DNA from: an uncultured delta proteobacterium
GTDB taxonomy: Bacteria; Myxococcota_A; Polyangia; Polyangiales; Polyangiaceae
Direction of reading: 5' to 3'
Assembly: GCA_963716725.1 (NCBI GenBank)
Contig: CAVQUB010000018.1
Location: forward strand, 64,001-128,000
Length of the DNA stretch: 64,000 nucleotides
How positions within the stretch are numbered: the stretch's first letter is position 1; each line of letters begins with the position of its first letter. The position numbers were made by a program, and so were the translations under genes. The notes beneath the pieces were generated by a model, which was not told the DNA's origin, made no database searches, and saw nothing but the letters and a program-made list of their open reading frames with translations. Below are positions 1 through 64,000 of the stretch, piece after piece.

Positions 1-403
1 CGTAGATGATCTCGGCCTGGATCGCCCCGTTTCGCGAAGTGGCTCGCCGCGATGTGCGCGTATTTGGTAGCCACCCGGGGCACCGCGGGCACCTCGGCGC
101 CGCGCTCTGCCGCCACCACCATGCGGCAGCGCCCGATGCCGAGATCGAGCGGTTGGTACAGATCGTAGCGGCGCTCCAGCAGCACGTCGCGACCGCTGAC
201 GCCGAGATCGGCCGCGCCGTACTCGACGTAGGTCGGCACGTCGTCGGGCTTGAGGAGCAAGAACCTGAGGGATCCGTCGGCGCTTTCCCGGACCAGCCGC
301 CGGTCGTCGGCGAGGACGCACGAGGCGTCGACGCCAGCGCGCGCGAGCAGCGCCGCGAGCGGCTTGGTGACGCGACCCTTCGGGATCGCGACCGTGAGCG
401 GTC

Positions 404-407
<4 letters not shown>
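1..407 (-). CDS. hisG: ATP phosphoribosyltransferase, partial (runs off window)
   Basis: Reverse strand from GTG at 407 reads [16 protein letters not shown]..., and later [23 protein letters not shown] and DLGIGRCR. Start overlaps the murA stop (GTGA). Not in the ORF track because there is no stop in the window. Confidence 0.9.
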
Positions 408-1673
<1,266 letters not shown>

Positions 1674-1775
1674 GGTGCGGCGGGTCGCGTACGCTCGGGC
1701 GCGCGAAAGGGCAAGCAAGAAAAACCCGACGGGTCCCGGCTCCCGATCCGCGCTAGTCTCCCCCCACCGCGGAGC

Positions 1776-4133
1776 ATGAGCCGAGACGAAGCGCGCGAAG
1801 ACGACCCCACCATGGGCATGACGCCGTGGTCAGCGCCATCGCATACTGGCGAACACGTCGTTCTCGGTGGCCGCTACGAGATCTTGGGCCTGCTTGGCAG
1901 CGGCGGCATGGGCAGCGTGTACCGCGCCCACGACCGCGAGCTCGACGAGGTGGTGGCGCTCAAGACACTCCTGGCGGACACGGTCGCCTCGGCGCCCGTG
2001 CTCGAGCGCTTCCGGCAGGAGGTGAAGCTTGCGCGCCGGGTCACGCATCCGAACGTCGCCCGCACCTTCGACATCGGCGAGGACGAGCGCGGGAAATTCC
2101 TGACCATGGAGTACGTGGAGGGCGAGTCCCTCGCGGCGCTCCTGGGACGCGAAGGGCGCCTCTCGCCCGCGAGAGCCACGGAGATCGCGCTGTCGATCTG
2201 CTCGGGGCTCTGCGCGGCCCACTCGGTCGGCGTCGTGCATCGGGATCTGAAGCCCGAGAACGTGCTGCTCGACGGCGTCGGGCGCGTCGTGATCACCGAC
2301 TTCGGTATCGCCTGCGCGCGCGTGGACCGAGCCGACGCGCCGGCGACGAGCGGTGGCGTCGTGGGCACCCCCGCCTACATGGCGCCGGAGCAGGTGGAGG
2401 CCCGGCCGGACGTCGACGAACGAGCCGACATCTACGCGCTCGGCGTGCTGCTCTTCGAGATGCTTACCGGCAAGATGCCTTTCTCGGGGAACTCACCCTA
2501 TGCGGTCGCCACCGCCCGGCTGACTTCGGACCCGCCCGATCCCCGCCGGGAGCGAGGGGACTTGCCCGAGGGGATTTGTCGCATCGTCCAGCGCTGCATG
2601 GCGCGGCAGAGGGATGAGCGCTACTCGAGCGCCGAGCGGGTGTCCGCGGATCTGAGCACCGCGGCTCCGACGCAGTTCGACGAGCTGCACGTCTCGCATC
2701 CGTCGGCGGCGTGGCAGCCGCCGAGCCCGGCGGCGCCGACGCGACCGGGGGACAAGACGCTGGCCGTTCTGCCCTTCAGAAACTCGGGGCCGCCGGAGGA
2801 CGACTATTTGGCGGATGGCTTGACCGAGGATCTAATCGATACGCTCAGCGTCTCTCCGGGCCTCAAGCTCCGCCCCCGCGCCAGCGTGCTTTCGTTTCGC
2901 GGATCGACCGCAGATCCCAGGGAGGTGGGCCGGCTCCTCGACGTGCAAGTGGTGGTCGACGGCTCAGTTCGTCGCGTCGGCGGATCGCTGCGCATATCGA
3001 CCCGCTTGATCGGCGTCTCCGATGGCTTTCAGCTCTGGGCCAAGCGCTTCGACCGGCCCGAGGCCGACGCCTTGGTCGTCAGTGACGAAGCGGCGCATGC
3101 CATCGCCGACGCATTGAGCATCGACCCGGCCTCGCCGCTGCGACAGGCCCCGAGCGACGCCAGCGCCATCGACCTCTACTTGCGGGGAAAGCAAGAGCTG
3201 CGGCTCATCTGGCGCGAGCCCGTGCGACGAGCGGTGGAGCTCTTCGAACAGGCGCATCGACGCGCGCCGGCCGATGTCACGCTGTTGGCTGCCTACGCCC
3301 GGGCGCGCGCGCGGCTCTGGTACTTCGACGGCGGAGCGGCCGAGGCCCGGGAGGCGCGTGAACTCGCCGAGCGCGCGCTCACTCTGGCTCCCGAGCGGGG
3401 CGAGAGCTGGCTCGCGCTCGCGTCCGTGAGGTTCGCAGAGCAGGACGTGGCCGCAGCCGCGCAGTTGCTGTCGCAGGCGCTGCGCCGCTCGCCGCAACTT
3501 GCCGAGGCCCACGAACTGTGGGCCGAGGTCGCCCTCGATGTGCTCGACCCGGAGGAAGCGCTGGCCCGCTACCGCACCGCCCTCGCGCTCGATCCGGAGC
3601 TGCGATGCCGGTACCAGATGGCGCGCCTCCACGCCTACGCCGGGCGATGGGACGAAGTCGACGCGCTAGAGAGTGTTCCAGTCGACGACGAACAGACCCG
3701 CACGCTGCAAGCGGCGTCCCGCGTTCGCATGGCGCTCTGGAGCCCGAACGCGGAGGAGCGCGTGAAGGGGATTTCGGCGCCGACCTCAGCGGAGGATCTG
3801 ATGCCGGTGAAATATGCCGAGGCCTGTCTCGCGGTCATTCGATCGGGCGGCGTGTCGGAACAAGTGCGCGCGTTCATGGATTCCCAGTTCGCCCAGCAGC
3901 ACCAAGCGCCGCGCCTGGCGACCTTCAAGCACATGCTGGCCACCGAACTGACCGCCTTCGTCCTCGACCTGCCCGCCGCCATGAGGCAACTCGAGTCGGC
4001 GGTGAGCGCGGGGCTCACCGACCAGAACTGGCTCGAGCGTTGCCCGGTCCTCGCCCCGCTGCGCAAGCTCCCCGAATTCGAGCGGCTTTCGGCCGTGACT
4101 CGCCAGCGAGCCGCTCGGGCGCGCGCGATTTGA
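1776..4133 (+). CDS. Ser/Thr protein kinase with TolB-N-like domain and TPR-like repeats
   Basis: [30 protein letters not shown]. Then [19 protein letters not shown] (TolB-like) and a helical TPR-like C-terminus. Confidence 0.9.
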
Positions 4134-4180
4134 TTTTTTCCTTCGGCCTTCGGCGAGCGCCGAGACTAGTCTTGTCGACC

Positions 4181-6199
4181 ATGCGACCGCGCCAGAGGCT
4201 CGCCCTCCTTGCGAGTGTTCTCGTCGTCAGCGGTACCGCGGCTGCGGAGCCGCAGCCGTCGCTCGACCTGCGAAACTTCCACCCACCCGCCGACCCGCAG
4301 GGGTCGCTGTACCTGGAACCGACCTCGACGCCCGGCGCCGGCGAATGGAACGTCGGCGCGTGGCTGTCCTATGCCAATCGGCCGGTCCGACTGGAGGACG
4401 CTTCGGGTGCGCGTGTGGCGGTGCCCCTCGAGAACCAGCTCTCCCTGGACTATGTCGCGTCGCTCGGGGTGCTGGACCGGCTCGCGCTCAGCCTGACGCT
4501 GCCGACCGTGCTCTACCAGAACGGCGATGAAGTCGGCGCGCAGCTGGGCGATGGTCGCCTGCCGCAGACTGCGATCGGAGACGCGGCCTTCGGCGTCAAG
4601 GCCACGCTCGTGCCCACCAGCAGCCTGGGCGGATTCGGCCTGGCAGCGCTCGCGCGAGTGGCAGCGCCGACCGGCGACAGCCGCTCGTACGTCTCGGATG
4701 GCGCGGTGGCAGGCGAGCTGCGCCTGCTGGGCGAGCTGAAGCTGATCCTGCTCACGGTCCAGGGCTCGGCCGGCGCGAAGATCCGCGGCGAGCAGCGCAC
4801 CTTCGTGGGTGAAGAATTCGGGCACGAGTTGCCTTGGGGCGTCGCCGTAGGGCTCAGACCTCAGGCGCTGGGCATCGACAAAGACGGGCGCTGGACCTGG
4901 ACCCTGGAGACACGCGGGCAGGTGGCCATGTCGCCGAAGTTCGGCGGCGCAGCCGGTTCGCCGGCGTTGGCCGGCGCGTCTGCGCGCTACGCGCTCGGCG
5001 ACGTTTCGTTGATCGGCGGGGTCGAGCTCCCGCTCAACCAGGCCGTGGGAAGCCCGCGGGTCCGCGGCGTGCTGGGCGTGTCCTGGGCGCCACGCTTCTA
5101 CGACGAGGACGGCGACGGCGTCGCGGACGACCAAGATGAATGCCCGGAGTTGGCGGAGGACAAGGACGGCTTCGAAGATCGCGACGGCTGCCCCGAATCC
5201 GACAACGACGACGACGGCGTCTCAGACGAGGACGACAAGTGCCCCGCCGAGCGTGAAGACGAGGACGGATTTCAGGACGACGACGGATGCCCGGATCCCG
5301 ACAACGACAGCGACGGTGTCTTGGACGTCGACGACTCTTGTCCCGACGAGGCCGGTCCCAAGAAAGGCTCGACGCGCGGCCCGGGTTGCCCGTCCAAAGA
5401 CGCCGACGCCGATGGCGTCGACGACGCGGCGGACAAGTGTCCCGATCAGCCGGAAGACCGCGACGGCTTCGCCGACGACGACGGTTGTCCGGACCCAGAC
5501 AACGACAGCGACGGCGTACTCGACGAGGAAGACGCCTGCCCCACGGTCAAGGGTGACGCGCGCTCGGATCCCAAGTTGAACGGTTGTCCGACGCCGGATC
5601 GCGACGGCGACACCTACAACGACGCGGCGGACAAGTGCCCGGATGCCCCCGAAGATTTCGATGGCGTGGACGACGACGACGGTTGCCCGGACGACGACTC
5701 GGCAAAGCCGGCGGCGCAACGGGCCAAGCCGCTGTTGACCTTTCGAGCCAAGGGCGACCGACAGTCGTTGAAGTGGCGCGTGGCTCCGAAGGTCACCGGC
5801 AAAGCAGATGCGGTCGCGGTCGATCCGAAGACCTTGCCCAGCGTTCGCGCGCTCGCGACCGAGCTCAACAAGAACCCGTCCTGGGTCGTGTTGGTGGGCT
5901 TCCGTACGGCAGGCGGTGCGGCCACCGCCGATCAAGACGCTCTCAACAAGTCCTTCGCGCTCGTCAACGCGCTGCGATCGCTCACGCACCGCGACGACGT
6001 CGCCGAGAGCATCGGCTGGAGCGCCGTGAAGGGTGAGCCCGACGCCAACGCAAACGGCTTCGGTATCCTGGTCCTGGGCGCGGCGCCCCAAGCCAAGCTC
6101 CAGCTCGCGGAGCCGGTCCGACAGATGCCGCGCCTGGTGGCACCGCGGCTGGCCAATCCGCCGAAGCTGGCACCGCCGCCCACCAAGAAGACGCCGTGA
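4181..6199 (+). CDS. Outer-membrane beta-barrel protein with thrombospondin type-3 repeats and degenerate OmpA-like C-terminus (TraB-like architecture)
   Basis: Signal peptide MRPRQRLALLASVLVVSGTAAA, amphipathic beta-strand region, many DxDGDGVxDxxDxCP / EDxDGFxDxDGCP repeats, then an OmpA_C-like region. Confidence 0.75.
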   Translation: MRPRQRLALLASVLVVSGTAAAEPQPSLDLRNFHPPADPQGSLYLEPTSTPGAGEWNVGAWLSYANRPVRLEDASGARVAVPLENQLSLDYVASLGVLDRLALSLTLPTVLYQNGDEVGAQLGDGRLPQTAIGDAAFGVKATLVPTSSLGGFGLAALARVAAPTGDSRSYVSDGAVAGELRLLGELKLILLTVQGSAGAKIRGEQRTFVGEEFGHELPWGVAVGLRPQALGIDKDGRWTWTLETRGQVAMSPKFGGAAGSPALAGASARYALGDVSLIGGVELPLNQAVGSPRVRGVLGVSWAPRFYDEDGDGVADDQDECPELAEDKDGFEDRDGCPESDNDDDGVSDEDDKCPAEREDEDGFQDDDGCPDPDNDSDGVLDVDDSCPDEAGPKKGSTRGPGCPSKDADADGVDDAADKCPDQPEDRDGFADDDGCPDPDNDSDGVLDEEDACPTVKGDARSDPKLNGCPTPDRDGDTYNDAADKCPDAPEDFDGVDDDDGCPDDDSAKPAAQRAKPLLTFRAKGDRQSLKWRVAPKVTGKADAVAVDPKTLPSVRALATELNKNPSWVVLVGFRTAGGAATADQDALNKSFALVNALRSLTHRDDVAESIGWSAVKGEPDANANGFGILVLGAAPQAKLQLAEPVRQMPRLVAPRLANPPKLAPPPTKKTP

Positions 6200-8292
6200 A
6201 GCTCTGCCGGGCAGCGGCGTTCGTCGCCTTCGCCTTCTTCGCCAGCCCGCCCCTGGCCGCGGCCGCCCCGCCTCGCCCGACGACGCCCGTGCGACGTCCG
6301 GTATCGCGTCGACCGCCGCCCAAGCAGGTGCGGCCAGCCGTAAAACCCAGGTCCGAACCCGCGGGTCTCCAAGCGAGAACCGGCATTGCAATTGCGACGC
6401 GGGCGATCAAGTCCACCGAAGTCGCAGAGCGGGTCCGCGGCTTCGAGCGCCTGGGGGAGGTCGGAACTCCCGCCGCCACCGAGCTCTTGGCCAAGGCCCT
6501 GGAGCCCGGCGGCGCGGCCAAGGGCTTCGAGGATCGCTTGACCGTGGTGCGCGCGCTGGCCAAGCACGCGCGTGAACCGGGTCCGCGCCAGGCGCTGGCT
6601 CGCGCGATGGCGAGCGCTTCCTCGGGGCGGGCAGACGACGCTGGCGAGATCATGGTCCGGGATACGGCGGCGCTCGCGCTGGCGCGGTCCGCACACCGGG
6701 AGGCCCTCGAGATCCTGGGCAAGGCCCTGCGCCAAGAGGGTCCCATCGCTGCCTCTGCCGGCCGCGCGATCGTCGCGCACCCGCCACGGAGCCTCGAACC
6801 CATCGTGTCCGCTCGCGGAGCGCCGACACGCGCTCTGGTGGACGCCATCGACGCGTTGGGAGATCAACGCGCGTTTTCCGCGCTGCGCAGCTGGGTCAAG
6901 CACGGTTCGCCGGAGATCCGAGGACGCGCTGCCATCACGCTGACTCGCCTCGGCGACTACGAGACGGTCGCGCTCGCCCGTCAGTGGCGGGCGAAGAACA
7001 AGAGCGACACCCAGCTGCTCGTCGCGGCGACTCGGATCCTGGTCTCGTCTCGGGCGCCCGAAGCCGGTCGCGCCCTCGAGTCACTGCTGGCAAACGCCGA
7101 GACGGTCGAAGCGGCGCTGGAGCTGGTGCCCATTGCGCGCTCGCCGGAGCTGCTGCCAGCGCTGGAAAAACGCCTGGCTCGGGCAGATGCGGGCAGCGCC
7201 CCGGTGCTGCTCGGCGCCATCGGTCGCCTGGGAACGCCGGCCGCCGCCCGCCGCTTGTCCAAAGAGCTGAAAAGCGTGAGCCATGGAAATGCGGCGGCGT
7301 ATGCCCTGGCAACCTGCCCAGGCCCGGTGGCCCGCGATCTCATCGCGCGGGCGCTCGCGACTCGCACCACGCTTCGGGCGGCGGCTCGAGCGGCGGTCGT
7401 GCGTGAACTCTTGCTCGGCGAACGCGTCGCCGACATCGACGGCGCCCTGCGCACGCTGATCGTTTCCGCAGATCCCGCAGATCGAGCGGCGGGAGCCTGG
7501 GGCATCGCGAGCCGCAACGCCGACCACGCCCGGACTTTGCTCGGGCGCAGCGATCTCGTGGTCGTGCGAGCGGCGGCACGCGCCGCGATGAGCGAGCCGG
7601 CGGCGAGCGCTGCCGCCCAGCGCCTGGCAACCGAGCAGGACTCGCTCACGCGCACCGCGCTGGCCATCAGCTTGCTGAGCGAGTCGAGCGCCGCTCGGGT
7701 TCCGACCGCGGTGGTCGTCGAACTCGTCGAGAACGGCGGCGCCGCAGCCGCGCTCGCCGCCAAGGCGCTCGCCACTCGAGACTCGGAAGCCGAGCGCCCG
7801 CAGATCGAAAGGCTCTCCAAGAGCGGTGATCCGCTCATTCGCGCTCACATCGCCCTCGGGCTCGCGGACAGCCGGGAGGCCTCGGCCGTGGGTCTGCTGC
7901 GGGAAATCTACCGCTTCGAACAAGATGCGGACGTGCGGCACGCCGTGGTGACGGCACTCAGTCGTCGCAGCGACCGCTCGAGGCTGCGCACGCTCGAGCT
8001 AGCCGCAGACCTCGACGGCGACGAGCGGGTGCGCAGCGCCGCGCGTCTGTCGCTGAATGGCGCCCGCCTCTCGCCGCTGCCGCGGGGCCGCTCGGGTCTG
8101 TGGCTCACGCTCGCGGCCAGCGGTGAGGCCGCGAAACGCCCGGCCCAGGCTCGGATCGGGACCTCGAGCGGAGCGGCGCTTCCTGTGGTCGCCGACCCCG
8201 ACGGGCAGGTGCTCTTGATGGGCCTGCCGGAGGGCCCCATCACGCTGCGGGTTGCCGCCGACCCCGACGAGAGCCAGGCTGCGGTCCCCTGA
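6196..8292 (+). CDS. Exported HEAT-repeat protein
   Basis: Signal peptide, Ala/Leu/Arg-rich helical repeats (IRGRAAITLTRLGD, IRAHIALGLA, VRHAVVTALS). GTGA overlap with the upstream gene. Confidence 0.7.
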   Translation: MKLCRAAAFVAFAFFASPPLAAAAPPRPTTPVRRPVSRRPPPKQVRPAVKPRSEPAGLQARTGIAIATRAIKSTEVAERVRGFERLGEVGTPAATELLAKALEPGGAAKGFEDRLTVVRALAKHAREPGPRQALARAMASASSGRADDAGEIMVRDTAALALARSAHREALEILGKALRQEGPIAASAGRAIVAHPPRSLEPIVSARGAPTRALVDAIDALGDQRAFSALRSWVKHGSPEIRGRAAITLTRLGDYETVALARQWRAKNKSDTQLLVAATRILVSSRAPEAGRALESLLANAETVEAALELVPIARSPELLPALEKRLARADAGSAPVLLGAIGRLGTPAAARRLSKELKSVSHGNAAAYALATCPGPVARDLIARALATRTTLRAAARAAVVRELLLGERVADIDGALRTLIVSADPADRAAGAWGIASRNADHARTLLGRSDLVVVRAAARAAMSEPAASAAAQRLATEQDSLTRTALAISLLSESSAARVPTAVVVELVENGGAAAALAAKALATRDSEAERPQIERLSKSGDPLIRAHIALGLADSREASAVGLLREIYRFEQDADVRHAVVTALSRRSDRSRLRTLELAADLDGDERVRSAARLSLNGARLSPLPRGRSGLWLTLAASGEAAKRPAQARIGTSSGAALPVVADPDGQVLLMGLPEGPITLRVAADPDESQAAVP

Positions 8293-8308
8293 GGAGACAG
8301 CACGAGCC

Positions 8309-8575
8309 ATGAGCCCGGAACCCAAGAAGCGACGCGGCGCCAGCACGGAGTCTGAACCCAACTTCGAGGCGTCCCTCGGGCGCCTCGGAGAGATCGTCGA
8401 GCAGCTCGAGTCCGGCGAGCTCGCCCTGGAGCGGTCCCTGGAGTTGTTCGAAGAAGGCGTCCGACTCGCCCGCACTTCGCAAGCCCGGCTCGAGCAGGCC
8501 GAGCGTCGGGTGGAAGAGCTGCTCTCGCTCGACGAAGCAGGCAATCCGGTGGTGGAAGTGCATCCGACCGAGTGA
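8309..8575 (+). CDS. xseB: Exodeoxyribonuclease VII small subunit
   Basis: FEASLGRLGEIVEQLESGELALERSLELFEEGVRL...LEQAERRVEEL; GAGGAG RBS upstream. Confidence 0.93.
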   Translation: MSPEPKKRRGASTESEPNFEASLGRLGEIVEQLESGELALERSLELFEEGVRLARTSQARLEQAERRVEELLSLDEAGNPVVEVHPTE

Positions 8576-8608
8576 GCAGCGGTCGCATCCGTGTCCAGCA
8601 AGCCGAAC

Positions 8609-9352
8609 ATGAGTCCGCTCATTGCCGAGAGCGCCGCCGTCGTCCTGATTGGCAACGAGCTGTTGAGCGGCAAAGTCCACGAGGCGAATCTGGTGGAACT
8701 CGCCAAGACCTTGCGGGTCTTGGGCATTGGCTTGCGCCGGGTGGTGATGATCCCCGACGAGTTGGATCTAATCGCGAAAGAAGTGGCCCACGAGAGCGGG
8801 TCGCACGACCTGGTCTTCACCAGCGGCGGTGTGGGGCCCACCCACGACGACCTGACCATCGACGGGGTGGCCAAGGCCTTCGGCGTCCAGGCTCGGATCG
8901 ACGAGTCGATGGCCACTATGCTGCGCGCGGCCTACGGCGAGCGCTGCACGGACCACCACTTGCGCATGGCATTGATCCCCGACGGCGCGACCCTCGCGAC
9001 CACGGAAGATGACCGTTGGCCCGTCGTCGTGATGCGCAACGTCTGGGTCCTGCCAGGTGTTCCGCAGATATTCCGGATGAAGCTCGGCGTCGTGCGCGCC
9101 TGGGTGCGCGGTCCAGCGGCGTTCCACTCGCGGGCCGTCTTGACGCGGCTGGACGAGGGAAAGCTCAAGCCGCTGCTCGACGAGATCGTGGCGGCCCACC
9201 CCGGCGTCGACGTCGGCTCGTATCCAAAGTGGTTCGACGCGGCGTACAAGACCAAGATCACCTTCGATTCGCGGGAAACCGGCCGCGTCGACGAGGCCTT
9301 CGCCGCCTTCGTCGCCTTGCTGGACCCGGAGGACGTGGCCGGGGTCGAGTGA
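8609..9352 (+). CDS. CinA-N / molybdopterin-binding domain protein
   Basis: IGNELLSGKV, TSGGVGPTHDDLT, LPGVP motifs; lacks the CinA C-terminal deamidase domain. Confidence 0.85.
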   Translation: MSPLIAESAAVVLIGNELLSGKVHEANLVELAKTLRVLGIGLRRVVMIPDELDLIAKEVAHESGSHDLVFTSGGVGPTHDDLTIDGVAKAFGVQARIDESMATMLRAAYGERCTDHHLRMALIPDGATLATTEDDRWPVVVMRNVWVLPGVPQIFRMKLGVVRAWVRGPAAFHSRAVLTRLDEGKLKPLLDEIVAAHPGVDVGSYPKWFDAAYKTKITFDSRETGRVDEAFAAFVALLDPEDVAGVE

Positions 9353-9467
9353 ATCGCCGGCCAATCGCCAGCCGGATCTTCTCGGCAACCCGCCCCGATC
9401 GGCGAAGTTGGCGTGGCCACGGCGTGACCCTTGGCGCCACGAGCGCAGGGATCTGCGCGTCCGGCGC

Positions 9468-9484
9468 TTGGCACACGGCGTGCT
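9468..9484 (+). promoter_or_regulatory. Sigma54 (-24/-12) promoter candidate upstream of radC
   Basis: TTGGCAC-ACGGC-GTGCT has exact GG-N10-GC spacing. Confidence 0.6.
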
Positions 9485-9496
9485 CTTGAGGCGCCC

Positions 9497-10168
9497 ATGC
9501 AGCGCTCCTCCCTGGTCGTGTTCGATCTCACGCCACCGCCCCCCGAACCGACCGAACGCGGCGACGTCGAGCTGTTGTCGCTGTTGATCGGCCCGGCGAA
9601 GGCCGAAGGCGCGCTGACACCGGCCGCGCGATTGCTCGACCACGCCGGTGGACTCGAGGGCATCGCCAAGATGACGGCCCGGGACATCGCGCTGGTAGCC
9701 AAGGTGCGCGCAGACCGGGCGCTGCGCGTCGTGGCCACCCTCGAACTCGGTCGACGCCTGAACGCAGCGTCGAAGCGCACGCGCCGTGACGCGCTGGGCA
9801 GCTTCGGCGCCGTCGAACTCTGGGCAGCGCCGCGCTTGTCGCATCTCGAGCACGAAGAGGTCTGGCTCCTGTGTCTCGACGGCAGAAACGTGCTCAAGGC
9901 GGCCCGCCGCGTCGCTCGCGGCGGCGCCCACGGCTGCGCCCTCACGCCCCGAGATGTCTTGACGCCGGCCCTGCGCGAGGCGGCGAGCGCCGTCGTCTTG
10001 GTTCACAACCATCCGAGCGGCGATCCGACGCCGAGCCCGGAAGACCTGCACATGACTCGAGCGCTGGCCGCCGCCTGTGAGCTGGTCGGGGTGCCGCTGC
10101 TCGACCACGTGGTCGTGGCCCATGGGGGCGCCGCCAGCGTTTTCGAAGCCCTGGAGCCCGCGCTCTAA
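9497..10168 (+). CDS. radC: RadC / JAB-domain protein
   Basis: LEHEEVWLLCLD, HNHPSGDPTPSPED, LLDHVVV. Confidence 0.92.
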   Translation: MQRSSLVVFDLTPPPPEPTERGDVELLSLLIGPAKAEGALTPAARLLDHAGGLEGIAKMTARDIALVAKVRADRALRVVATLELGRRLNAASKRTRRDALGSFGAVELWAAPRLSHLEHEEVWLLCLDGRNVLKAARRVARGGAHGCALTPRDVLTPALREAASAVVLVHNHPSGDPTPSPEDLHMTRALAAACELVGVPLLDHVVVAHGGAASVFEALEPAL

Positions 10169-10213
10169 CAGATCGGCTCGCCGTCGCTGTTCCATCGCAG
10201 TGCAAGACACTCT

Positions 10214-11653
10214 ATGGTCCCCGCCGTGACCGAGAGTGGCGTCGCCCAATTCGCTGCGTTGACCGACGTCGGACGTCAGCGCGACCACAACGAGGACAAC
10301 TTCCTCGTCGACAAGAAGCTCGCCCTGTACGTGGTCTGTGACGGCATGGGCGGACACGCTGCCGGCGAGGTGGCGAGCGCCATCGCCGTGCGCACCGTTC
10401 ACGAGGAGGTCAAACGCGAGTTCGACCTCGTGAATGACTACATCGCGGGCAAAGTCGGCGTCGATCGCGTGAGCAAGCGCGACATCATCAACATGCTCGA
10501 GTTCTCGGTGAACCGCGCGTCGAACCGCGTGCATGCCGAGGCGGTGAAGGACTCGGCCAAGCGCGGCATGGGAACGACGCTGGTCTCGATCCTGGTGGCA
10601 GGGCACCAGGCCTTCGTGACCTACGTCGGCGACAGCCGCTGCTACATGTTGCGCAACGGCGCCATTCAGCAACTCACCGAAGACCACAACGTCTACAACG
10701 AGCTGATCAAGAAGAAGAAGCTGCCCAAAGAAAAGGCGGAGAAGCTGCTGGCTCAGAAGAACGCCGTCACGCGTGCGGTCGGCGTCTACGAGCACTGCGA
10801 GCCCGACACCTTGGTGATCGACATCGTCGCGGGCGATCGCTTCCTCTTGTGCACCGATGGTCTGAGCATGTACTTCGAGGCCGACGAGGTCGCTGAGCTC
10901 GGCAAGCTGCTCAGCAACCGCGACGCGGAGGCCGCGGTGAAATCGCTGATCGACGCGGCCAACACCCGCGGGGGTGGCGACAACATCACGGCCATCATCG
11001 TGACGGTGGGAGACGTCGAGGTGCGCGACGACGCGCGCGCTCAACGGCTCCAGCTCAAGCACGATATCTTGGCGAGAATGCCGCTGTTTCGCATGCTGGG
11101 CGAGCGCGACCTGTTGCGGGTGCAAGAGGTCACCGACGTGGTCACGTTCAAGAACGGCGAGCGCGTGATCAAGGAGGGAGACCGCGGCGAAGAGCTGTTC
11201 ATCGTGCTCGGCGGTCAAGTGAAGGTCCAGCGCGGCGGCACCCCGCTCGCGACGCTCAAGCAGGGCGAACACTTCGGAGAAATGGCCCTGATCCGCGCGC
11301 AGCCGCGCTCCGCCACGGTCATCAGCGACGGCGACAGCGAGCTGATGGTGATCCGCCGCGTGGACTTCTTCGACATCTTGCGCAAGGAGCACCAGCTCGC
11401 GGTCAAGTTGCTCTGGCAGTTCCTTGGCGTGCTCTCCGATCGCCTGGCGGAAACCAATCGCGAACTCGACCACGCCCGCGAGGAGCTCGCCGAGGACATC
11501 ACCTCCGAGATCTTCGACGACGACGACGACGAGAACCGGAAGACTTTGCTGATCCCCCCCCGCCGAAATCCCTCCGAAACCCCGGTGGCCAGTCGTGAAA
11601 GGCACTGGCTTTTGGGTACTGCCCTTGGCGATCGCGACCCTCGGAGGCTGTGA
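10214..11653 (+). CDS. PP2C-family Ser/Thr phosphatase with C-terminal cyclic-nucleotide-binding domain
   Basis: TDVGRQRDHNED, VCDGMGGHAAGEVAS, GMGTT, GDSR, LCTDGL, GGDNIT. Then IKEGDRGEELFIV..GEHFGEMAL..PRSATV. True stop may be 11598 (C-run at 11554-11561). Confidence 0.9.
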   Translation: MVPAVTESGVAQFAALTDVGRQRDHNEDNFLVDKKLALYVVCDGMGGHAAGEVASAIAVRTVHEEVKREFDLVNDYIAGKVGVDRVSKRDIINMLEFSVNRASNRVHAEAVKDSAKRGMGTTLVSILVAGHQAFVTYVGDSRCYMLRNGAIQQLTEDHNVYNELIKKKKLPKEKAEKLLAQKNAVTRAVGVYEHCEPDTLVIDIVAGDRFLLCTDGLSMYFEADEVAELGKLLSNRDAEAAVKSLIDAANTRGGGDNITAIIVTVGDVEVRDDARAQRLQLKHDILARMPLFRMLGERDLLRVQEVTDVVTFKNGERVIKEGDRGEELFIVLGGQVKVQRGGTPLATLKQGEHFGEMALIRAQPRSATVISDGDSELMVIRRVDFFDILRKEHQLAVKLLWQFLGVLSDRLAETNRELDHAREELAEDITSEIFDDDDDENRKTLLIPPRRNPSETPVASRERHWLLGTALGDRDPRRL

Positions 11654-12527
11654 TCCCGAGCCGAAGCCCACGGCACCGAGCGCGGCCGTCGGCCCCAGCG
11701 CCGCCCCGACACCGAGCGCGAGCGCGGTGGCGAGCGGTCCGCCCAGGCCCCCGCGGGTTCCAGCTGCGACGCAGCCGGGCTGCCGGGTTCTGACCCTGAC
11801 GGGGGACGTGAAGACCAAGAGCGGTCCGGTCCCGAACGGCGGCGTCATCTACGGAACCGAGTGGATCGAACTCGCCAAGGGTTCCGAAATCAGCGTCCGT
11901 CACACCGTGAGCACCCGCGAGCTGACCTTGAGAGGCCCTGGCGTGGCCCTGCCCTGCCTGGGCGGCGAGGAAGAGGTCCTGCTCACCGAGGGCGTCGTGG
12001 AGACGACCGCGGGGGCTGGTGCGCGCCCCGGCGCAGAGGTCATCGTCTTCACCCCCCTCGGCAGCGTGAGCTTTGGGGATGCCCAGCTGACTATCCGCGC
12101 GTCCAAGACCAAGGTCGAGGTCAAGTCCGGCAAAGGCGAGGCGTGGATTCGGCCCGCCAAGGCCGTGACCCGCCAGGGACCCGAAAAGCTCGGTGGAGCC
12201 GGCGCCAAGGCGGTGCTGACCGGTGCGTCGCGCTTCGAGGTTCTGATCGAGGACTGCGAGGCCGCCGCGGGGGCTGCCGAAGCCCTCGCCCGGGCCGTTC
12301 TGGCTCCCGCCGCCACGGACGGGGGGACGCTGGGTGACCGAGCCGCCGCCCACCTGGTGGCCCGCAGGGCGGCCCGTGGCGCCTGCGGCGCGGCCCGGGC
12401 CGCGGCCCACGGGGAGCCGGATGCCGACAGGCGAGCGGGGCACGAGGGCCGCGTCGCCACGGCAGATCGCCGCTGGCAGTCCCTCGGGACCCCCGGCGCG
12501 CCGGCCCCAGAAAGCTCGGGGCATTGA
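11595..12527 (+). CDS. Lipoprotein with FecR-like beta domain
   Basis: Lipobox LGGC, Pro/Ala linker, beta-rich VFTPLGSVSFG / VEVKSGKGEAWI. Confidence 0.55.
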   Translation: MKGTGFWVLPLAIATLGGCDPEPKPTAPSAAVGPSAAPTPSASAVASGPPRPPRVPAATQPGCRVLTLTGDVKTKSGPVPNGGVIYGTEWIELAKGSEISVRHTVSTRELTLRGPGVALPCLGGEEEVLLTEGVVETTAGAGARPGAEVIVFTPLGSVSFGDAQLTIRASKTKVEVKSGKGEAWIRPAKAVTRQGPEKLGGAGAKAVLTGASRFEVLIEDCEAAAGAAEALARAVLAPAATDGGTLGDRAAAHLVARRAARGACGAARAAAHGEPDADRRAGHEGRVATADRRWQSLGTPGAPAPESSGH

Positions 12528-12534
12528 TGCGTCG

Positions 12535-12564
12535 TTGACAGTTTCGGTCCCGCACCGCTAGCGT
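12535..12564 (+). promoter_or_regulatory. Sigma70-type promoter candidate
   Basis: TTGACA-N18-TAGCGT upstream of the CDS at 12583. Confidence 0.5.
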
Positions 12565-12582
12565 CCGCTACGGGCGACGTCG

Positions 12583-14145
12583 ATGAGTCTTCGTAGGGAT
12601 AGTCTCGACGCGATGCGGCCTCTGGCGGGGCTCGCCATCGCTGTCTACCTGGCGGCCGGTACGGCCAACGCGGAAGAACCTCGCAAGGTCACCGAACCAT
12701 CGGTGTTGCGCGAACCGGCCGAGGTCACCCAAGTGGTCGACGCCTTCGACGAGGACGACCCCTTCGACCTGCACCTCTCGCTCGGCTATCAGCACACCTG
12801 GAAGAGCGCGAAGATCCGGCGCGAAAGCGCGGTGAACCAGGCGGGGCTCACTTCCGGCGGCTTCACCTCCGACGACATGAACGTCGCTCAGTACTCGGAG
12901 ACGACCAGTCGCCTGAACACGAGGGCCGCGATCGGCGTGTTCAAGGACATCCAACTCGTCTTCCGCTTGCCGATCATCCTGTCGAACAAGCGCAAGCTCG
13001 AGGGCCTCGACGGCAGCGACAAACAACAATCGGTCGCCTTGGCCGGGGGCCCGGGCGAGCAACTGTTCCGCTTGCCCTTCGAGTCGCCGACCCGCAGTGG
13101 CATCGAGTACCTGGCCGTCGGGCTCGATTTCGGCGTGATGAACCAGTTCCGCGATCTGACCAAGCCCACCTGGGTCATCGGCTTCGAGGGGCGCTTCAGC
13201 GTTTCCGAGCCGATGCGCGCCTGCAGCACCAACGCCAACGGCCTGAACCAACCCGGTCCTCAGAAGAAGTGCGCGCACCCGTCCGATATCAATCGCAACG
13301 GCGTGCGCGACGTCATCGACAGTGCGTCCGGAGACGAGCTCGAAGGCAGAGATCTGGGCGAGCGCGACCCCGGCGTGAGCCGTGGGACGACGGGGCTCGA
13401 GGTTCACACCTATCTTTCGAAGCGAATCAAGTACATCGAGCCCTACGCGGGCTTCAAAGCGCTATTCGAGTTCCAGAACGAGGACAGCGAGTACGGCACG
13501 ACGGATCTCAAGGGCTCCCTGGTGAACCACCCGCCCCTCGCGGGCAGCATCATCATGGGGCTCAACGTGATCCCCTGGGAGATCCGGGACCAGTTCCAGC
13601 GGGTCACCATCGACTTCCGCTTCACCGGGACCTACCGCACCGAAGGACGGGACTACTCCGAACTCTACGACGCCCTCGGATCGAGCGACGCGCCGAGCCT
13701 GCGCATGCCGACCTACGCCTCGTATCGCGAAAACCCGGCCTTCGACCCGAACCAGGCAGACGGGCCCACCAACCCGCGCTCGGTGGTGGATGCAAACTCG
13801 CAGCGCGTCTACACCACCGGCCTCACCGACGTTCAGCAGCACGGCGTCTACACGCTGAGCACGGAGCTGACCTGGCAGGCGGGAGAGTACGTGAAGTTCA
13901 GCCTCGGCGGCGGCTACACGCTGGTGCAAAGCCACCTGATCACCTTCGATCAGGCCTGCAACCCGGACTTCTCGGACGACATTCGGAAGTCCGGGCCGTG
14001 CAAGAGCACGACCCAGTCGGGGTACTCCGCCACCGGCATTCCAAACCCCAACTATCGGCCGACCATCAACACGCCAGGGCGTCGCTTCAAGGTCGACGAC
14101 TCTCACGCCTTCGACGCCTGGCTCAACGCTACCGTCATGTTCTGA
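12583..14145 (+). CDS. Exported protein, probable outer-membrane beta-barrel
   Basis: Signal peptide (start may be 12613), amphipathic strands, C-terminal ...AWLNATVMF with terminal Phe, paired Cys in loops. Confidence 0.6.
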   Translation: MSLRRDSLDAMRPLAGLAIAVYLAAGTANAEEPRKVTEPSVLREPAEVTQVVDAFDEDDPFDLHLSLGYQHTWKSAKIRRESAVNQAGLTSGGFTSDDMNVAQYSETTSRLNTRAAIGVFKDIQLVFRLPIILSNKRKLEGLDGSDKQQSVALAGGPGEQLFRLPFESPTRSGIEYLAVGLDFGVMNQFRDLTKPTWVIGFEGRFSVSEPMRACSTNANGLNQPGPQKKCAHPSDINRNGVRDVIDSASGDELEGRDLGERDPGVSRGTTGLEVHTYLSKRIKYIEPYAGFKALFEFQNEDSEYGTTDLKGSLVNHPPLAGSIIMGLNVIPWEIRDQFQRVTIDFRFTGTYRTEGRDYSELYDALGSSDAPSLRMPTYASYRENPAFDPNQADGPTNPRSVVDANSQRVYTTGLTDVQQHGVYTLSTELTWQAGEYVKFSLGGGYTLVQSHLITFDQACNPDFSDDIRKSGPCKSTTQSGYSATGIPNPNYRPTINTPGRRFKVDDSHAFDAWLNATVMF

Positions 14146-14152
14146 AGGCGGC

Positions 14153-15559
14153 ATGGCCCGCGCTCGACACGCCCTGAAGGCCGCAGCGATGGGCCTCGCG
14201 CTGGCGAGTTGGGCCGCCTCGGCGGGCGCCGATCAGGACGAAGTGGTCTTGCTGCCCACGGTGATCCCGGTAGCCGCTTCCCCCAACACGCTGCCGGAGT
14301 TCCGCCGGCCTGACGCCGAGGATGCTTCGACGCTGGCGCGCTGGGCGCGTCAGCTCGACGCCATCGTGACCGAAGCCGTGCAAGATCTCGGGCTTCGGCT
14401 CGATGTGTCGGATCGGTCTGCTCCCAACGCGCGCACACTCTCGGAGGACGCTTTGGTAGCGCGTGCCGCGGCCAGCTGGGTGATCTCGCCCCGACTCGCC
14501 TTCGACGGCGACAAGCTACGCCTGCACATCGTCGCTGTGGCCCCGGGTTCGAAGGTGCTCCTGGTCCGGACCCAAGACGTCACGCCGCGAGAGGTCGCGG
14601 TGCGCGCGTTGGTCATGACGCGCGACGTGGTTCAGGCTGGCCGTGGCTCCGCTGACGAGGCGAAGGTCGGTGAGGGTTCGCCGACGACGCCCGCTCCGCC
14701 CAGCAAGCTGATCATGCCGGCGCGCTCGGCGGGCCGCGCGGTCTTGGCACTGAACTCGGCGGCCTTTGGCGGCTACGTTGGGCTGTCGCTGCAACGCGCC
14801 AGCGGGTCGGACGATGACCGGCTCACCTACCCGCTGATCGCGCTGGGCGCGGGCATCGGGCTCGGCGCGTCGATGATCGTCGCGGACGAGTGGGATGTCG
14901 GCCTGGGCGACGCCTGGTTCTTGTCGGCGGGCGCGTGGTGGCCGCTCAGCGCCGGCTACCTGTTGGCGGACGGATACGCCGTCGACCCCAAGGACGATCG
15001 CTTCGTGTACGGGCTCGTCGGCGCGGGGGCGGGCATGACTCTGGCCACGACGGCCCTCACCTTCCGAGGCATGGGAGAGGGCGGGGCGACGCTGACCCAC
15101 TCCGGAGGCGCGTTTGGCATGGCCCTGGGCGGCATGGCGCAGCTCGCGTTCGAGGGTCGCACGGACAAGACGCCGACGCTGGGCATGGGATATGGCGCCG
15201 GCGCGGGGGTGCTGGTCGCGGGTGCCGTCGCCACCCAACTCTCGGTCTCGTCCTACCGGGTGCTGCTGATCGACCTGGGGGTCGTGCTCGGCGGGCTCAC
15301 CGGAGCCGCCGCGGCCAGTCCGCTGGTCTTTGGTGAAGAACAGACCGAAGGCAAGGATCGCGCGTGGGTGGGCAGCGTGACCGCTGGCTTCGTCGCAGGT
15401 GGCCTCGTCGCTTACTTCATGACCGAGCCGAGCGACAAGGGCGCAACATCCGACCAAGGACCCTGGGTCGCGCCCTACGGCGGAGTGGTCGCCGAGAGTG
15501 TTGCCCGTGACGGGCGTCGCGAACCGGTCTACGGTGGCGGTGTTCAGGGCCTTTGGTGA
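14153..15559 (+). CDS. Hypothetical exported/membrane protein with repeated Gly-rich hydrophobic helices
   Basis: Signal peptide; the C-terminal half has about 8 Gly/Ala-rich hydrophobic segments. Confidence 0.6.
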   Translation: MARARHALKAAAMGLALASWAASAGADQDEVVLLPTVIPVAASPNTLPEFRRPDAEDASTLARWARQLDAIVTEAVQDLGLRLDVSDRSAPNARTLSEDALVARAAASWVISPRLAFDGDKLRLHIVAVAPGSKVLLVRTQDVTPREVAVRALVMTRDVVQAGRGSADEAKVGEGSPTTPAPPSKLIMPARSAGRAVLALNSAAFGGYVGLSLQRASGSDDDRLTYPLIALGAGIGLGASMIVADEWDVGLGDAWFLSAGAWWPLSAGYLLADGYAVDPKDDRFVYGLVGAGAGMTLATTALTFRGMGEGGATLTHSGGAFGMALGGMAQLAFEGRTDKTPTLGMGYGAGAGVLVAGAVATQLSVSSYRVLLIDLGVVLGGLTGAAAASPLVFGEEQTEGKDRAWVGSVTAGFVAGGLVAYFMTEPSDKGATSDQGPWVAPYGGVVAESVARDGRREPVYGGGVQGLW

Positions 15560-16476
15560 AGACACTCACGTTCACTGTGTCCGCGAGTGAGGCGGGCCAA
15601 CGCATCGACAAGCTGGTCGTCGCGCGGACCGATCTCGGCCGCCGGCGGGTTGCCGAGCTGTTCTCCACCGGAAACGTGGTTGTGTCGGGTCGACGCGTCC
15701 CCAAAGGGGAGCCCGCCCGCGAGGGTGACGAGATCGCGGTCAGCATCGAGGGCGACGATCGAGCCTCGCCGGAACCCGAGGCTCGGCTCGCCGTGCGCCT
15801 CGAGACCCCACACTGCGTCATCGTGGCCAAGCCCGCGGGACAGCCCAGCGCGCCGCTCCGGGGCGAGAGCGGGACGCTGGCGGGCGCTCTCCTCGGGCAC
15901 TACCCGGAAATGGCGGATGTCGGACACTCGCCGCGAGAGCCGGGGCTGCTGCATCGCCTCGACACCCAGACCTCGGGCCTGATCGTGGCGGCTCGAAGCG
16001 TAGACGCTTTCAATCGCCTCCACTTGGCCTTGCGCGAAGGCGCCATGACCAAACGCTACCTGGCCATCGTGGACGCCGAGGGTCTCGGAGAGGCGGGCGT
16101 CATCGACGCGCCGATCGCACCCGATCGCAAGAACCCCAAACGAGTGCTGGTGGACGAAGGTCTCACGCCGAGGACCGGCAAGAATCGCGCTCGCCCTGCA
16201 GCAACCAACTACCGCGTCGTGCGTCGCCAAGGCGCCCTGGCGTTGATCGAGCTCACCGTGTCACGGGCGCTGCGGCACCAGATCCGCGCCCACCTCGCAT
16301 CCATCGGACATCCGCTGATCGGCGACGCGACCTACGGCGGGCGCCAGGCGCCGGAGCTTGGGGAACGTCACGCGCTGCACGCCAGCTACATCGCCTGGGC
16401 GGGCGACGACACCATCGCTGGTTTCGCCCTCGACGAAGCGCTCCCGGCCGACATGGAGAGCTTGATCGCCGGCTGA
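15556..16476 (+). CDS. RluA-family pseudouridine synthase with S4 domain
   Basis: GQRIDKLV, KPAGQPS, HRLDTQTSGL, HQIRAHLASIGHPLIGDATYG, LHA. Confidence 0.93.
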   Translation: MKTLTFTVSASEAGQRIDKLVVARTDLGRRRVAELFSTGNVVVSGRRVPKGEPAREGDEIAVSIEGDDRASPEPEARLAVRLETPHCVIVAKPAGQPSAPLRGESGTLAGALLGHYPEMADVGHSPREPGLLHRLDTQTSGLIVAARSVDAFNRLHLALREGAMTKRYLAIVDAEGLGEAGVIDAPIAPDRKNPKRVLVDEGLTPRTGKNRARPAATNYRVVRRQGALALIELTVSRALRHQIRAHLASIGHPLIGDATYGGRQAPELGERHALHASYIAWAGDDTIAGFALDEALPADMESLIAG

Positions 16477-18170
16477 TTCGGTTTCGGTCGTGCACCCGCG
16501 CGCTCTGCGACGGTGGCCGTGACCGACCGAATCAAAGCGAGGCACAGGGCGCGCGTCGGCAACTTGGGGCGGACGACTGCCGTTCTCTCCTCCGGTTTGC
16601 GCCCGCGGGCCCAGGTCACCGTGCGCGGCAATGCCGCCTGCGCGGGAGACCCCTCGGCGGCCCGCAGCATGACCCAGGGCAAGGCGACACTCCCACCGAG
16701 GGCGCTCTGGTACTCGATTCCGAATTCGACGGCAGCGAGTCCCGCCTTCGCGCGTCGCGGCATCACCAATAGACGGAGCTCGTCGGGGCTGTCTTCGCCT
16801 TCAGGGATCCTCGCCCACGGCACGACCTTCAGCTGAGGGTCTTGGCGCAGCCGCGCCGCAAGCCAAGCGAGAAGCGGCGCCGGACGGCTCGCCGCGTGCG
16901 GTGGCAGCTCGCCCGCGCGACCGGTGCAGAAGATCGGCAAGAGCACGGCAGACCCGAGGGCGGCGCAGATCCCGTGGTAGGGCGAGCGCAAGAACAGATA
17001 GACGCTCGCCACCGCGACGCCGCTCGCGAGCAGCAGAAAGACCGCAAACCCGGGGAGCGTCCCGGCGTCGAGCCAGCGACCCGGCAGGGCCGGCTCCCGC
17101 GGCAGAAATGCCTCTTCGTCACTGAGCGGAAGCCACCGCCCCGGGCGTCGCGGCGACGAGATCCCGCGCGGCGTGACGTGAGCGGCCAGCACGATCGAGA
17201 GCGTGAGCAGCACTCCGGCCGGCGTCGCCAAGTTCGTGTTCAGGACCAACGCCACGGCGCCGGCAAGGCACGCGCCGGCGAGCACCGCCCGCGGCGCGGC
17301 AGGAAGGGGCACGAGGGCTCTCGGCTGGACGTTTCGAGCCTGGCAGGCGCGATGAACCATGCGCCACTTGGCGAACACGATCAGCGCGAACAGCAGCGCC
17401 ACTCCCACCAGCAGGGCAATGCCCACGAGTCGATCCCGTGGCCGCTCACCTTCGCTTGGCCGGACATCGGCAAGCGTGGGCGAGAGCTCCTCGTGGCCGA
17501 AGGCGTCGAAGGCCTTTGGGCTGGCGAGCACACGCCACACCACCGGTTCCCCTTTGGCAACATGCGGCCTCACGATGTCGAGCTCGTCTTTGTCGCCGGT
17601 GCGTCGCAAGTTCGAGAGAAACGTCCCGCCCGACTCTTCGTCGCTTTCGGGCAGCCGCGGTTCGCTGCCGCCGGGAGGCAAGCGGAACAGAACTCGCGCC
17701 GAGTCCACGCCGTCAGTCGATCGCGGCGCGACCCAGCGCACTTCGGCCATCGATCCGTGCTGGCGGATCATTCCGCGATCGGCGAGGCGTGTGCGATACG
17801 CGAGCTTGAAGACGTACTTTCCACGGCTCACGCCTTTGGCGTGATCGACCTCGGCTCGGAGCGTCCCGTCGTCGCGCCTCTCGAGCAGCAGCGGGATGGC
17901 TTGGCTCGTCCCTTCGGCTGAGGCGACGGTCGCATCCGGCATCGGAGCGGCGTCGGCGTCGACCCCGTCGAGCTCGATGGCCATCAGCGGGCCGCCCTTC
18001 ACCCGGATCACGATCTCGTGGGAGACCGTCGCGCTACCGTCGCGCTCGACGTCGAGGGTCACGACGTGGGCCTGAGTGGCGGTCTCGACCCAGGCCTGGG
18101 CCCCAGCGGGCACCAAAAGCGCAGCGAGAAAGCCAATCGCAGCGCCTACATGTCGGCTAAGGGCGTACAT
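16386..18170 (-). CDS. Hypothetical membrane protein (DUF2207-like N-terminal beta domain, several TM helices)
   Basis: Signal peptide, VTLDVERDGSATVSHEIVIRV, about 5 hydrophobic segments. Overlaps the RluA 3' end convergently. Confidence 0.55.
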   Translation of the reverse strand: MYALSRHVGAAIGFLAALLVPAGAQAWVETATQAHVVTLDVERDGSATVSHEIVIRVKGGPLMAIELDGVDADAAPMPDATVASAEGTSQAIPLLLERRDDGTLRAEVDHAKGVSRGKYVFKLAYRTRLADRGMIRQHGSMAEVRWVAPRSTDGVDSARVLFRLPPGGSEPRLPESDEESGGTFLSNLRRTGDKDELDIVRPHVAKGEPVVWRVLASPKAFDAFGHEELSPTLADVRPSEGERPRDRLVGIALLVGVALLFALIVFAKWRMVHRACQARNVQPRALVPLPAAPRAVLAGACLAGAVALVLNTNLATPAGVLLTLSIVLAAHVTPRGISSPRRPGRWLPLSDEEAFLPREPALPGRWLDAGTLPGFAVFLLLASGVAVASVYLFLRSPYHGICAALGSAVLLPIFCTGRAGELPPHAASRPAPLLAWLAARLRQDPQLKVVPWARIPEGEDSPDELRLLVMPRRAKAGLAAVEFGIEYQSALGGSVALPWVMLRAAEGSPAQAALPRTVTWARGRKPEERTAVVRPKLPTRALCLALIRSVTATVAERAGARPKPNQPAIKLSMSAGSASSRAKPAMVSSPAQAM

Positions 18171-18252
18171 CGTACGACCTGTGCTCACACGGACGCGACC
18201 CGTCTGCCAAGTTTCCGACCGGCGAACCGGCGACAACCCCCGCGTTTTGGCC

Positions 18253-20217
18253 CTAGGGCATCACGGGCCGCTCTGGCATGCCCGCCTCGGGGACTTCGAG
18301 GTTCCGGTCGCGGCGGGACGCCGCGAAGCTGGGCGCGATGGCGCCAATGTCCTCGACCACCGCCTTCGGTACGCGGAAGGTCCACTCCATCGATGGCGTC
18401 GCGCCGCCGGTCACCGTCGTCCACATCAACATGGGCGTCTCACCGTGATGGGGCATGAGGGTGAGTGCCTTGAGGTGATCGCCAAGACCGGAGTCGTTCA
18501 TCGCGGTCGCGAGGCTCTTCGCGAGGTTACCGATGGTGAAGAACCCGCCGGAGACGGATTTCGAGGTCTTCAGGGGAGCGATGCCCTCCCGGCCGGCGAG
18601 CGTGCTCGTTCCCTTGCGCATTTCGATGAGCTTCGCGGTCACGGACTTCTCGTCTGCGGACAGCCCGACCCACGAACTGTCGCCGTCGGGGACGAGGATC
18701 ATCACCACGGAGAGCGCTGGCGTGGCGACCTTCGGTGCGCTCACCTTGCCGTCCATCTTCGCGAAGAATGCGCTCGGAAGGTTCAGCTCATAGACGATGG
18801 ACCCCGGTGGCATGCCGGGCGCGCGTGACGGCCGCGACGACAGCTTGGGCAGGTCCTTGGCCTTGACCTTCAGCTGCTTGTCGAGCAGTTGCCGAAGTTG
18901 AGCGTCGTTGTAGAGCTTGACCAGCCTGTCGAGGTATCCCTTGTACTTCGCGGGCTTCTCGTCGATGCCGATCACATACCAGCCGAGATACGAACGGATG
19001 CGTTCGCGCACCAGCGCGCCTTCGCCCTTGGGAGCGACAGCCGCGGTCGACGCGACGTCGCCGTGGGCATAGACCACTTCCCCTTCGGTCGTCCAAGTCT
19101 CGAGCATCAGCTCGGAGATCTGGTCGCGCACTTTGCGCGGGACCCGCTCTTTCTCCAGGGCACCGTCGATGAGTTCGCTCAACGTCTTGCGGATCGCGTC
19201 GTAGCGCTTGGCGCTGGCGCCAACGCCAAATGTGGCCATCTCGGCCTCCTTGGGCAGCTTCCAGAACTTCTCGGGCGCGCCTTTTCCGCGTTTGCCCGCA
19301 TCGAGCATGGTCTGGACGGTCCACGAGTTCTGCGCTCTGAACTTGAGGCTGACCGTGGTGTTGACGAGGCCTCCCGCCTTGTCGATGCCGGATTCGACCC
19401 GGATCTTGTCGACGTCCTCGGCAAGCGCGAGGACTTCATCGGCCATACCGTGCGCCGCATCGGCCAACGCGCGGTCGAAGCGCGGACTGTCGAGCGACAG
19501 CTCGCTCATGATGAAGGGCATGGCCATGGTCCGAAGCTGACGGAGCTCCTTGGCGTATCGGCGACGGAGCGGCTCGGCCTGGATCTCGATGTGCAGATCG
19601 GATTTCCCGAGCGCCTCGGTCGGTAGCCCGCGCGTCGCGTACGACAAGAGCGCGTCCACGTCTTCTTCACGATCTCCGCACACGAGTCGGGCCGGAGACT
19701 TTCCGACGGAAGCGGCGACAGCACACGCCGGGCCGCCCTCGCCTTTCTTGATCAGGTACACGCCGGGCCGCAACATGCGGGCCGACTGACGATGTCGCTT
19801 GGCGAAGTTCACGACGCCATCGACGGAGTTCACTCCGACGGAGACCACGACGAAGGGCTGAGGGAAATCACCGATCCCTTTGTCGTCCAGAGCGACGGCG
19901 ATCTCGACGGGCGCGTCGAACACCAAGAGCTGAGCCATCTCCGGATCGCCCTTCCGGACCATCGCGCGCACGTCGATGGGGAACTTCGCCCAGCTCGCGA
20001 TGGTGTCGATGGCCTGGGCGGGGTTGCCCAGGCGGCCCACGGCAACGAGCCCCTGCGGTGCCGGGACCGGGGTCAGGTCAGGCGTGGGACCCGTGGCGAT
20101 GCCGCCGGGTCCGGTGACCTTGGCGGGACCTCCGGGGGCTTGCGCGGGGGTTTGTGGCCCGCAGGCCAGCAGGACCAATGAGCTGGCGAGCAGCAGGGAG
20201 TTGAGGGGTCGAGTCAT
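18253..20217 (-). CDS. Hypothetical lipoprotein (654 aa)
   Basis: Lipobox LLAC after a hydrophobic stretch; long ORF with natural composition. Confidence 0.7.
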   Translation of the reverse strand: MTRPLNSLLLASSLVLLACGPQTPAQAPGGPAKVTGPGGIATGPTPDLTPVPAPQGLVAVGRLGNPAQAIDTIASWAKFPIDVRAMVRKGDPEMAQLLVFDAPVEIAVALDDKGIGDFPQPFVVVSVGVNSVDGVVNFAKRHRQSARMLRPGVYLIKKGEGGPACAVAASVGKSPARLVCGDREEDVDALLSYATRGLPTEALGKSDLHIEIQAEPLRRRYAKELRQLRTMAMPFIMSELSLDSPRFDRALADAAHGMADEVLALAEDVDKIRVESGIDKAGGLVNTTVSLKFRAQNSWTVQTMLDAGKRGKGAPEKFWKLPKEAEMATFGVGASAKRYDAIRKTLSELIDGALEKERVPRKVRDQISELMLETWTTEGEVVYAHGDVASTAAVAPKGEGALVRERIRSYLGWYVIGIDEKPAKYKGYLDRLVKLYNDAQLRQLLDKQLKVKAKDLPKLSSRPSRAPGMPPGSIVYELNLPSAFFAKMDGKVSAPKVATPALSVVMILVPDGDSSWVGLSADEKSVTAKLIEMRKGTSTLAGREGIAPLKTSKSVSGGFFTIGNLAKSLATAMNDSGLGDHLKALTLMPHHGETPMLMWTTVTGGATPSMEWTFRVPKAVVEDIGAIAPSFAASRRDRNLEVPEAGMPERPVMP

Positions 20218-20294
20218 GACGGCGGCGATTTATACACGCTCCGCGATGCGCTGAAACGCCCCATGGGGCCACCCAACGCGGCTCGCCGGCCGGC

Positions 20295-21527
20295 TCAGCG
20301 CGCCTCGCCGGACGCGTCGTCCGACCGGACCGGCGTGTGTCCGGCAAAATACCGCGCGGTGTGCAGGAGGGCCCGCCCGCTGGAACGGAACAGCCCCGCG
20401 GTGGACCAGGGCTTCCCTCCGAAGTGCTGGCAGCCGACCCGGATAAACTCCGGAGAGGCATGGAGGAACGCCTCCACGTTCGCGCGGGGCGGGCCATAGA
20501 AGAGCCCGACACCCAGCGTACGCACGATGAGATCCCGTCCGATGGAGCTTCGACGAATCGTGCTGGGCCAGTCTTCGAACCCAAAGTCGCGAACCGCCAG
20601 CTTCTCCGCGAGGTATTTGGCGGCGGCGGCGCCGTAGTAGATGGCCTGCGCGATCCCCTCGCCCGTGACGGGATCGATTCCTGCGGCCTCCCCGACCAAG
20701 AGCACGTGGGGGCGCGAGACGGGCACGTGCGGATCGAAGGCCAGCTCTGCGTAGCGCTTCTTCTTCAGCTTTGCGAGATCGATGCCGCGGCGCTCGAGCT
20801 CGAGCTGGAGCACGGACTGGATTTCGATCACCGCCGGTCCGTCCGTCGGCCGCAAGATGTACACGCCACGAACGACCATCTCGCGGCCGTCGACGAGCGT
20901 CGGGAAGTCCCAATAGTACCCCGGAAGCTCCCGATGACTGGCGTCGAAGAGCAGAACGTCACGCGGCAAGTCCGACTCGACCGGCTCCGTGTCGACTTCG
21001 ATGGCTTGCGCCCGATATCGAGCGGTTTGAAAGCCGAGGGTCCGCCGGACGACGCTGCGCACACCATCCGCGCCGATCAAAACCCGGGCGTGGATCGGGC
21101 CGGAGCTGGTCTCGACCCGGTATCCGGTCGCGGTGCGAGCGAGCCCGAGCACGCGGGTCCCGCCCGCGAAGGGGATGCCGCGCCGCTCAGCGATGCGCAC
21201 GAGCTCGTGATCGAACTCCACGCGGCGCACGACGCGGCCAATGTCGTCTTCGCGAACGACGGTCGTACGCCCCATGGCGCGGAACGCTATGCCGTTCACC
21301 CACACGCTCGGCACATCCACGCTGACACCGATGGACCCAAGCAATTTGTCCGCGCGGGCGCCGACTCCACCGGCGCAGAATTTCTCCCGCGGGAAATGCT
21401 CCGAATCGACCACCAGCATGCGGTCGGTGAGCGCCGGCACGGCGTGCGCGAGAAATAGCGCAGTGGCCATGCCGGCGGGACCGCCGCCGACGATCAGAAC
21501 TTCGACGTTTCGAGGGGCCGCGGGCAC
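20295..21527 (-). CDS. FAD-dependent oxidoreductase (geranylgeranyl-reductase-like)
   Basis: IVGGGPAG, FPREKFCAGG, LIGADG, LVGEAAGIDPVTGEGI. Confidence 0.85.
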   Translation of the reverse strand: MPAAPRNVEVLIVGGGPAGMATALFLAHAVPALTDRMLVVDSEHFPREKFCAGGVGARADKLLGSIGVSVDVPSVWVNGIAFRAMGRTTVVREDDIGRVVRRVEFDHELVRIAERRGIPFAGGTRVLGLARTATGYRVETSSGPIHARVLIGADGVRSVVRRTLGFQTARYRAQAIEVDTEPVESDLPRDVLLFDASHRELPGYYWDFPTLVDGREMVVRGVYILRPTDGPAVIEIQSVLQLELERRGIDLAKLKKKRYAELAFDPHVPVSRPHVLLVGEAAGIDPVTGEGIAQAIYYGAAAAKYLAEKLAVRDFGFEDWPSTIRRSSIGRDLIVRTLGVGLFYGPPRANVEAFLHASPEFIRVGCQHFGGKPWSTAGLFRSSGRALLHTARYFAGHTPVRSDDASGEAR

Positions 21528-21536
21528 TGACGGCTA

Positions 21537-23596
<2,060 letters not shown>

Positions 23597-23630
23597 CGGT
23601 GCTGACCGAGCACCGGGACGAAGGATTTGG

Positions 23631-23658
23631 TTGACAGGTCGAGTTCCGCGGATACCCT
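23631..23658 (+). promoter_or_regulatory. Sigma70-type promoter candidate for tRNA-Ala
   Basis: TTGACA-N16-TACCCT, ending about 15 nt upstream of the tRNA. Confidence 0.55.
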
Positions 23659-23672
23659 CGCGGTCCCTTCTC

Positions 23673-23745
<73 letters not shown>

Positions 23746-23765
23746 CCGAAGTCATCGAATCAGAT

Positions 23766-24953
23766 TCACGCGCGCCGCCGGCGCGCGATGCCAATACACA
23801 GTCCCAGCGTCGCGAAGACCCACGGCACGGGTTTCACCGGGCCGCGGTCGCCGCCCATGGAGCATCCGCCGCCGCTATCAGCGCCCTGCGGGTTGCCGGC
23901 GCTGGGCGCGAGGCAAACGCCGAGCGACGAACACTCGAGCCCTCCCGCACAGGGCGCCGACGGGTCACACGTCGGGGCGCAGGTGGCGGCCTCGGGCGTG
24001 GACGCGGTGAAGCAAGCGTAGCCGTTGGGGCACGGTTGCCCCTGGGCACAGCTCTGGCCCTGGGACCCGCTCCCGCCGGTGCCGGGGGGCGGGGGCGGCG
24101 GCGGCTCTTCCGGATCGCTCTTCCCACTGAGGGCCCAGAACGGCGGCTCGGTGCCCGCCATCTTCGCGGCGTCCTTCGCGGTGTCGATGATGAACTGGCT
24201 CCACGACACCACCGAACCGTAGATCGGCGTCGTGCAGCCCTCCCCACCGCGGGACACCACACCGATGACCTTGCCCTTCTCGTCGAGGGCCGGCCCACCC
24301 GAATCACCCTGACAGATCCCGGTGTCGCCCAAGAATTCGCTGGAGTCGATGCTGGGATGACCGCACTCGCCGGTCCCGCATTGCACGCTGAGGCCACCGA
24401 GCGCCATGCGCTCGCCTCCGCTCCAGCCCGCGGTGCCTTGCTGACCGTACCCCACGGCGGAGTAGGCCTCACCGGCAAAGACCGGCAAGTCGATCCGGGG
24501 CACGCGTGGCTTGATGTCGATGTTCTCGGCCAGGATCAACAGCGCAATGTCATAGCCGCAGGTATCGTCACTCTCTTGAGGGACACGCACCTCTGCGCCC
24601 TTGAACCACTTGCCCTGCTGCGACAGTTGCTGATCGGTCGAGACGAAGAGCCCGGTGCCTGCGTACGCGGGGCCAAACTTGGACACTCCGCAGATGACCG
24701 AGCCGCCGTTGTCCGGCGTGATGGGCGACACGCAGTGGCGAGCCGTGAGCACGAGATTCGGTGCAAGCAGCGAGCCCGAGCACATGCCCCCGTTCATGGC
24801 GAACATGCCGACGACGTTCACGTCTTCGAAGTCCTCTTGCCCGCCCTTGATCGCGCTCGAACTTTCCGCGGCGGAGGGCAGCGCCTCCGGTGACGCACCA
24901 CAACCGACGACCGAAGAGAGCAAGAGGCAGGACACGATGAGGGAACGTTTCAT
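23766..24953 (-). CDS. Trypsin-like (S1) serine protease lipoprotein with MYXO-CTERM-like tail
   Basis: CSGSLLAPNLVLTARHC, YDIALL, CQGDSGGP; Cys-rich repeats; C-terminal GGGCSM...hydrophobic...RRRRA. Confidence 0.9.
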   Translation of the reverse strand: MKRSLIVSCLLLSSVVGCGASPEALPSAAESSSAIKGGQEDFEDVNVVGMFAMNGGMCSGSLLAPNLVLTARHCVSPITPDNGGSVICGVSKFGPAYAGTGLFVSTDQQLSQQGKWFKGAEVRVPQESDDTCGYDIALLILAENIDIKPRVPRIDLPVFAGEAYSAVGYGQQGTAGWSGGERMALGGLSVQCGTGECGHPSIDSSEFLGDTGICQGDSGGPALDEKGKVIGVVSRGGEGCTTPIYGSVVSWSQFIIDTAKDAAKMAGTEPPFWALSGKSDPEEPPPPPPPGTGGSGSQGQSCAQGQPCPNGYACFTASTPEAATCAPTCDPSAPCAGGLECSSLGVCLAPSAGNPQGADSGGGCSMGGDRGPVKPVPWVFATLGLCIGIARRRRA

Positions 24954-25148
24954 GTCGATCCTTCCGGGTGCAGGGCCGCCGACGGTTCGGCGACCAGAGG
25001 CGAGAGCCGAGCGCGTCGCGGTGACCCGTCCTACTTACGGTGGCGCCCCACGCCCGGCCAGGACGATCCCCAACCTGCAGACGTTTTCGGGTGGACCCCG
25101 TGCGCCTGAGATGGAAAGAAGCAGCGTGGCTAGAAACCGGGTGCGCAA

Positions 25149-25925
25149 TTGAGCCGGGAAATTCGCTTGACCCAGCCCATCTCTGCCCCGCGCGACAGGG
25201 TGTGGCGGGCCTGCAGCAGCGCCCGGGGCATGACGGCGTGGCAGGCGGACGAAGCGAACGGGGAAGTCAGCGTCGGCTCGATGCTCTGGCTGCGCTGGCC
25301 TGCGCTCGGCGTCGAGCTCACGCTCGACGTGCTCGAAGTCGTCCCCGAAAGCCGCGTCGTGCTCGCCAAGGGAGCGACCCGAGTCGAGCTCGCGCTCGAC
25401 GGCCAGGCCGTCTCGCTCACGCACGCGGGAGTGAGCGACGGCGACGAGCGCGAAGGCGTGGCGTCCTCGTGGCAGCTCAGCTTGGGCTTACTCATGCACT
25501 ATTGCGAGCTGCACCCGGACGCTTCGCGCACGGTGCGCTGGCTGATGCGGCCCGCGCGCACGACCACCGGTGCGGCCCACGTGTTCTTCAGCGAGCAAGC
25601 AGCGCTCGCCAGCTGGCTCGGCTCCGGGAACAGCATCGGTGCCGCGGGCACGCGTTACGCCCTCGACCTGGGCCCGGGCGTGACGATGACCGGTCGGGTG
25701 TTGGCCCACTCGCCCGGGCGAGACCTGGCGCTGAGTTGGGAAGAAGACGACCAATCCGTGGTCGTGCTGCGGACTCTGCCCCAACCTTTCGAGCCCGACG
25801 TTCGACTGGTCGTACTCTCGTACTCGCGGTGGATCGAGCGGGCCCCGCCCCAGAGCCGACTGGATCTGCTGGAGGCAGCGCACCATCGTTTGATCCGGTT
25901 GCTCGACTCCGATCGCGAGGCCTGA
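25149..25925 (+). CDS. Tandem SRPBCC/AHA1-like domain protein
   Basis: IRLTQPISAPRDRVWRA..., LTHAG..W..L..L pattern, and a second similar half. Confidence 0.7.
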   Translation: MSREIRLTQPISAPRDRVWRACSSARGMTAWQADEANGEVSVGSMLWLRWPALGVELTLDVLEVVPESRVVLAKGATRVELALDGQAVSLTHAGVSDGDEREGVASSWQLSLGLLMHYCELHPDASRTVRWLMRPARTTTGAAHVFFSEQAALASWLGSGNSIGAAGTRYALDLGPGVTMTGRVLAHSPGRDLALSWEEDDQSVVVLRTLPQPFEPDVRLVVLSYSRWIERAPPQSRLDLLEAAHHRLIRLLDSDREA

Positions 25926-25932
25926 TCGCCGG

Positions 25933-26796
25933 TCACTTCCGCGGATCGGCGCAGCAGCGCGTCCCGGTCGAGTAGTCGTAGTAGCTCGGCGCGTGACCGC
26001 TGATCTTGGCCTCGCAGCCCTTGCTGGTCATGCGTGCGTAGAAGCCGCCGACGAAGACCCCGCTCGGGTCGTCGAGCCACTCGTCGAGGTTGCCGACCAT
26101 GTCGTGCACTCCCCCGTCGTCCCAGGCGCTCACGCACCCGAGGGTCGCGCCGGTCGAGCGCAAGAGCGGGTCCCGCCCCGCCTCGACGACCAGATTGAGC
26201 CGAGGGTCCGTGAGCCCCATCGAGGCGTTGTCGTGCAGCACTGCCGCGGGGTGGAGCGCGCGATGTACGTTGCAGCGCCCCGGGACGTAGTGGGCTCCAT
26301 AGGGGAACTTGGTCCCAACCCGGCCGCGACACGCCAGGGTCCACTCTTCTTCCTTGCACAGTCGCTTGCCCGCCGCCTGACACGCGCTCTTCGCTGCGTG
26401 GTAGGTCAGGTATCCTTGGGGCACCACGCCGGGGCGAGATACGGCCATGGGTTCGTAGCGCTCGCTGAGCTGGAACGACGGCAGCTCGGGCAGCGGCAGA
26501 CCGCGCGCGCCCGGATCACCGGTGCGAGAGCGCTCGACGAGCCACACCTCGCGCACGCGGCTGAGCGCCGCCGGTTGAGGCGGATAGTACGGCGACAGCG
26601 CGCGCCCCGACTTCCGGTCGACCAAGGACGCCTCCCACCGGTCGATGCAAAACCCGGAGACCAGCGCCATCGGCGCCGGACAGCGCCGGGCGGATAGAGG
26701 GCGGGGGCCGCTCGGTCTCGCGGCGGGCTGGGCTCCGGCCAGGGAAATCGAGCCCAGAACGACCAGCATGGCGCCCCATGTTCGAGCCCGCGGCAT
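25933..26796 (-). CDS. SUMF1/FGE-sulfatase domain protein (exported)
   Basis: CPAPM, FCIDRWE, GKRLCKEEEWTLAC, FPYG, VHDMVGNLDEW, TGTRCC. Confidence 0.85.
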   Translation of the reverse strand: MPRARTWGAMLVVLGSISLAGAQPAARPSGPRPLSARRCPAPMALVSGFCIDRWEASLVDRKSGRALSPYYPPQPAALSRVREVWLVERSRTGDPGARGLPLPELPSFQLSERYEPMAVSRPGVVPQGYLTYHAAKSACQAAGKRLCKEEEWTLACRGRVGTKFPYGAHYVPGRCNVHRALHPAAVLHDNASMGLTDPRLNLVVEAGRDPLLRSTGATLGCVSAWDDGGVHDMVGNLDEWLDDPSGVFVGGFYARMTSKGCEAKISGHAPSYYDYSTGTRCCADPRK

Positions 26797-26873
26797 GACC
26801 CGTCCACGGTGGCACGGGCGGTCCGCGTCCGCCACCGTTTGCCCGGTGCCCCAGCCCGAGGCAGGTTCCAAGC

Positions 26874-27515
26874 GTGCACACTGACGAAAGGTGGACTGCG
26901 CTCGCGGAGCGCATGATTCGGTCCGTCGAGCTCGCCGCCGCGCCGCGTGATCCGCGGGTGCTCGAGGCGTTCCGGCGCATCCCGCGCCACGCCTTCGTAC
27001 CTGAGGTCAGCCGATTGGAGGCGTACGACGATCGCTCGCTGCCCATCGGCGAAGAACAGACCATCAGTCAGCCTTCGATGATCGCCATGATGCTCGACTC
27101 CCTCGAGTGTGAACCAACGTCACGAGTGCTCGAGGTCGGCGCAGGCTCGGGCTACGCCGCAGCGCTCCTGTCGTGCCTGGTCGAGCGCGTGGACGCCGTC
27201 GAGATTCGACCGCAGCTCGCGGCGCGGGCAGCCGCGACGTTGAAGGCCCTGGGCATCGACAACGTCTTCATCCACGTTGGCGACGGCAGCAAAGGCTGGG
27301 CGGAGCGGGCGCCCTTCGACCGCATCTTGGTGTCGGCCGCGCCGGGGGCCATACCTCCGGCGCTCATCGAGCAACTGGGCCCTGGCGGACGCATCGCAAT
27401 CCCCGTGGGCGACTGCCAGCATCAGGTGCTCATGGTCGGCGAGCGCGGCGCCGATGGTGAGGTCCGGATGCGTCGAGACGTTCCCTGTGTCTTCGTCCCG
27501 CTGGTCGAGCCCTGA
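26874..27515 (+). CDS. pcm: Protein-L-isoaspartate O-methyltransferase
   Basis: PRHAFVP, AYDDRSLPIGEEQTISQP, VLEVGAGSGY, GDGSKGW..APFDRI, FVPLV. Confidence 0.93.
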   Translation: MHTDERWTALAERMIRSVELAAAPRDPRVLEAFRRIPRHAFVPEVSRLEAYDDRSLPIGEEQTISQPSMIAMMLDSLECEPTSRVLEVGAGSGYAAALLSCLVERVDAVEIRPQLAARAAATLKALGIDNVFIHVGDGSKGWAERAPFDRILVSAAPGAIPPALIEQLGPGGRIAIPVGDCQHQVLMVGERGADGEVRMRRDVPCVFVPLVEP

Positions 27516-27518
27516 AGC

Positions 27519-28082
27519 TCAGGCGCTGCCGACCGTGCGCGTTGTGAACGCGATGGGTGTGGTGCCAGCGCTGTGATACGCACGGGTCCACACGTCGCCG
27601 TTCTCGCCGTCGAACACCACGGAAGGATCGACGTCGACAGGAAGCCATGCTCCGGCTCGGATTTCGTTCTCGAGTTGATCCGGCGCCCAACCCGCGTAGC
27701 CCACCAGCCCCATCAGGCTGCCGGGCGCCTGGCCTTTGGCCACTGCTTCGAGCGCCTGGCGAGACGCGCAGGCCGTGATGCCAGCGCCCACTTCGAACTG
27801 TCCCTCGACCTCGCTGAAGCGCTCTTCGGTCCGGTAGATGAGCCAGACCTGCTCCTGCGCCACGGGACCTCCGACGCGAACCAACCCCGGAACGATGATG
27901 GGGCTGTCGGTGACATCGGCTCGCACCAAGAGCTCGGGGATGCTCATCACCTCTCGGCCATTCACGACCCAACCAAACGCACCCTCGGGACCATGCGCGG
28001 CCAGCAAGACCACCGATCGGTCGAAGTTCGGGTCCCCGAGGGGAGGCGAGGCCACCAAGAGACCGGGCGCGAGAACGGACAT
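27519..28082 (-). CDS. YqgE/AlgH family protein
   Basis: LLVASPPLGDPNFDRSVVLL, GGPV, GYAGWAPDQLENEI..GAW. Confidence 0.92.
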   Translation of the reverse strand: MSVLAPGLLVASPPLGDPNFDRSVVLLAAHGPEGAFGWVVNGREVMSIPELLVRADVTDSPIIVPGLVRVGGPVAQEQVWLIYRTEERFSEVEGQFEVGAGITACASRQALEAVAKGQAPGSLMGLVGYAGWAPDQLENEIRAGAWLPVDVDPSVVFDGENGDVWTRAYHSAGTTPIAFTTRTVGSA

Positions 28083-28097
28083 CGTCGTTGGTCTCCT

Positions 28098-28922
28098 TCA
28101 GTGCACGATCACGCCGGCGTAGCCGACGACTTTTGCCAAATCACCCGAGACTTCGCCGGAGTTTCCGTAGCGTACCAGCTCGGCCTTGGTCGCTGAAAGC
28201 TCGCGGGCAGCGAACAGGCTGACGGTGGTCGGTATGTAGCCACACATGGAAATGCCTTCGCGCTCGCACACCTCGAACAATCCTTCGGGATCCAAAGAAA
28301 GCACACGATCGATGGCTCGCAGGTCGTAGTGGCGAGCGGTGTCGGCGGGCACGTAGTGCGACATGTCGGTACTGGCGACCATGAGCACTCCTGCGCCCGT
28401 CGCGGCCTCGGACTCACGGACCACCTTGCCGATCTGAACACCGAGCGCGCGGCACTCGGCAAGGCTCAGCCGCCCGAGGCAAATCGGCACCACGCGGACG
28501 TCGCTCCGGCGCGCGTACAAGAATGGCATCTGCACCTCCGCTGCATGCTCGCGCCGGTGTGCCAGTTCGTCGGGGGTGAGCTGCTCCGTTTTCAACAGGC
28601 GCTGCGCGAGATCGACGTCGATGCCCAAGGAAAACCCGGGGAAGCTCCAGTCGCCTCCGCTCCAGAGCGAGCGACGGGCCCCGAGCCCGGTGTGATTCGG
28701 ACACAGCACGACGGCAGACGCTGGGACTCGAATGCGCGCGTAGGTCGCCCCGGCGATGGCGCCGCTGTACAGGTAGCCGGCGTGGGGGACCATGACCACG
28801 CGAGCGTCGAGGAGCGCCGCCTCGGGATCGGGCAGGCAGCGTCGCACCTCGAGCTCGAGCCGGTGCGGCTCGCCGGGGTAGAACCGCCCGGCTACCGCCG
28901 GCTGTCGGGCACTCTCGAGCAT
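28098..28922 (-). CDS. amrB: AmmeMemoRadiSam system protein B (MEMO1 family)
   Basis: RQPAVAGRFYP, PHAGYLYSG, PNHTG, EHAAEVQMPF, ASTDMSHY, SMCG, VVGYAG. Confidence 0.92.
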   Translation of the reverse strand: MLESARQPAVAGRFYPGEPHRLELEVRRCLPDPEAALLDARVVMVPHAGYLYSGAIAGATYARIRVPASAVVLCPNHTGLGARRSLWSGGDWSFPGFSLGIDVDLAQRLLKTEQLTPDELAHRREHAAEVQMPFLYARRSDVRVVPICLGRLSLAECRALGVQIGKVVRESEAATGAGVLMVASTDMSHYVPADTARHYDLRAIDRVLSLDPEGLFEVCEREGISMCGYIPTTVSLFAARELSATKAELVRYGNSGEVSGDLAKVVGYAGVIVH

Positions 28923-29061
28923 CCTGCTGCCAGGATAGCGCGGACCCGCCGCGCGGCGAGACCTCAGCCGGTCCGCGCCGCTAAGTCCCGCGCGAGCCTG
29001 CAAAATGGCCCGCTCGCGTGAGTATCGCCGGTGACGAGTCGTTGCGATACAGTGCCCGTCG

Positions 29062-29901
29062 ATGCGGGTGACCTTCTACGGCGTTCGGGGCTCGGTCCCC
29101 GCACCTGGACCAACGACGGCGCGGTACGGCGGCAATACCTCGTGCGTCGAGGTGCTGCTCGAGGACGGCACCACCTTGGTGCTCGACGCGGGGACTGGAA
29201 TGCGCGCGCTCGGCGCCAAGCTGCTCGAGAGCGGTCGACACGAGAAGGTGCACCTCTTGCTCTCGCACACCCATTGGGATCACGTGCTCGGGCTGCCCTT
29301 CTTCGCGCCGCTCTGGCGCAAGGACTCCGAGATCCGGGTCTACCCGCTGCCGACCGATGCGCAGGAGCGATTCCAGCGCACGATCTTCGACGACATCCAC
29401 TTCCCCGTCAGCGTCAACGACATCCCCGCCAAGGTGGAGTTCGAGAAGCCGAGCGCCGAGCCCTGGCGCATCGGCTCCGCGACCGTCCGTCGCATCGCGC
29501 TGAACCACCCCGGCAGCGCCCAGGGTTTCCGCATCGACGACGCGAGCGGCGCGTCGGTGGCGTACCTGACGGACAACGAGCTCGTCCGAGGCGCGGCGGG
29601 CAAGGCGGCGCTCGATGACCTGGCTCGATTCGCTGCCAACACCGGCCTCTTGATCCACGACTCGCAGTACCTCGACTCGGACATGCCGGACAAATACGGC
29701 TGGGGACACTCGGTCATCGACGACGTGGTCACGCTGGGTGCCCGCGCCGAGGCGCGCGGCGTCGTCCTGTTCCATCACGATCCCAACCGAACGGACGACG
29801 ACCTGGACGCGATCAAGGTGCGCGCGGCAGCGCTGCTCGCCGAACAAGCGCCCGAGGCCGAGCTGTGCGTGGCCATCGAGGGACAGAGCATCGAGCTCTG
29901 A
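29062..29901 (+). CDS. MBL-fold metallo-hydrolase
   Basis: GVRGSVP..YGGNTSC, SHTHWDH, HPG, TDNE, HDSQY, GWGHS, FHHDP. Confidence 0.9.
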   Translation: MRVTFYGVRGSVPAPGPTTARYGGNTSCVEVLLEDGTTLVLDAGTGMRALGAKLLESGRHEKVHLLLSHTHWDHVLGLPFFAPLWRKDSEIRVYPLPTDAQERFQRTIFDDIHFPVSVNDIPAKVEFEKPSAEPWRIGSATVRRIALNHPGSAQGFRIDDASGASVAYLTDNELVRGAAGKAALDDLARFAANTGLLIHDSQYLDSDMPDKYGWGHSVIDDVVTLGARAEARGVVLFHHDPNRTDDDLDAIKVRAAALLAEQAPEAELCVAIEGQSIEL

Positions 29902-29913
29902 GCGCCGGCGCGC

Positions 29914-31593
29914 TCAGCGGCTGAGGCGGATGTCGGTCTTCGGCTTTGGCGAGGGCTCCGGCTTCTTCGGGGCTGGCTTCGCCGGGGTCGGTCGCGAGCG
30001 CCCGGGGGCAGCTGCGGACGAAGCTGCGGGTGCGGGCGCTTCGGCAGCAACCGCGGCCCCGACCACCGCTACCAACGGCGCGCGCACTTTCACGTCAACC
30101 GCGGAATCGCCTTGCTGAATTCGATAGGGCTGATGCCCCTCGAGCTTCAAGCTGAACTCGCGCGGACCGGCGCCGACCGAGGAACGCTCGACATCGATCG
30201 AGAGCGGGGTCTTGCCCAGCACACGATCTGCCTCGATGACTTCCGCTGCGGGGGGCACCGACTCGATCACCAGGGAGAACGCCGTCGCCGGGGGCGCGGG
30301 GGCGACTGCCGTCCCTTTCCGCGCCGTAGCCAGCGTGCTCACCCCGATCGCGAGGGCGCCCAGCAGCACCACCGCGGTCGCGCCCAGGACCAGCGGCAGA
30401 CGCGAGCGGCGCCCCGCGACGCTGCGGGTCTTCGAGAACGGTGCGTCCGAGGGCGCATGGGGGGCAGAGGCGGCGACGCGAAGGACGGTCGGCGCGTCGG
30501 GATCGGAGCGCTCGAAGGGACCATCGACCCGAACGGAAATCGGCTGCGAAGCGCCGGAGCTCAGCAGCGAGGACGCGACGTCGATGGTCTCACTCGACCC
30601 CAGCGCAGCTCGGCCCGAAGCCGGCAGGGGCTGAGCGGACGCAATCGCCAAAGGCGGGGCGCCGGACGCGACCGGCCTCGCCGGCGCGTGGCGACCCTGG
30701 AAGGGCTGGAGCGCGGCGCACAGCTCGTCCACCGTCTGGTGGCGTCGTCCCGGATCCTTCTGGAGGCAGCACGCGGCGACCAACAGGAACTCCGGCGGAA
30801 GGTCGGGTCGCGCCGCCCCCAAGGACTCGGGTTGATCGGCCGCAATCGCGGCGCAGATCGCCGGTAGCGACTCGCCTCGAAAGGCGGGTTTTCCGCTCAA
30901 AAGCTCGTGCAAGATGACGCCGAGGGACCAGATGTCCGACCGGCCGTCCACGCTCTTGGCGTCGCGCACCTGCTCGGGCGACATGTACATCGGGGAACCG
31001 ATCATGGCGCGCGTAACCGTCAACGCCGTGTCGGTCAAGGGATCGTGGGAAGCCTTCGAGATCCCGAAGTCGAGGACCTTGACCCAGGGCCTCCCATCAG
31101 TGCGTTGGGTCAAGAACAGGTTCGAGGGTTTGAGATCGCGATGCACGATACCGGCGGAGTGTGCCTCACCAATCGCGTCCGCGGCCTGCAACACGAAGTC
31201 GACGGCCTGCTCGATGGGAAGCGGCCCGCCGAGCTTGATCACCCGGCGCAGATCCTGCCCGCTGAGCAGCTCCATCACCATGTAGGGCAGGCCCGACGGC
31301 AGCGTGTCCACGTCGAAGATCCGCACGACGTGCTCGCTCTTGAGCCCTGCGGCGGCCCGGGCCTCGCGCAAGAAGCGCGGGATCGCGGCGGTCGAGTCGT
31401 CGCTGGCCTCGAGGGGAAGCAGCACCTTGATGGCCACGATCTGGCCGAGAGCCAGGTGCGTCGCCGACACCACGACCCCCATTCCGCCGATGGCGACCAT
31501 GCTCTCCACGCGGTATTTCCCGGCGATGACGTCGCCTTCCGCGATCGGCATGCCGGGCGGGAAGGGCTTCTTGGGGGCCGCGGCAGAGCTCAT
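29914..31593 (-). CDS. Membrane Ser/Thr protein kinase with C-terminal PEGA-like domain
   Basis: GGMGVV, VAIK, HRDLKPSN, DFG, GSPMYMSPEQ; TM helix; IESVPPAAEV...LGKTPL. Confidence 0.9.
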   Translation of the reverse strand: MSSAAAPKKPFPPGMPIAEGDVIAGKYRVESMVAIGGMGVVVSATHLALGQIVAIKVLLPLEASDDSTAAIPRFLREARAAAGLKSEHVVRIFDVDTLPSGLPYMVMELLSGQDLRRVIKLGGPLPIEQAVDFVLQAADAIGEAHSAGIVHRDLKPSNLFLTQRTDGRPWVKVLDFGISKASHDPLTDTALTVTRAMIGSPMYMSPEQVRDAKSVDGRSDIWSLGVILHELLSGKPAFRGESLPAICAAIAADQPESLGAARPDLPPEFLLVAACCLQKDPGRRHQTVDELCAALQPFQGRHAPARPVASGAPPLAIASAQPLPASGRAALGSSETIDVASSLLSSGASQPISVRVDGPFERSDPDAPTVLRVAASAPHAPSDAPFSKTRSVAGRRSRLPLVLGATAVVLLGALAIGVSTLATARKGTAVAPAPPATAFSLVIESVPPAAEVIEADRVLGKTPLSIDVERSSVGAGPREFSLKLEGHQPYRIQQGDSAVDVKVRAPLVAVVGAAVAAEAPAPAASSAAAPGRSRPTPAKPAPKKPEPSPKPKTDIRLSR

Positions 31594-31640
31594 GGTGGGT
31601 CGGGTGGCGACGAGGCGCGCCCGTTGTGGAATTGAGTAGT

Positions 31641-32135
31641 TTACGCATCCTCGGTCGCAGCGTCCACCCACACCGGGGCCAGGACCGTCGCCAAGTCCGC
31701 GGGGCAAACCGCCACCAGAAAGCCACGCGCGCCGCCGTTGACGTAGATGCGGTCGAGCGCCGCGATGGTCCGCTCCGCGTAGAGCGGCATGGGCTTCTTC
31801 AACCCGAAGGGGCTCGTGCCGCCGACCAAGTAGCCCGAGTGTTTCTCGGCCACCTTGGGATCGCAGGGCACGACGCGCTTCTTCCCGATCTGACGCGCGA
31901 GGTTCTTCGTCGACACCTCACGGTCGCCGTGCATCAGCACGCACAGCGGCGCCCTGTTCTCGTCTTCGAGGATCAGCGTCTTGACCACCTGATGCTCGTC
32001 GACTCCGAGCGCCTCCGCGGAGTGTCGGGTGCCGCCGCGAGGCTCGTAGTCGAAGACGTGGGCTTCGAAGGGCACTCTCGCGGCGCGTAGCGCACGCACG
32101 GCCAGCGTCACGGGGTGGTCGGTAGCCACGCGCAA
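31641..32135 (-). CDS. ybaK: Cys-tRNA(Pro) deacylase YbaK/EbsC family
   Basis: VVKTLI, SGYLVGGTSPFG, IYVNGGARG. Confidence 0.88.
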   Translation of the reverse strand: MRVATDHPVTLAVRALRAARVPFEAHVFDYEPRGGTRHSAEALGVDEHQVVKTLILEDENRAPLCVLMHGDREVSTKNLARQIGKKRVVPCDPKVAEKHSGYLVGGTSPFGLKKPMPLYAERTIAALDRIYVNGGARGFLVAVCPADLATVLAPVWVDAATEDA

Positions 32136-32188
32136 GACGCTATCAGAACCGCGGGGGCCCCGGCGCCGCCAGATGCCGGGCCCCTGAG

Positions 32189-32761
32189 CTACCCGCGCTC
32201 GGGCCGAACTCTACCCGCCCTCTCGCACAGCCGGTCGTAGATCCGGCGCGCGAGGGGCAGCTCCATGTCGCGAAAGTTCTTCGGATTCTGCCAAAACTCG
32301 TCGAGTTGCCCGCGCTGCTGTCGCTCGTACACGTGCGCCTTGATCATCATTTGCAGCTTGTCGGCGGCTTTGACGATGCGTGCCTCGAGGCTCGCTCCGG
32401 CCTCGGCCTCCTGCCAGCTCGCATAGAGCGCATCGGGCAACAGGTCTCTGGCCAGCGCCTCGTCGATCCGATCGAGCACCGACTCGGCCTCCGCGGTCTT
32501 CACGGGCATGGGCACGTCGCCGGTGCGCGCTTCCGGTGCGTCGTGCACGAGAGCCATTCGCAGCACACGCTCGCCGTCCACGGTCTCGCCCTCGGCTCGG
32601 AGCGCATCGGTGAGCAACATCGCCACCATCGCAACGCCGAAGCTGTGGTCAGCGATGGATTCGCAGGGACGAACGCCCCGGAGCAACCAGCCCGTGCGCG
32701 GCAGATCGCTCAGCGGATCGAGGCGAACCAGGGTGTCGATGACGCGGTCTTCAACGCACAC
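32189..32761 (-). CDS. HD-domain hydrolase (HDDC2/YfbR-like 5'-deoxynucleotidase family)
   Basis: PRTGW, ESIADHS, MALVHDAPEARTGD, EARIVKAADKLQM. Confidence 0.85.
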   Translation of the reverse strand: MCVEDRVIDTLVRLDPLSDLPRTGWLLRGVRPCESIADHSFGVAMVAMLLTDALRAEGETVDGERVLRMALVHDAPEARTGDVPMPVKTAEAESVLDRIDEALARDLLPDALYASWQEAEAGASLEARIVKAADKLQMMIKAHVYERQQRGQLDEFWQNPKNFRDMELPLARRIYDRLCERAGRVRPERG

Positions 32762-32814
32762 GGCGCGGAGCTTATCCTGGATTTGTCGTCGCGGGTCACG
32801 CTAGCGTCCGCACC

Positions 32815-34245
32815 GTGCGGTCATTGCTTGTCGCCATCGCGTTGGCCTGGACGTCGAATGCCGGCATCGCGGCGGCCGCGCCGAAGCAGGCGCCGCGTCC
32901 CGATCCGCCCATCGCACCCGATCAGAAGCGCCCGGTCCCCGACTACGACGGCCGCGGCGACGACCCCGTGACCGTCGGCGACGTGCTGCTCTGGATCCCG
33001 CGCGTCGCGCTCTCGCCTTTGTATCTGGTCAGCGAGTACGTGATCCGTCGCCCGCTGGGCTGGGGGGTGTCGGCGGCAGAGCGAAACGACGTGCCGCAGA
33101 AGCTCGTCGACCTCTTCACCTTCGGACCTGACGGCAACATCGCCCTCGTGCCCACCGGGCTCATCGATTTCGGCTTCCGCGCGAGCGTCGGCGTCTACCT
33201 GCGCTACAACGAGTTTCTCGCCGAACCCAACAAGCTCCGGGCGCGCGCGGCCACCGGCGGTCTCGATTGGTGGCTCTTCAACCTGAGCGACCGCGTGACC
33301 GTCGCGCCGCAGCAGGAGCTCGGCCCACGCGCCGAGTGGAGCACACGACCCGATTGGGTGTTTCACGGAATCGGACCCGAGTCCGGATCTCGCGAAGCAA
33401 GATTCAAGATGCGCAAGGCCGAGGCCGGCCTGCAGTACGACGCCAAGCTGTGGCGCTCGAGCGCTGCGTCGAGCTTCGTGGGCGTGCGCGACGCGAGCTT
33501 CGACCCAGCGGGCGGCACCTCCAATGATCCGACGGTCGCCCAAGAGATCGCGCGAGGACGCTACCCAGCCCCGCCCGGCCTCGCCGACGGCTACACGGTG
33601 ATGGTCCAGAGCCTGATGCTCGAGCTCGACACGCGACCCCGGCGCAGCCCCGAAGACCTGCCCGAAGCCAGCGACTACGTCTCGCCCCCGGGGAGCGGAG
33701 TCCGGCTTCAGCTCCGCGGCGAGCACGCGGCGGGGCTGCGAGACCTGCCGCGTTCGCGCGTGAGCACACCCCAACGGCACCACTGGATCGAGTATGGCGG
33801 GACCCTCGGCGGCTTCGTCGACCTGACCGGAACGCAGCGCGTGCTCGGCCTCTCCCTGATCGCGGACTTCGCGGACCCCATCGACCCCAGTGGCGAAATC
33901 CCGTTCACCGAGCAGGCGTCGCTCGGAGGCCCGCGACCGCTCCGCGGCTTTCTCGAAGGCAGATTGGTCGGACGGAGCTCCATCGTCGCCGAGCTCGACT
34001 ATCAGTATCCGATCTGGGTCTGGCTCGACGGGGCAATGCACTATGCGCTGGGCAACGTCTTCGGCGAGAGGCTCGACGGCTTCGATCTCGAACTCGCTCG
34101 GCAGTCTTTTGGCTTGGGCTTCCGCTCCATCGGCAATCGTGACCACAGCTTCGAGTTGCTCGTGGCCTTCGGCACGGACACCTTCCGCGGCGGCGCGGAG
34201 GTCGAATACCTGCGTTTCACCCTGGGCGCGACCAGTGGCTTCTAG
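32815..34245 (+). CDS. Omp85 (BamA/TamA) family beta-barrel without POTRA domains
   Basis: Signal peptide; SLGGPRPLRGF..GRLVG...ELDYQYPIW (Omp85 RGF loop motif); C-terminal Phe. Confidence 0.75.
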   Translation: MRSLLVAIALAWTSNAGIAAAAPKQAPRPDPPIAPDQKRPVPDYDGRGDDPVTVGDVLLWIPRVALSPLYLVSEYVIRRPLGWGVSAAERNDVPQKLVDLFTFGPDGNIALVPTGLIDFGFRASVGVYLRYNEFLAEPNKLRARAATGGLDWWLFNLSDRVTVAPQQELGPRAEWSTRPDWVFHGIGPESGSREARFKMRKAEAGLQYDAKLWRSSAASSFVGVRDASFDPAGGTSNDPTVAQEIARGRYPAPPGLADGYTVMVQSLMLELDTRPRRSPEDLPEASDYVSPPGSGVRLQLRGEHAAGLRDLPRSRVSTPQRHHWIEYGGTLGGFVDLTGTQRVLGLSLIADFADPIDPSGEIPFTEQASLGGPRPLRGFLEGRLVGRSSIVAELDYQYPIWVWLDGAMHYALGNVFGERLDGFDLELARQSFGLGFRSIGNRDHSFELLVAFGTDTFRGGAEVEYLRFTLGATSGF

Positions 34246-35899
34246 TCGCCTCTTGGCCCTGCTGGTCGTGGCCGTGACGGGTTGCGGCGGGGGCACACGC
34301 TGGTTTCCCGCGCAGGAGCCGCTGTGGCGCGATCCGGACCAGCGCGCCTTCGATCGCGAGCCCGACCAGTACGACTCGCCCTTCGCCTGGGACGCCGCCA
34401 ATCAGACGGTGTTCCGACCCGTGTCGCGCTTCTTCGCCGTCGATCCCGCGAGCGAAGCCGCCAACGTCAACGCGATGGACGAAGTGCCGAGCTCGAGCTG
34501 GTTCGAGAACCGGATCGGGCGCTTCGGCATGAGCCCCGAGGCCGCTGCCCAGGGTCCCTGCACCACGCCGCCGCCCGCTCGCAGCGGGCCGTGGGTGATC
34601 ACCGCGGCCAAGCCCAACGGGTTCAACCCGGGCTTCTTCATCAAGGCCAGCGATGGCAAGCGCTACCTGGTGAAGTTCGACGGCGTGGTCGAGGGCATGC
34701 GCCCCACCGCCGCGGACGTGATCGGGACGCGCCTATTCCACGCTGCGGGCTACTTCGTTCCCTGCAACCGCGTCGTGTATTTCGACCGATCGATCCTGAA
34801 GATCGACGCAAAAGCAAAGAGCGAGAACGCGCGCGGCGACGAAGTAAAGCTGGAGGAGCAGGATCTCGACCGGGTCTTCTCGAAGGCGCTGCGCCTCGCC
34901 GATGGCCGCTATCGCGCCACCACGAGCCTCTTCGTCGAAGGCAAGCCGCTCGGGCCGTGGACCTACGAGGGCCGGCGCTCAGATGACCCCAACGACGTGG
35001 TCAATCACGAAGATCGCCGGGAACTCCGCGGGCTAGAGGTGATGGCGGCGTGGCTCGCCTGGTTCGACACCCGCGAGCAGAACACCATGGCCACTTGGGT
35101 GAACGACGGCAAGACCGGCCACGTGCGCCACTACTTGCTCGACGTGGGCAACGCCTACGGCAGCATCTGGGAGCCCCCGATGATGGGGCGGCGCATCGGG
35201 CACAGCTACTACCTGGACGTGCCTTACGTGCTGGAGGACTTCGTCACCCTCGGCGCCATCGAGCGGCCCTGGGATCGCGCGCGCTTCGGCCGCACGGGCA
35301 AGGCATTCTCGTACTTCCGCGTCGAGGACTTCGATCCCGACCGCTTCCGCCCCGGCTACCCGAATCCGGCTTTCGTCCGCAAGTCCGAGCGCGACGCGGC
35401 GTGGATGGCGCGCACCGTCGCGCGTTTCTCCGACGAGCATCTGCGGGCCATCGTGAAGACCGGGTTGCTCCTGCCCGACCTCGAGTCGCGCCTGCTCGAG
35501 GTGCTGATCGGTCGGCGCGACGTGGTGCTGCGAAGGTACCTGACCCGGCTCTCGCCGCTGGCCTGGCCCGAAGTGCGGGGCAACCAGCTGTGCCTGGAGG
35601 ATCTGGCGCTGAGCGCGAAGATCGTGAAGAAAGAGGCCCGCCGCTACGCAGCGCGAGCCTGGGTCGGAAAATCCCTGGCGCTCTCGGCGATCGCCGCCAC
35701 TCGCTGGGACGGGCAGGGTCGGATTTGCCTGGCACTGCCGTCCGCGGAGGCGGGCTCCCCGCTGCTCCTCGACGTCACCGCGGCGACCCGCGACGGGAGC
35801 TCGACCTTTCCCGCCCGCGTGCACCTCTACGCGCTTGGCGATCTCCGGTATCGTGTGGTCGGCCTCGAACGACCCGACTCCCACGATCCGCCGAGCTGA
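34235..35899 (+). CDS. Lipoprotein with atypical kinase-like motifs
   Basis: GTG start overlapping the upstream stop; lipobox VTGC; GFNPGFFIKASDGKRYLVKFD, WFDTREQNT, HYLLDVG. Confidence 0.6.
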   Translation: MASSRLLALLVVAVTGCGGGTRWFPAQEPLWRDPDQRAFDREPDQYDSPFAWDAANQTVFRPVSRFFAVDPASEAANVNAMDEVPSSSWFENRIGRFGMSPEAAAQGPCTTPPPARSGPWVITAAKPNGFNPGFFIKASDGKRYLVKFDGVVEGMRPTAADVIGTRLFHAAGYFVPCNRVVYFDRSILKIDAKAKSENARGDEVKLEEQDLDRVFSKALRLADGRYRATTSLFVEGKPLGPWTYEGRRSDDPNDVVNHEDRRELRGLEVMAAWLAWFDTREQNTMATWVNDGKTGHVRHYLLDVGNAYGSIWEPPMMGRRIGHSYYLDVPYVLEDFVTLGAIERPWDRARFGRTGKAFSYFRVEDFDPDRFRPGYPNPAFVRKSERDAAWMARTVARFSDEHLRAIVKTGLLLPDLESRLLEVLIGRRDVVLRRYLTRLSPLAWPEVRGNQLCLEDLALSAKIVKKEARRYAARAWVGKSLALSAIAATRWDGQGRICLALPSAEAGSPLLLDVTAATRDGSSTFPARVHLYALGDLRYRVVGLERPDSHDPPS

Positions 35900-35900
35900 T

Positions 35901-37232
35901 GTGACCGAGCCAAACCCAACGCGCGACCGATCGGCCCTCGAGCGCCTGCTCGGCGTCATCACCCGCGTCGAAGCCGGAGAGGGCGTGTCGGCCCTGCTGA
36001 TGACGCTCAACGTGCTCGTGCTCATGACCGCCTACTCATCCATCAAGCCCGTGCGCGAGGGCTTGATCTTGGCGATGGCGTCCGGCGCCGAATACAAGGC
36101 GTACATGGGCGGCGCCATCGCCATCGCGCTGCTCTTCGCCGTGCCCGCCTACGCACGTTTTGCCGATCGACTGCCGCGAAACCGTCTCGTCGTGGGGGTC
36201 ACGCTGTTCTTCGCCATGAACTTGGTGCTGTTCTGGGCGGGCAGCTCCGTCTCGTCGATCCGCTCGCGGCTCGGGCTCCTCTACTACCTGTGGCTCGGCA
36301 TCTTCAACATGATGGTGGTGGCGCAGTTCTGGGCTTTCGCCAACGATCTGTACCGTGAGGACCAAGGCAAACGACTGTTCCCGCTGCTCGGCGTCGGGCA
36401 AACGCTGGGCGCGGTGCTCGGTGCCGGGCTCTCGGTCTGGCTCTTGGCGCGCGTTGGCGTCTTCAACATGCTGCTGGTCGGCGCGGGCCTGCTCACGGTC
36501 ACGGCAGGGCTGACCCAAGTCGTGCACACTCGTGAGCGCGCGAAGGCCGCCCTCCGACCGCAGCCTCAAGGCGATCGCGGCGGCGCCTTCGAGCTGGTGC
36601 TGCGGAGCCGCTATTTGCGCTTCATCGCCGCCTTTGCCTTGCTCTTCACCTTCGTGAACAGCAACGGCGAGTACATGCTCGGGAGCTTGGTCAAAGAGGC
36701 CGCCGACGCCGCGGTGAGGGCCGGAACCCTCGAGCCGGACGCGGTAAAGGAGTGGGTCGGAGACGCCTACAGTCGCTTCTATCTGTACACCAACGTGGCG
36801 ACCGTGGCCGTGCAAGCGCTGCTCGTCTCCCGTCTGGTCCGGGTCTGGGGCCTCGAGCGCGCGTTCTTCGTGCTGCCGGTCATCGCGCTCGTCGACGCCC
36901 TGGGAGCAGCGGCGTTCCCCGTCATGGCCGTGGTGTTCTTCGGCAAGATTGCCGAGAACTCGACGGACTACTCCCTGAACAACACTCTCCGCAACATGCT
37001 GTGGCTGCCGACGAGCCGCGAGGTGAAGTACAAGGCGAAGCAGGCGGTGGACACCTTCTTCGTCCGCATGGGCGACGTGAGCTCGGCGGTCGCCGTGTTC
37101 GCGCTAGCCAGTCAACTCGGGCTCGGCGTGCGCGCTTTTGCTCTGGTGAACGTCGCTCTCGTGATGCTCTGGTTGGTCTTGGCCAAGAAGATCGTGACGG
37201 GCTACCTCAATCTGTCTCGGGCGCCGGAATGA
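35901..37232 (+). CDS. Npt1/Npt2 (TLC, ATP/ADP translocase) family nucleotide transporter
   Basis: About 12 TM segments; YSSIKPVRE, QFWAFANDLY, GKRLFPLLG, YSLNNTLRNMLWLP, KYKAKQAVDTFFVRMGD. Confidence 0.85.
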   Translation: MTEPNPTRDRSALERLLGVITRVEAGEGVSALLMTLNVLVLMTAYSSIKPVREGLILAMASGAEYKAYMGGAIAIALLFAVPAYARFADRLPRNRLVVGVTLFFAMNLVLFWAGSSVSSIRSRLGLLYYLWLGIFNMMVVAQFWAFANDLYREDQGKRLFPLLGVGQTLGAVLGAGLSVWLLARVGVFNMLLVGAGLLTVTAGLTQVVHTRERAKAALRPQPQGDRGGAFELVLRSRYLRFIAAFALLFTFVNSNGEYMLGSLVKEAADAAVRAGTLEPDAVKEWVGDAYSRFYLYTNVATVAVQALLVSRLVRVWGLERAFFVLPVIALVDALGAAAFPVMAVVFFGKIAENSTDYSLNNTLRNMLWLPTSREVKYKAKQAVDTFFVRMGDVSSAVAVFALASQLGLGVRAFALVNVALVMLWLVLAKKIVTGYLNLSRAPE

Positions 37233-37309
37233 CCTGCAGGCGTTCTGTGTGCACGACGCCCCGAGGCGCTGGACGCGCCGAAGCTCTCGTGTGACACTCT
37301 CGTGTCGAT

Positions 37310-38881
37310 TTGGTAACCAGCACTCAAAGACCCGAACCGTCTCCAACTTCCGCTCATCGCCCGTCGCAGCGGGCACCGGAACGCCCGAGCGACTGGGGAT
37401 CGCTCGTCGCGGATCTCTCTCGCGGGCGTGACGAGCCGACGGTCCACCTCCACGACCGGACCCACCTCGAGCTGGCTATCGACTACCGCTTGCGCCCAGG
37501 CCGCTCGGTCGAGTCGTTCGTCTGGGAGGCCTACTTCTTCGCGCCCGAGAGCCTGAGGCTCGACAGCCGCACCTACGACAAGACCGACATCTACACCGAT
37601 CTGCAGAGCTACGTCCGCTTCGAGGTGCCCGATGTCTCGTTCACGGATCTCGCAGGCGCCCCCATCGACAAACTGCGCACCGCCCTCGAGGGCAGCGACG
37701 ACGCGGCCGTGCGCGAGATGCGGCTCTTCGCGTGTCAGGTGCGTGCCGCCGGCGTCGAAATGCGGCAGCGCATCATCAGCGCGCTCGAGGGTGGCGAGGA
37801 CGAGCGCGCTCGTGCCGAGCAGGCCGCCGTTCGCATGACCACCGACTGCAAGCGGATCGCTTCGAAGCTGCGAGAGGCGTTGGCTCCCGCAGCCGATCGC
37901 GGCGACCCCCTCGACACCGCGGCCAAGTGGGTCGACGAGGACGTCTCGCGGCTGCTCGAGACGCTGCTGGCCACCATCAGCCGCCGCCTCGAGGCCGTGG
38001 GCAGCTCTCGTTCGCTGGTCGAGCTCGTCGAGCAGGGAGCTATCGCCGAGGCCACCTATCGCGACGAGAGCGGAATCGGCCGCACCGGACGGCTGAAGAT
38101 GACGCCACGCGAGATCGAAGCGCTGGAGTTCCGACGTCACCTGCTCAAGCGGTTCACGTCGTCGGTATTGTGGCTGAGCCCCGAGGTGCGTCCGGCGGGC
38201 ACCTGGGTGCGCGAGATCTCCTACGCAGCAGCCGCATCCATCGCCATGGCGTTTGCCATCGGCGCCGCCATCTGGAACGGCTTCGAGGTCGGCTCCGAGG
38301 GGCTGATGACCTGGGTGTTGGTCGCCGTGGTCGCCTACGCGGTCAAGGATCGCTTCAAGGCGCTGCTGCAATCGAAGATCTCCAGCGTGGTTGATCGCCA
38401 CTTTCCCGACCGCCGCTGGCGCATTCGGGACCGCGAGCGTTCCGTGGTCCTCGGCGAGATGAAGGAACAGAGCGGATTTCTGGCAATGGACGATTTGCCG
38501 GCTGCCGTCCTCGCGGCTCGACGGCTGACGCGCGAGCACCAGCTGGAGGAGCAGGCGCGTCCAGAGACCGTGCTCTTCCACAAGAAGGAAGTGGACGTCC
38601 AGGCGCAGCGCGTCGCGGTCGCCGATCCGCGTTTCTCCGCGCTGACGGAGATCTTCCGCCTCGACGTGGGCCGCTGGCTCGCCCACACCGACGACCCCAA
38701 GCGTGACATCGTGTTTGCGGATCCGGTCGCGCGGAAGGTCGCCGCCGCCAAAGCACCGCGCGTCTACAACCTGGCGGTGGTGTTTCGACTCCGGCGTGAG
38801 GCCGACGACTCAGCGCCCTGGCATCGCCTGCGCGTCGTCGTCTCCCGCAAGGGCATCCGTCGCATCGAGCGCATCGCCTGA
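37310..38881 (+). CDS. Hypothetical protein with central 2-TM hairpin
   Basis: Long ORF; HDRTHLEL, YFFAPESL; TM pair ISYAAAASIAMAFAIG / WVLVAVVAYAVKDRFK. Confidence 0.7.
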   Translation: MVTSTQRPEPSPTSAHRPSQRAPERPSDWGSLVADLSRGRDEPTVHLHDRTHLELAIDYRLRPGRSVESFVWEAYFFAPESLRLDSRTYDKTDIYTDLQSYVRFEVPDVSFTDLAGAPIDKLRTALEGSDDAAVREMRLFACQVRAAGVEMRQRIISALEGGEDERARAEQAAVRMTTDCKRIASKLREALAPAADRGDPLDTAAKWVDEDVSRLLETLLATISRRLEAVGSSRSLVELVEQGAIAEATYRDESGIGRTGRLKMTPREIEALEFRRHLLKRFTSSVLWLSPEVRPAGTWVREISYAAAASIAMAFAIGAAIWNGFEVGSEGLMTWVLVAVVAYAVKDRFKALLQSKISSVVDRHFPDRRWRIRDRERSVVLGEMKEQSGFLAMDDLPAAVLAARRLTREHQLEEQARPETVLFHKKEVDVQAQRVAVADPRFSALTEIFRLDVGRWLAHTDDPKRDIVFADPVARKVAAAKAPRVYNLAVVFRLRREADDSAPWHRLRVVVSRKGIRRIERIA

Positions 38882-38915
38882 CCGGTCTCGCCCGGGCACG
38901 CCCAACCGGCGCCGC

Positions 38916-40793
38916 TCAGTGACCGCCGCCGGCCTTGGGCTTGGCGCCCCAAATCCGGAGTGAGAGAACGAACCCGATCAGGGCAAAGGGCAGCAAGAAC
39001 CACGGCCAGTACGCCCAAGACTTGGTCGTCAGGAACCCGAGCGCCACCGACTGTAACGCAGTGCCCAGGTAGACGAAGCCGTCGATCACGCCGACGGCGG
39101 TGGCTGCGCCCTTCCGACCGCCAAAGTCCATGGTGGCCGTGCCGCTGAGCAGGCCGTGCGTGCCGATCACGCACAGGCTCACGAGAAAGACCAAGACGCC
39201 CAACACGTAGGGACTGATGGGCAAGACCGGGCGAGCCTTCAAGAGGCGCATGTCACCGGCGCGCTGCGTCGGCTTGGGATCGGGCAATGCCAGATCTTGG
39301 ACCTGGCCGCTGCGCTCCACCTTCGCCGCGATCACTGGGTCGCGCTTCTCGGCCGGTGCTGACGCCAATGCCGAGACACACATGCACTTCTTCGAGTCCC
39401 ACCCTGCGTCTTTGCACTGCGCCGGGACACAAGCCACGGCGTTTCGCACCTCGGGCCAGCCGCTGACCTGCTCATCGCCACCGATGGCCAAGATCTTGTC
39501 GCCCGTCTGAAGCCCGCTCTTCGAGTCGGCCGACTCGACGATGTTGGTGGGTGTAGCCAGCGCGAAGCCCATGCCGAGCACACACACCGCCAACAGTCCG
39601 TAGAGGAACGCCGCGGCCGGACCGCGTCGACTCTGGAAGAACAAGTCGCTGACCCAGCCCGCAACGTTGCCGCCGATCACGCCGGCCACCATCAAGAGCC
39701 CGCCCCAACCGCCCTGCATGAAGGGAGCGAGGAAGGCCAGCGCCGCCCCCACCGCGTAGGCGCCGCGCCGCCTTCCGTGTGCTCGCTTGGCCAGAACCGC
39801 CGACACTACCGCCACCGCAAAGCACGGCAGCGCCGGCCAGAGCGGCAGCCAAGCGCCGTCCCGCATGGCCATCAGGAGCGCGCCGCCGCGCAACGCATGT
39901 TCGTTGGGCAGCGCCCAGATTTCGTTGGCGTAGATCGGAAACCAATGCATGACGCCGTTGCGCAAGACGCCGGTGCAGAACTCGATCAACGCCACCGTGA
40001 TGATGACCGGGTTGCTCAGGATTTGCCTGAAGAGCTTCATCGCCGGAATGGGCGTGTCGCTGGTGTCGCCGGACGAAGCGTCCCCGGTGTCGAAGTCCGC
40101 GTGCCCCGCCTGTCCCGGCCGGTCGCGAAGGAGCGACAGCTCGACGAAAAAGAACAGAGCGAGCATCACCGCTGGAATCGCGAACACCACCCACGCAACG
40201 CTCGGTCCAGGAGCCCCGGGCCAGACCCGCTGCGCCGCCTTGAGCAAGAGCTCGTTCACGGTGAAGGCGAGAAAGATCCCGCTGGAGATCATGGTGCCGA
40301 AGATCCCCGAGAACCCGCCCCGCTCGCTGACGTGAAACCAGTGAGCGTTCACCTTGACGATGGAGACCGCGCCGAAGCTCTGGAAGTACATGTTCAGCGC
40401 GTAGAGCACGCTGAACACCAGCCGGAGCGGCGCGCTGGTTGCCTCCCCCGACGAGACCACGTGGTAGAGGTAGGCGCCCATCGCCAGGTTCGCGACGGCG
40501 GAGCCCGCCGCGCCAGCCAGCATGCCTTTCCGGCCGCCCATGCGGTCGACGAGCGGACCGTTCAGGAGGAACGCGAAGGCGTAGACGAAAGTGCCGGCGC
40601 CGAAGATGATGCCGAAGTCCTCTTTGGTCATCAGCTCGCCCAGCGAGTTCTTCGCGACCGTGAGGTTGTAGCGCCCCATGTAGAGCAGCGCGTAGGTCAC
40701 GCCGAGCGGGAACCAGTTGAGGAAGCGCCGGCGTCGAAAGGCGTCGGAGTGCGCTAGAAACGGCGCGGCGGCCGTCGCGGAGGTCCCGGACAT
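38916..40793 (-). CDS. MFS transporter, GlpT/OPA family, with inserted PDZ-like domain
   Basis: YALLYMGRYN, GPLVDRMGGR, WFHVSERG, GWVSDLFFQSRRGP, DFGGRKGAATAVGVIDGFVYLG; soluble insert GLQTGDKILAIGG. Confidence 0.85.
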   Translation of the reverse strand: MSGTSATAAAPFLAHSDAFRRRRFLNWFPLGVTYALLYMGRYNLTVAKNSLGELMTKEDFGIIFGAGTFVYAFAFLLNGPLVDRMGGRKGMLAGAAGSAVANLAMGAYLYHVVSSGEATSAPLRLVFSVLYALNMYFQSFGAVSIVKVNAHWFHVSERGGFSGIFGTMISSGIFLAFTVNELLLKAAQRVWPGAPGPSVAWVVFAIPAVMLALFFFVELSLLRDRPGQAGHADFDTGDASSGDTSDTPIPAMKLFRQILSNPVIITVALIEFCTGVLRNGVMHWFPIYANEIWALPNEHALRGGALLMAMRDGAWLPLWPALPCFAVAVVSAVLAKRAHGRRRGAYAVGAALAFLAPFMQGGWGGLLMVAGVIGGNVAGWVSDLFFQSRRGPAAAFLYGLLAVCVLGMGFALATPTNIVESADSKSGLQTGDKILAIGGDEQVSGWPEVRNAVACVPAQCKDAGWDSKKCMCVSALASAPAEKRDPVIAAKVERSGQVQDLALPDPKPTQRAGDMRLLKARPVLPISPYVLGVLVFLVSLCVIGTHGLLSGTATMDFGGRKGAATAVGVIDGFVYLGTALQSVALGFLTTKSWAYWPWFLLPFALIGFVLSLRIWGAKPKAGGGH

Positions 40794-40936
40794 CGAGATG
40801 AGCCGCTAACACGCTCCGGGGCCGGCAGAGAACCCTTCGTCGCACGCTGCACGCGCGACTGGGGCGAAATCACCCCATCCTCACCCGAGCGCCTCCGGCG
40901 CTCCCACGGGTCAACCACCGGCATTGCAAAGGGAAG

Positions 40937-40965
40937 TTGACCGTCGCTCGGGCAGGCGCTATCCA
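40937..40965 (+). promoter_or_regulatory. Sigma70-type promoter candidate for tRNA-Cys
   Basis: TTGACC-N17-TATCCA. Confidence 0.45.
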
Positions 40966-40977
40966 CCCATGCCCCAC

Positions 40978-41049
40978 GGCGAGGTAGCCAAGTGGTTAGG
41001 CAACGGTTTGCAAAACCGTCACACGCCGGTTCGAATCCGGTCCTCGCCT
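40978..41049 (+). tRNA. tRNA-Cys (anticodon GCA)
   Basis: GGCGAGG/CCTCGCC acceptor, U discriminator, anticodon arm ACGGT-TTGCAAA-ACCGT, T arm GCCGG-TTCGAAT-CCGGT. Followed by CCG. Confidence 0.96.
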
Positions 41050-41081
41050 CCGAGATCCGTTTGAGGGTGGAGAGCAGAACG

Positions 41082-41588
41082 ATGGATACCAGACCGCGCT
41101 GGACAGTCCCCGGGGCAATCTTGCTGTCACTCGCGACTGGCTGCGGAGGCGACGAGAGCAGCGGGGGCGGCGGCGGCGGCAACCCGAAGAAGGTCGACGC
41201 CTGCGCCATCGTGACGCAGACCGACGCCGAGCAGCTCTTCGAGGTGTCAGCGACCCTGGGCAAGCCGAGCGGCGTGGTCGATCCGGCATTGATCGGCGAG
41301 TGCGTCTGGGAGTGGCAGGACGCCGACGCGAACAGTCGGCTGTTGCAGTTCTACGTGTGGGAGGGCGAAGACCGCTACATCCCAAATAAGAACTCGACAC
41401 CCTTCGCCATCGGCGAAAAGGGCTCGATCGACGTGAGCGGTGGCTTGATCGGAGTCGACATCCAGTGGCTGCAGGCCGGCAAAGTCGCGGACCTCTCGTA
41501 CTTCACCTACGGGGACGTTCCCGACGAGTTGACCAAGGTCGATGAGCTGAAAGCCCTCGCCCTCGCAGCTGCGACCAAGCTGAAGTAA
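41082..41588 (+). CDS. Hypothetical lipoprotein
   Basis: GGAG RBS; lipobox ATGC; DACAIVTQTDAEQL...C pattern. Confidence 0.7.
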   Translation: MDTRPRWTVPGAILLSLATGCGGDESSGGGGGGNPKKVDACAIVTQTDAEQLFEVSATLGKPSGVVDPALIGECVWEWQDADANSRLLQFYVWEGEDRYIPNKNSTPFAIGEKGSIDVSGGLIGVDIQWLQAGKVADLSYFTYGDVPDELTKVDELKALALAAATKLK

Positions 41589-41591
41589 CCG

Positions 41592-42425
41592 TCACTTCTG
41601 CGAGGAGCCGTCGAGGTCTTCGGCGAGGTACGACAAGATCACCTCGTCCAGCGACTTCTCGCCGATCAGCGAGTCGCCGAAGATGCTGCGGCTCTCGGGC
41701 GGCGGCGCGTCAGCGAAGATCGCCGCCGGGCGCGAGATCGAATAACGACTCGGTGCCGGCTCGGCGCCAAGGGCGGAACGCCGACGCGTCAGCGGTGAGG
41801 GTTGGCTCAGAGGAGTGCCGAGCGGTGTCGCCGAACGCGGGAGGGAAACTCCGGCGGCCTTGGCGGCCATCGCCTCGACGGCCGAGCCGATGGACTGCGA
41901 CGGTGGCGGCAGGGTCGGGATGCGCGGACGGACCGGCGGTGACTCGACCGGGGCCTCGGGTTCAACGTCCGCGTCCGCGGTCGGCGGCTGCCAATGGACT
42001 GGCTTGGGAGTGACGATGCGCGCGGCCAGCTCCTCCGGAGTGGGGGCGGGGGGAGCGGGGGGAGCGGGGGGCGGCGCTGGCGCGGCCGACGCAAGGGGCG
42101 CCTCTGGCCGGGCTGCTTGCGGCTCTGGCGGCGGGCCGAACGCCGCCTCGATGACGGCGTCGAGCTCCCCGGCGCGCAGGGAGACGAAGATCGCCTTGTG
42201 CTGCTCCTTCATCATCCGCTTGACGGTGGCGGTCATGTCGGGCGTTCCGACGTGCTCCGAGTAGTCGGTGCGGATGCTCTTCAAGATGCGACCACCGTCC
42301 CCGAACAAGTGAGTGATGATGTGCGGACGTTTGGTCCCGCTGTCTTCGGTCTGAATGTGGAAGACGCGCCCGTGGTGCCTCACGTTGTTGTTGAACCCGA
42401 GCATGGGGGGCGGGGTCTTGGGCAC
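41592..42425 (-). CDS. Myxobacterial protein with conserved-looking N- and C-termini (possibly RomY-like polarity protein)
   Basis: N-terminal GFNNNVRHHGRVFHIQTEDSG..PHIITHLF..MKEQHK, Pro-rich linker, C-terminal SLDEVILSYLAED. The RomY link is from memory, not verified. Confidence 0.5.
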   Translation of the reverse strand: MPKTPPPMLGFNNNVRHHGRVFHIQTEDSGTKRPHIITHLFGDGGRILKSIRTDYSEHVGTPDMTATVKRMMKEQHKAIFVSLRAGELDAVIEAAFGPPPEPQAARPEAPLASAAPAPPPAPPAPPAPTPEELAARIVTPKPVHWQPPTADADVEPEAPVESPPVRPRIPTLPPPSQSIGSAVEAMAAKAAGVSLPRSATPLGTPLSQPSPLTRRRSALGAEPAPSRYSISRPAAIFADAPPPESRSIFGDSLIGEKSLDEVILSYLAEDLDGSSQK

Positions 42426-42539
42426 GCTTCACTCCGACGGAATCGACAAAGAGAGTATCACGGCCCATGCTCGGGCACATCACGTTGGTTGGGCCTTTCG
42501 CCCTTCGCCAATCACCCCGTTGCGATCGTCGGCAGCGCT

Positions 42540-44471
42540 TCAGACGCCTTCGTCCAATCGGCGCATGCCTTCGAGCAGCAGCGCCTCTGGGCTCTCGGGG
42601 ATCATGCGTTGCGGCGCCTCGAAGCCCGGATCGAAGACGAAGGAACCCTCCCGCAGCTGCAACATCGCGTACACGGCCTCGGAGCCGCGCGCCCCGGCGA
42701 AGAGCGCGTTGTAGATATTCCCGCTGACGAAGTGGAGTTCGCCCGCATCCGTCGCGGTGCGAAGCTTGAGCGCGCCGGTCTTGCGACCCTGCCACAAGAC
42801 CTGCACCAGCTCGGGCAGACCCATCTCGACCAGCGACCCCGACACACCGCCGGCCCCGGCGGTGTCCGATCGCGCCAAGATGGTCTTGATCTTGGCAACC
42901 AAGAGATCCGGGCTCACGGGCTTGGTCAGGTAGTCCGTGGCGCCAGCTTCGAAAGCCATTTGCGCGTCGGCCCCGGAGGTGCGCGCCGTGAGGAAGACCC
43001 ACGGCAGCTTCATGCCCCACTGCCGGCGACGCGCCCAACCGAGCAACGTGACGCCGTCCATCGGCAAGAGGTCCATCTCTGCGATCACGATCTGGATATC
43101 GCCGCACTCGAGGAGCTGCATGGCCTGATCGGTGTTGCGGGCCGGCCGCACGTCGAACCCCTGCTCGAGCATGCGGAGCTCGAGCACCGTCGTCTCTTCG
43201 GGATCCGGGTCGACGATCAAGGCCACGTGACGCGTCGCCAGCAGCCGAGCCCGCAGATCGTCGCCGGTGATGATCAGGCGGAAGAGGTCCACGATGTTCG
43301 GATCGAAGACGCTGCCTCGGTACCTCGCCAGTACGTCACAGGCCGCCGCGGGATCGAGCAGCTCTCGGAACGGGTTCTTGGGGTTCTGTGTCAGATCCGC
43401 ATAGGTGTCGGCGACGGCGAGCAGGCGCGCGATCAGTGGGATCTCTTTGCCGTGGAGCGCCCCCGGCAGCCCGTCACCGTCGTAGCGCTCGTACATGGTC
43501 TCGACGGCGGTGGTCACTTCCCGCGGCAGCCGCACGGCCTCCATCAGACTCGACGGAGCGCGAAACAGCTTGGCAGCCACCGCCCGGTGTTGATCGTACT
43601 GCGCCACGTTGAACGCAGTGAGGTGATAGTCGGTGACTTTGCCGAGATCGTGCAGGTAGCCCACGATCGACGCGCTGGTGCGCTCGGCGTCGGGCAGCCC
43701 AATGCGCTCGGTGATCCGGCGCATGAGCCTGGCCACGTAAGCCGAGTGTCCCCGCATGTCGGGACGCGTGCTCTCGATGAGGGAGGTCAGGACGTTGAGG
43801 GTCTCGAGGTAGGAGCTGGTCGACACGGACTCCGCGCCGACGCCGCGGGTCCCGCCGGTCAAATCGTGTCCGGACAGAATGCGTTCCCGCCCGGGGCGCT
43901 CGGCGGACAGGGCCGCCGCCAAGGTCTCGGGACTGACCAGGTTCCGCTCGTACACGTCGAGCATGCTGGTGAACAGCGCCTGTGCCTGGCGGTCGAGCAC
44001 GGCGAAGGCGTGGATGTCACCGCCGTAGGCCTTGGCGATGGCGGCCTTCACAGCGCGGGGCCGGCCAACGAAAGCCCGGACCGTCTTCACCCCCGACACG
44101 ATCTGGGTCTCGTGCAGGGCCTCGGCGTTGTCGGGATCGGCCGTGACTACCGAGAGCACACCGGACTGCGCGTCGTAGAGCACGGGAAAGAGCTGGTGTT
44201 GCTCCGCCAGGCGCTTGGGAACCTTCTCCATGGCAAAGCGATCGAGCTCGGCCCTGGACAGTTTATCGGTGGAGACGAAACGCGTGCGGTGCAACCCTGC
44301 CAGGTACTTGAGGAGCGACACCTCGTCGACAGCTCGCAGCTCGAGCAAGCACTCTTCGACTCGCTCCCCCGTCCGCTGCATGTAGGAGATGGACGCCTCC
44401 TGCTGCTCGCGCGTGATTAGGCCGTCGGCCACCATCCGCTCGACGAGTCGCATGCCTGAGGCGGGGTTCAT
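42540..44471 (-). CDS. MshEN/GSPII_E-N + HD-GYP-like + receiver + DUF4388 (PATAN) multidomain signalling protein
   Basis: RLVERMVADGLIT, VPKRLAEQHQLFP, TADP; GHS..HDLGK..YERYDGDGLP; LLPMDG..FLTA..GATDYLTKP; SGSLVEMGLPELVQVL..GRKTG. Confidence 0.8.
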   Translation of the reverse strand: MNPASGMRLVERMVADGLITREQQEASISYMQRTGERVEECLLELRAVDEVSLLKYLAGLHRTRFVSTDKLSRAELDRFAMEKVPKRLAEQHQLFPVLYDAQSGVLSVVTADPDNAEALHETQIVSGVKTVRAFVGRPRAVKAAIAKAYGGDIHAFAVLDRQAQALFTSMLDVYERNLVSPETLAAALSAERPGRERILSGHDLTGGTRGVGAESVSTSSYLETLNVLTSLIESTRPDMRGHSAYVARLMRRITERIGLPDAERTSASIVGYLHDLGKVTDYHLTAFNVAQYDQHRAVAAKLFRAPSSLMEAVRLPREVTTAVETMYERYDGDGLPGALHGKEIPLIARLLAVADTYADLTQNPKNPFRELLDPAAACDVLARYRGSVFDPNIVDLFRLIITGDDLRARLLATRHVALIVDPDPEETTVLELRMLEQGFDVRPARNTDQAMQLLECGDIQIVIAEMDLLPMDGVTLLGWARRRQWGMKLPWVFLTARTSGADAQMAFEAGATDYLTKPVSPDLLVAKIKTILARSDTAGAGGVSGSLVEMGLPELVQVLWQGRKTGALKLRTATDAGELHFVSGNIYNALFAGARGSEAVYAMLQLREGSFVFDPGFEAPQRMIPESPEALLLEGMRRLDEGV

Positions 44472-44615
44472 GGAGCGGGCTCGAGAAGTACGGGGCCCCG
44501 GGAGTATAGCGGACCGAGGCCTCCCCGGGGCGTCGAGCCGGCGGCAGTCATCCCGACAAAATGCCGGCAATCCCGCCGGCGCTCATCCCCGGGAAATGCG
44601 AGACCGAGGCCGCGC

Positions 44616-44644
44616 TTGACGGACTAGACCGCCGAAGCTAGAAG
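44616..44644 (+). promoter_or_regulatory. Sigma70-type promoter of rplM-rpsI
   Basis: TTGACG-N17-TAGAAG. Confidence 0.55.
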
Positions 44645-44697
44645 TGCCGCCCCTTTCTAGGCGGGCCTCCCGCTCGCCATCACAGGAACTTTCGGTC

Positions 44698-45144
44698 ATG
44701 CGCCAGACGAAGCTCACGTATTCGGCAAAAACTGCCGAAGCGCAAGCCACCCGCCGGTGGTGGGTCATCGACGCCAAAGGACAGCCCCTCGGACGCCTTG
44801 CGAGCCGAGTTGCGACGCTGCTCGCTGGCAAGCACAAGCCGACGTACACGCGGCACATCGACACCGGGGACTTCGTCATCGTCGTCAACGCGAACGATGT
44901 AAAGCTCACCGGGTCCAAGAGCACCACGAAGCTCTATCACCGCTACAGCGGTCACCCGGGCGGGCTCCGCAGCCGGACCTTCGCTGCCGTCAAAGAGACG
45001 CATCCCGAGCTACCGATCACCAAAGCGGTGAAGGGCATGCTGCCCAAGAACGTGCTCGGCCGCGATATGCTCGCCAAGCTCAAAGTCTACGCGGGTGCCG
45101 AGCACCCCCACGTGGCGCAGAAGCCCGAACCGCTCGCCGTCTGA
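44698..45144 (+). CDS. rplM: 50S ribosomal protein L13
   Basis: [49 protein letters not shown]. Confidence 0.98.
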
Positions 45145-45157
45145 CAGAGATCCGATC

Positions 45158-45553
45158 ATGGCCGAAACGACTTCCATCTACGCCACTGGCAAACGCAAAA
45201 CCGCAGTCGCACGCGTCTGGGTCAAGGCGGGCACTGGGCAGATCAGCATCAACGGCGGCTCGGCCGACCTCTACTTCGAGCGTGAGACCAGCCGCATGAT
45301 CATGCGGCAGAGCCTCGAGCTCTTGGAGCTCACGGACAAGTACGACGTCGATGCGACCGTTGCGGGCGGCGGGCACAGCGCCCAGGCCGAGGCCATGCGC
45401 CACGGCATCGCACGCGCCCTCACTTCGGAAGATCCAGAGCGTCGCAAGTCGCTCAAGCGCGCCGGCTTCTTGACCCGCGACTCCCGTAAGAAGGAGCGCA
45501 AGAAGTACGGCCAGGCCGGCGCCCGCAAGCGCTTCCAGTACAGCAAGCGTTGA
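45158..45553 (+). CDS. rpsI: 30S ribosomal protein S9
   Basis: [40 protein letters not shown]. Confidence 0.98.
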
Positions 45554-46611
45554 GCGCAGTTCGGGTCGCCATCATCGGCGCCAGCGGGTACACCGGCGCC
45601 GAGCTCTTGCGCCTCGTGCTCGGCCACCCAAAGCTCGAGCTTGGCTACGCGGGCGCGCGCGAAAAGGCCGGCCAGCGCCTGGGCGACGTGCTGCCCGGGA
45701 CGGAGGGCATCGCCGGCCTCGGCGAGCGTCGGCTCGAGGCCTTCGAACCCGGCGGAGCACAGGCGCTGGCGGAGCGGGTGGACGTGGCGTTCTCCGCGCT
45801 GCCTCATGCGGCGAGCGCCCGGGTCTGCCAGGCGCTCCTCGACGCCGGCATCCGCGTCGTCGATCTGTCTGCTGACTTTCGCCTGTCCAGCGCCGACGTC
45901 TACGAAAAGTGGTACGGCGAGCACCCCGCCAAGGAGCTGATCTCGCGTGCCGTGTATGGCTTGCCGGAGCTGCACCGGGACGAGCTCCGCGGTGCGCGGT
46001 TGATCGCCGCTCCGGGCTGCTATCCGACCAGCAGCATCTTGCCCTTGGCGCCGCTGCTCTCCAGCGATCTGATCGAGCACGACGGACTCGTCATCGACAG
46101 CAAGAGCGGCGTCAGCGGAGCAGGCCGCAGCGCCGCGGCCAACACTCACTTTCCCGAGACCTCCGAGGGCATGCGACCCTACAAGGTCGCGGGCACCCAC
46201 CGCCACGTCCCCGAGATCGAGCAAGAGCTGTCACGCGTCGCGGGGGCATCGATCCAAGTCGTCTTCACGCCACACCTGGCGCCCTTCTCCCGCGGCATCT
46301 TGACCACCGCGTACGCAAGAGCCAAGGCGGGGGTTACCGTCGAGCGCTGCCGCGAAGCGGCGGAGAGCCTGTACCGCGACGGGCTGGTGACGGTGCTGCC
46401 CGCCGGACGATTGCCCGACACGCTCTGGGTGCGTGGGTCGGCGCGGGCGCATGTGGCCTACGCGCTGGACGAGCGCTCGAACATGGTCGTGGCCATGTGC
46501 GCCATCGACAACCTGGCGAAGGGCGCCTCCGCGCAAGCCATCCAAGCCCTCAATGTTTGCCTGGGTCACCCGGATGCGCTGGGTCTTCCAATGCTGGGAG
46601 CGTTCCCGTAG
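45550..46611 (+). CDS. argC: N-acetyl-gamma-glutamyl-phosphate reductase
   Basis: [47 protein letters not shown]. Confidence 0.96.
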
Positions 46612-47245
46612 GCGGCGACCCGACGCTGACCGGAACTGCCACGTCGTTCACGAACACGGTCATCGCCACGGCGCCGCCGGCGTCACGGAAGCGAGCGCGG
46701 CCGGCAACGTCGGTGGTCGCCTCTAGGGTCTGCGCTCCAATCCGCACGGCCAAGCGTGCGGCGCCTACCGGTCGATCCCCGCAGGGTGCGAACTCGCCGC
46801 CAGGGTCGACTTGCAGGCGCCTCGGAAGCTCGCGTCGGTCTTCGCCCTCGAACACCATCGGGATGACGACGACGGCCGCCGCCGCGCCCAGCAGCAAGCC
46901 GCCGAGGGTGTCCGAGCCCTCCCCGGCCAGCAGCAGCGTGCCACCGGCAACTGCGGCCCCGGCCCCGATGAAGCGAGCGGGCGCCGGGCGACGCTCGAGG
47001 ATTTCGGTCTCCGCGACGGACCGGGTACGTCGCACGAGGCAGAGCGCCGCGGCGCGGACGCGGATTTCGAGCAAGTCCGTCCGCGGCACGACCAAGGCGT
47101 AGATCCGCTCCGAGCCCCCAAGCGGGGCGCTGCGCGCGTCGCCTGCGGGGCCAGGCGCGCTCTCTATGCGTCGCTCGTGCACCATGCAGCCGCCCCAGAG
47201 GGCGACCGACAGCAGCAGCGAAGCTCGAACCAGCCCGCGCTTCAC
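46550..47245 (-). CDS. Hypothetical lipoprotein with hydrophobic hairpin (paralog of 47242-47940)
   Basis: GTG start overlapping the upstream stop; lipobox-like WGGC; two hydrophobic helices flanked by Cys. Confidence 0.55.
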   Translation of the reverse strand: MKRGLVRASLLLSVALWGGCMVHERRIESAPGPAGDARSAPLGGSERIYALVVPRTDLLEIRVRAAALCLVRRTRSVAETEILERRPAPARFIGAGAAVAGGTLLLAGEGSDTLGGLLLGAAAAVVVIPMVFEGEDRRELPRRLQVDPGGEFAPCGDRPVGAARLAVRIGAQTLEATTDVAGRARFRDAGGAVAMTVFVNDVAVPVSVGSPPTGTLPALEDPAHPGDPGKH

Positions 47246-47940
47246 TGCGGCCTCACGATGACGAGCCGTTGGACCAGCGCGCCGTCGACCTTCACGTCGA
47301 AGTCGACTTGATCGTCGACCCAAATGTCGTCGGGCAGGCGCACCCCCCCGCGACCCATGCCGTCGAGCAGCGTCACGAACCGACGCCCCGCCGGGGTGAT
47401 CAACTCCGCTCGCGTTGGGCGTGTTCCACGGCGCTCACAGGGCACGACTCGCGGCGCGGCTTCGGGGACCAGTCGCGTGCTCTCGACCTCGGTGTCGGAG
47501 TACCTGCTGGCATCCACGCCCAGCGCAACCCCCGAACCCATACCGACGGCGAGCGCGGTGACACCGACCACGTCGCCGCCGTCGAGGTCGCCGTCGGCCG
47601 AACTGCCACGCCGCAGACCGATCCCGACGGCGAGCCCGATAGCCATCAGCGAGGCTTCCGCGGCCAACGCCGCAGCGCTGGGGGTGCGCCGCACTCGCTC
47701 GCGGGTCCTGATGCGTTCGGCAAACTGCACCAAGCAGCGCGACTCGGCCCGCACCAAAAGCGCGAGCCCGCCGTCCGAGAGCGTGGCCTTCACGCGGGCG
47801 TGAGAAAGCTCAGGGCGCGGAGTCTCGGTGAGGCGCACGCTCTCGTCGTCGAGTACCTGGCGGACCCGAACCTCCTCGACGTGCGCACACGCGGCCGTGA
47901 AAGAGAGGACGAGCGGTACGACCCGGGCGAGCCAACCCAC
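47242..47940 (-). CDS. Hypothetical lipoprotein with hydrophobic hairpin
   Basis: Lipobox TAAC; two hydrophobic helices; Cys pair. Confidence 0.55.
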   Translation of the reverse strand: MGWLARVVPLVLSFTAACAHVEEVRVRQVLDDESVRLTETPRPELSHARVKATLSDGGLALLVRAESRCLVQFAERIRTRERVRRTPSAAALAAEASLMAIGLAVGIGLRRGSSADGDLDGGDVVGVTALAVGMGSGVALGVDASRYSDTEVESTRLVPEAAPRVVPCERRGTRPTRAELITPAGRRFVTLLDGMGRGGVRLPDDIWVDDQVDFDVKVDGALVQRLVIVRPQ

Positions 47941-48091
47941 GCCGGAATGGTATCATGTCCCCATCCGACCCGACGGGCGCTTCCAAGGGCTCGGCGCCAG
48001 GAGTCCGCGTTCGTCGGCCAAGCCCTCCGTCTCCAGCGTGGGCGTCCTGCCCAGGTTGCCCGTCGGATCGTGCCGAGTTCGCCGTCGCGCC

Positions 48092-48463
48092 CTAGGAGCA
48101 GCCGAGCGCGGCCATCACCTTGCCCTGCTCGTCCGCGGTACACTCCTCGAATCCTTCGACGGAGGGCCAGCCGCCATGGGTGACCCGGAAGAGCCGGCCG
48201 TCCGCATCGCGCTTCGCACAACCGGCGTCGTTCGCGTACGGCGGCTTGGGCTGCCGGCAGCTTGCGATCTGGGGTTCGAGACAGCCGGCCGCCGTCAGCG
48301 CCGGCAGCTCATGAGGCTGACACGCACTGGGACAGACTGTGCCAGCTCCGGGACAATTCGACGGTTCGTCCGCCCCGTCGTCTTCCGCCCCACACGAGAA
48401 GCTCAGGGCCGCCGCGGGGAGAAGTACCAAAGCGCAGCGTTCGATCCAAATGCGGTGTGCCAT
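48092..48463 (-). CDS. Small Cys-rich lipoprotein
   Basis: Lipobox-like LSFSC; 8 further Cys in about 100 aa. Confidence 0.6.
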   Translation of the reverse strand: MAHRIWIERCALVLLPAAALSFSCGAEDDGADEPSNCPGAGTVCPSACQPHELPALTAAGCLEPQIASCRQPKPPYANDAGCAKRDADGRLFRVTHGGWPSVEGFEECTADEQGKVMAALGCS

Positions 48464-48476
48464 GAGCGCTGGGCGA

Positions 48477-48493
48477 AGCAAGCCCCATGCCCG
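48477..48493 (-). promoter_or_regulatory. Sigma54 promoter candidate
   Basis: Minus strand reads CGGGCAT-GGGGC-TTGCT (GG-N10-GC, canonical TTGCT). Confidence 0.6.
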
Positions 48494-48525
48494 CACCAGC
48501 GCCGGTCAGGGACTTCGACGCTTCG

Positions 48526-49368
48526 TCAGGGGCAGCGCGCGCCGCCCTGATGCACCGTGATCTTCGACAACCCGAGCTTCGAGTTCAGATCCACGTAGTG
48601 CTTCTTCAAGGCGACGAACCAGTCGATGTGCTTGCCGATGATGGCTCCCCCCGTGTCGTCGGCGCTGAAGCAACCGTCGTGAAGGAAGCTGCCCCACGGC
48701 GTGTCGCCCGGAACCATCACGCCGTCGAGCTCGGGCACGTAGACCTTGCTGCCGTAGGGGATCACTGCTTTGTCCACGGCGAACGATCGGAACGGGACCA
48801 ACGCCTTGTTCTGGACGCCGTAGCCCCAGGGATGCTGCGCATCGGCCACCAGGTAGCAGGGCGACGTGGGACAGCTACAGCTGCCCGAGTAGTTGAGGAT
48901 GGTGCCGTCCGTGAGTCGACCCGTTCCCTCGAGCTTCAACGATGCCGCGAACTTCGCCGTCACGGTCGCGAGGAGCTTGCAGCTCTTGTCGTAGAGCTTG
49001 GTGTCCTTGGTGCCGGTGTACTCTTCCTCCGTCGTGACCCAGTAGTACGTGAGCTGAAACGAGCCGAGCGTCGGGCCCGGTGGAGGAAGCGCCGCGTCCG
49101 ATCCGGCATCCGCCGGCGCGCCTCCGCTGCCACCGGTGCCGCCGGCGGGGCTGCCGCCCGAGGGGCTGCCGCCACTGCCGCTCGTGCCGCCGGAGGGACT
49201 GCCAGCGCCGCCGCCGGTACCCGCGCTGCCACCCGTTGCGCTGCCCGCCGCTCCGCCGCTGGCGCCGGAACCCGCAGCGCCCGCCTGGCCGCCGCTGCCC
49301 GACGCCGTGCCGTCATCCGACCCACAAGCAGCGACGGCGAGCATGAGCAGCGCGGCGATCCGGATCAT
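48526..49368 (-). CDS. 3D-domain (MltA-like) lipoprotein
   Basis: Lipobox VAAC, Gly/Ser linker, AVDKAVIPYGSKVYV, ADDTGGAIIGKHIDWF. Confidence 0.85.
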   Translation of the reverse strand: MIRIAALLMLAVAACGSDDGTASGSGGQAGAAGSGASGGAAGSATGGSAGTGGGAGSPSGGTSGSGGSPSGGSPAGGTGGSGGAPADAGSDAALPPPGPTLGSFQLTYYWVTTEEEYTGTKDTKLYDKSCKLLATVTAKFAASLKLEGTGRLTDGTILNYSGSCSCPTSPCYLVADAQHPWGYGVQNKALVPFRSFAVDKAVIPYGSKVYVPELDGVMVPGDTPWGSFLHDGCFSADDTGGAIIGKHIDWFVALKKHYVDLNSKLGLSKITVHQGGARCP

Positions 49369-49448
49369 GATGGTCACCGACCGCAAGATATCTCATTTCG
49401 AAGTTGGTTGACGTGACGTAGGCACGCGCGCTCTCTTGACCGCTCTCG

Positions 49449-50285
49449 ATGACCAGATCTTCGGCGCTCGCTGGGCTGCTCCTTGCCTTCGGTGCCTCGA
49501 CAGCGCTCGCCCAAGGGGCCCCGCCCGCCAGCCCGCCTGGGCCTTCGAGCGCGGCTCCGCAACCTGCGGCTGAGCCGACGAACGCGCCGGCGCCGCCAGC
49601 ACCACCGCCAGGTCAGTACGCTCCTTCCGGCCCCCATCCACCGCCGGGCTACTACCCTCCTCCCGCCTACTACGCGCCGCCTCCACCGCCTCCTCTGCCA
49701 CCCGCCGGCTCTCCGAGCCGCGGCGCCCACGAACACGACGGCTTCTTCCTCCGGATGGGCCTGGGCTTCGCGTCGATGGTGACCAAGACCGAGTCCACTC
49801 TGGGCCAGGCGGAGACCGGCGGAGAGCTGAGCGGCACCGGGGGCACGATCGAGCTGCTCCTGGGCGGCACGCCGGTTCGTGGCTTCGTCATCGGAGGCGG
49901 CCTCGTCGGCCACACATTTCTCGAACCGAGCTACGAAGCCGGCGGAAGAGAGACACGTCTGGCGGACACCGAGCTCGGACTCACCTTTCTGGCGCTCTTC
50001 ACCCAGCTGTACTTCGACGCCGAGGGCGGTGCCTACGTCCAGGCGCTGCTCGGCGCGGCTCAGGAGAGCTACCGCTATCAACTCTCGGGCGACGAACGCG
50101 AGTCCGAACTCTCTGGCTTCGGGCTCGGTCTCGGCGCCGGCTACGATTTTTGGGTCGGCAACCAATGGAGCCTCGGCCCGGAGCTGCGCGTGAGCTTCGC
50201 CACCGTGAAGCACGACGACGAAGGCCGGGTGACTCGGCACAAGACCGCGGCCCTTGCGCTGTCGCTGACGGCCACGCTCCATTGA
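49449..50285 (+). CDS. Small outer-membrane beta-barrel protein with Pro-rich N-terminus
   Basis: Signal peptide, PPPGYY linker, HDGFFLRMGLG followed by about 8 amphipathic strands. Confidence 0.7.
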   Translation: MTRSSALAGLLLAFGASTALAQGAPPASPPGPSSAAPQPAAEPTNAPAPPAPPPGQYAPSGPHPPPGYYPPPAYYAPPPPPPLPPAGSPSRGAHEHDGFFLRMGLGFASMVTKTESTLGQAETGGELSGTGGTIELLLGGTPVRGFVIGGGLVGHTFLEPSYEAGGRETRLADTELGLTFLALFTQLYFDAEGGAYVQALLGAAQESYRYQLSGDERESELSGFGLGLGAGYDFWVGNQWSLGPELRVSFATVKHDDEGRVTRHKTAALALSLTATLH

Positions 50286-50339
50286 CGAAACTCCGAGGTT
50301 GAAATGCCTGGAGAGCCGCCAGATGATGCGGGGCTCTCC

Positions 50340-52503
<2,164 letters not shown>

Positions 52504-52537
52504 GGAGCGCGAGCATCGGCGCGCGGACGCCCAGAGC

Positions 52538-52981
52538 TCAGGGTGCCTGACAGAAGGTGTTGATCTGATTCACCAGGTCGTCCTCCTGCTTCACGATCGT
52601 GTCGAACTCCTTTTGGGCCGAGTCGGCTTGGTCGGGGTTCTTGGTCTCGATGGCGGTGGCGACCTGCCGAGCGGTGGAGGCGGCTTTGGTGCACATCTCC
52701 TTGTAGTTCGCGGCGTGAGCCTTCAACTCCGGGGTGGTGACCTCGAGGGCGGTCACGTCTTTCGCGAGCTGATCGTAGAGCTCTCCCAACTTCTTCATCG
52801 AGGCGATCACCTGGGCGTCGTCGGAGCCCTTCGAGCCGGAGTGCTGCTCTATCTCCTTGATGGCGGTGTTCACCTTGTCGATGAAGGCGTTGCACTCCTT
52901 CGTCTTCTTGAACTTGCCACAGCCCGGCAACACGAGTGCTGCCGAAATGGCGAATGCGGCGAGGACGAAACGCTTGCGCAT
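52538..52981 (-). CDS. Helical lipoprotein
   Basis: AAGGAG RBS; lipobox LPGC; helical with Cys pairs. Confidence 0.75.
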
Positions 52982-53208
52982 GGGCTCTCCTTCGAAGCCT
53001 CCCTCATACCTTGGGGGTCGGCGCCCGGGCTAGGGCCGTTTTTCCGGGCGGCCGATTTTCCTGCGGCCTGTTGCCATCAGGAGCTGTCGAAAGTTCGGTC
53101 CCTCTCTCACTTTGTCATCGGGGAGGCACGCGCCTCCCCGCCCCAACGAAGTGAAATTCGTTCGGGCCCCACTCCAACGCGGGCCAGTTGCCGCCAGCCA
53201 TCAGCTCT

Positions 53209-54291
53209 TCAGAGCAGCTCCGTCGCCCCGCGCTTCTGGAGCGCTTCGACGACTTTTCGCACGTCTTGGGCCTGCTCGCGCGGCAGCACCAGGAGCGCGT
53301 CGTCCGTCTCGATGACGCAGAGGCCCTCGACCCCCACCAGCGCGACGACGCGCTTGCGGCCGTCCGTTCGCAGATCACGCACCAAGTTGCCGGTCGCTTC
53401 CACCAACACCGCCTCGGGAGGCGCGGCGTTGTCTTGCTCGTCCTTGTCAGCGAGCTCCCACGCCGTTTGCCAGCTGCCCAAATCGTTCCAGCCGAAACTC
53501 GCCACGACCACCGCGAGCTCCTCGGCCTTTTCCATCACCGCGTAGTCGATGCTGACCGAAGGAAAGGCCTCGAACGCCTCCGCCGTGGCGGCGCCGCGCT
53601 CGGCGACAGAGAGCTTCGCGATTTGATCGAGGGCGGTGGCGACCTCGGGCAAATGGCGGCGCACGGCTTCAGCCATCACGTCGGCACGAAAGAAGAACAT
53701 GCCGCTGTTCCAGAAATGGCGACCACTCACCAGGTATTGCTCGGCAAGCGCTCGGTCGGGTTTCTCCACGAAGCGGTCGACGGCTCGCACGCCGGTGCCT
53801 CGCTCGCTGCCAGCCTCGATGTAGCCGTAGCCAGTCTCGGCTCGCGTCGGCTCGATGCCAATGGTGGTGATCAGGCCGCTCACCGCCGTTTCGACCGCCG
53901 CGCTCAACGCGCGGCGGAACGACTCGGCGTCCCCGACGTGTTGGTCGCTGGGCAGGACCATGATCACCGCTTGGGGATCCCGCGACAGCACCTCCCACGT
54001 GGCCCACGCGATACAAGGCGCCGTGTTGCGCGCGACGGGCTCACCGAGGAACGAGCTGTCGGGCAACCACGGCAGGAGCCCGCGCGTGGCGCCGAGCAGA
54101 TGCGCGCCGGTGGCGATCAGCGTGCGCTCGGCCGGGCACAGCGCCTCGATACGCCGCACCGTGGCCGCGATCAGGCAGTCCGGCTCTGGACCGATGGCAA
54201 GCAGCTGCTTGGGCGAGGCCTTGCGCGACGCAGGCCAGAATCGTGTCCCGCTGCCGCCGGCTAGAACCACGCTGAAGAGATGAGGGATCAT
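53209..54291 (-). CDS. Mannose-1-phosphate guanylyltransferase
   Basis: [66 protein letters not shown]. Confidence 0.93.
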
Positions 54292-55169
54292 GGCGCAGCT
54301 CGACTATCACGGTTGGGCAGGGTCGCCGATTCGGAGCTGGGGGGCGCCGTCGGCTGAGCCTGCGGGGCTGGCCCGAGGGCGACCATGCTGACGATGCCGA
54401 GGGGCGCCACCCAAGCGGCGAACCAAGCAAAGTGGCCGCGCATCACGATGCGGCGGAGCAGGAGCAGCGCCACCACACCGACCACGAAGGCCACGGACGC
54501 GCCGATGGCCGCGGGCAAGATCGCCTCGGGGGTCTTGCCGAGGTGACGCGCCTCGAGCGCGATGGCGCCGGCCACCGCGGGCAGCGACATCAACATCGAG
54601 AGCTCGAAGGCGCGATCGGGGCGCACCTTGAGCCACAGCGCAGCCGCAATGGTCGATCCGCTGCGCGACAGACCGGGGAGCACGGCGAGCCCTTGGCACA
54701 AGCCGATCAAGATGGCTCCGACCACGCTCGGCACCTCCCGCTGGCCGACCCGCACGAAGCGCGTGGAGAAGACCACCGCCGCAGTTCCGAGGAAGCCGAG
54801 CCCGATCACCATCGGCGAGTGTGTCCAGCGTTCCACCGCGTCGCGCAGGACCAGCCCGATCACCGCGGTCGGCAACGAGGCGCAGATGACCACGAGCGCG
54901 TCACGCCCCCCGGAGCTCGACGAGAATCGCGACGGCTTCACCAGCGCCTTGGTCCCATCGACGACCGCCGGCGCCACGCGACCCCGCAGCACGAGCAAGG
55001 TGGCGAGGAGGGTGCCAGCATGCAACATCACGCTGAACGTGAGCCCGCCCTCCTCGATGCCGAGCAGGAGCTGAGCCAACGCCAGGTGCCCGTCGCTGGA
55101 AATGGGCAGAAACTCGGTGATGCCTTGGATCACACCGAGCACGATCGAACTGGACACCGGTGCGCCCAT
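54288..55169 (-). CDS. uppP: Undecaprenyl-diphosphate phosphatase
   Basis: GVIQGITEFLPISSDGH, HAGTL, QGLAVLPGLSRSGSTI. Confidence 0.93.
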   Translation of the reverse strand: MGAPVSSSIVLGVIQGITEFLPISSDGHLALAQLLLGIEEGGLTFSVMLHAGTLLATLLVLRGRVAPAVVDGTKALVKPSRFSSSSGGRDALVVICASLPTAVIGLVLRDAVERWTHSPMVIGLGFLGTAAVVFSTRFVRVGQREVPSVVGAILIGLCQGLAVLPGLSRSGSTIAAALWLKVRPDRAFELSMLMSLPAVAGAIALEARHLGKTPEAILPAAIGASVAFVVGVVALLLLRRIVMRGHFAWFAAWVAPLGIVSMVALGPAPQAQPTAPPSSESATLPNRDSRAAP

Positions 55170-55289
55170 GAGCGGTCTTCTACACCTGTTGGCCCGCTCT
55201 CGGCACGGACAATTCGGAGACCGCCGGGCGTCGTGGAATCTGGCGCGCGCTGCGCTATGGTGTGCGCCTTCGAATCCTCGGGTGCTCAT

Positions 55290-57914
55290 ATGAAGAAGTT
55301 CACGAAGATGGCTCCTCGTCACCGGAATGTTGCGCTCGGCCTCAGCGCCATCGCCCTGGCATGCACTGCGGGCTGCGGCGACTCCAGCGGCGGAGGAGGC
55401 GGCGGCACCGGCAACCTGGGCGGCACCGGCAACCTGGGTGGCACCGGCGGCGCCGGCGGCGGCGGCGGCGCCGGCGGCAGCGCGGGCAGCGGCGGCAGCG
55501 GCGGTCTCGCGGGCAGCGGCGGTCTCGCGGGCGGCGGCGGCACCGGCGGCAGCACGGGCGGCACCGGGCCCGGGACCGCCCTGAAGATCACCGAGTGCAA
55601 GACGCTGGCTCCCGGCGCTGGGCTCTGCAGCACCAAGGCTGGCCAGAAGGGCGTGCGCCTGGTCGGCACCGTGCTCGCTCCGCAGGAGATCCTCCGAGGC
55701 GGCGAGGTGTTGATCGACGAGAGCGGCACCATCACCTGCGTGGGTTGCGACTGCTCGAGCGCCCCCGGTGCGGCCACGGCGCATACCGTGACTTGCGCCC
55801 AGGGAGTCATCTCACCCGGTCTGATCAACTCCCACGACCACATCACCTACGCGAACAACGCGCCACACGACGCAGGCACCGTGCGTTACGATCACCGCCA
55901 CGAGTGGCGCATCGGCGCCGGTACGAGCAAGCCGAAGATCACCTACGCCAGCGGCGCGGCCAAGAACGTAGTGCTCGCCGCGGAGCTCCGCTTCGTGATG
56001 AGCGGCGCGACCTCGGCCGTGAGCGCTGGCGGAACGCCGTTCTTGTTGCGCAACCTCGACACGGCGAGCAAAGAGGGTCTGCCCGCCGCCACGGTCAACA
56101 GCGACACCTTCCCGCTCGACGACGCCAGCGGCAAGATGGTGACCTCGGGCTGCAACTACGGCTCGAAACCCACCACAGCGCAGGAAATCGCGGGCCTCGA
56201 CGGCTACCAGCCGCACATCTCCGAGGGCGTGAACCAGGCGGCCCGGAACGAACTCACCTGCACCAGCGCCGGCACCACCGACGTCATCGAGCCGCAGACC
56301 GCCATCGTGCACGCCGTGGCGGTGACCCCCGTCGAGGCGAAGGCCATCCGCGACGAGCGGGCCTGGGTGGTCTGGTCCCCTCGCTCCAACGTGGCGCTCT
56401 ACGGCAACACCGCACCGGTCACGCTGCTCGACACCATGGGTGTCGGCATGGCGCTCGGGACGGACTGGATCCTGAGCGGTTCGATGAACCTCGCCCGGGA
56501 GCTTCGCTGCGCCGACGAGCTGAACCAGACGCAATACGGCAAGCACTTCTCCGATTTCGACCTGTGGCGCATGGTCACGACCAACGCCGCGTTCGCCGCG
56601 GGCATCGAGCGCGGAGTTGGCATGCTGAAACCCGGCTTCGTCGCGGACGTCGCCATCTTCGACGGCAGCGTGAACAAGGATCATCGGGCCGTGATCGCGG
56701 CGGAGCCGAAGAACGTAGCCCTGGTGCTGCGAGGCGGAGCGCCGCTCTACGGCGACGACGCGCTGCTGAACGACGCCGCCATCGGCGGCTCGAGCTGCGA
56801 GGTCATCGATGTGTGTGGGGCTCCCAAGCGCGCTTGCGTCTCCAAGGACACGGGCGGCACGGTCACTCTGGCCGCGGTCAAAGCGGCAGGCGACGCGTTC
56901 GCGCCGCTGTTCAACTGCGGGGCACCCCTCAAAGAACCGAGCTGCCTGCCGTCACGGCCAGGCGAGTACGGCGGGCAGAGCACCGCGACGGACAAGGACG
57001 GCGACGGGATCCCCGACGCGAGCGATCTCTGCCCGAGCGTCTTCGATCCGACGCGCCCCTTGGACGGCGGCAAGCAGGGCAACGCCGACGGCGACGCCAA
57101 GGGCGATGCCTGCGATCCCTGCCCCTCGGATCCGACCGACAAGTGCGGCGCGGCCAATCCGGACGACCTGGACGGCGATGGCTGGGCAAACGGCGTCGAC
57201 AACTGTCCGGACACCGCCAACGGCGGCCAAGCGGATGCCGACGGCGACGGCAAGGGCGACGCCTGCGACACCTGCCCAACCGCCAATTCAGGGTTCACCG
57301 CCTGCGCCATCGGTATCGAGGCGGTTCGCGACCCGGCCCACCCGCAGCACCCGAAGGTGGGCTCGAAGGTCAAGCTCACGGGGCTCTACGTCACCGGGCT
57401 GCGTCCGCCCACCGGAAAGAACCAGGGCTTCTACGTGCAAGACGCCTCCCTCAAGCCCTTCACCGGCATCTTCGTGTTCACGGGCAGCGTCAGCCCCACG
57501 GTTGCGGTCGGGAACAAGATCGACCTGGCCGGAACCTACGACGAGTTCTTCGACCTGAGCGAGCTGACCAACCCAGTCGTCACCGTCACCGACAGCGGAA
57601 CGACGCTGCCCTTCTCGCCCATCGCCGTCACGAATCCAGCCGAGATCGCCACCGGCGGCGCCAAGGCTGAAGGCTTCGAGTCGATGTTGCTGTCCGTCGC
57701 CGGCGTGAAGGTGACCAACGCGAATCCCGACGCCCCGGGCGACTTCGACGAGTTCACCGTGACCGGCAACCTGCGCATCGACGACGAGCTCGATCCGGCC
57801 ATCGACAATACCTACGCCGTTGGCGCGTCGTTCTCGAAGGTCACGGGGATCCTGATCTATGGCTTCTCGAACCGCAAGCTGGCGCCACGCAGCGTGAGCG
57901 AGCTGGTGCCCTGA
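55290..57914 (+). CDS. Lipoprotein amidohydrolase with TSP3 repeats and C-terminal OB-fold-like domain
   Basis: Lipobox TAGC, Gly linker, PGLINSHDH, HISEG, IVHAVA, WSPRSN, LGTDW, GFVADVAIFD; DxDGDGxxDxC repeats; GFYVQD. Confidence 0.82.
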   Translation: MKKFTKMAPRHRNVALGLSAIALACTAGCGDSSGGGGGGTGNLGGTGNLGGTGGAGGGGGAGGSAGSGGSGGLAGSGGLAGGGGTGGSTGGTGPGTALKITECKTLAPGAGLCSTKAGQKGVRLVGTVLAPQEILRGGEVLIDESGTITCVGCDCSSAPGAATAHTVTCAQGVISPGLINSHDHITYANNAPHDAGTVRYDHRHEWRIGAGTSKPKITYASGAAKNVVLAAELRFVMSGATSAVSAGGTPFLLRNLDTASKEGLPAATVNSDTFPLDDASGKMVTSGCNYGSKPTTAQEIAGLDGYQPHISEGVNQAARNELTCTSAGTTDVIEPQTAIVHAVAVTPVEAKAIRDERAWVVWSPRSNVALYGNTAPVTLLDTMGVGMALGTDWILSGSMNLARELRCADELNQTQYGKHFSDFDLWRMVTTNAAFAAGIERGVGMLKPGFVADVAIFDGSVNKDHRAVIAAEPKNVALVLRGGAPLYGDDALLNDAAIGGSSCEVIDVCGAPKRACVSKDTGGTVTLAAVKAAGDAFAPLFNCGAPLKEPSCLPSRPGEYGGQSTATDKDGDGIPDASDLCPSVFDPTRPLDGGKQGNADGDAKGDACDPCPSDPTDKCGAANPDDLDGDGWANGVDNCPDTANGGQADADGDGKGDACDTCPTANSGFTACAIGIEAVRDPAHPQHPKVGSKVKLTGLYVTGLRPPTGKNQGFYVQDASLKPFTGIFVFTGSVSPTVAVGNKIDLAGTYDEFFDLSELTNPVVTVTDSGTTLPFSPIAVTNPAEIATGGAKAEGFESMLLSVAGVKVTNANPDAPGDFDEFTVTGNLRIDDELDPAIDNTYAVGASFSKVTGILIYGFSNRKLAPRSVSELVP

Positions 57915-57938
57915 GTAGCTGGTGCCCTGAGTAGCTGG
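57901..57938 (+). repeat. 16-bp tandem duplication spanning the stop codon
   Basis: AGCTGGTGCCCTGAGT x2 plus AGCTGG. Confidence 0.9.
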
Positions 57939-57945
57939 CGAACGA

Positions 57946-57976
57946 ACGCCCTCCAGGACCGAGTCCGGGAGGGCGT
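57946..57976. terminator. GC-rich hairpin between convergent genes (terminator-like)
   Basis: ACGCCCTCC-A-GGAC-CGA-GTCC-G-GGAGGGCGT; no strong U tract. Confidence 0.5.
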
Positions 57977-58008
57977 GCAGCGCCTCAGTTGGGCGGAAGG
58001 CCGCTGTG

Positions 58009-58188
58009 TCAGGCCGGGTTGGTCGGCTTCTTGTCCTCGGGAGCCGGCTTCTTCACGTCCTTCTTCTTCTTGTGGTCGTGCTCGCCGCCGCAGAGCTGCG
58101 TGGGGGTCAACGAAGGAGCCGCAGCAGCCGAGGCGGCAAACGTGAGGCCGGCCGCCAAGAACAGCGCGCAGAGGGATGTCGAGTGCAT
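58009..58188 (-). CDS. Small secreted Lys-rich peptide (59 aa)
   Basis: MHSTSLCALFLAAGLTFAASAAAAPSLTPTQLCGGEHDHKKKKDVKKPAPEDKKPTNPA*; mostly G/C-ending codons; shorter than any ORF in the track. Confidence 0.65.
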   Translation of the reverse strand: MHSTSLCALFLAAGLTFAASAAAAPSLTPTQLCGGEHDHKKKKDVKKPAPEDKKPTNPA

Positions 58189-58328
58189 GGCGCGTCATTT
58201 GGAACGACTGACCCGCGCCGTCAAGCGCTCGGGGCGCGGCAAATTGCCGCAGTAATTGCCGACCGGGGCGGCGGCGCTGGCCGAGACGCAGCTCCTTTGC
58301 CGATAATCCCCCGCGCTCGGAGGAAACT

Positions 58329-60579
58329 GTGAAGATCGCATGCATCGGCGGTGGCCCCGCGGGGCTCTATTTCGGCATCCTGATGAAGCGGGCCGATCCC
58401 GCCCACGAGGTCACGGTGTGGGAGCAAAACCGTGCCGACGACACCTTCGGCTTCGGCGTCGTCTTCTCGGACGCGACCATGGGTAACCTCGCGACCGCCG
58501 ATCCGGAAAGCCACGCGGCCATCATTCGGAGCTTCGCGCACTGGAATGACATCGACATCCACTTCGCGGGTCGCGTCGTGCGCTCGACGGGCCACGGCTT
58601 CGCGGGCATGGGCCGGCAGCAGCTCCTCACAATCTTGCAGGGCCGGGCTCGCGAGCTGGGCGTCGTGGTTCGCTACGAGCAAGCAGCGCCACCTCTCGAC
58701 GAAACTGACCGAGAGTCATGACCTCGTAGTCGCCGCCGACGGCGTCAACAGCGCGGCGCGCAACGAGCTCGCGGCACACCTCGGGCCGGATCTCGACTTT
58801 CGCCCCAACCGCTTCGTATGGCTCGGCACGACGTTTCCGTTCCAAGCGTTCACCTTCTACTTCCGCGAGAACGAACACGGGCTGTTCCGCGTGCACGCCT
58901 ACCGTTACGCAGAGGGCTCTTCCACCTTCATTCTCGAGTGTACCGAAGACACTTGGAAGAAAGCCGGACTGGACCAGGCCAGCGAGGCGGACACCGTCGC
59001 CTACGCAGAGGCGCTATTTTCCAGCGAGCTCCGCGGGCACCGCCTGCTGGCGAACCGCAGCATCTGGCGCGCCTTCCCCACCGTCAAGAACCGCGCTTGG
59101 CACCATGAAAACGTGGTGCTCATGGGGGACGCGGCGCACACCGCTCACTTCTCCATCGGGTCGGGCACCAAGCTGGCGATGGAAGCCTGCATCGCCCTCC
59201 GCGACGCCGTTGCGTCCCACCCCAAGCTCGAAGATGCGCTCGAAGCCTACGAGTCCGGGCATCGCCCTGGAGTCGAAGGGACCCAGCGGGCCGCCCAGGT
59301 GAGCCTCGAATGGTTCGAGAACACCGAACGATACATGAAGCTCGATCCCACGCGCTTCGCCTTCAGCCTGCTCACCCGCAGTCTGCGCGTCACCCACGAG
59401 AACCTCGCGCTCCGGGATCCCGACTTCGTTCACGAGGCCAATCGCTTGGTGGTCAGCGAATCGCGGGCGCAGTCTGGGCGTGAGGTGCGCGAGGGGACGC
59501 CGCCGATGTTCACCCCTTACCGCCTGCGCGACTTGGTGCTCGACAACCGCATCGTGGTCTCTCCCATGTGCCAGTACTCCGCGGACGACGGAGTGGTCGA
59601 CGACTGGCACCTGGTGCACCTCGGCAGCAGAGCGCTCGGCGGCGCGGGCTTGGTCATGACCGAAATGACCGACGTGAGTCGCGACGGGCGCATCACTCCC
59701 GGCTGCGCCGGCCTCTACCGCCCGGAGCACGCGACCGCCTACCGTCGCGTGGTCGACTTCGTGCACCGGCACAGCAGCGCAAAGATCGGCGTGCAGCTCG
59801 CGCACGCGGGGCGCAAAGGCGCCACGAAACTCCCGTGGGAGGGCCCCGACCTGCCGCTGGGGACCGGCGATTGGCCGCTGATTTCCGCGTCTGCCCTGCC
59901 CTACCTGGCGGAGAGCCAACTGCCTCGCAGCATGTCCCGGGCCGACATGGACGCGGTAACAGCGGACTTCGTGCGAGCCGCGGAGCTGGCGAACCAAGCG
60001 GACTTCGACCTGCTCGAGCTGCACTGCGCCCACGGCTACCTGCTCGCGAGCTTCATCTCCCCTCTGACCAACCGGCGCGACGACGAGTACGGCGGCGCCA
60101 TCGAAGGGCGCATGCGCTATCCGCTCGAGGTGTTCGACGCCGTGCGCGCCGCCTGGCCTGCCCATCGCCCCATGAGCGTACGCATCTCGGCCTGCGACTG
60201 GGCGCCCGGTGGCGTCGATCTGGCAGATATCGTGAAGGCCGCCACGCTCTTGAAACAGCATGGTGCGGACATCATCGACGTGTCGGCGGGACAAACCGTC
60301 AGCGACGCCAGGCCGATCTATGGCCGCCTGTTCCAGACTCCCTTCAGCGAGCGGGTTCGGCTCGAGGCCAGCGTCCCCACCATGACCGTGGGCAACATCT
60401 CGTCCTGGTCGGACGCCAACAGCATCATCGCGGCGGGTCGCGCGGATCTCTGCGTGCTCGCTCGCGCGCACCTCTACGATCCTTACTGGACGCGCCACGC
60501 CGCGAACGAGCAGGGCTGGGAGCTCGAGTGGCCAAGCCAGTACGCCAGCGTGAGGCGATACGTCCCGCGCTTCCGCTGA
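58329..60579 (+). CDS. Bifunctional salicylyl-CoA 5-hydroxylase / anthraniloyl-CoA monooxygenase-type FAD monooxygenase + OYE oxidoreductase (one frameshift)
   Basis: [40 protein letters not shown]; then [25 protein letters not shown]. Frame break around 58680-58715. Confidence 0.88.
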
Positions 60580-60594
60580 GGCGAGCCCAGCGAT

Positions 60595-61215
60595 TCAGCT
60601 ACCGCTGCGCTCGGCGATACGTTTGTCGAGCCGGGGATAAGGCTGCTCGACCACTAGGTTCCAGCTCTCCCCATTGCGCCAGAATCGTCCCCAAATCTCC
60701 GGGGCTTGCGCCGCGCGCGACCCGATCACCACGCCGATCACGTCGCCCGGGCTGAGCGCGGGTCGCCCCGCAGCGTGGGTGAGCACGTCGCCATCCACCA
60801 GGCCGATGCCGAGCCCGCCCACGCCGGTCAGCGCAAGGCCCGCCGGGCGATCGCCGCGCGCCGATACCGGGACGCCACCCGGCCGCGCGCCGGAGTTGGC
60901 CAGCCGCAGTACGGCGCCCGCTCGCACTCGAATGCCCTTTGGCACCGGCCTGATCGCGCGCGCTGGCGGGCTCGGGCCCACGCTAGGCTCGGCGCGCGGG
61001 GTAGCCACAACCGGTGACGTTGGAGGCGGTAGCGCCTCGACGTAGACCGGTCGCACCTCTCGCTGGGGCGCGCGGAGCAGGCCTCGGGTCGCAAGGTCGA
61101 GAGACCGCGCAGCGGCGCGCCCCAGCGTGTCGGCGAGCGTCGACGCACCGACCGCGAGCACTGGCAGCGGTAGCGTCAACGCGAGCGCGAACACCCAGGA
61201 CGAGCGCCTCACCAT
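60595..61215 (-). CDS. Hypothetical membrane-anchored protein with PDZ-like C-terminus
   Basis: N-terminal hydrophobic segment; GLVDGDVLTHAAG motif. Confidence 0.5.
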   Translation of the reverse strand: MVRRSSWVFALALTLPLPVLAVGASTLADTLGRAAARSLDLATRGLLRAPQREVRPVYVEALPPPTSPVVATPRAEPSVGPSPPARAIRPVPKGIRVRAGAVLRLANSGARPGGVPVSARGDRPAGLALTGVGGLGIGLVDGDVLTHAAGRPALSPGDVIGVVIGSRAAQAPEIWGRFWRNGESWNLVVEQPYPRLDKRIAERSGS

Positions 61216-61248
61216 CAGAAGAGTACCACAGCGCAGGAGGCGCCGTCT

Positions 61249-61716
61249 TCAGTTCCGAATGCGCCAGTTCCCGGCGTAGGTGCGCCCGAGTTCATCGCAG
61301 GTGGGATCCGTGACGATCAGCTCGGGCCGGGCGTTCTGACATACGACGATGGTGTTCTGCCGGAAGGTCCGTCCGAAGTACACCGCCTCTTCCCGCTGGA
61401 TCCCGTGGACCAGCCAGGCCGGCTCGCGCCACACGCCCTCGGGCTCCTCGTCGTAGCCGACGCAGTGCTCGACCCGATAACAACCGAGAATGAGCAGGTC
61501 GCGCATCACGTGATGCCTCGCCTCGTTGACGCGGCGAGGAAGCAGCATGCTGCGCGGATTGTAGGCCGTCAGGATCGCGAAGTCGCGGCGGAGCAGCTCC
61601 GGGATGTTGCCGATGTCTTGGACGATTTCGCCGTCCAGCGAGACGCGAACCAGCCCCGACTCCGAGGGCAGCTCGTAGACGGTCGCGAAGTAGGAGCGAA
61701 GCAGGTTCTGATCCAC
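61249..61716 (-). CDS. DUF3293-like protein
   Basis: YFATVY, FAILTAYNPRS, N, WREP, FGRTFRQNTI. Confidence 0.75.
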   Translation of the reverse strand: MDQNLLRSYFATVYELPSESGLVRVSLDGEIVQDIGNIPELLRRDFAILTAYNPRSMLLPRRVNEARHHVMRDLLILGCYRVEHCVGYDEEPEGVWREPAWLVHGIQREEAVYFGRTFRQNTIVVCQNARPELIVTDPTCDELGRTYAGNWRIRN

Positions 61717-61764
61717 GGCGCGTCGGTTCTAACGCAAATCGGCGCCTGTCACCACTTCGGGCTC

Positions 61765-62457
61765 TCAGGCCTGGAAGCGGTATCCGACGCCGCGAACGGT
61801 GACGAGATGAGCGGGCTCGGCAGGATCGTCCTCGAGCTTCGCCCGCAGCTGCAGCATGAAGTTGTCGATGGTGCGTGGTGTGCCGTGGTGGCCCGGGCCC
61901 CACACGCGTTTCAGGATTTGCTCACGCGAGAGGACCCGACCTGCCTCTTCCACCAGGCAGAGCAAGAGGTCGAACTCCGTCGCTGTGAGCGGCACGGTCT
62001 CGCCGGCGCGCTGGACCTCCCGGGCTCCGATGTCGATCACCAACCGGCCGGCGTTCACGACGCGATTGCCCGGCCGCGCGATGGCGTCTCGCCGGAGCTG
62101 AGCCTTCACCCGGGCCAGGAGCTCCGCCAAGCTGAATGGCTTGGTGATGTAGTCCTCGGCGCCGAGTTCGAGGCCCATCACCTTGTCCAGCTCGGCACCA
62201 CGCGCCGAGAGCAAGACGATGGGTGTCTTGCAGCCTTCGCCGCGGAGCTGCCGGAGGATTTCGAGGCCGTTCACCTTGGGCAACATGATGTCCAAGACCA
62301 CGAGGGAGACCTCGGGGGCTCGCGCCATGGCGAGCCCCGACTCGCCGTCGGTTGCCACGATCACATCGTAGCCCTCCGCCTCGAGGTTCATGCGCAAGCC
62401 GAGCGTGATGCTCTCGTCGTCTTCGACTACCAGGATGCGCTTCTTGGGCTCAGGCAT
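61765..62457 (-). CDS. OmpR-family response regulator
   Basis: ILVVEDD, LDIMLP, GAEDYITKPF, LTATEFDLL, TVRGVGYRF. Confidence 0.95.
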   Translation of the reverse strand: MPEPKKRILVVEDDESITLGLRMNLEAEGYDVIVATDGESGLAMARAPEVSLVVLDIMLPKVNGLEILRQLRGEGCKTPIVLLSARGAELDKVMGLELGAEDYITKPFSLAELLARVKAQLRRDAIARPGNRVVNAGRLVIDIGAREVQRAGETVPLTATEFDLLLCLVEEAGRVLSREQILKRVWGPGHHGTPRTIDNFMLQLRAKLEDDPAEPAHLVTVRGVGYRFQA

Positions 62458-63394
62458 CGCCATCGTCCTTCGTGGGCGCGTGGCCCTCGGTGGGCAGCAC
62501 CCGAGATAACACGACCATGAACGTGCTGCCTCGACCCGGTGCGCTTTCGACCTCGACCCGACCGCGATGGGCGCGGACCACGTGCTTCACGATGGCGAGG
62601 CCAAGCCCCGAACCCTCGCGATCTCGCGACAGCCGGTCGTCGACCCGGTAGAACTTCTCGAAGATCCGGGAGTGCTCGCGCTTCTCGAGCCCCTGCCCGT
62701 TGTCCTTGACCATGAAGCTCACCTCGCCGGGCTCGGCCCGGACGATCAGCTCGATCTCTGGCGGATCTCCGCCGTACTTGATGGCGTTGGTCAGGAGGTT
62801 CAAGAGCGCGTCACACAGGGCGGCGCGATCGGCATCGACGAAGACGTCTTCTTCGGGCAGGTCCACCCGAAACTCCGCCCGGCGTCGGTCGAGGACGGGG
62901 GCAAAGGCCGCGGTGGTCTTGGCCACCACATCTCGCACGCTGGTGACCTCGATGCTGAACTCTTTGCGCCCGCTCTCCATGCGGCCCCAGTCGAGCAGTC
63001 GATCGATCAGCTCTTGCAGCCGCATGCTCTCCCGCGCCAGGCCCTCGATGCACTTGTCCTCCGCCTCGAGGTCACCTCGGCGCAGCGCCAGAGTCTCGGC
63101 GAACAATCGAATTGATGTGAGCGGCGTCCGAAGCTCGTGCGACACTTTGGAGACGAAGTCGCTCTGGAGTCGCGAGAGGTTGGCCTCTCGACGCACGAAT
63201 ACCCAGACCAAGATGACGCCGGTGACCGAGGCGCCGCTGAAGCTGACGACGAGGATGCCCATCAGCAGATTGGCCTGCAACTCGCCGAGGAAGAGCATCA
63301 CTGCTCCCACGGTGAGCAGGAGCGCGGTTGGCACGACGATCAGCGAAACGAGCAGGATGACTATCCTGCGGTATCCAAGCTCGCGGGACGCCAT
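62450..63394 (-). CDS. Sensor histidine kinase (2 TM, minimal sensor loop)
   Basis: SHELRTPLTSI, NLLTNAIKY, DNGQG, IFEKFYR, GSGLGL. Confidence 0.94.
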   Translation of the reverse strand: MASRELGYRRIVILLVSLIVVPTALLLTVGAVMLFLGELQANLLMGILVVSFSGASVTGVILVWVFVRREANLSRLQSDFVSKVSHELRTPLTSIRLFAETLALRRGDLEAEDKCIEGLARESMRLQELIDRLLDWGRMESGRKEFSIEVTSVRDVVAKTTAAFAPVLDRRRAEFRVDLPEEDVFVDADRAALCDALLNLLTNAIKYGGDPPEIELIVRAEPGEVSFMVKDNGQGLEKREHSRIFEKFYRVDDRLSRDREGSGLGLAIVKHVVRAHRGRVEVESAPGRGSTFMVVLSRVLPTEGHAPTKDDGDA

Positions 63395-64000
63395 CACTGC
63401 GCTCCGTGAGCGCCCCCAAGCGCTTCCAGAAGCATCGCAGTGCTCCAGGCTTGGGCGGGGCAGGCCCGCCAGCGATGCGGCTCCTCGCCGTCCGCGAGCT
63501 GAGCGACGTGCCCGAGCAGGGCACCGCCCTGGACCGCTCTTTCGATCAGCCCGACCAGCTCCGCTTCCACCTCGCGGTCCCCGGGGTTTTGGGCCCGCAG
63601 GGCCCGCGCCCAGAACCCGAGCAGGTAAGGCCAGACCGAGCCGTGGTGCAGCGCTCTCTCGCGCTGGTCGGCGTCACCCTCGTAGTAGCCGATGAAGCCG
63701 CGATCGTCAGCCGCCAGAGTTCGCAGGCCATGGGGGGTCAACAGCTCGACCTTCACGCGCGCGATGATGGCGTCGGCCTGCCACGACTCGAACAGCTCCG
63801 GTGCCAAGGCGAGGGCGAGGAGCGCGTTGGGACGGATCGCTCGGATCCGCCCACGAGTCCGCGCTGGCGGGCTCGGAGCTCGTGCAGTCGAAGGGGTAGT
63901 CGGTCTCGTTGCACCAGAAGCGCGCACGGAAGGCCTCGGCGACGCGGGCCCGGGACGCTTCGGCGCCGCGAGCCAGTTGCTCGTGACCGTAGAACCGAGC
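63394..64000 (-). CDS. Amylo-alpha-1,6-glucosidase (glycogen debranching family), partial, with frameshift
   Basis: RFWCNETDYPFD, IRPNALLA, LLTPHGLRTL, HHGSVWPYLLG, ACPAQAWS; one-base frame break near 63840. Confidence 0.85.
   Translation of the reverse strand, partial: LGSTVTSNWLAAPKRPGPASPRPSVRASGATRPTTPSTARAPSPPARTRGRIRAIRPNALLALALAPELFESWQADAIIARVKVELLTPHGLRTLAADDRGFIGYYEGDADQRERALHHGSVWPYLLGFWARALRAQNPGDREVEAELVGLIERAVQGGALLGHVAQLADGEEPHRWRACPAQAWSTAMLLEALGGAHGAQ

Follow-up and report, generated by a model that had tools for sequence, protein, structure and literature searches.

An Omp85 barrel, an atypical kinase-like lipoprotein and a TLC/NTT-type carrier encoded side by side in a myxobacterium: a candidate ATP-supplied extracytoplasmic kinase

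The periplasm is taught to be without ATP, and envelope processes are described as drawing their energy from the inner membrane or from pre-activated donors. However, in the DNA of a soil/water myxobacterium, within a window of 64,000 nucleotides (the whole stretch analysed), three co-directional genes on the + strand encode an outer-membrane barrel, a kinase-like lipoprotein and a TLC/NTT carrier, which raises the question of what a kinase and a nucleotide-carrier homologue could do together in the cell envelope. An earlier note had taken the trio for a functionally linked set with one component per envelope layer that moves nucleotides, either exporting ATP to fuel a kinase partnered by the barrel or scavenging nucleotides. 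The genes and their features are listed below.

32815..34245, + strand: POTRA-less ("noNterm") Omp85-family outer-membrane barrel, 476 aa
N-terminus of the 32815..34245 product, + strand: signal peptide, part of the 476-aa protein
32974-33117, + strand: N-terminal helices of the barrel protein, residues ~54-101 (AF2 model)
33127-34242, + strand: 16-stranded barrel, residues ~105-476 (AF2 model)
33943-33951, + strand: loop-6 RGF motif, residues 377-379 (alignment conservation)
34235..34245, + strand: 11-bp overlap of barrel and lipoprotein genes; barrel TAG 34243-34245, lipoprotein GTG 34235-34237 (DNA read directly)
34235..35899, + strand: predicted lipoprotein of the outer membrane, 554 aa from GTG at 34235, carrying an atypical protein-kinase-like domain
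34283-34285, + strand: lipobox Cys17; the N-terminus reads MASSRLLALLVVAVTG-C
34286-34540, + strand: conserved N-terminal arm, residues 18-102
34541-35554, + strand: kinase-like domain, residues ~103-440 (AF2 model, fold matches)
34673..34675, + strand: Lys147, where the third N-lobe strand ends; candidate Lys for anchoring ATP (K in 50 of 56 members)
35066..35083, + strand: catalytic-loop-like D278-x-R-x-x-N283 (family consensus HxDx[RK]xxN)
35141..35149, + strand: DFG-like motif, here D303-V-G305 (DFG in most of the family)
35555-35869, + strand: Fn3-like beta-sandwich, residues ~441-545 (fold matches)
35897..35903, + strand: lipoprotein/carrier junction; TGA 35897-35899, 1-bp gap, GTG at 35901 (DNA read directly)
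35901..37232, + strand: inner-membrane TLC/NTT carrier (ATP:ADP antiporter, MFS-clan), 443 aa from GTG at 35901

The GC3 of the three genes is 0.83-0.85, the pattern of real genes, and their common direction, 11-bp overlap and 1-bp gap, as described previously, agree with the ORFs and with the DNA read directly. The overlap between the barrel stop and the lipoprotein start suggests translational coupling. No promoter-like sites were found in a scan of 32100-39100, and the only terminator-like site in this region is located inside the carrier gene; shuffled sequence gives more of them, and the scan is uninformative.

In the AF2 model of the barrel protein (pLDDT 82), 16 strands are present. Its VIA fold matches are Sam50 (Z 22.4, spanning residues 108-474), BamA (22.3), TamA (21.4) and FhaC (19.4), with FhaC and CdiB in the range of 18.7-19.4 and porins at 14.3 or lower, while Foldseek detects Sam50/BamA at E 3e-10 and also the BamA-RcsF structure (6t1w). 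The fold is that of the BamA/Sam50/TamA-type 16-stranded barrels of the Omp85 superfamily. Loop 6 contains the (V)RG(F/Y) motif, the hallmark of the Omp85 family; of 41 sequences, 36 have R377, 41 have G378 and 35 have F379. The Pfam Omp85 model (PF01103) gives 16.4 bits for this barrel (cut-off 24), and it is present in many close relatives; a paralogue in the same genome scores 56.8 bits. No POTRA-like beta-alpha-alpha-beta-beta unit was found in the barrel model, in which residues 54-101 are helices. Lacking POTRA, the barrel is therefore a noNterm protein and no member of the BamA, TamA or TpsB subfamilies, and the fold confirms its previous description as a POTRA-less Omp85 protein.

Described noNterm Omp85 proteins are likewise 16-stranded and POTRA-less (PMC4104836, PMC11358297). 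A lipoprotein gene lies directly downstream of the noNterm paralogues of Leptospira, as it does here, but the partners in Leptospira are adhesin-like (Big/integrin or DUF1566) and not kinases, and no linked carrier is mentioned in the accessible portion of the text (PMC11358297).

The product of the second gene has the signal peptide of a bacterial lipoprotein, ending in a lipobox; 52 of the 56 family members retain its Cys, and position +2 is A, G or S. We infer its sorting to the outer membrane and its periplasmic orientation. The family comprises 2604 clusters at 50% identity. No Pfam match (E of 0.1 or less) or NCBIfam match was found for the lipoprotein, Fam20 (PF06702), HipA (PF07804/PF20613), CotH (PF08757) and PI3_PI4_kinase (PF00454) being among the Pfam families without a match, and no solved kinase is matched at sequence level even at E 10; weak HipA_2 matches occur in 9 of 56 family members (best E 7.9e-4). 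However, the AF2 model (pLDDT 93.7, pTM 0.93) has a bilobal kinase fold, matched at Z 12.0-13.7 over about 230-260 aligned residues spanning 103-440. Only atypical kinases are found at the top of the fold matches, and several of these are exported (by VIA, CtkA Z 13.7, Fam20C 13.5, PI4KII-alpha 12.3 and CotH 12.1), and Foldseek matches Fam20C at E 3.8e-5 with a probability of 1.0. Residues 437-545 match Fn3 domains at Z 7-8 (VIA), well below the kinase scores.

Since there is no sequence-level link to solved kinases, the catalytic residues were assigned by motif pattern and position, not by residue-level superposition. In this assignment, the beta-3 Lys, the catalytic-loop Asp and Asn and the DFG Asp are all present, and the order of secondary structures around them is as expected. 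For example, K147 is located at the end of strand 143-148, just ahead of helix 156-171 (AF2 model), and the D278 motif follows helix 267-274 and precedes strands 284-290 and 295-301, like in protein-kinase folds. D278 is kept in 53, R/K280 in 48 and N283 in 51 of 56 family members, and the corresponding numbers for D303, F304 and G305 are 54, 44 and 42; an acidic residue at 161 is conserved too. This copy deviates at two positions, with W276 (H in 44 of 56 members) and V304 (F in most members). The kept catalytic Asp argues for an enzyme over a mere binding protein, and by its model the lipoprotein looks like a catalytically intact atypical kinase, in line with the "kinase-like" label that it had received before.

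Do the barrel and the lipoprotein bind each other? Modelling of their complex, a check proposed in the earlier note, gave a score of 0.67 (runs 0.67, 0.64 and 0.72), compared with 0.00 for the best of 3 controls; 58 of 80 solved complexes attain the mark of 0.67, as do 2 of 110 mismatched pairs. Between runs, at least 90% of contacts are the same, with 134-143 confident contacts and a partner pLDDT of at least 85. The kinase is placed on the periplasmic face of the barrel, where the N-terminal helices and conserved periplasmic turns of the barrel are predicted to hold it. On the barrel, the interface consists of W60, P62, R63, Y70, E74, R78, S286-D287, Q341-R342 and Y396...D405, which lie on the periplasmic side, to judge by the strand order in the barrel model, and which are the most conserved residues of the barrel in the alignment. 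The predicted interface spans residues 59-94, 278-289, 338-342 and 396-408 of the barrel and 22-85 and 311-360 of the lipoprotein. A large interface built of such residues is more like that of a stable complex. Taken together, sequence, fold and model evidence point to a two-protein core complex in the outer membrane. LptD-LptE and BamA-RcsF likewise combine an outer-membrane barrel with a dedicated lipoprotein, but here, instead of a plug or a threaded sensor, the model has a kinase domain, enzyme-like in its features, beneath the barrel.

The third gene, judged by its sequence, encodes a divergent member of the TLC/NTT family (TC 2.A.12). PF03219 (TLC) scores 55.5 bits on the carrier against a cut-off of 21, while TIGR00769, the NTP/NDP exchanger equivalog, gives 51.5 bits, below its cut-off of 387.2. 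The carrier matches solved plastid and chlamydial NTTs (NTT1, 9j3j, E 8.4e-8; 9j3n) and shares their motifs, its nearest 30 Atlas clusters are TLC without exception (30 of 30), and about 11-12 hydrophobic segments were counted in a hydropathy scan, so the TLC motifs claimed for it earlier are real. It has Pfam TLC membership and motifs in common with Chlamydia Npt1, Rickettsia Tlc1 and plastid NTT1, but differs from these characterised NTTs in being shorter (443 aa), in lying far under the equivalog score and in belonging to a free-living lineage. In one genome of the same genus, stops and frame changes interrupt the reading frame of the carrier, while the neighbouring genes are intact.

In order to see how often the genes occur together, 80 lipoprotein loci from genomes were surveyed, 43 of which are well-flanked (at least 5 kb on both sides), along with 79 metagenome loci that represent a remote part of the family (contig GC 0.47-0.75), 46 of them having 1.5 kb or more of upstream sequence. 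Observations from related genomes are not independent in these counts. Of the 80 genome loci, 63 have a barrel gene close to the lipoprotein gene (adjacent in 36 of the 43 well-flanked ones), as do 64 of 79 metagenome loci (adjacent in 45 of the 46 with enough upstream sequence), and one cluster (P0168) is a kinase-Omp85 fusion. The barrel-lipoprotein pair is the core of the module.

The carrier gene is less constant. Among the 43 well-flanked genome loci, 24 have a TLC gene of at least 35% identity within 7 kb and 28 have any TLC gene within this distance, which leaves 15 without; a TLC gene is also near the lipoprotein gene in 9 of 14 metagenome loci, and overall about 55-65% of well-flanked loci have such a neighbour. 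This genome of 7.9 Mb contains only 2-3 TLC loci, so a TLC neighbour would be expected by chance in less than 1% of cases. All three genes are present at 33 loci in nine different orders, and because the arrangement recurs in many species and in so many orders, it is far from chance; the synteny in other genomes on which the earlier note had made its proposal depend does exist. By our reading, a short carrier is encoded in 20 of 23 relatives with the lipoprotein, but in only 2 of the 18 that lack it. Sampling across the phylum shows the short carrier in 8 of 10 lipoprotein-positive genomes and not in the other 2. A TLC gene is within 6 kb of the lipoprotein gene in 6 of 8 genomes, which belong to several families, and a further 10 genomes encode the carrier but no lipoprotein. 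The paralogous barrel-lipoprotein pair of this same genome has no TLC gene within 5 kb. The carrier is thus a frequent but facultative neighbour of the pair.

Other genes also occur around the module. Membrane PAP2 phosphatases are encoded at 15 of 80 genome loci and 9 of 79 metagenome loci. Where the carrier occurs without the lipoprotein, it adjoins a PPDK_N/PEP-utiliser phosphotransferase with a signal-peptide-like N-terminus in 3 of 10 loci; this phosphotransferase is an ATP-using enzyme, and its pairing with the carrier is an independent parallel to the pairing with the lipoprotein. The upstream HD-domain nucleotidase gene (32189-32761, - strand) and the downstream gene for a 523-aa protein (37310-38881, + strand) accompany the trio in same-genus loci only, and both were rejected as parts of the module.

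The explanation we favour, although we give it slightly less than an even chance, is an extracytoplasmic kinase that is supplied with ATP by a TLC/NTT-type carrier. The kinase lipoprotein would have its anchor in the outer membrane's inner leaflet and be held under its dedicated barrel by its N-terminal arm together with the N-terminal helices and periplasmic turns of the barrel. There it might phosphorylate an outer-membrane substrate, which could be a lipid, a glycan or a protein, e.g. the barrel's own conserved periplasmic turn. The inner-membrane carrier would supply it by swapping cytoplasmic ATP for periplasmic ADP, so that the module would correspond, in bacteria, to Fam20C of the Golgi with its ER/Golgi ATP/ADP exchanger, and in a minority of loci PAP2 phosphatases would take the phosphate off again. 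An extracytoplasmic location is suggested by the lipobox Cys of the lipoprotein and the signal peptide of the barrel. Against the explanation count the import direction of every characterised NTT, the deviations at W276 and V304, the lack of a sequence-level link to solved kinases, the low TIGR00769 score of the carrier, its broken frame in one same-genus genome and the facultative linkage, and periplasmic ATP could leak outward via porins. Of what was proposed before, a functionally linked set is supported by synteny, phyletic co-occurrence, fold and the complex model, with the carrier as a facultative part, and the evidence favours the option of ATP export fuelling a barrel-partnered kinase, as a predicted activity. 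The picture of a nucleotide-moving system with a component in each envelope layer does not find support in that form: nothing marks the barrel as a nucleotide channel, and the carrier is facultative.

Three other explanations were weighed. Polyangia include predators, and the carrier might import periplasmic nucleotides, e.g. from lysed prey, which the barrel-lipoprotein pair would capture, admit or process. A kinase fold binds nucleotides, and the synteny evidence fits such scavenging equally well. Nevertheless we consider it unlikely. The barrel has the fold of Sam50, BamA, TamA and FhaC (Z 19-22) and not that of porins (14 or lower), and Omp85 barrels are insertases or translocases and are not known as small-molecule channels. 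Moreover, the lipoprotein is modelled on the periplasmic face and not at the surface, the catalytic Asp278, kept in nearly the whole family, would be superfluous in a binding protein, barrel-lipoprotein pairs occur without the carrier, and the same carrier adjoins another apparently exported ATP-using enzyme. In favour of scavenging, all characterised NTTs are importers, with PamNTT1 functionally asymmetric and favouring ATP import (PMC1951785). Alternatively, the kinase lipoprotein could reach the cell surface through the barrel, acting as a TPS-like or Slam-like translocon, for which we see rather little chance; the same small chance is given to the further step that a surface kinase uses external ATP on prey or matrix, with the carrier linked indirectly only. 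The noNterm Omp85 genes of Leptospira precede lipoprotein genes, and a TPS-like role has been discussed for them (PMC11358297). The FhaC and CdiB matches and the 11-bp gene overlap are consistent with an export pair, and the modelled periplasmic docking could be a pre-export state. However, a POTRA domain that could take up a substrate is missing from this barrel, the large conserved interface suits a stable complex, and the link to an inner-membrane nucleotide carrier and to PAP2 phosphatases would be left unexplained.

BamA works with lipoproteins, and the lipoprotein might be a non-catalytic, pseudokinase-like accessory of an alternative outer-membrane assembly or lipid-handling machine, with the TLC-like carrier moving something other than a nucleotide. 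A role of noNterm Omp85 in membrane-protein biogenesis is suggested by Heinz & Lithgow (PMC4104836), the carrier is highly divergent from characterised NTTs, and this copy of the lipoprotein deviates at residues 276 and 304. We regard such a scaffold as very improbable, since the full set of catalytic-type residues is conserved in a family of 2604 clusters and the carrier retains the signature NTT motifs common to the solved NTT1.

Returning to the ATP-supplied kinase, a close parallel outside bacteria is Fam20C, the Golgi casein kinase, an atypical kinase outside the cytosol, together with the ER/Golgi ATP/ADP exchanger AXER/SLC35B1, a carrier that possibly brings the ATP. The lipoprotein matches Fam20 structures about as well as any other fold (Z 13.4-13.5, Foldseek E 3.8e-5). 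There is no sequence relation, however: the carrier here is TLC/MFS and not SLC35, the kinase is a lipoprotein docked, by its model, to a barrel, and the function is a predicted one. CtkA of H. pylori (HipA-like) and CotH of Bacillus, which act outside the cytoplasm, have a similar fold (Z 13.7 and 12.1), but neither is a lipoprotein that has an Omp85 protein as partner or a nucleotide carrier linked to it, and the lipoprotein family adds the N-terminal arm and the C-terminal Fn3-like domain. Uncharacterised NTT and NTT-HEAT(-cNBD) genes of free-living bacteria were reported by Major et al. 2017 (PMC5381601), and a link of the carrier to barrel and kinase is absent from the available text of that paper. 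NTT-HEAT and cNMP-binding genes are also found near loci of this module, which matches what is said there of NTT-HEAT (PMC5381601). A literature search for a described module of this kind, covering papers open without subscription, returned nothing relevant.

On a wider scale, we suggest tentatively, at a little below even chance, that some free-living diderms run ATP-dependent periplasmic phosphorylation, in which an NTT-type carrier, trading cytoplasmic ATP for periplasmic ADP, feeds a new family of kinase lipoproteins under a dedicated Omp85 barrel and, at other loci, exported PPDK-type phosphotransferases. Such diderms would be Polyangia and, going by the GC range and the Atlas labels, probably members of other phyla. 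If this is true, the textbook "ATP-free periplasm" fails for these organisms. It would also give a first function to noNterm Omp85 barrels, to free-living NTT genes and to a Pfam-less lipoprotein family of ~2600 clusters, and the view of the origin of NTT carriers would change, as they would have energised the envelope before their recruitment to energy parasitism. Because a homologue of ATP/ADP carriers is paired, widely and in a conserved manner, with an exported kinase that looks catalytically intact, a regulated periplasmic ATP supply becomes directly testable in culturable organisms; the module is carried by Sorangium.

The core of the module is the barrel-lipoprotein pair, and the TLC-family carrier is a frequent, non-random accessory of it. 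The window has a G+C content of about 68%, the nearest protein relatives of its genes are labelled Polyangiaceae or Myxococcales, and the trio lies as follows.

32815-34245, plus strand, Omp85 barrel (476 aa)
34235-35899, plus strand, kinase-like lipoprotein (554 aa)
35901-37232, plus strand, TLC/NTT-type carrier (443 aa)

The three ORFs run in the same direction, with a codon-position GC pattern typical of real genes. Read in the DNA, the barrel stop TAG (34243-34245) lies beyond the lipoprotein start GTG at 34235, an overlap of 11 bp, and the lipoprotein stop TGA (35897-35899) is followed by one base and then by the carrier start GTG at 35901. This confirms the co-directional arrangement in the earlier note, whose descriptions of the products, a kinase-like lipoprotein, a POTRA-less Omp85 barrel and a carrier with Npt/TLC motifs, were also borne out. 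A simple promoter and terminator scan of 32100-39100 says little about transcription: it gave no promoter-like site and a single terminator-like one, within the carrier gene, which is below the number in shuffled sequence.

The N-terminus of the lipoprotein is MASSRLLALLVVAVTG-C, and no family was found for the protein in Pfam and NCBIfam. Its relatives number at least 2938 matches in a 90%-identity database and form 2604 clusters at 50% identity; among the 120 matches listed, none carries a Pfam domain and every displayed name is "hypothetical protein". In the predicted model (pLDDT 93.7, pTM 0.93), fold searches find almost only atypical kinases for residues ~103-440: CtkA (Z 13.7), Fam20C (Z 13.5; Foldseek E 3.8e-5), Hydra Fam20 (Z 13.4), PI4KII-alpha (Z 12.3) and CotH (Z 12.1), followed by actin-fragmin kinase, HipA and MavQ. 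An Fn3-like sandwich follows at residues ~437-545, with matches at Z 7-8, a score level commonly reached. Among 56 diverse family members, K147 (50), an acidic residue at 161 (48), H276 (44), D278 (53), R/K280 (48), N283 (51), D303 (54), F304 (44) and G305 (42) are kept, and in the model these motifs sit at the kinase-fold positions of the beta-3 Lys, the alpha-C acid, the HxDxKxxN catalytic loop and DFG; the copy in the window carries W276 and V304. A further invariant set comprises R227, D251, D254, H258, R261, R262, R265, H299, D387, W390 and R427. Since no sequence-level match to any solved kinase was found and HipA_2 matches are weak (9 of 56 members), the assignment as a predicted kinase-fold protein rests on fold and motif, and the lipoprotein falls outside the Fam20, HipA, CotH and PI4K sequence families.

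The barrel scores 16.4 bits against Pfam Omp85, below threshold, while PF01103 is present in many of its relatives. Its AlphaFold model (pLDDT 82) shows 16 strands, preceded by a signal peptide and by helices at residues 54-101. The best fold matches, at Z 21-22, are Sam50, BamA and TamA; FhaC and CdiB reach about Z 19 and ordinary porins 14.3 or less. The loop-6 RGF motif is conserved. Because no POTRA domain is found in the model, with only the helices at the N-terminus, the protein is a predicted "noNterm" Omp85, in the sense in which Heinz & Lithgow (PMC4104836) present that class, and belongs to the Omp85 superfamily. The carrier reaches 55.5 bits against PF03219 (TLC; cut-off 21) and only 51.5 bits against TIGR00769 (cut-off 387.2), and 30 of its 30 nearest Atlas clusters are TLC. 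It has ~11-12 hydrophobic segments. It aligns with 9j3j, a solved structure of plastid NTT1 (E 8.4e-8), and with 9j3n, and has in common with them the motifs FWxFAN...K[KR]xFPLxGxG and YSL...P...K.K.K.A[IV]D. By sequence it is a true but divergent member of the Pfam TLC family, at a level from which substrate and direction are not readable.

The linkage proposed for the trio held closely for the barrel and lipoprotein and partly for the carrier. Of 20 loci from relatives, by our recount, 17 have a barrel match beside the lipoprotein, and 10 have an orthologous carrier no more than 5 kb away. A wider set consists of the best 80 of at least 578 genome matches, every one of them labelled Polyangia, Myxococcota or similar, with Sorangium and Labilithrix among them; 63 of these loci have a barrel (61 of them within 500 bp) and 35 a carrier with an identity of 35% or more. 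Where at least 5 kb is present on each side (43 loci), the barrel is found in 36, such a carrier in 24 and any TLC gene in 28, and HMM-based counts agree. However, the other 15 have no TLC gene nearby, which counts against an obligatory link. The 33 loci holding all three genes show nine distinct gene orders or orientations, and therefore the linkage is more than inherited gene order. As the source genome has only 2-3 TLC-family loci, the chance expectation of a TLC neighbour is below 1% per locus.

The pattern recurs in a distant branch of lipoprotein relatives, 31-40% identical to the window's copy, on metagenome contigs with a GC of 0.47-0.75. The barrel is found in 64 of these 79 loci, and in 45 of the 46 with at least 1.5 kb upstream; a TLC gene is found in 24 of 79, and in 9 of the 14 flanked by 3 kb or more on both sides. 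One Atlas cluster, bearing on spread beyond Myxococcota, is labelled mostly Acidobacteriota. Across 41 relatives, 20 of the 23 genomes in which the lipoprotein is strongly matched have a carrier with an identity of 40% or more, vs 2 of the 18 without such a match; in 14 of the 20, carrier and lipoprotein genes share a contig and are no more than 7 kb apart. These counts and the next ones are readings of paired tables, in which genomes that are related do not count as independent. Sampled evenly, 121 genomes of the phylum include 10 with the lipoprotein; 8 of these have the short carrier, and 6 of the 8 strong positives outside the source genome, from several families, have a TLC-family gene within 6 kb. 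Against an obligatory link, 10 genomes of this sample have the carrier and lack the lipoprotein.

Two loci also speak against an obligatory link. In a genome of the same genus (G004:C27:114676-115935; loci L017/L036), the carrier is matched in pieces across frames with internal TGA stops, which points to a pseudogene or to an error of assembly, and the adjacent barrel and lipoprotein are intact. Contig 9 of the source genome (G000; locus L032, 57624-68976, ~1560-10953) holds a second, paralogous pair, whose Omp85 protein (634 aa) scores 56.8 bits against PF01103 and whose lipoprotein shares 34-36% identity with the window's copy. No TLC gene was found within 5 kb of it, and its neighbours are a radical-SAM gene, a 720-aa HEAT-repeat protein and a Wzy_C/TPR protein.

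Modelling of the complex, a kind of check suggested in the earlier note, supports predicted binding of the two core proteins. The model, built from residues 40-476 of the barrel and 18-554 of the lipoprotein with a separate alignment for each, scored 0.67 (runs 0.67, 0.64 and 0.72) vs 0.00 for the best of three controls, with at least 90% of contacts in agreement between runs and partner pLDDT of at least 85. Of solved complexes, 58 of 80 reach that mark, as do 2 of 110 mismatched pairs; these counts hold roughly here, since our own alignments were used. We know of no solved complex of an Omp85 barrel with a kinase lipoprotein, so a score that echoes a known structure is unlikely. The predicted interface joins the N-terminal helices 59-94 and residues 278-289, 338-342, 396-408 and 436 of the barrel, which are also its most conserved residues, to the N-terminal arm 22-85 and residues 311-360, directly after DFG, of the lipoprotein. 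The N-terminus is periplasmic in other Omp85 proteins; taking it as such here, strand order would make the barrel segments periplasmic turns, so that in the model the kinase sits below the barrel and its activation-segment side rests against these turns. Ser286-Asp287 of the barrel (window 33670-33675; kept in 36 of 41 and 40 of 41 sequences) lies in a long periplasmic turn inside the predicted interface and could, speculatively, be a phospho-acceptor.

Anatomy and genetic linkage of the trio are solid. Seen in sequence or model are an exported kinase-fold lipoprotein with conserved catalytic-type residues, an Omp85 partner and a linked TLC-family carrier. The reading tentatively favoured is the first option of the earlier note, ATP export to an extracytoplasmic kinase. 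The kinase would work in the periplasm and need ATP there, and the carrier would supply it through ATP/ADP exchange, much as eukaryotic secretory-pathway kinases are fed by an ATP/ADP exchanger. We infer this function tentatively and give ATP supply to a periplasmic kinase slightly less than an even chance; if true, it would be a new kind of bacterial envelope system. No description of the combined barrel, kinase lipoprotein and carrier was found in the open-access papers searched. The chief argument against ATP supply is that every characterised NTT is an importer, PamNTT1 being built to favour ATP import, as presented in PMC1951785; nucleotide scavenging, with the carrier as importer, is therefore a live rival. 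Surface export of the lipoprotein by the barrel, in a TPS-like manner, is another live rival, an idea that PMC11358297 raises for Leptospira noNterm Omp85 genes and downstream lipoproteins.

The ATP-supply reading gains from an unplanned parallel. Ten loci have the same carrier without the lipoprotein, and in three (L196, L197 and L198; ~5700-13350 in each), from three different families, exported Beta-lactamase2-like proteins lie downstream of the carrier, followed by a ~900-aa protein that combines PPDK_N (ATP-binding) with PEP-utiliser domains and starts with a segment resembling a signal peptide (signal peptides judged by eye), and then by a second TLC gene. This protein may be another exported ATP-using enzyme tied to the carrier, which supports the idea of ATP supply.

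Membrane PAP2 phosphatases, which carry a signal peptide and have several hydrophobic segments, recur near the lipoprotein, in 15 of the 80 genome loci (e.g. L051:8356-9591) and 9 of the 79 metagenome loci (e.g. L116 and L156). They would reverse the kinase's modification, and since they are membrane-embedded, a lipid-linked kinase substrate is hinted at. Long NTT-HEAT fusion proteins (~900-985 aa) stand near the module in several loci besides the short carrier, and cNMP-binding proteins also recur, for example:

L051:10531-13338, minus strand, long NTT-HEAT protein
L099:9623-12577, minus strand, long NTT-HEAT protein
L051:9609-10754, minus strand, cNMP-binding protein

Major et al. (PMC5381601) describe the NTT-HEAT architecture, where they treat it, as uncharacterised in free-living bacteria. 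Two database proteins, P0168 (1000 aa; kinase lipoprotein joined to an Omp85 domain) and P0170 (837 aa; N-terminal part of the kinase lipoprotein joined to a PAP2 domain), could be true fusions or gene-calling mergers. At L199 and L200, a Beta-lactamase2 gene adjoins the carrier.

The genes flanking the trio in the window are these.

32189-32761, minus strand, HD-domain YfbR-like 5'-deoxynucleotidase, divergent from the barrel gene
37310-38881, plus strand, 523-aa protein without a Pfam match, with two hydrophobic segments near residues 303-345, beginning 78 bp past the carrier

An opposite-strand MFS gene comes after the latter. The nucleotidase and the downstream genes were rejected as parts of the module, because they keep company with the trio only in same-genus genomes; for the same reason the nucleotidase is probably unrelated to the trio despite the nucleotide theme. 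Elsewhere in the window, 42540-44570 (minus strand) encodes a 676-aa multidomain signalling protein with MshEN, HD_5/HD, response-regulator receiver and DUF4388 domains.
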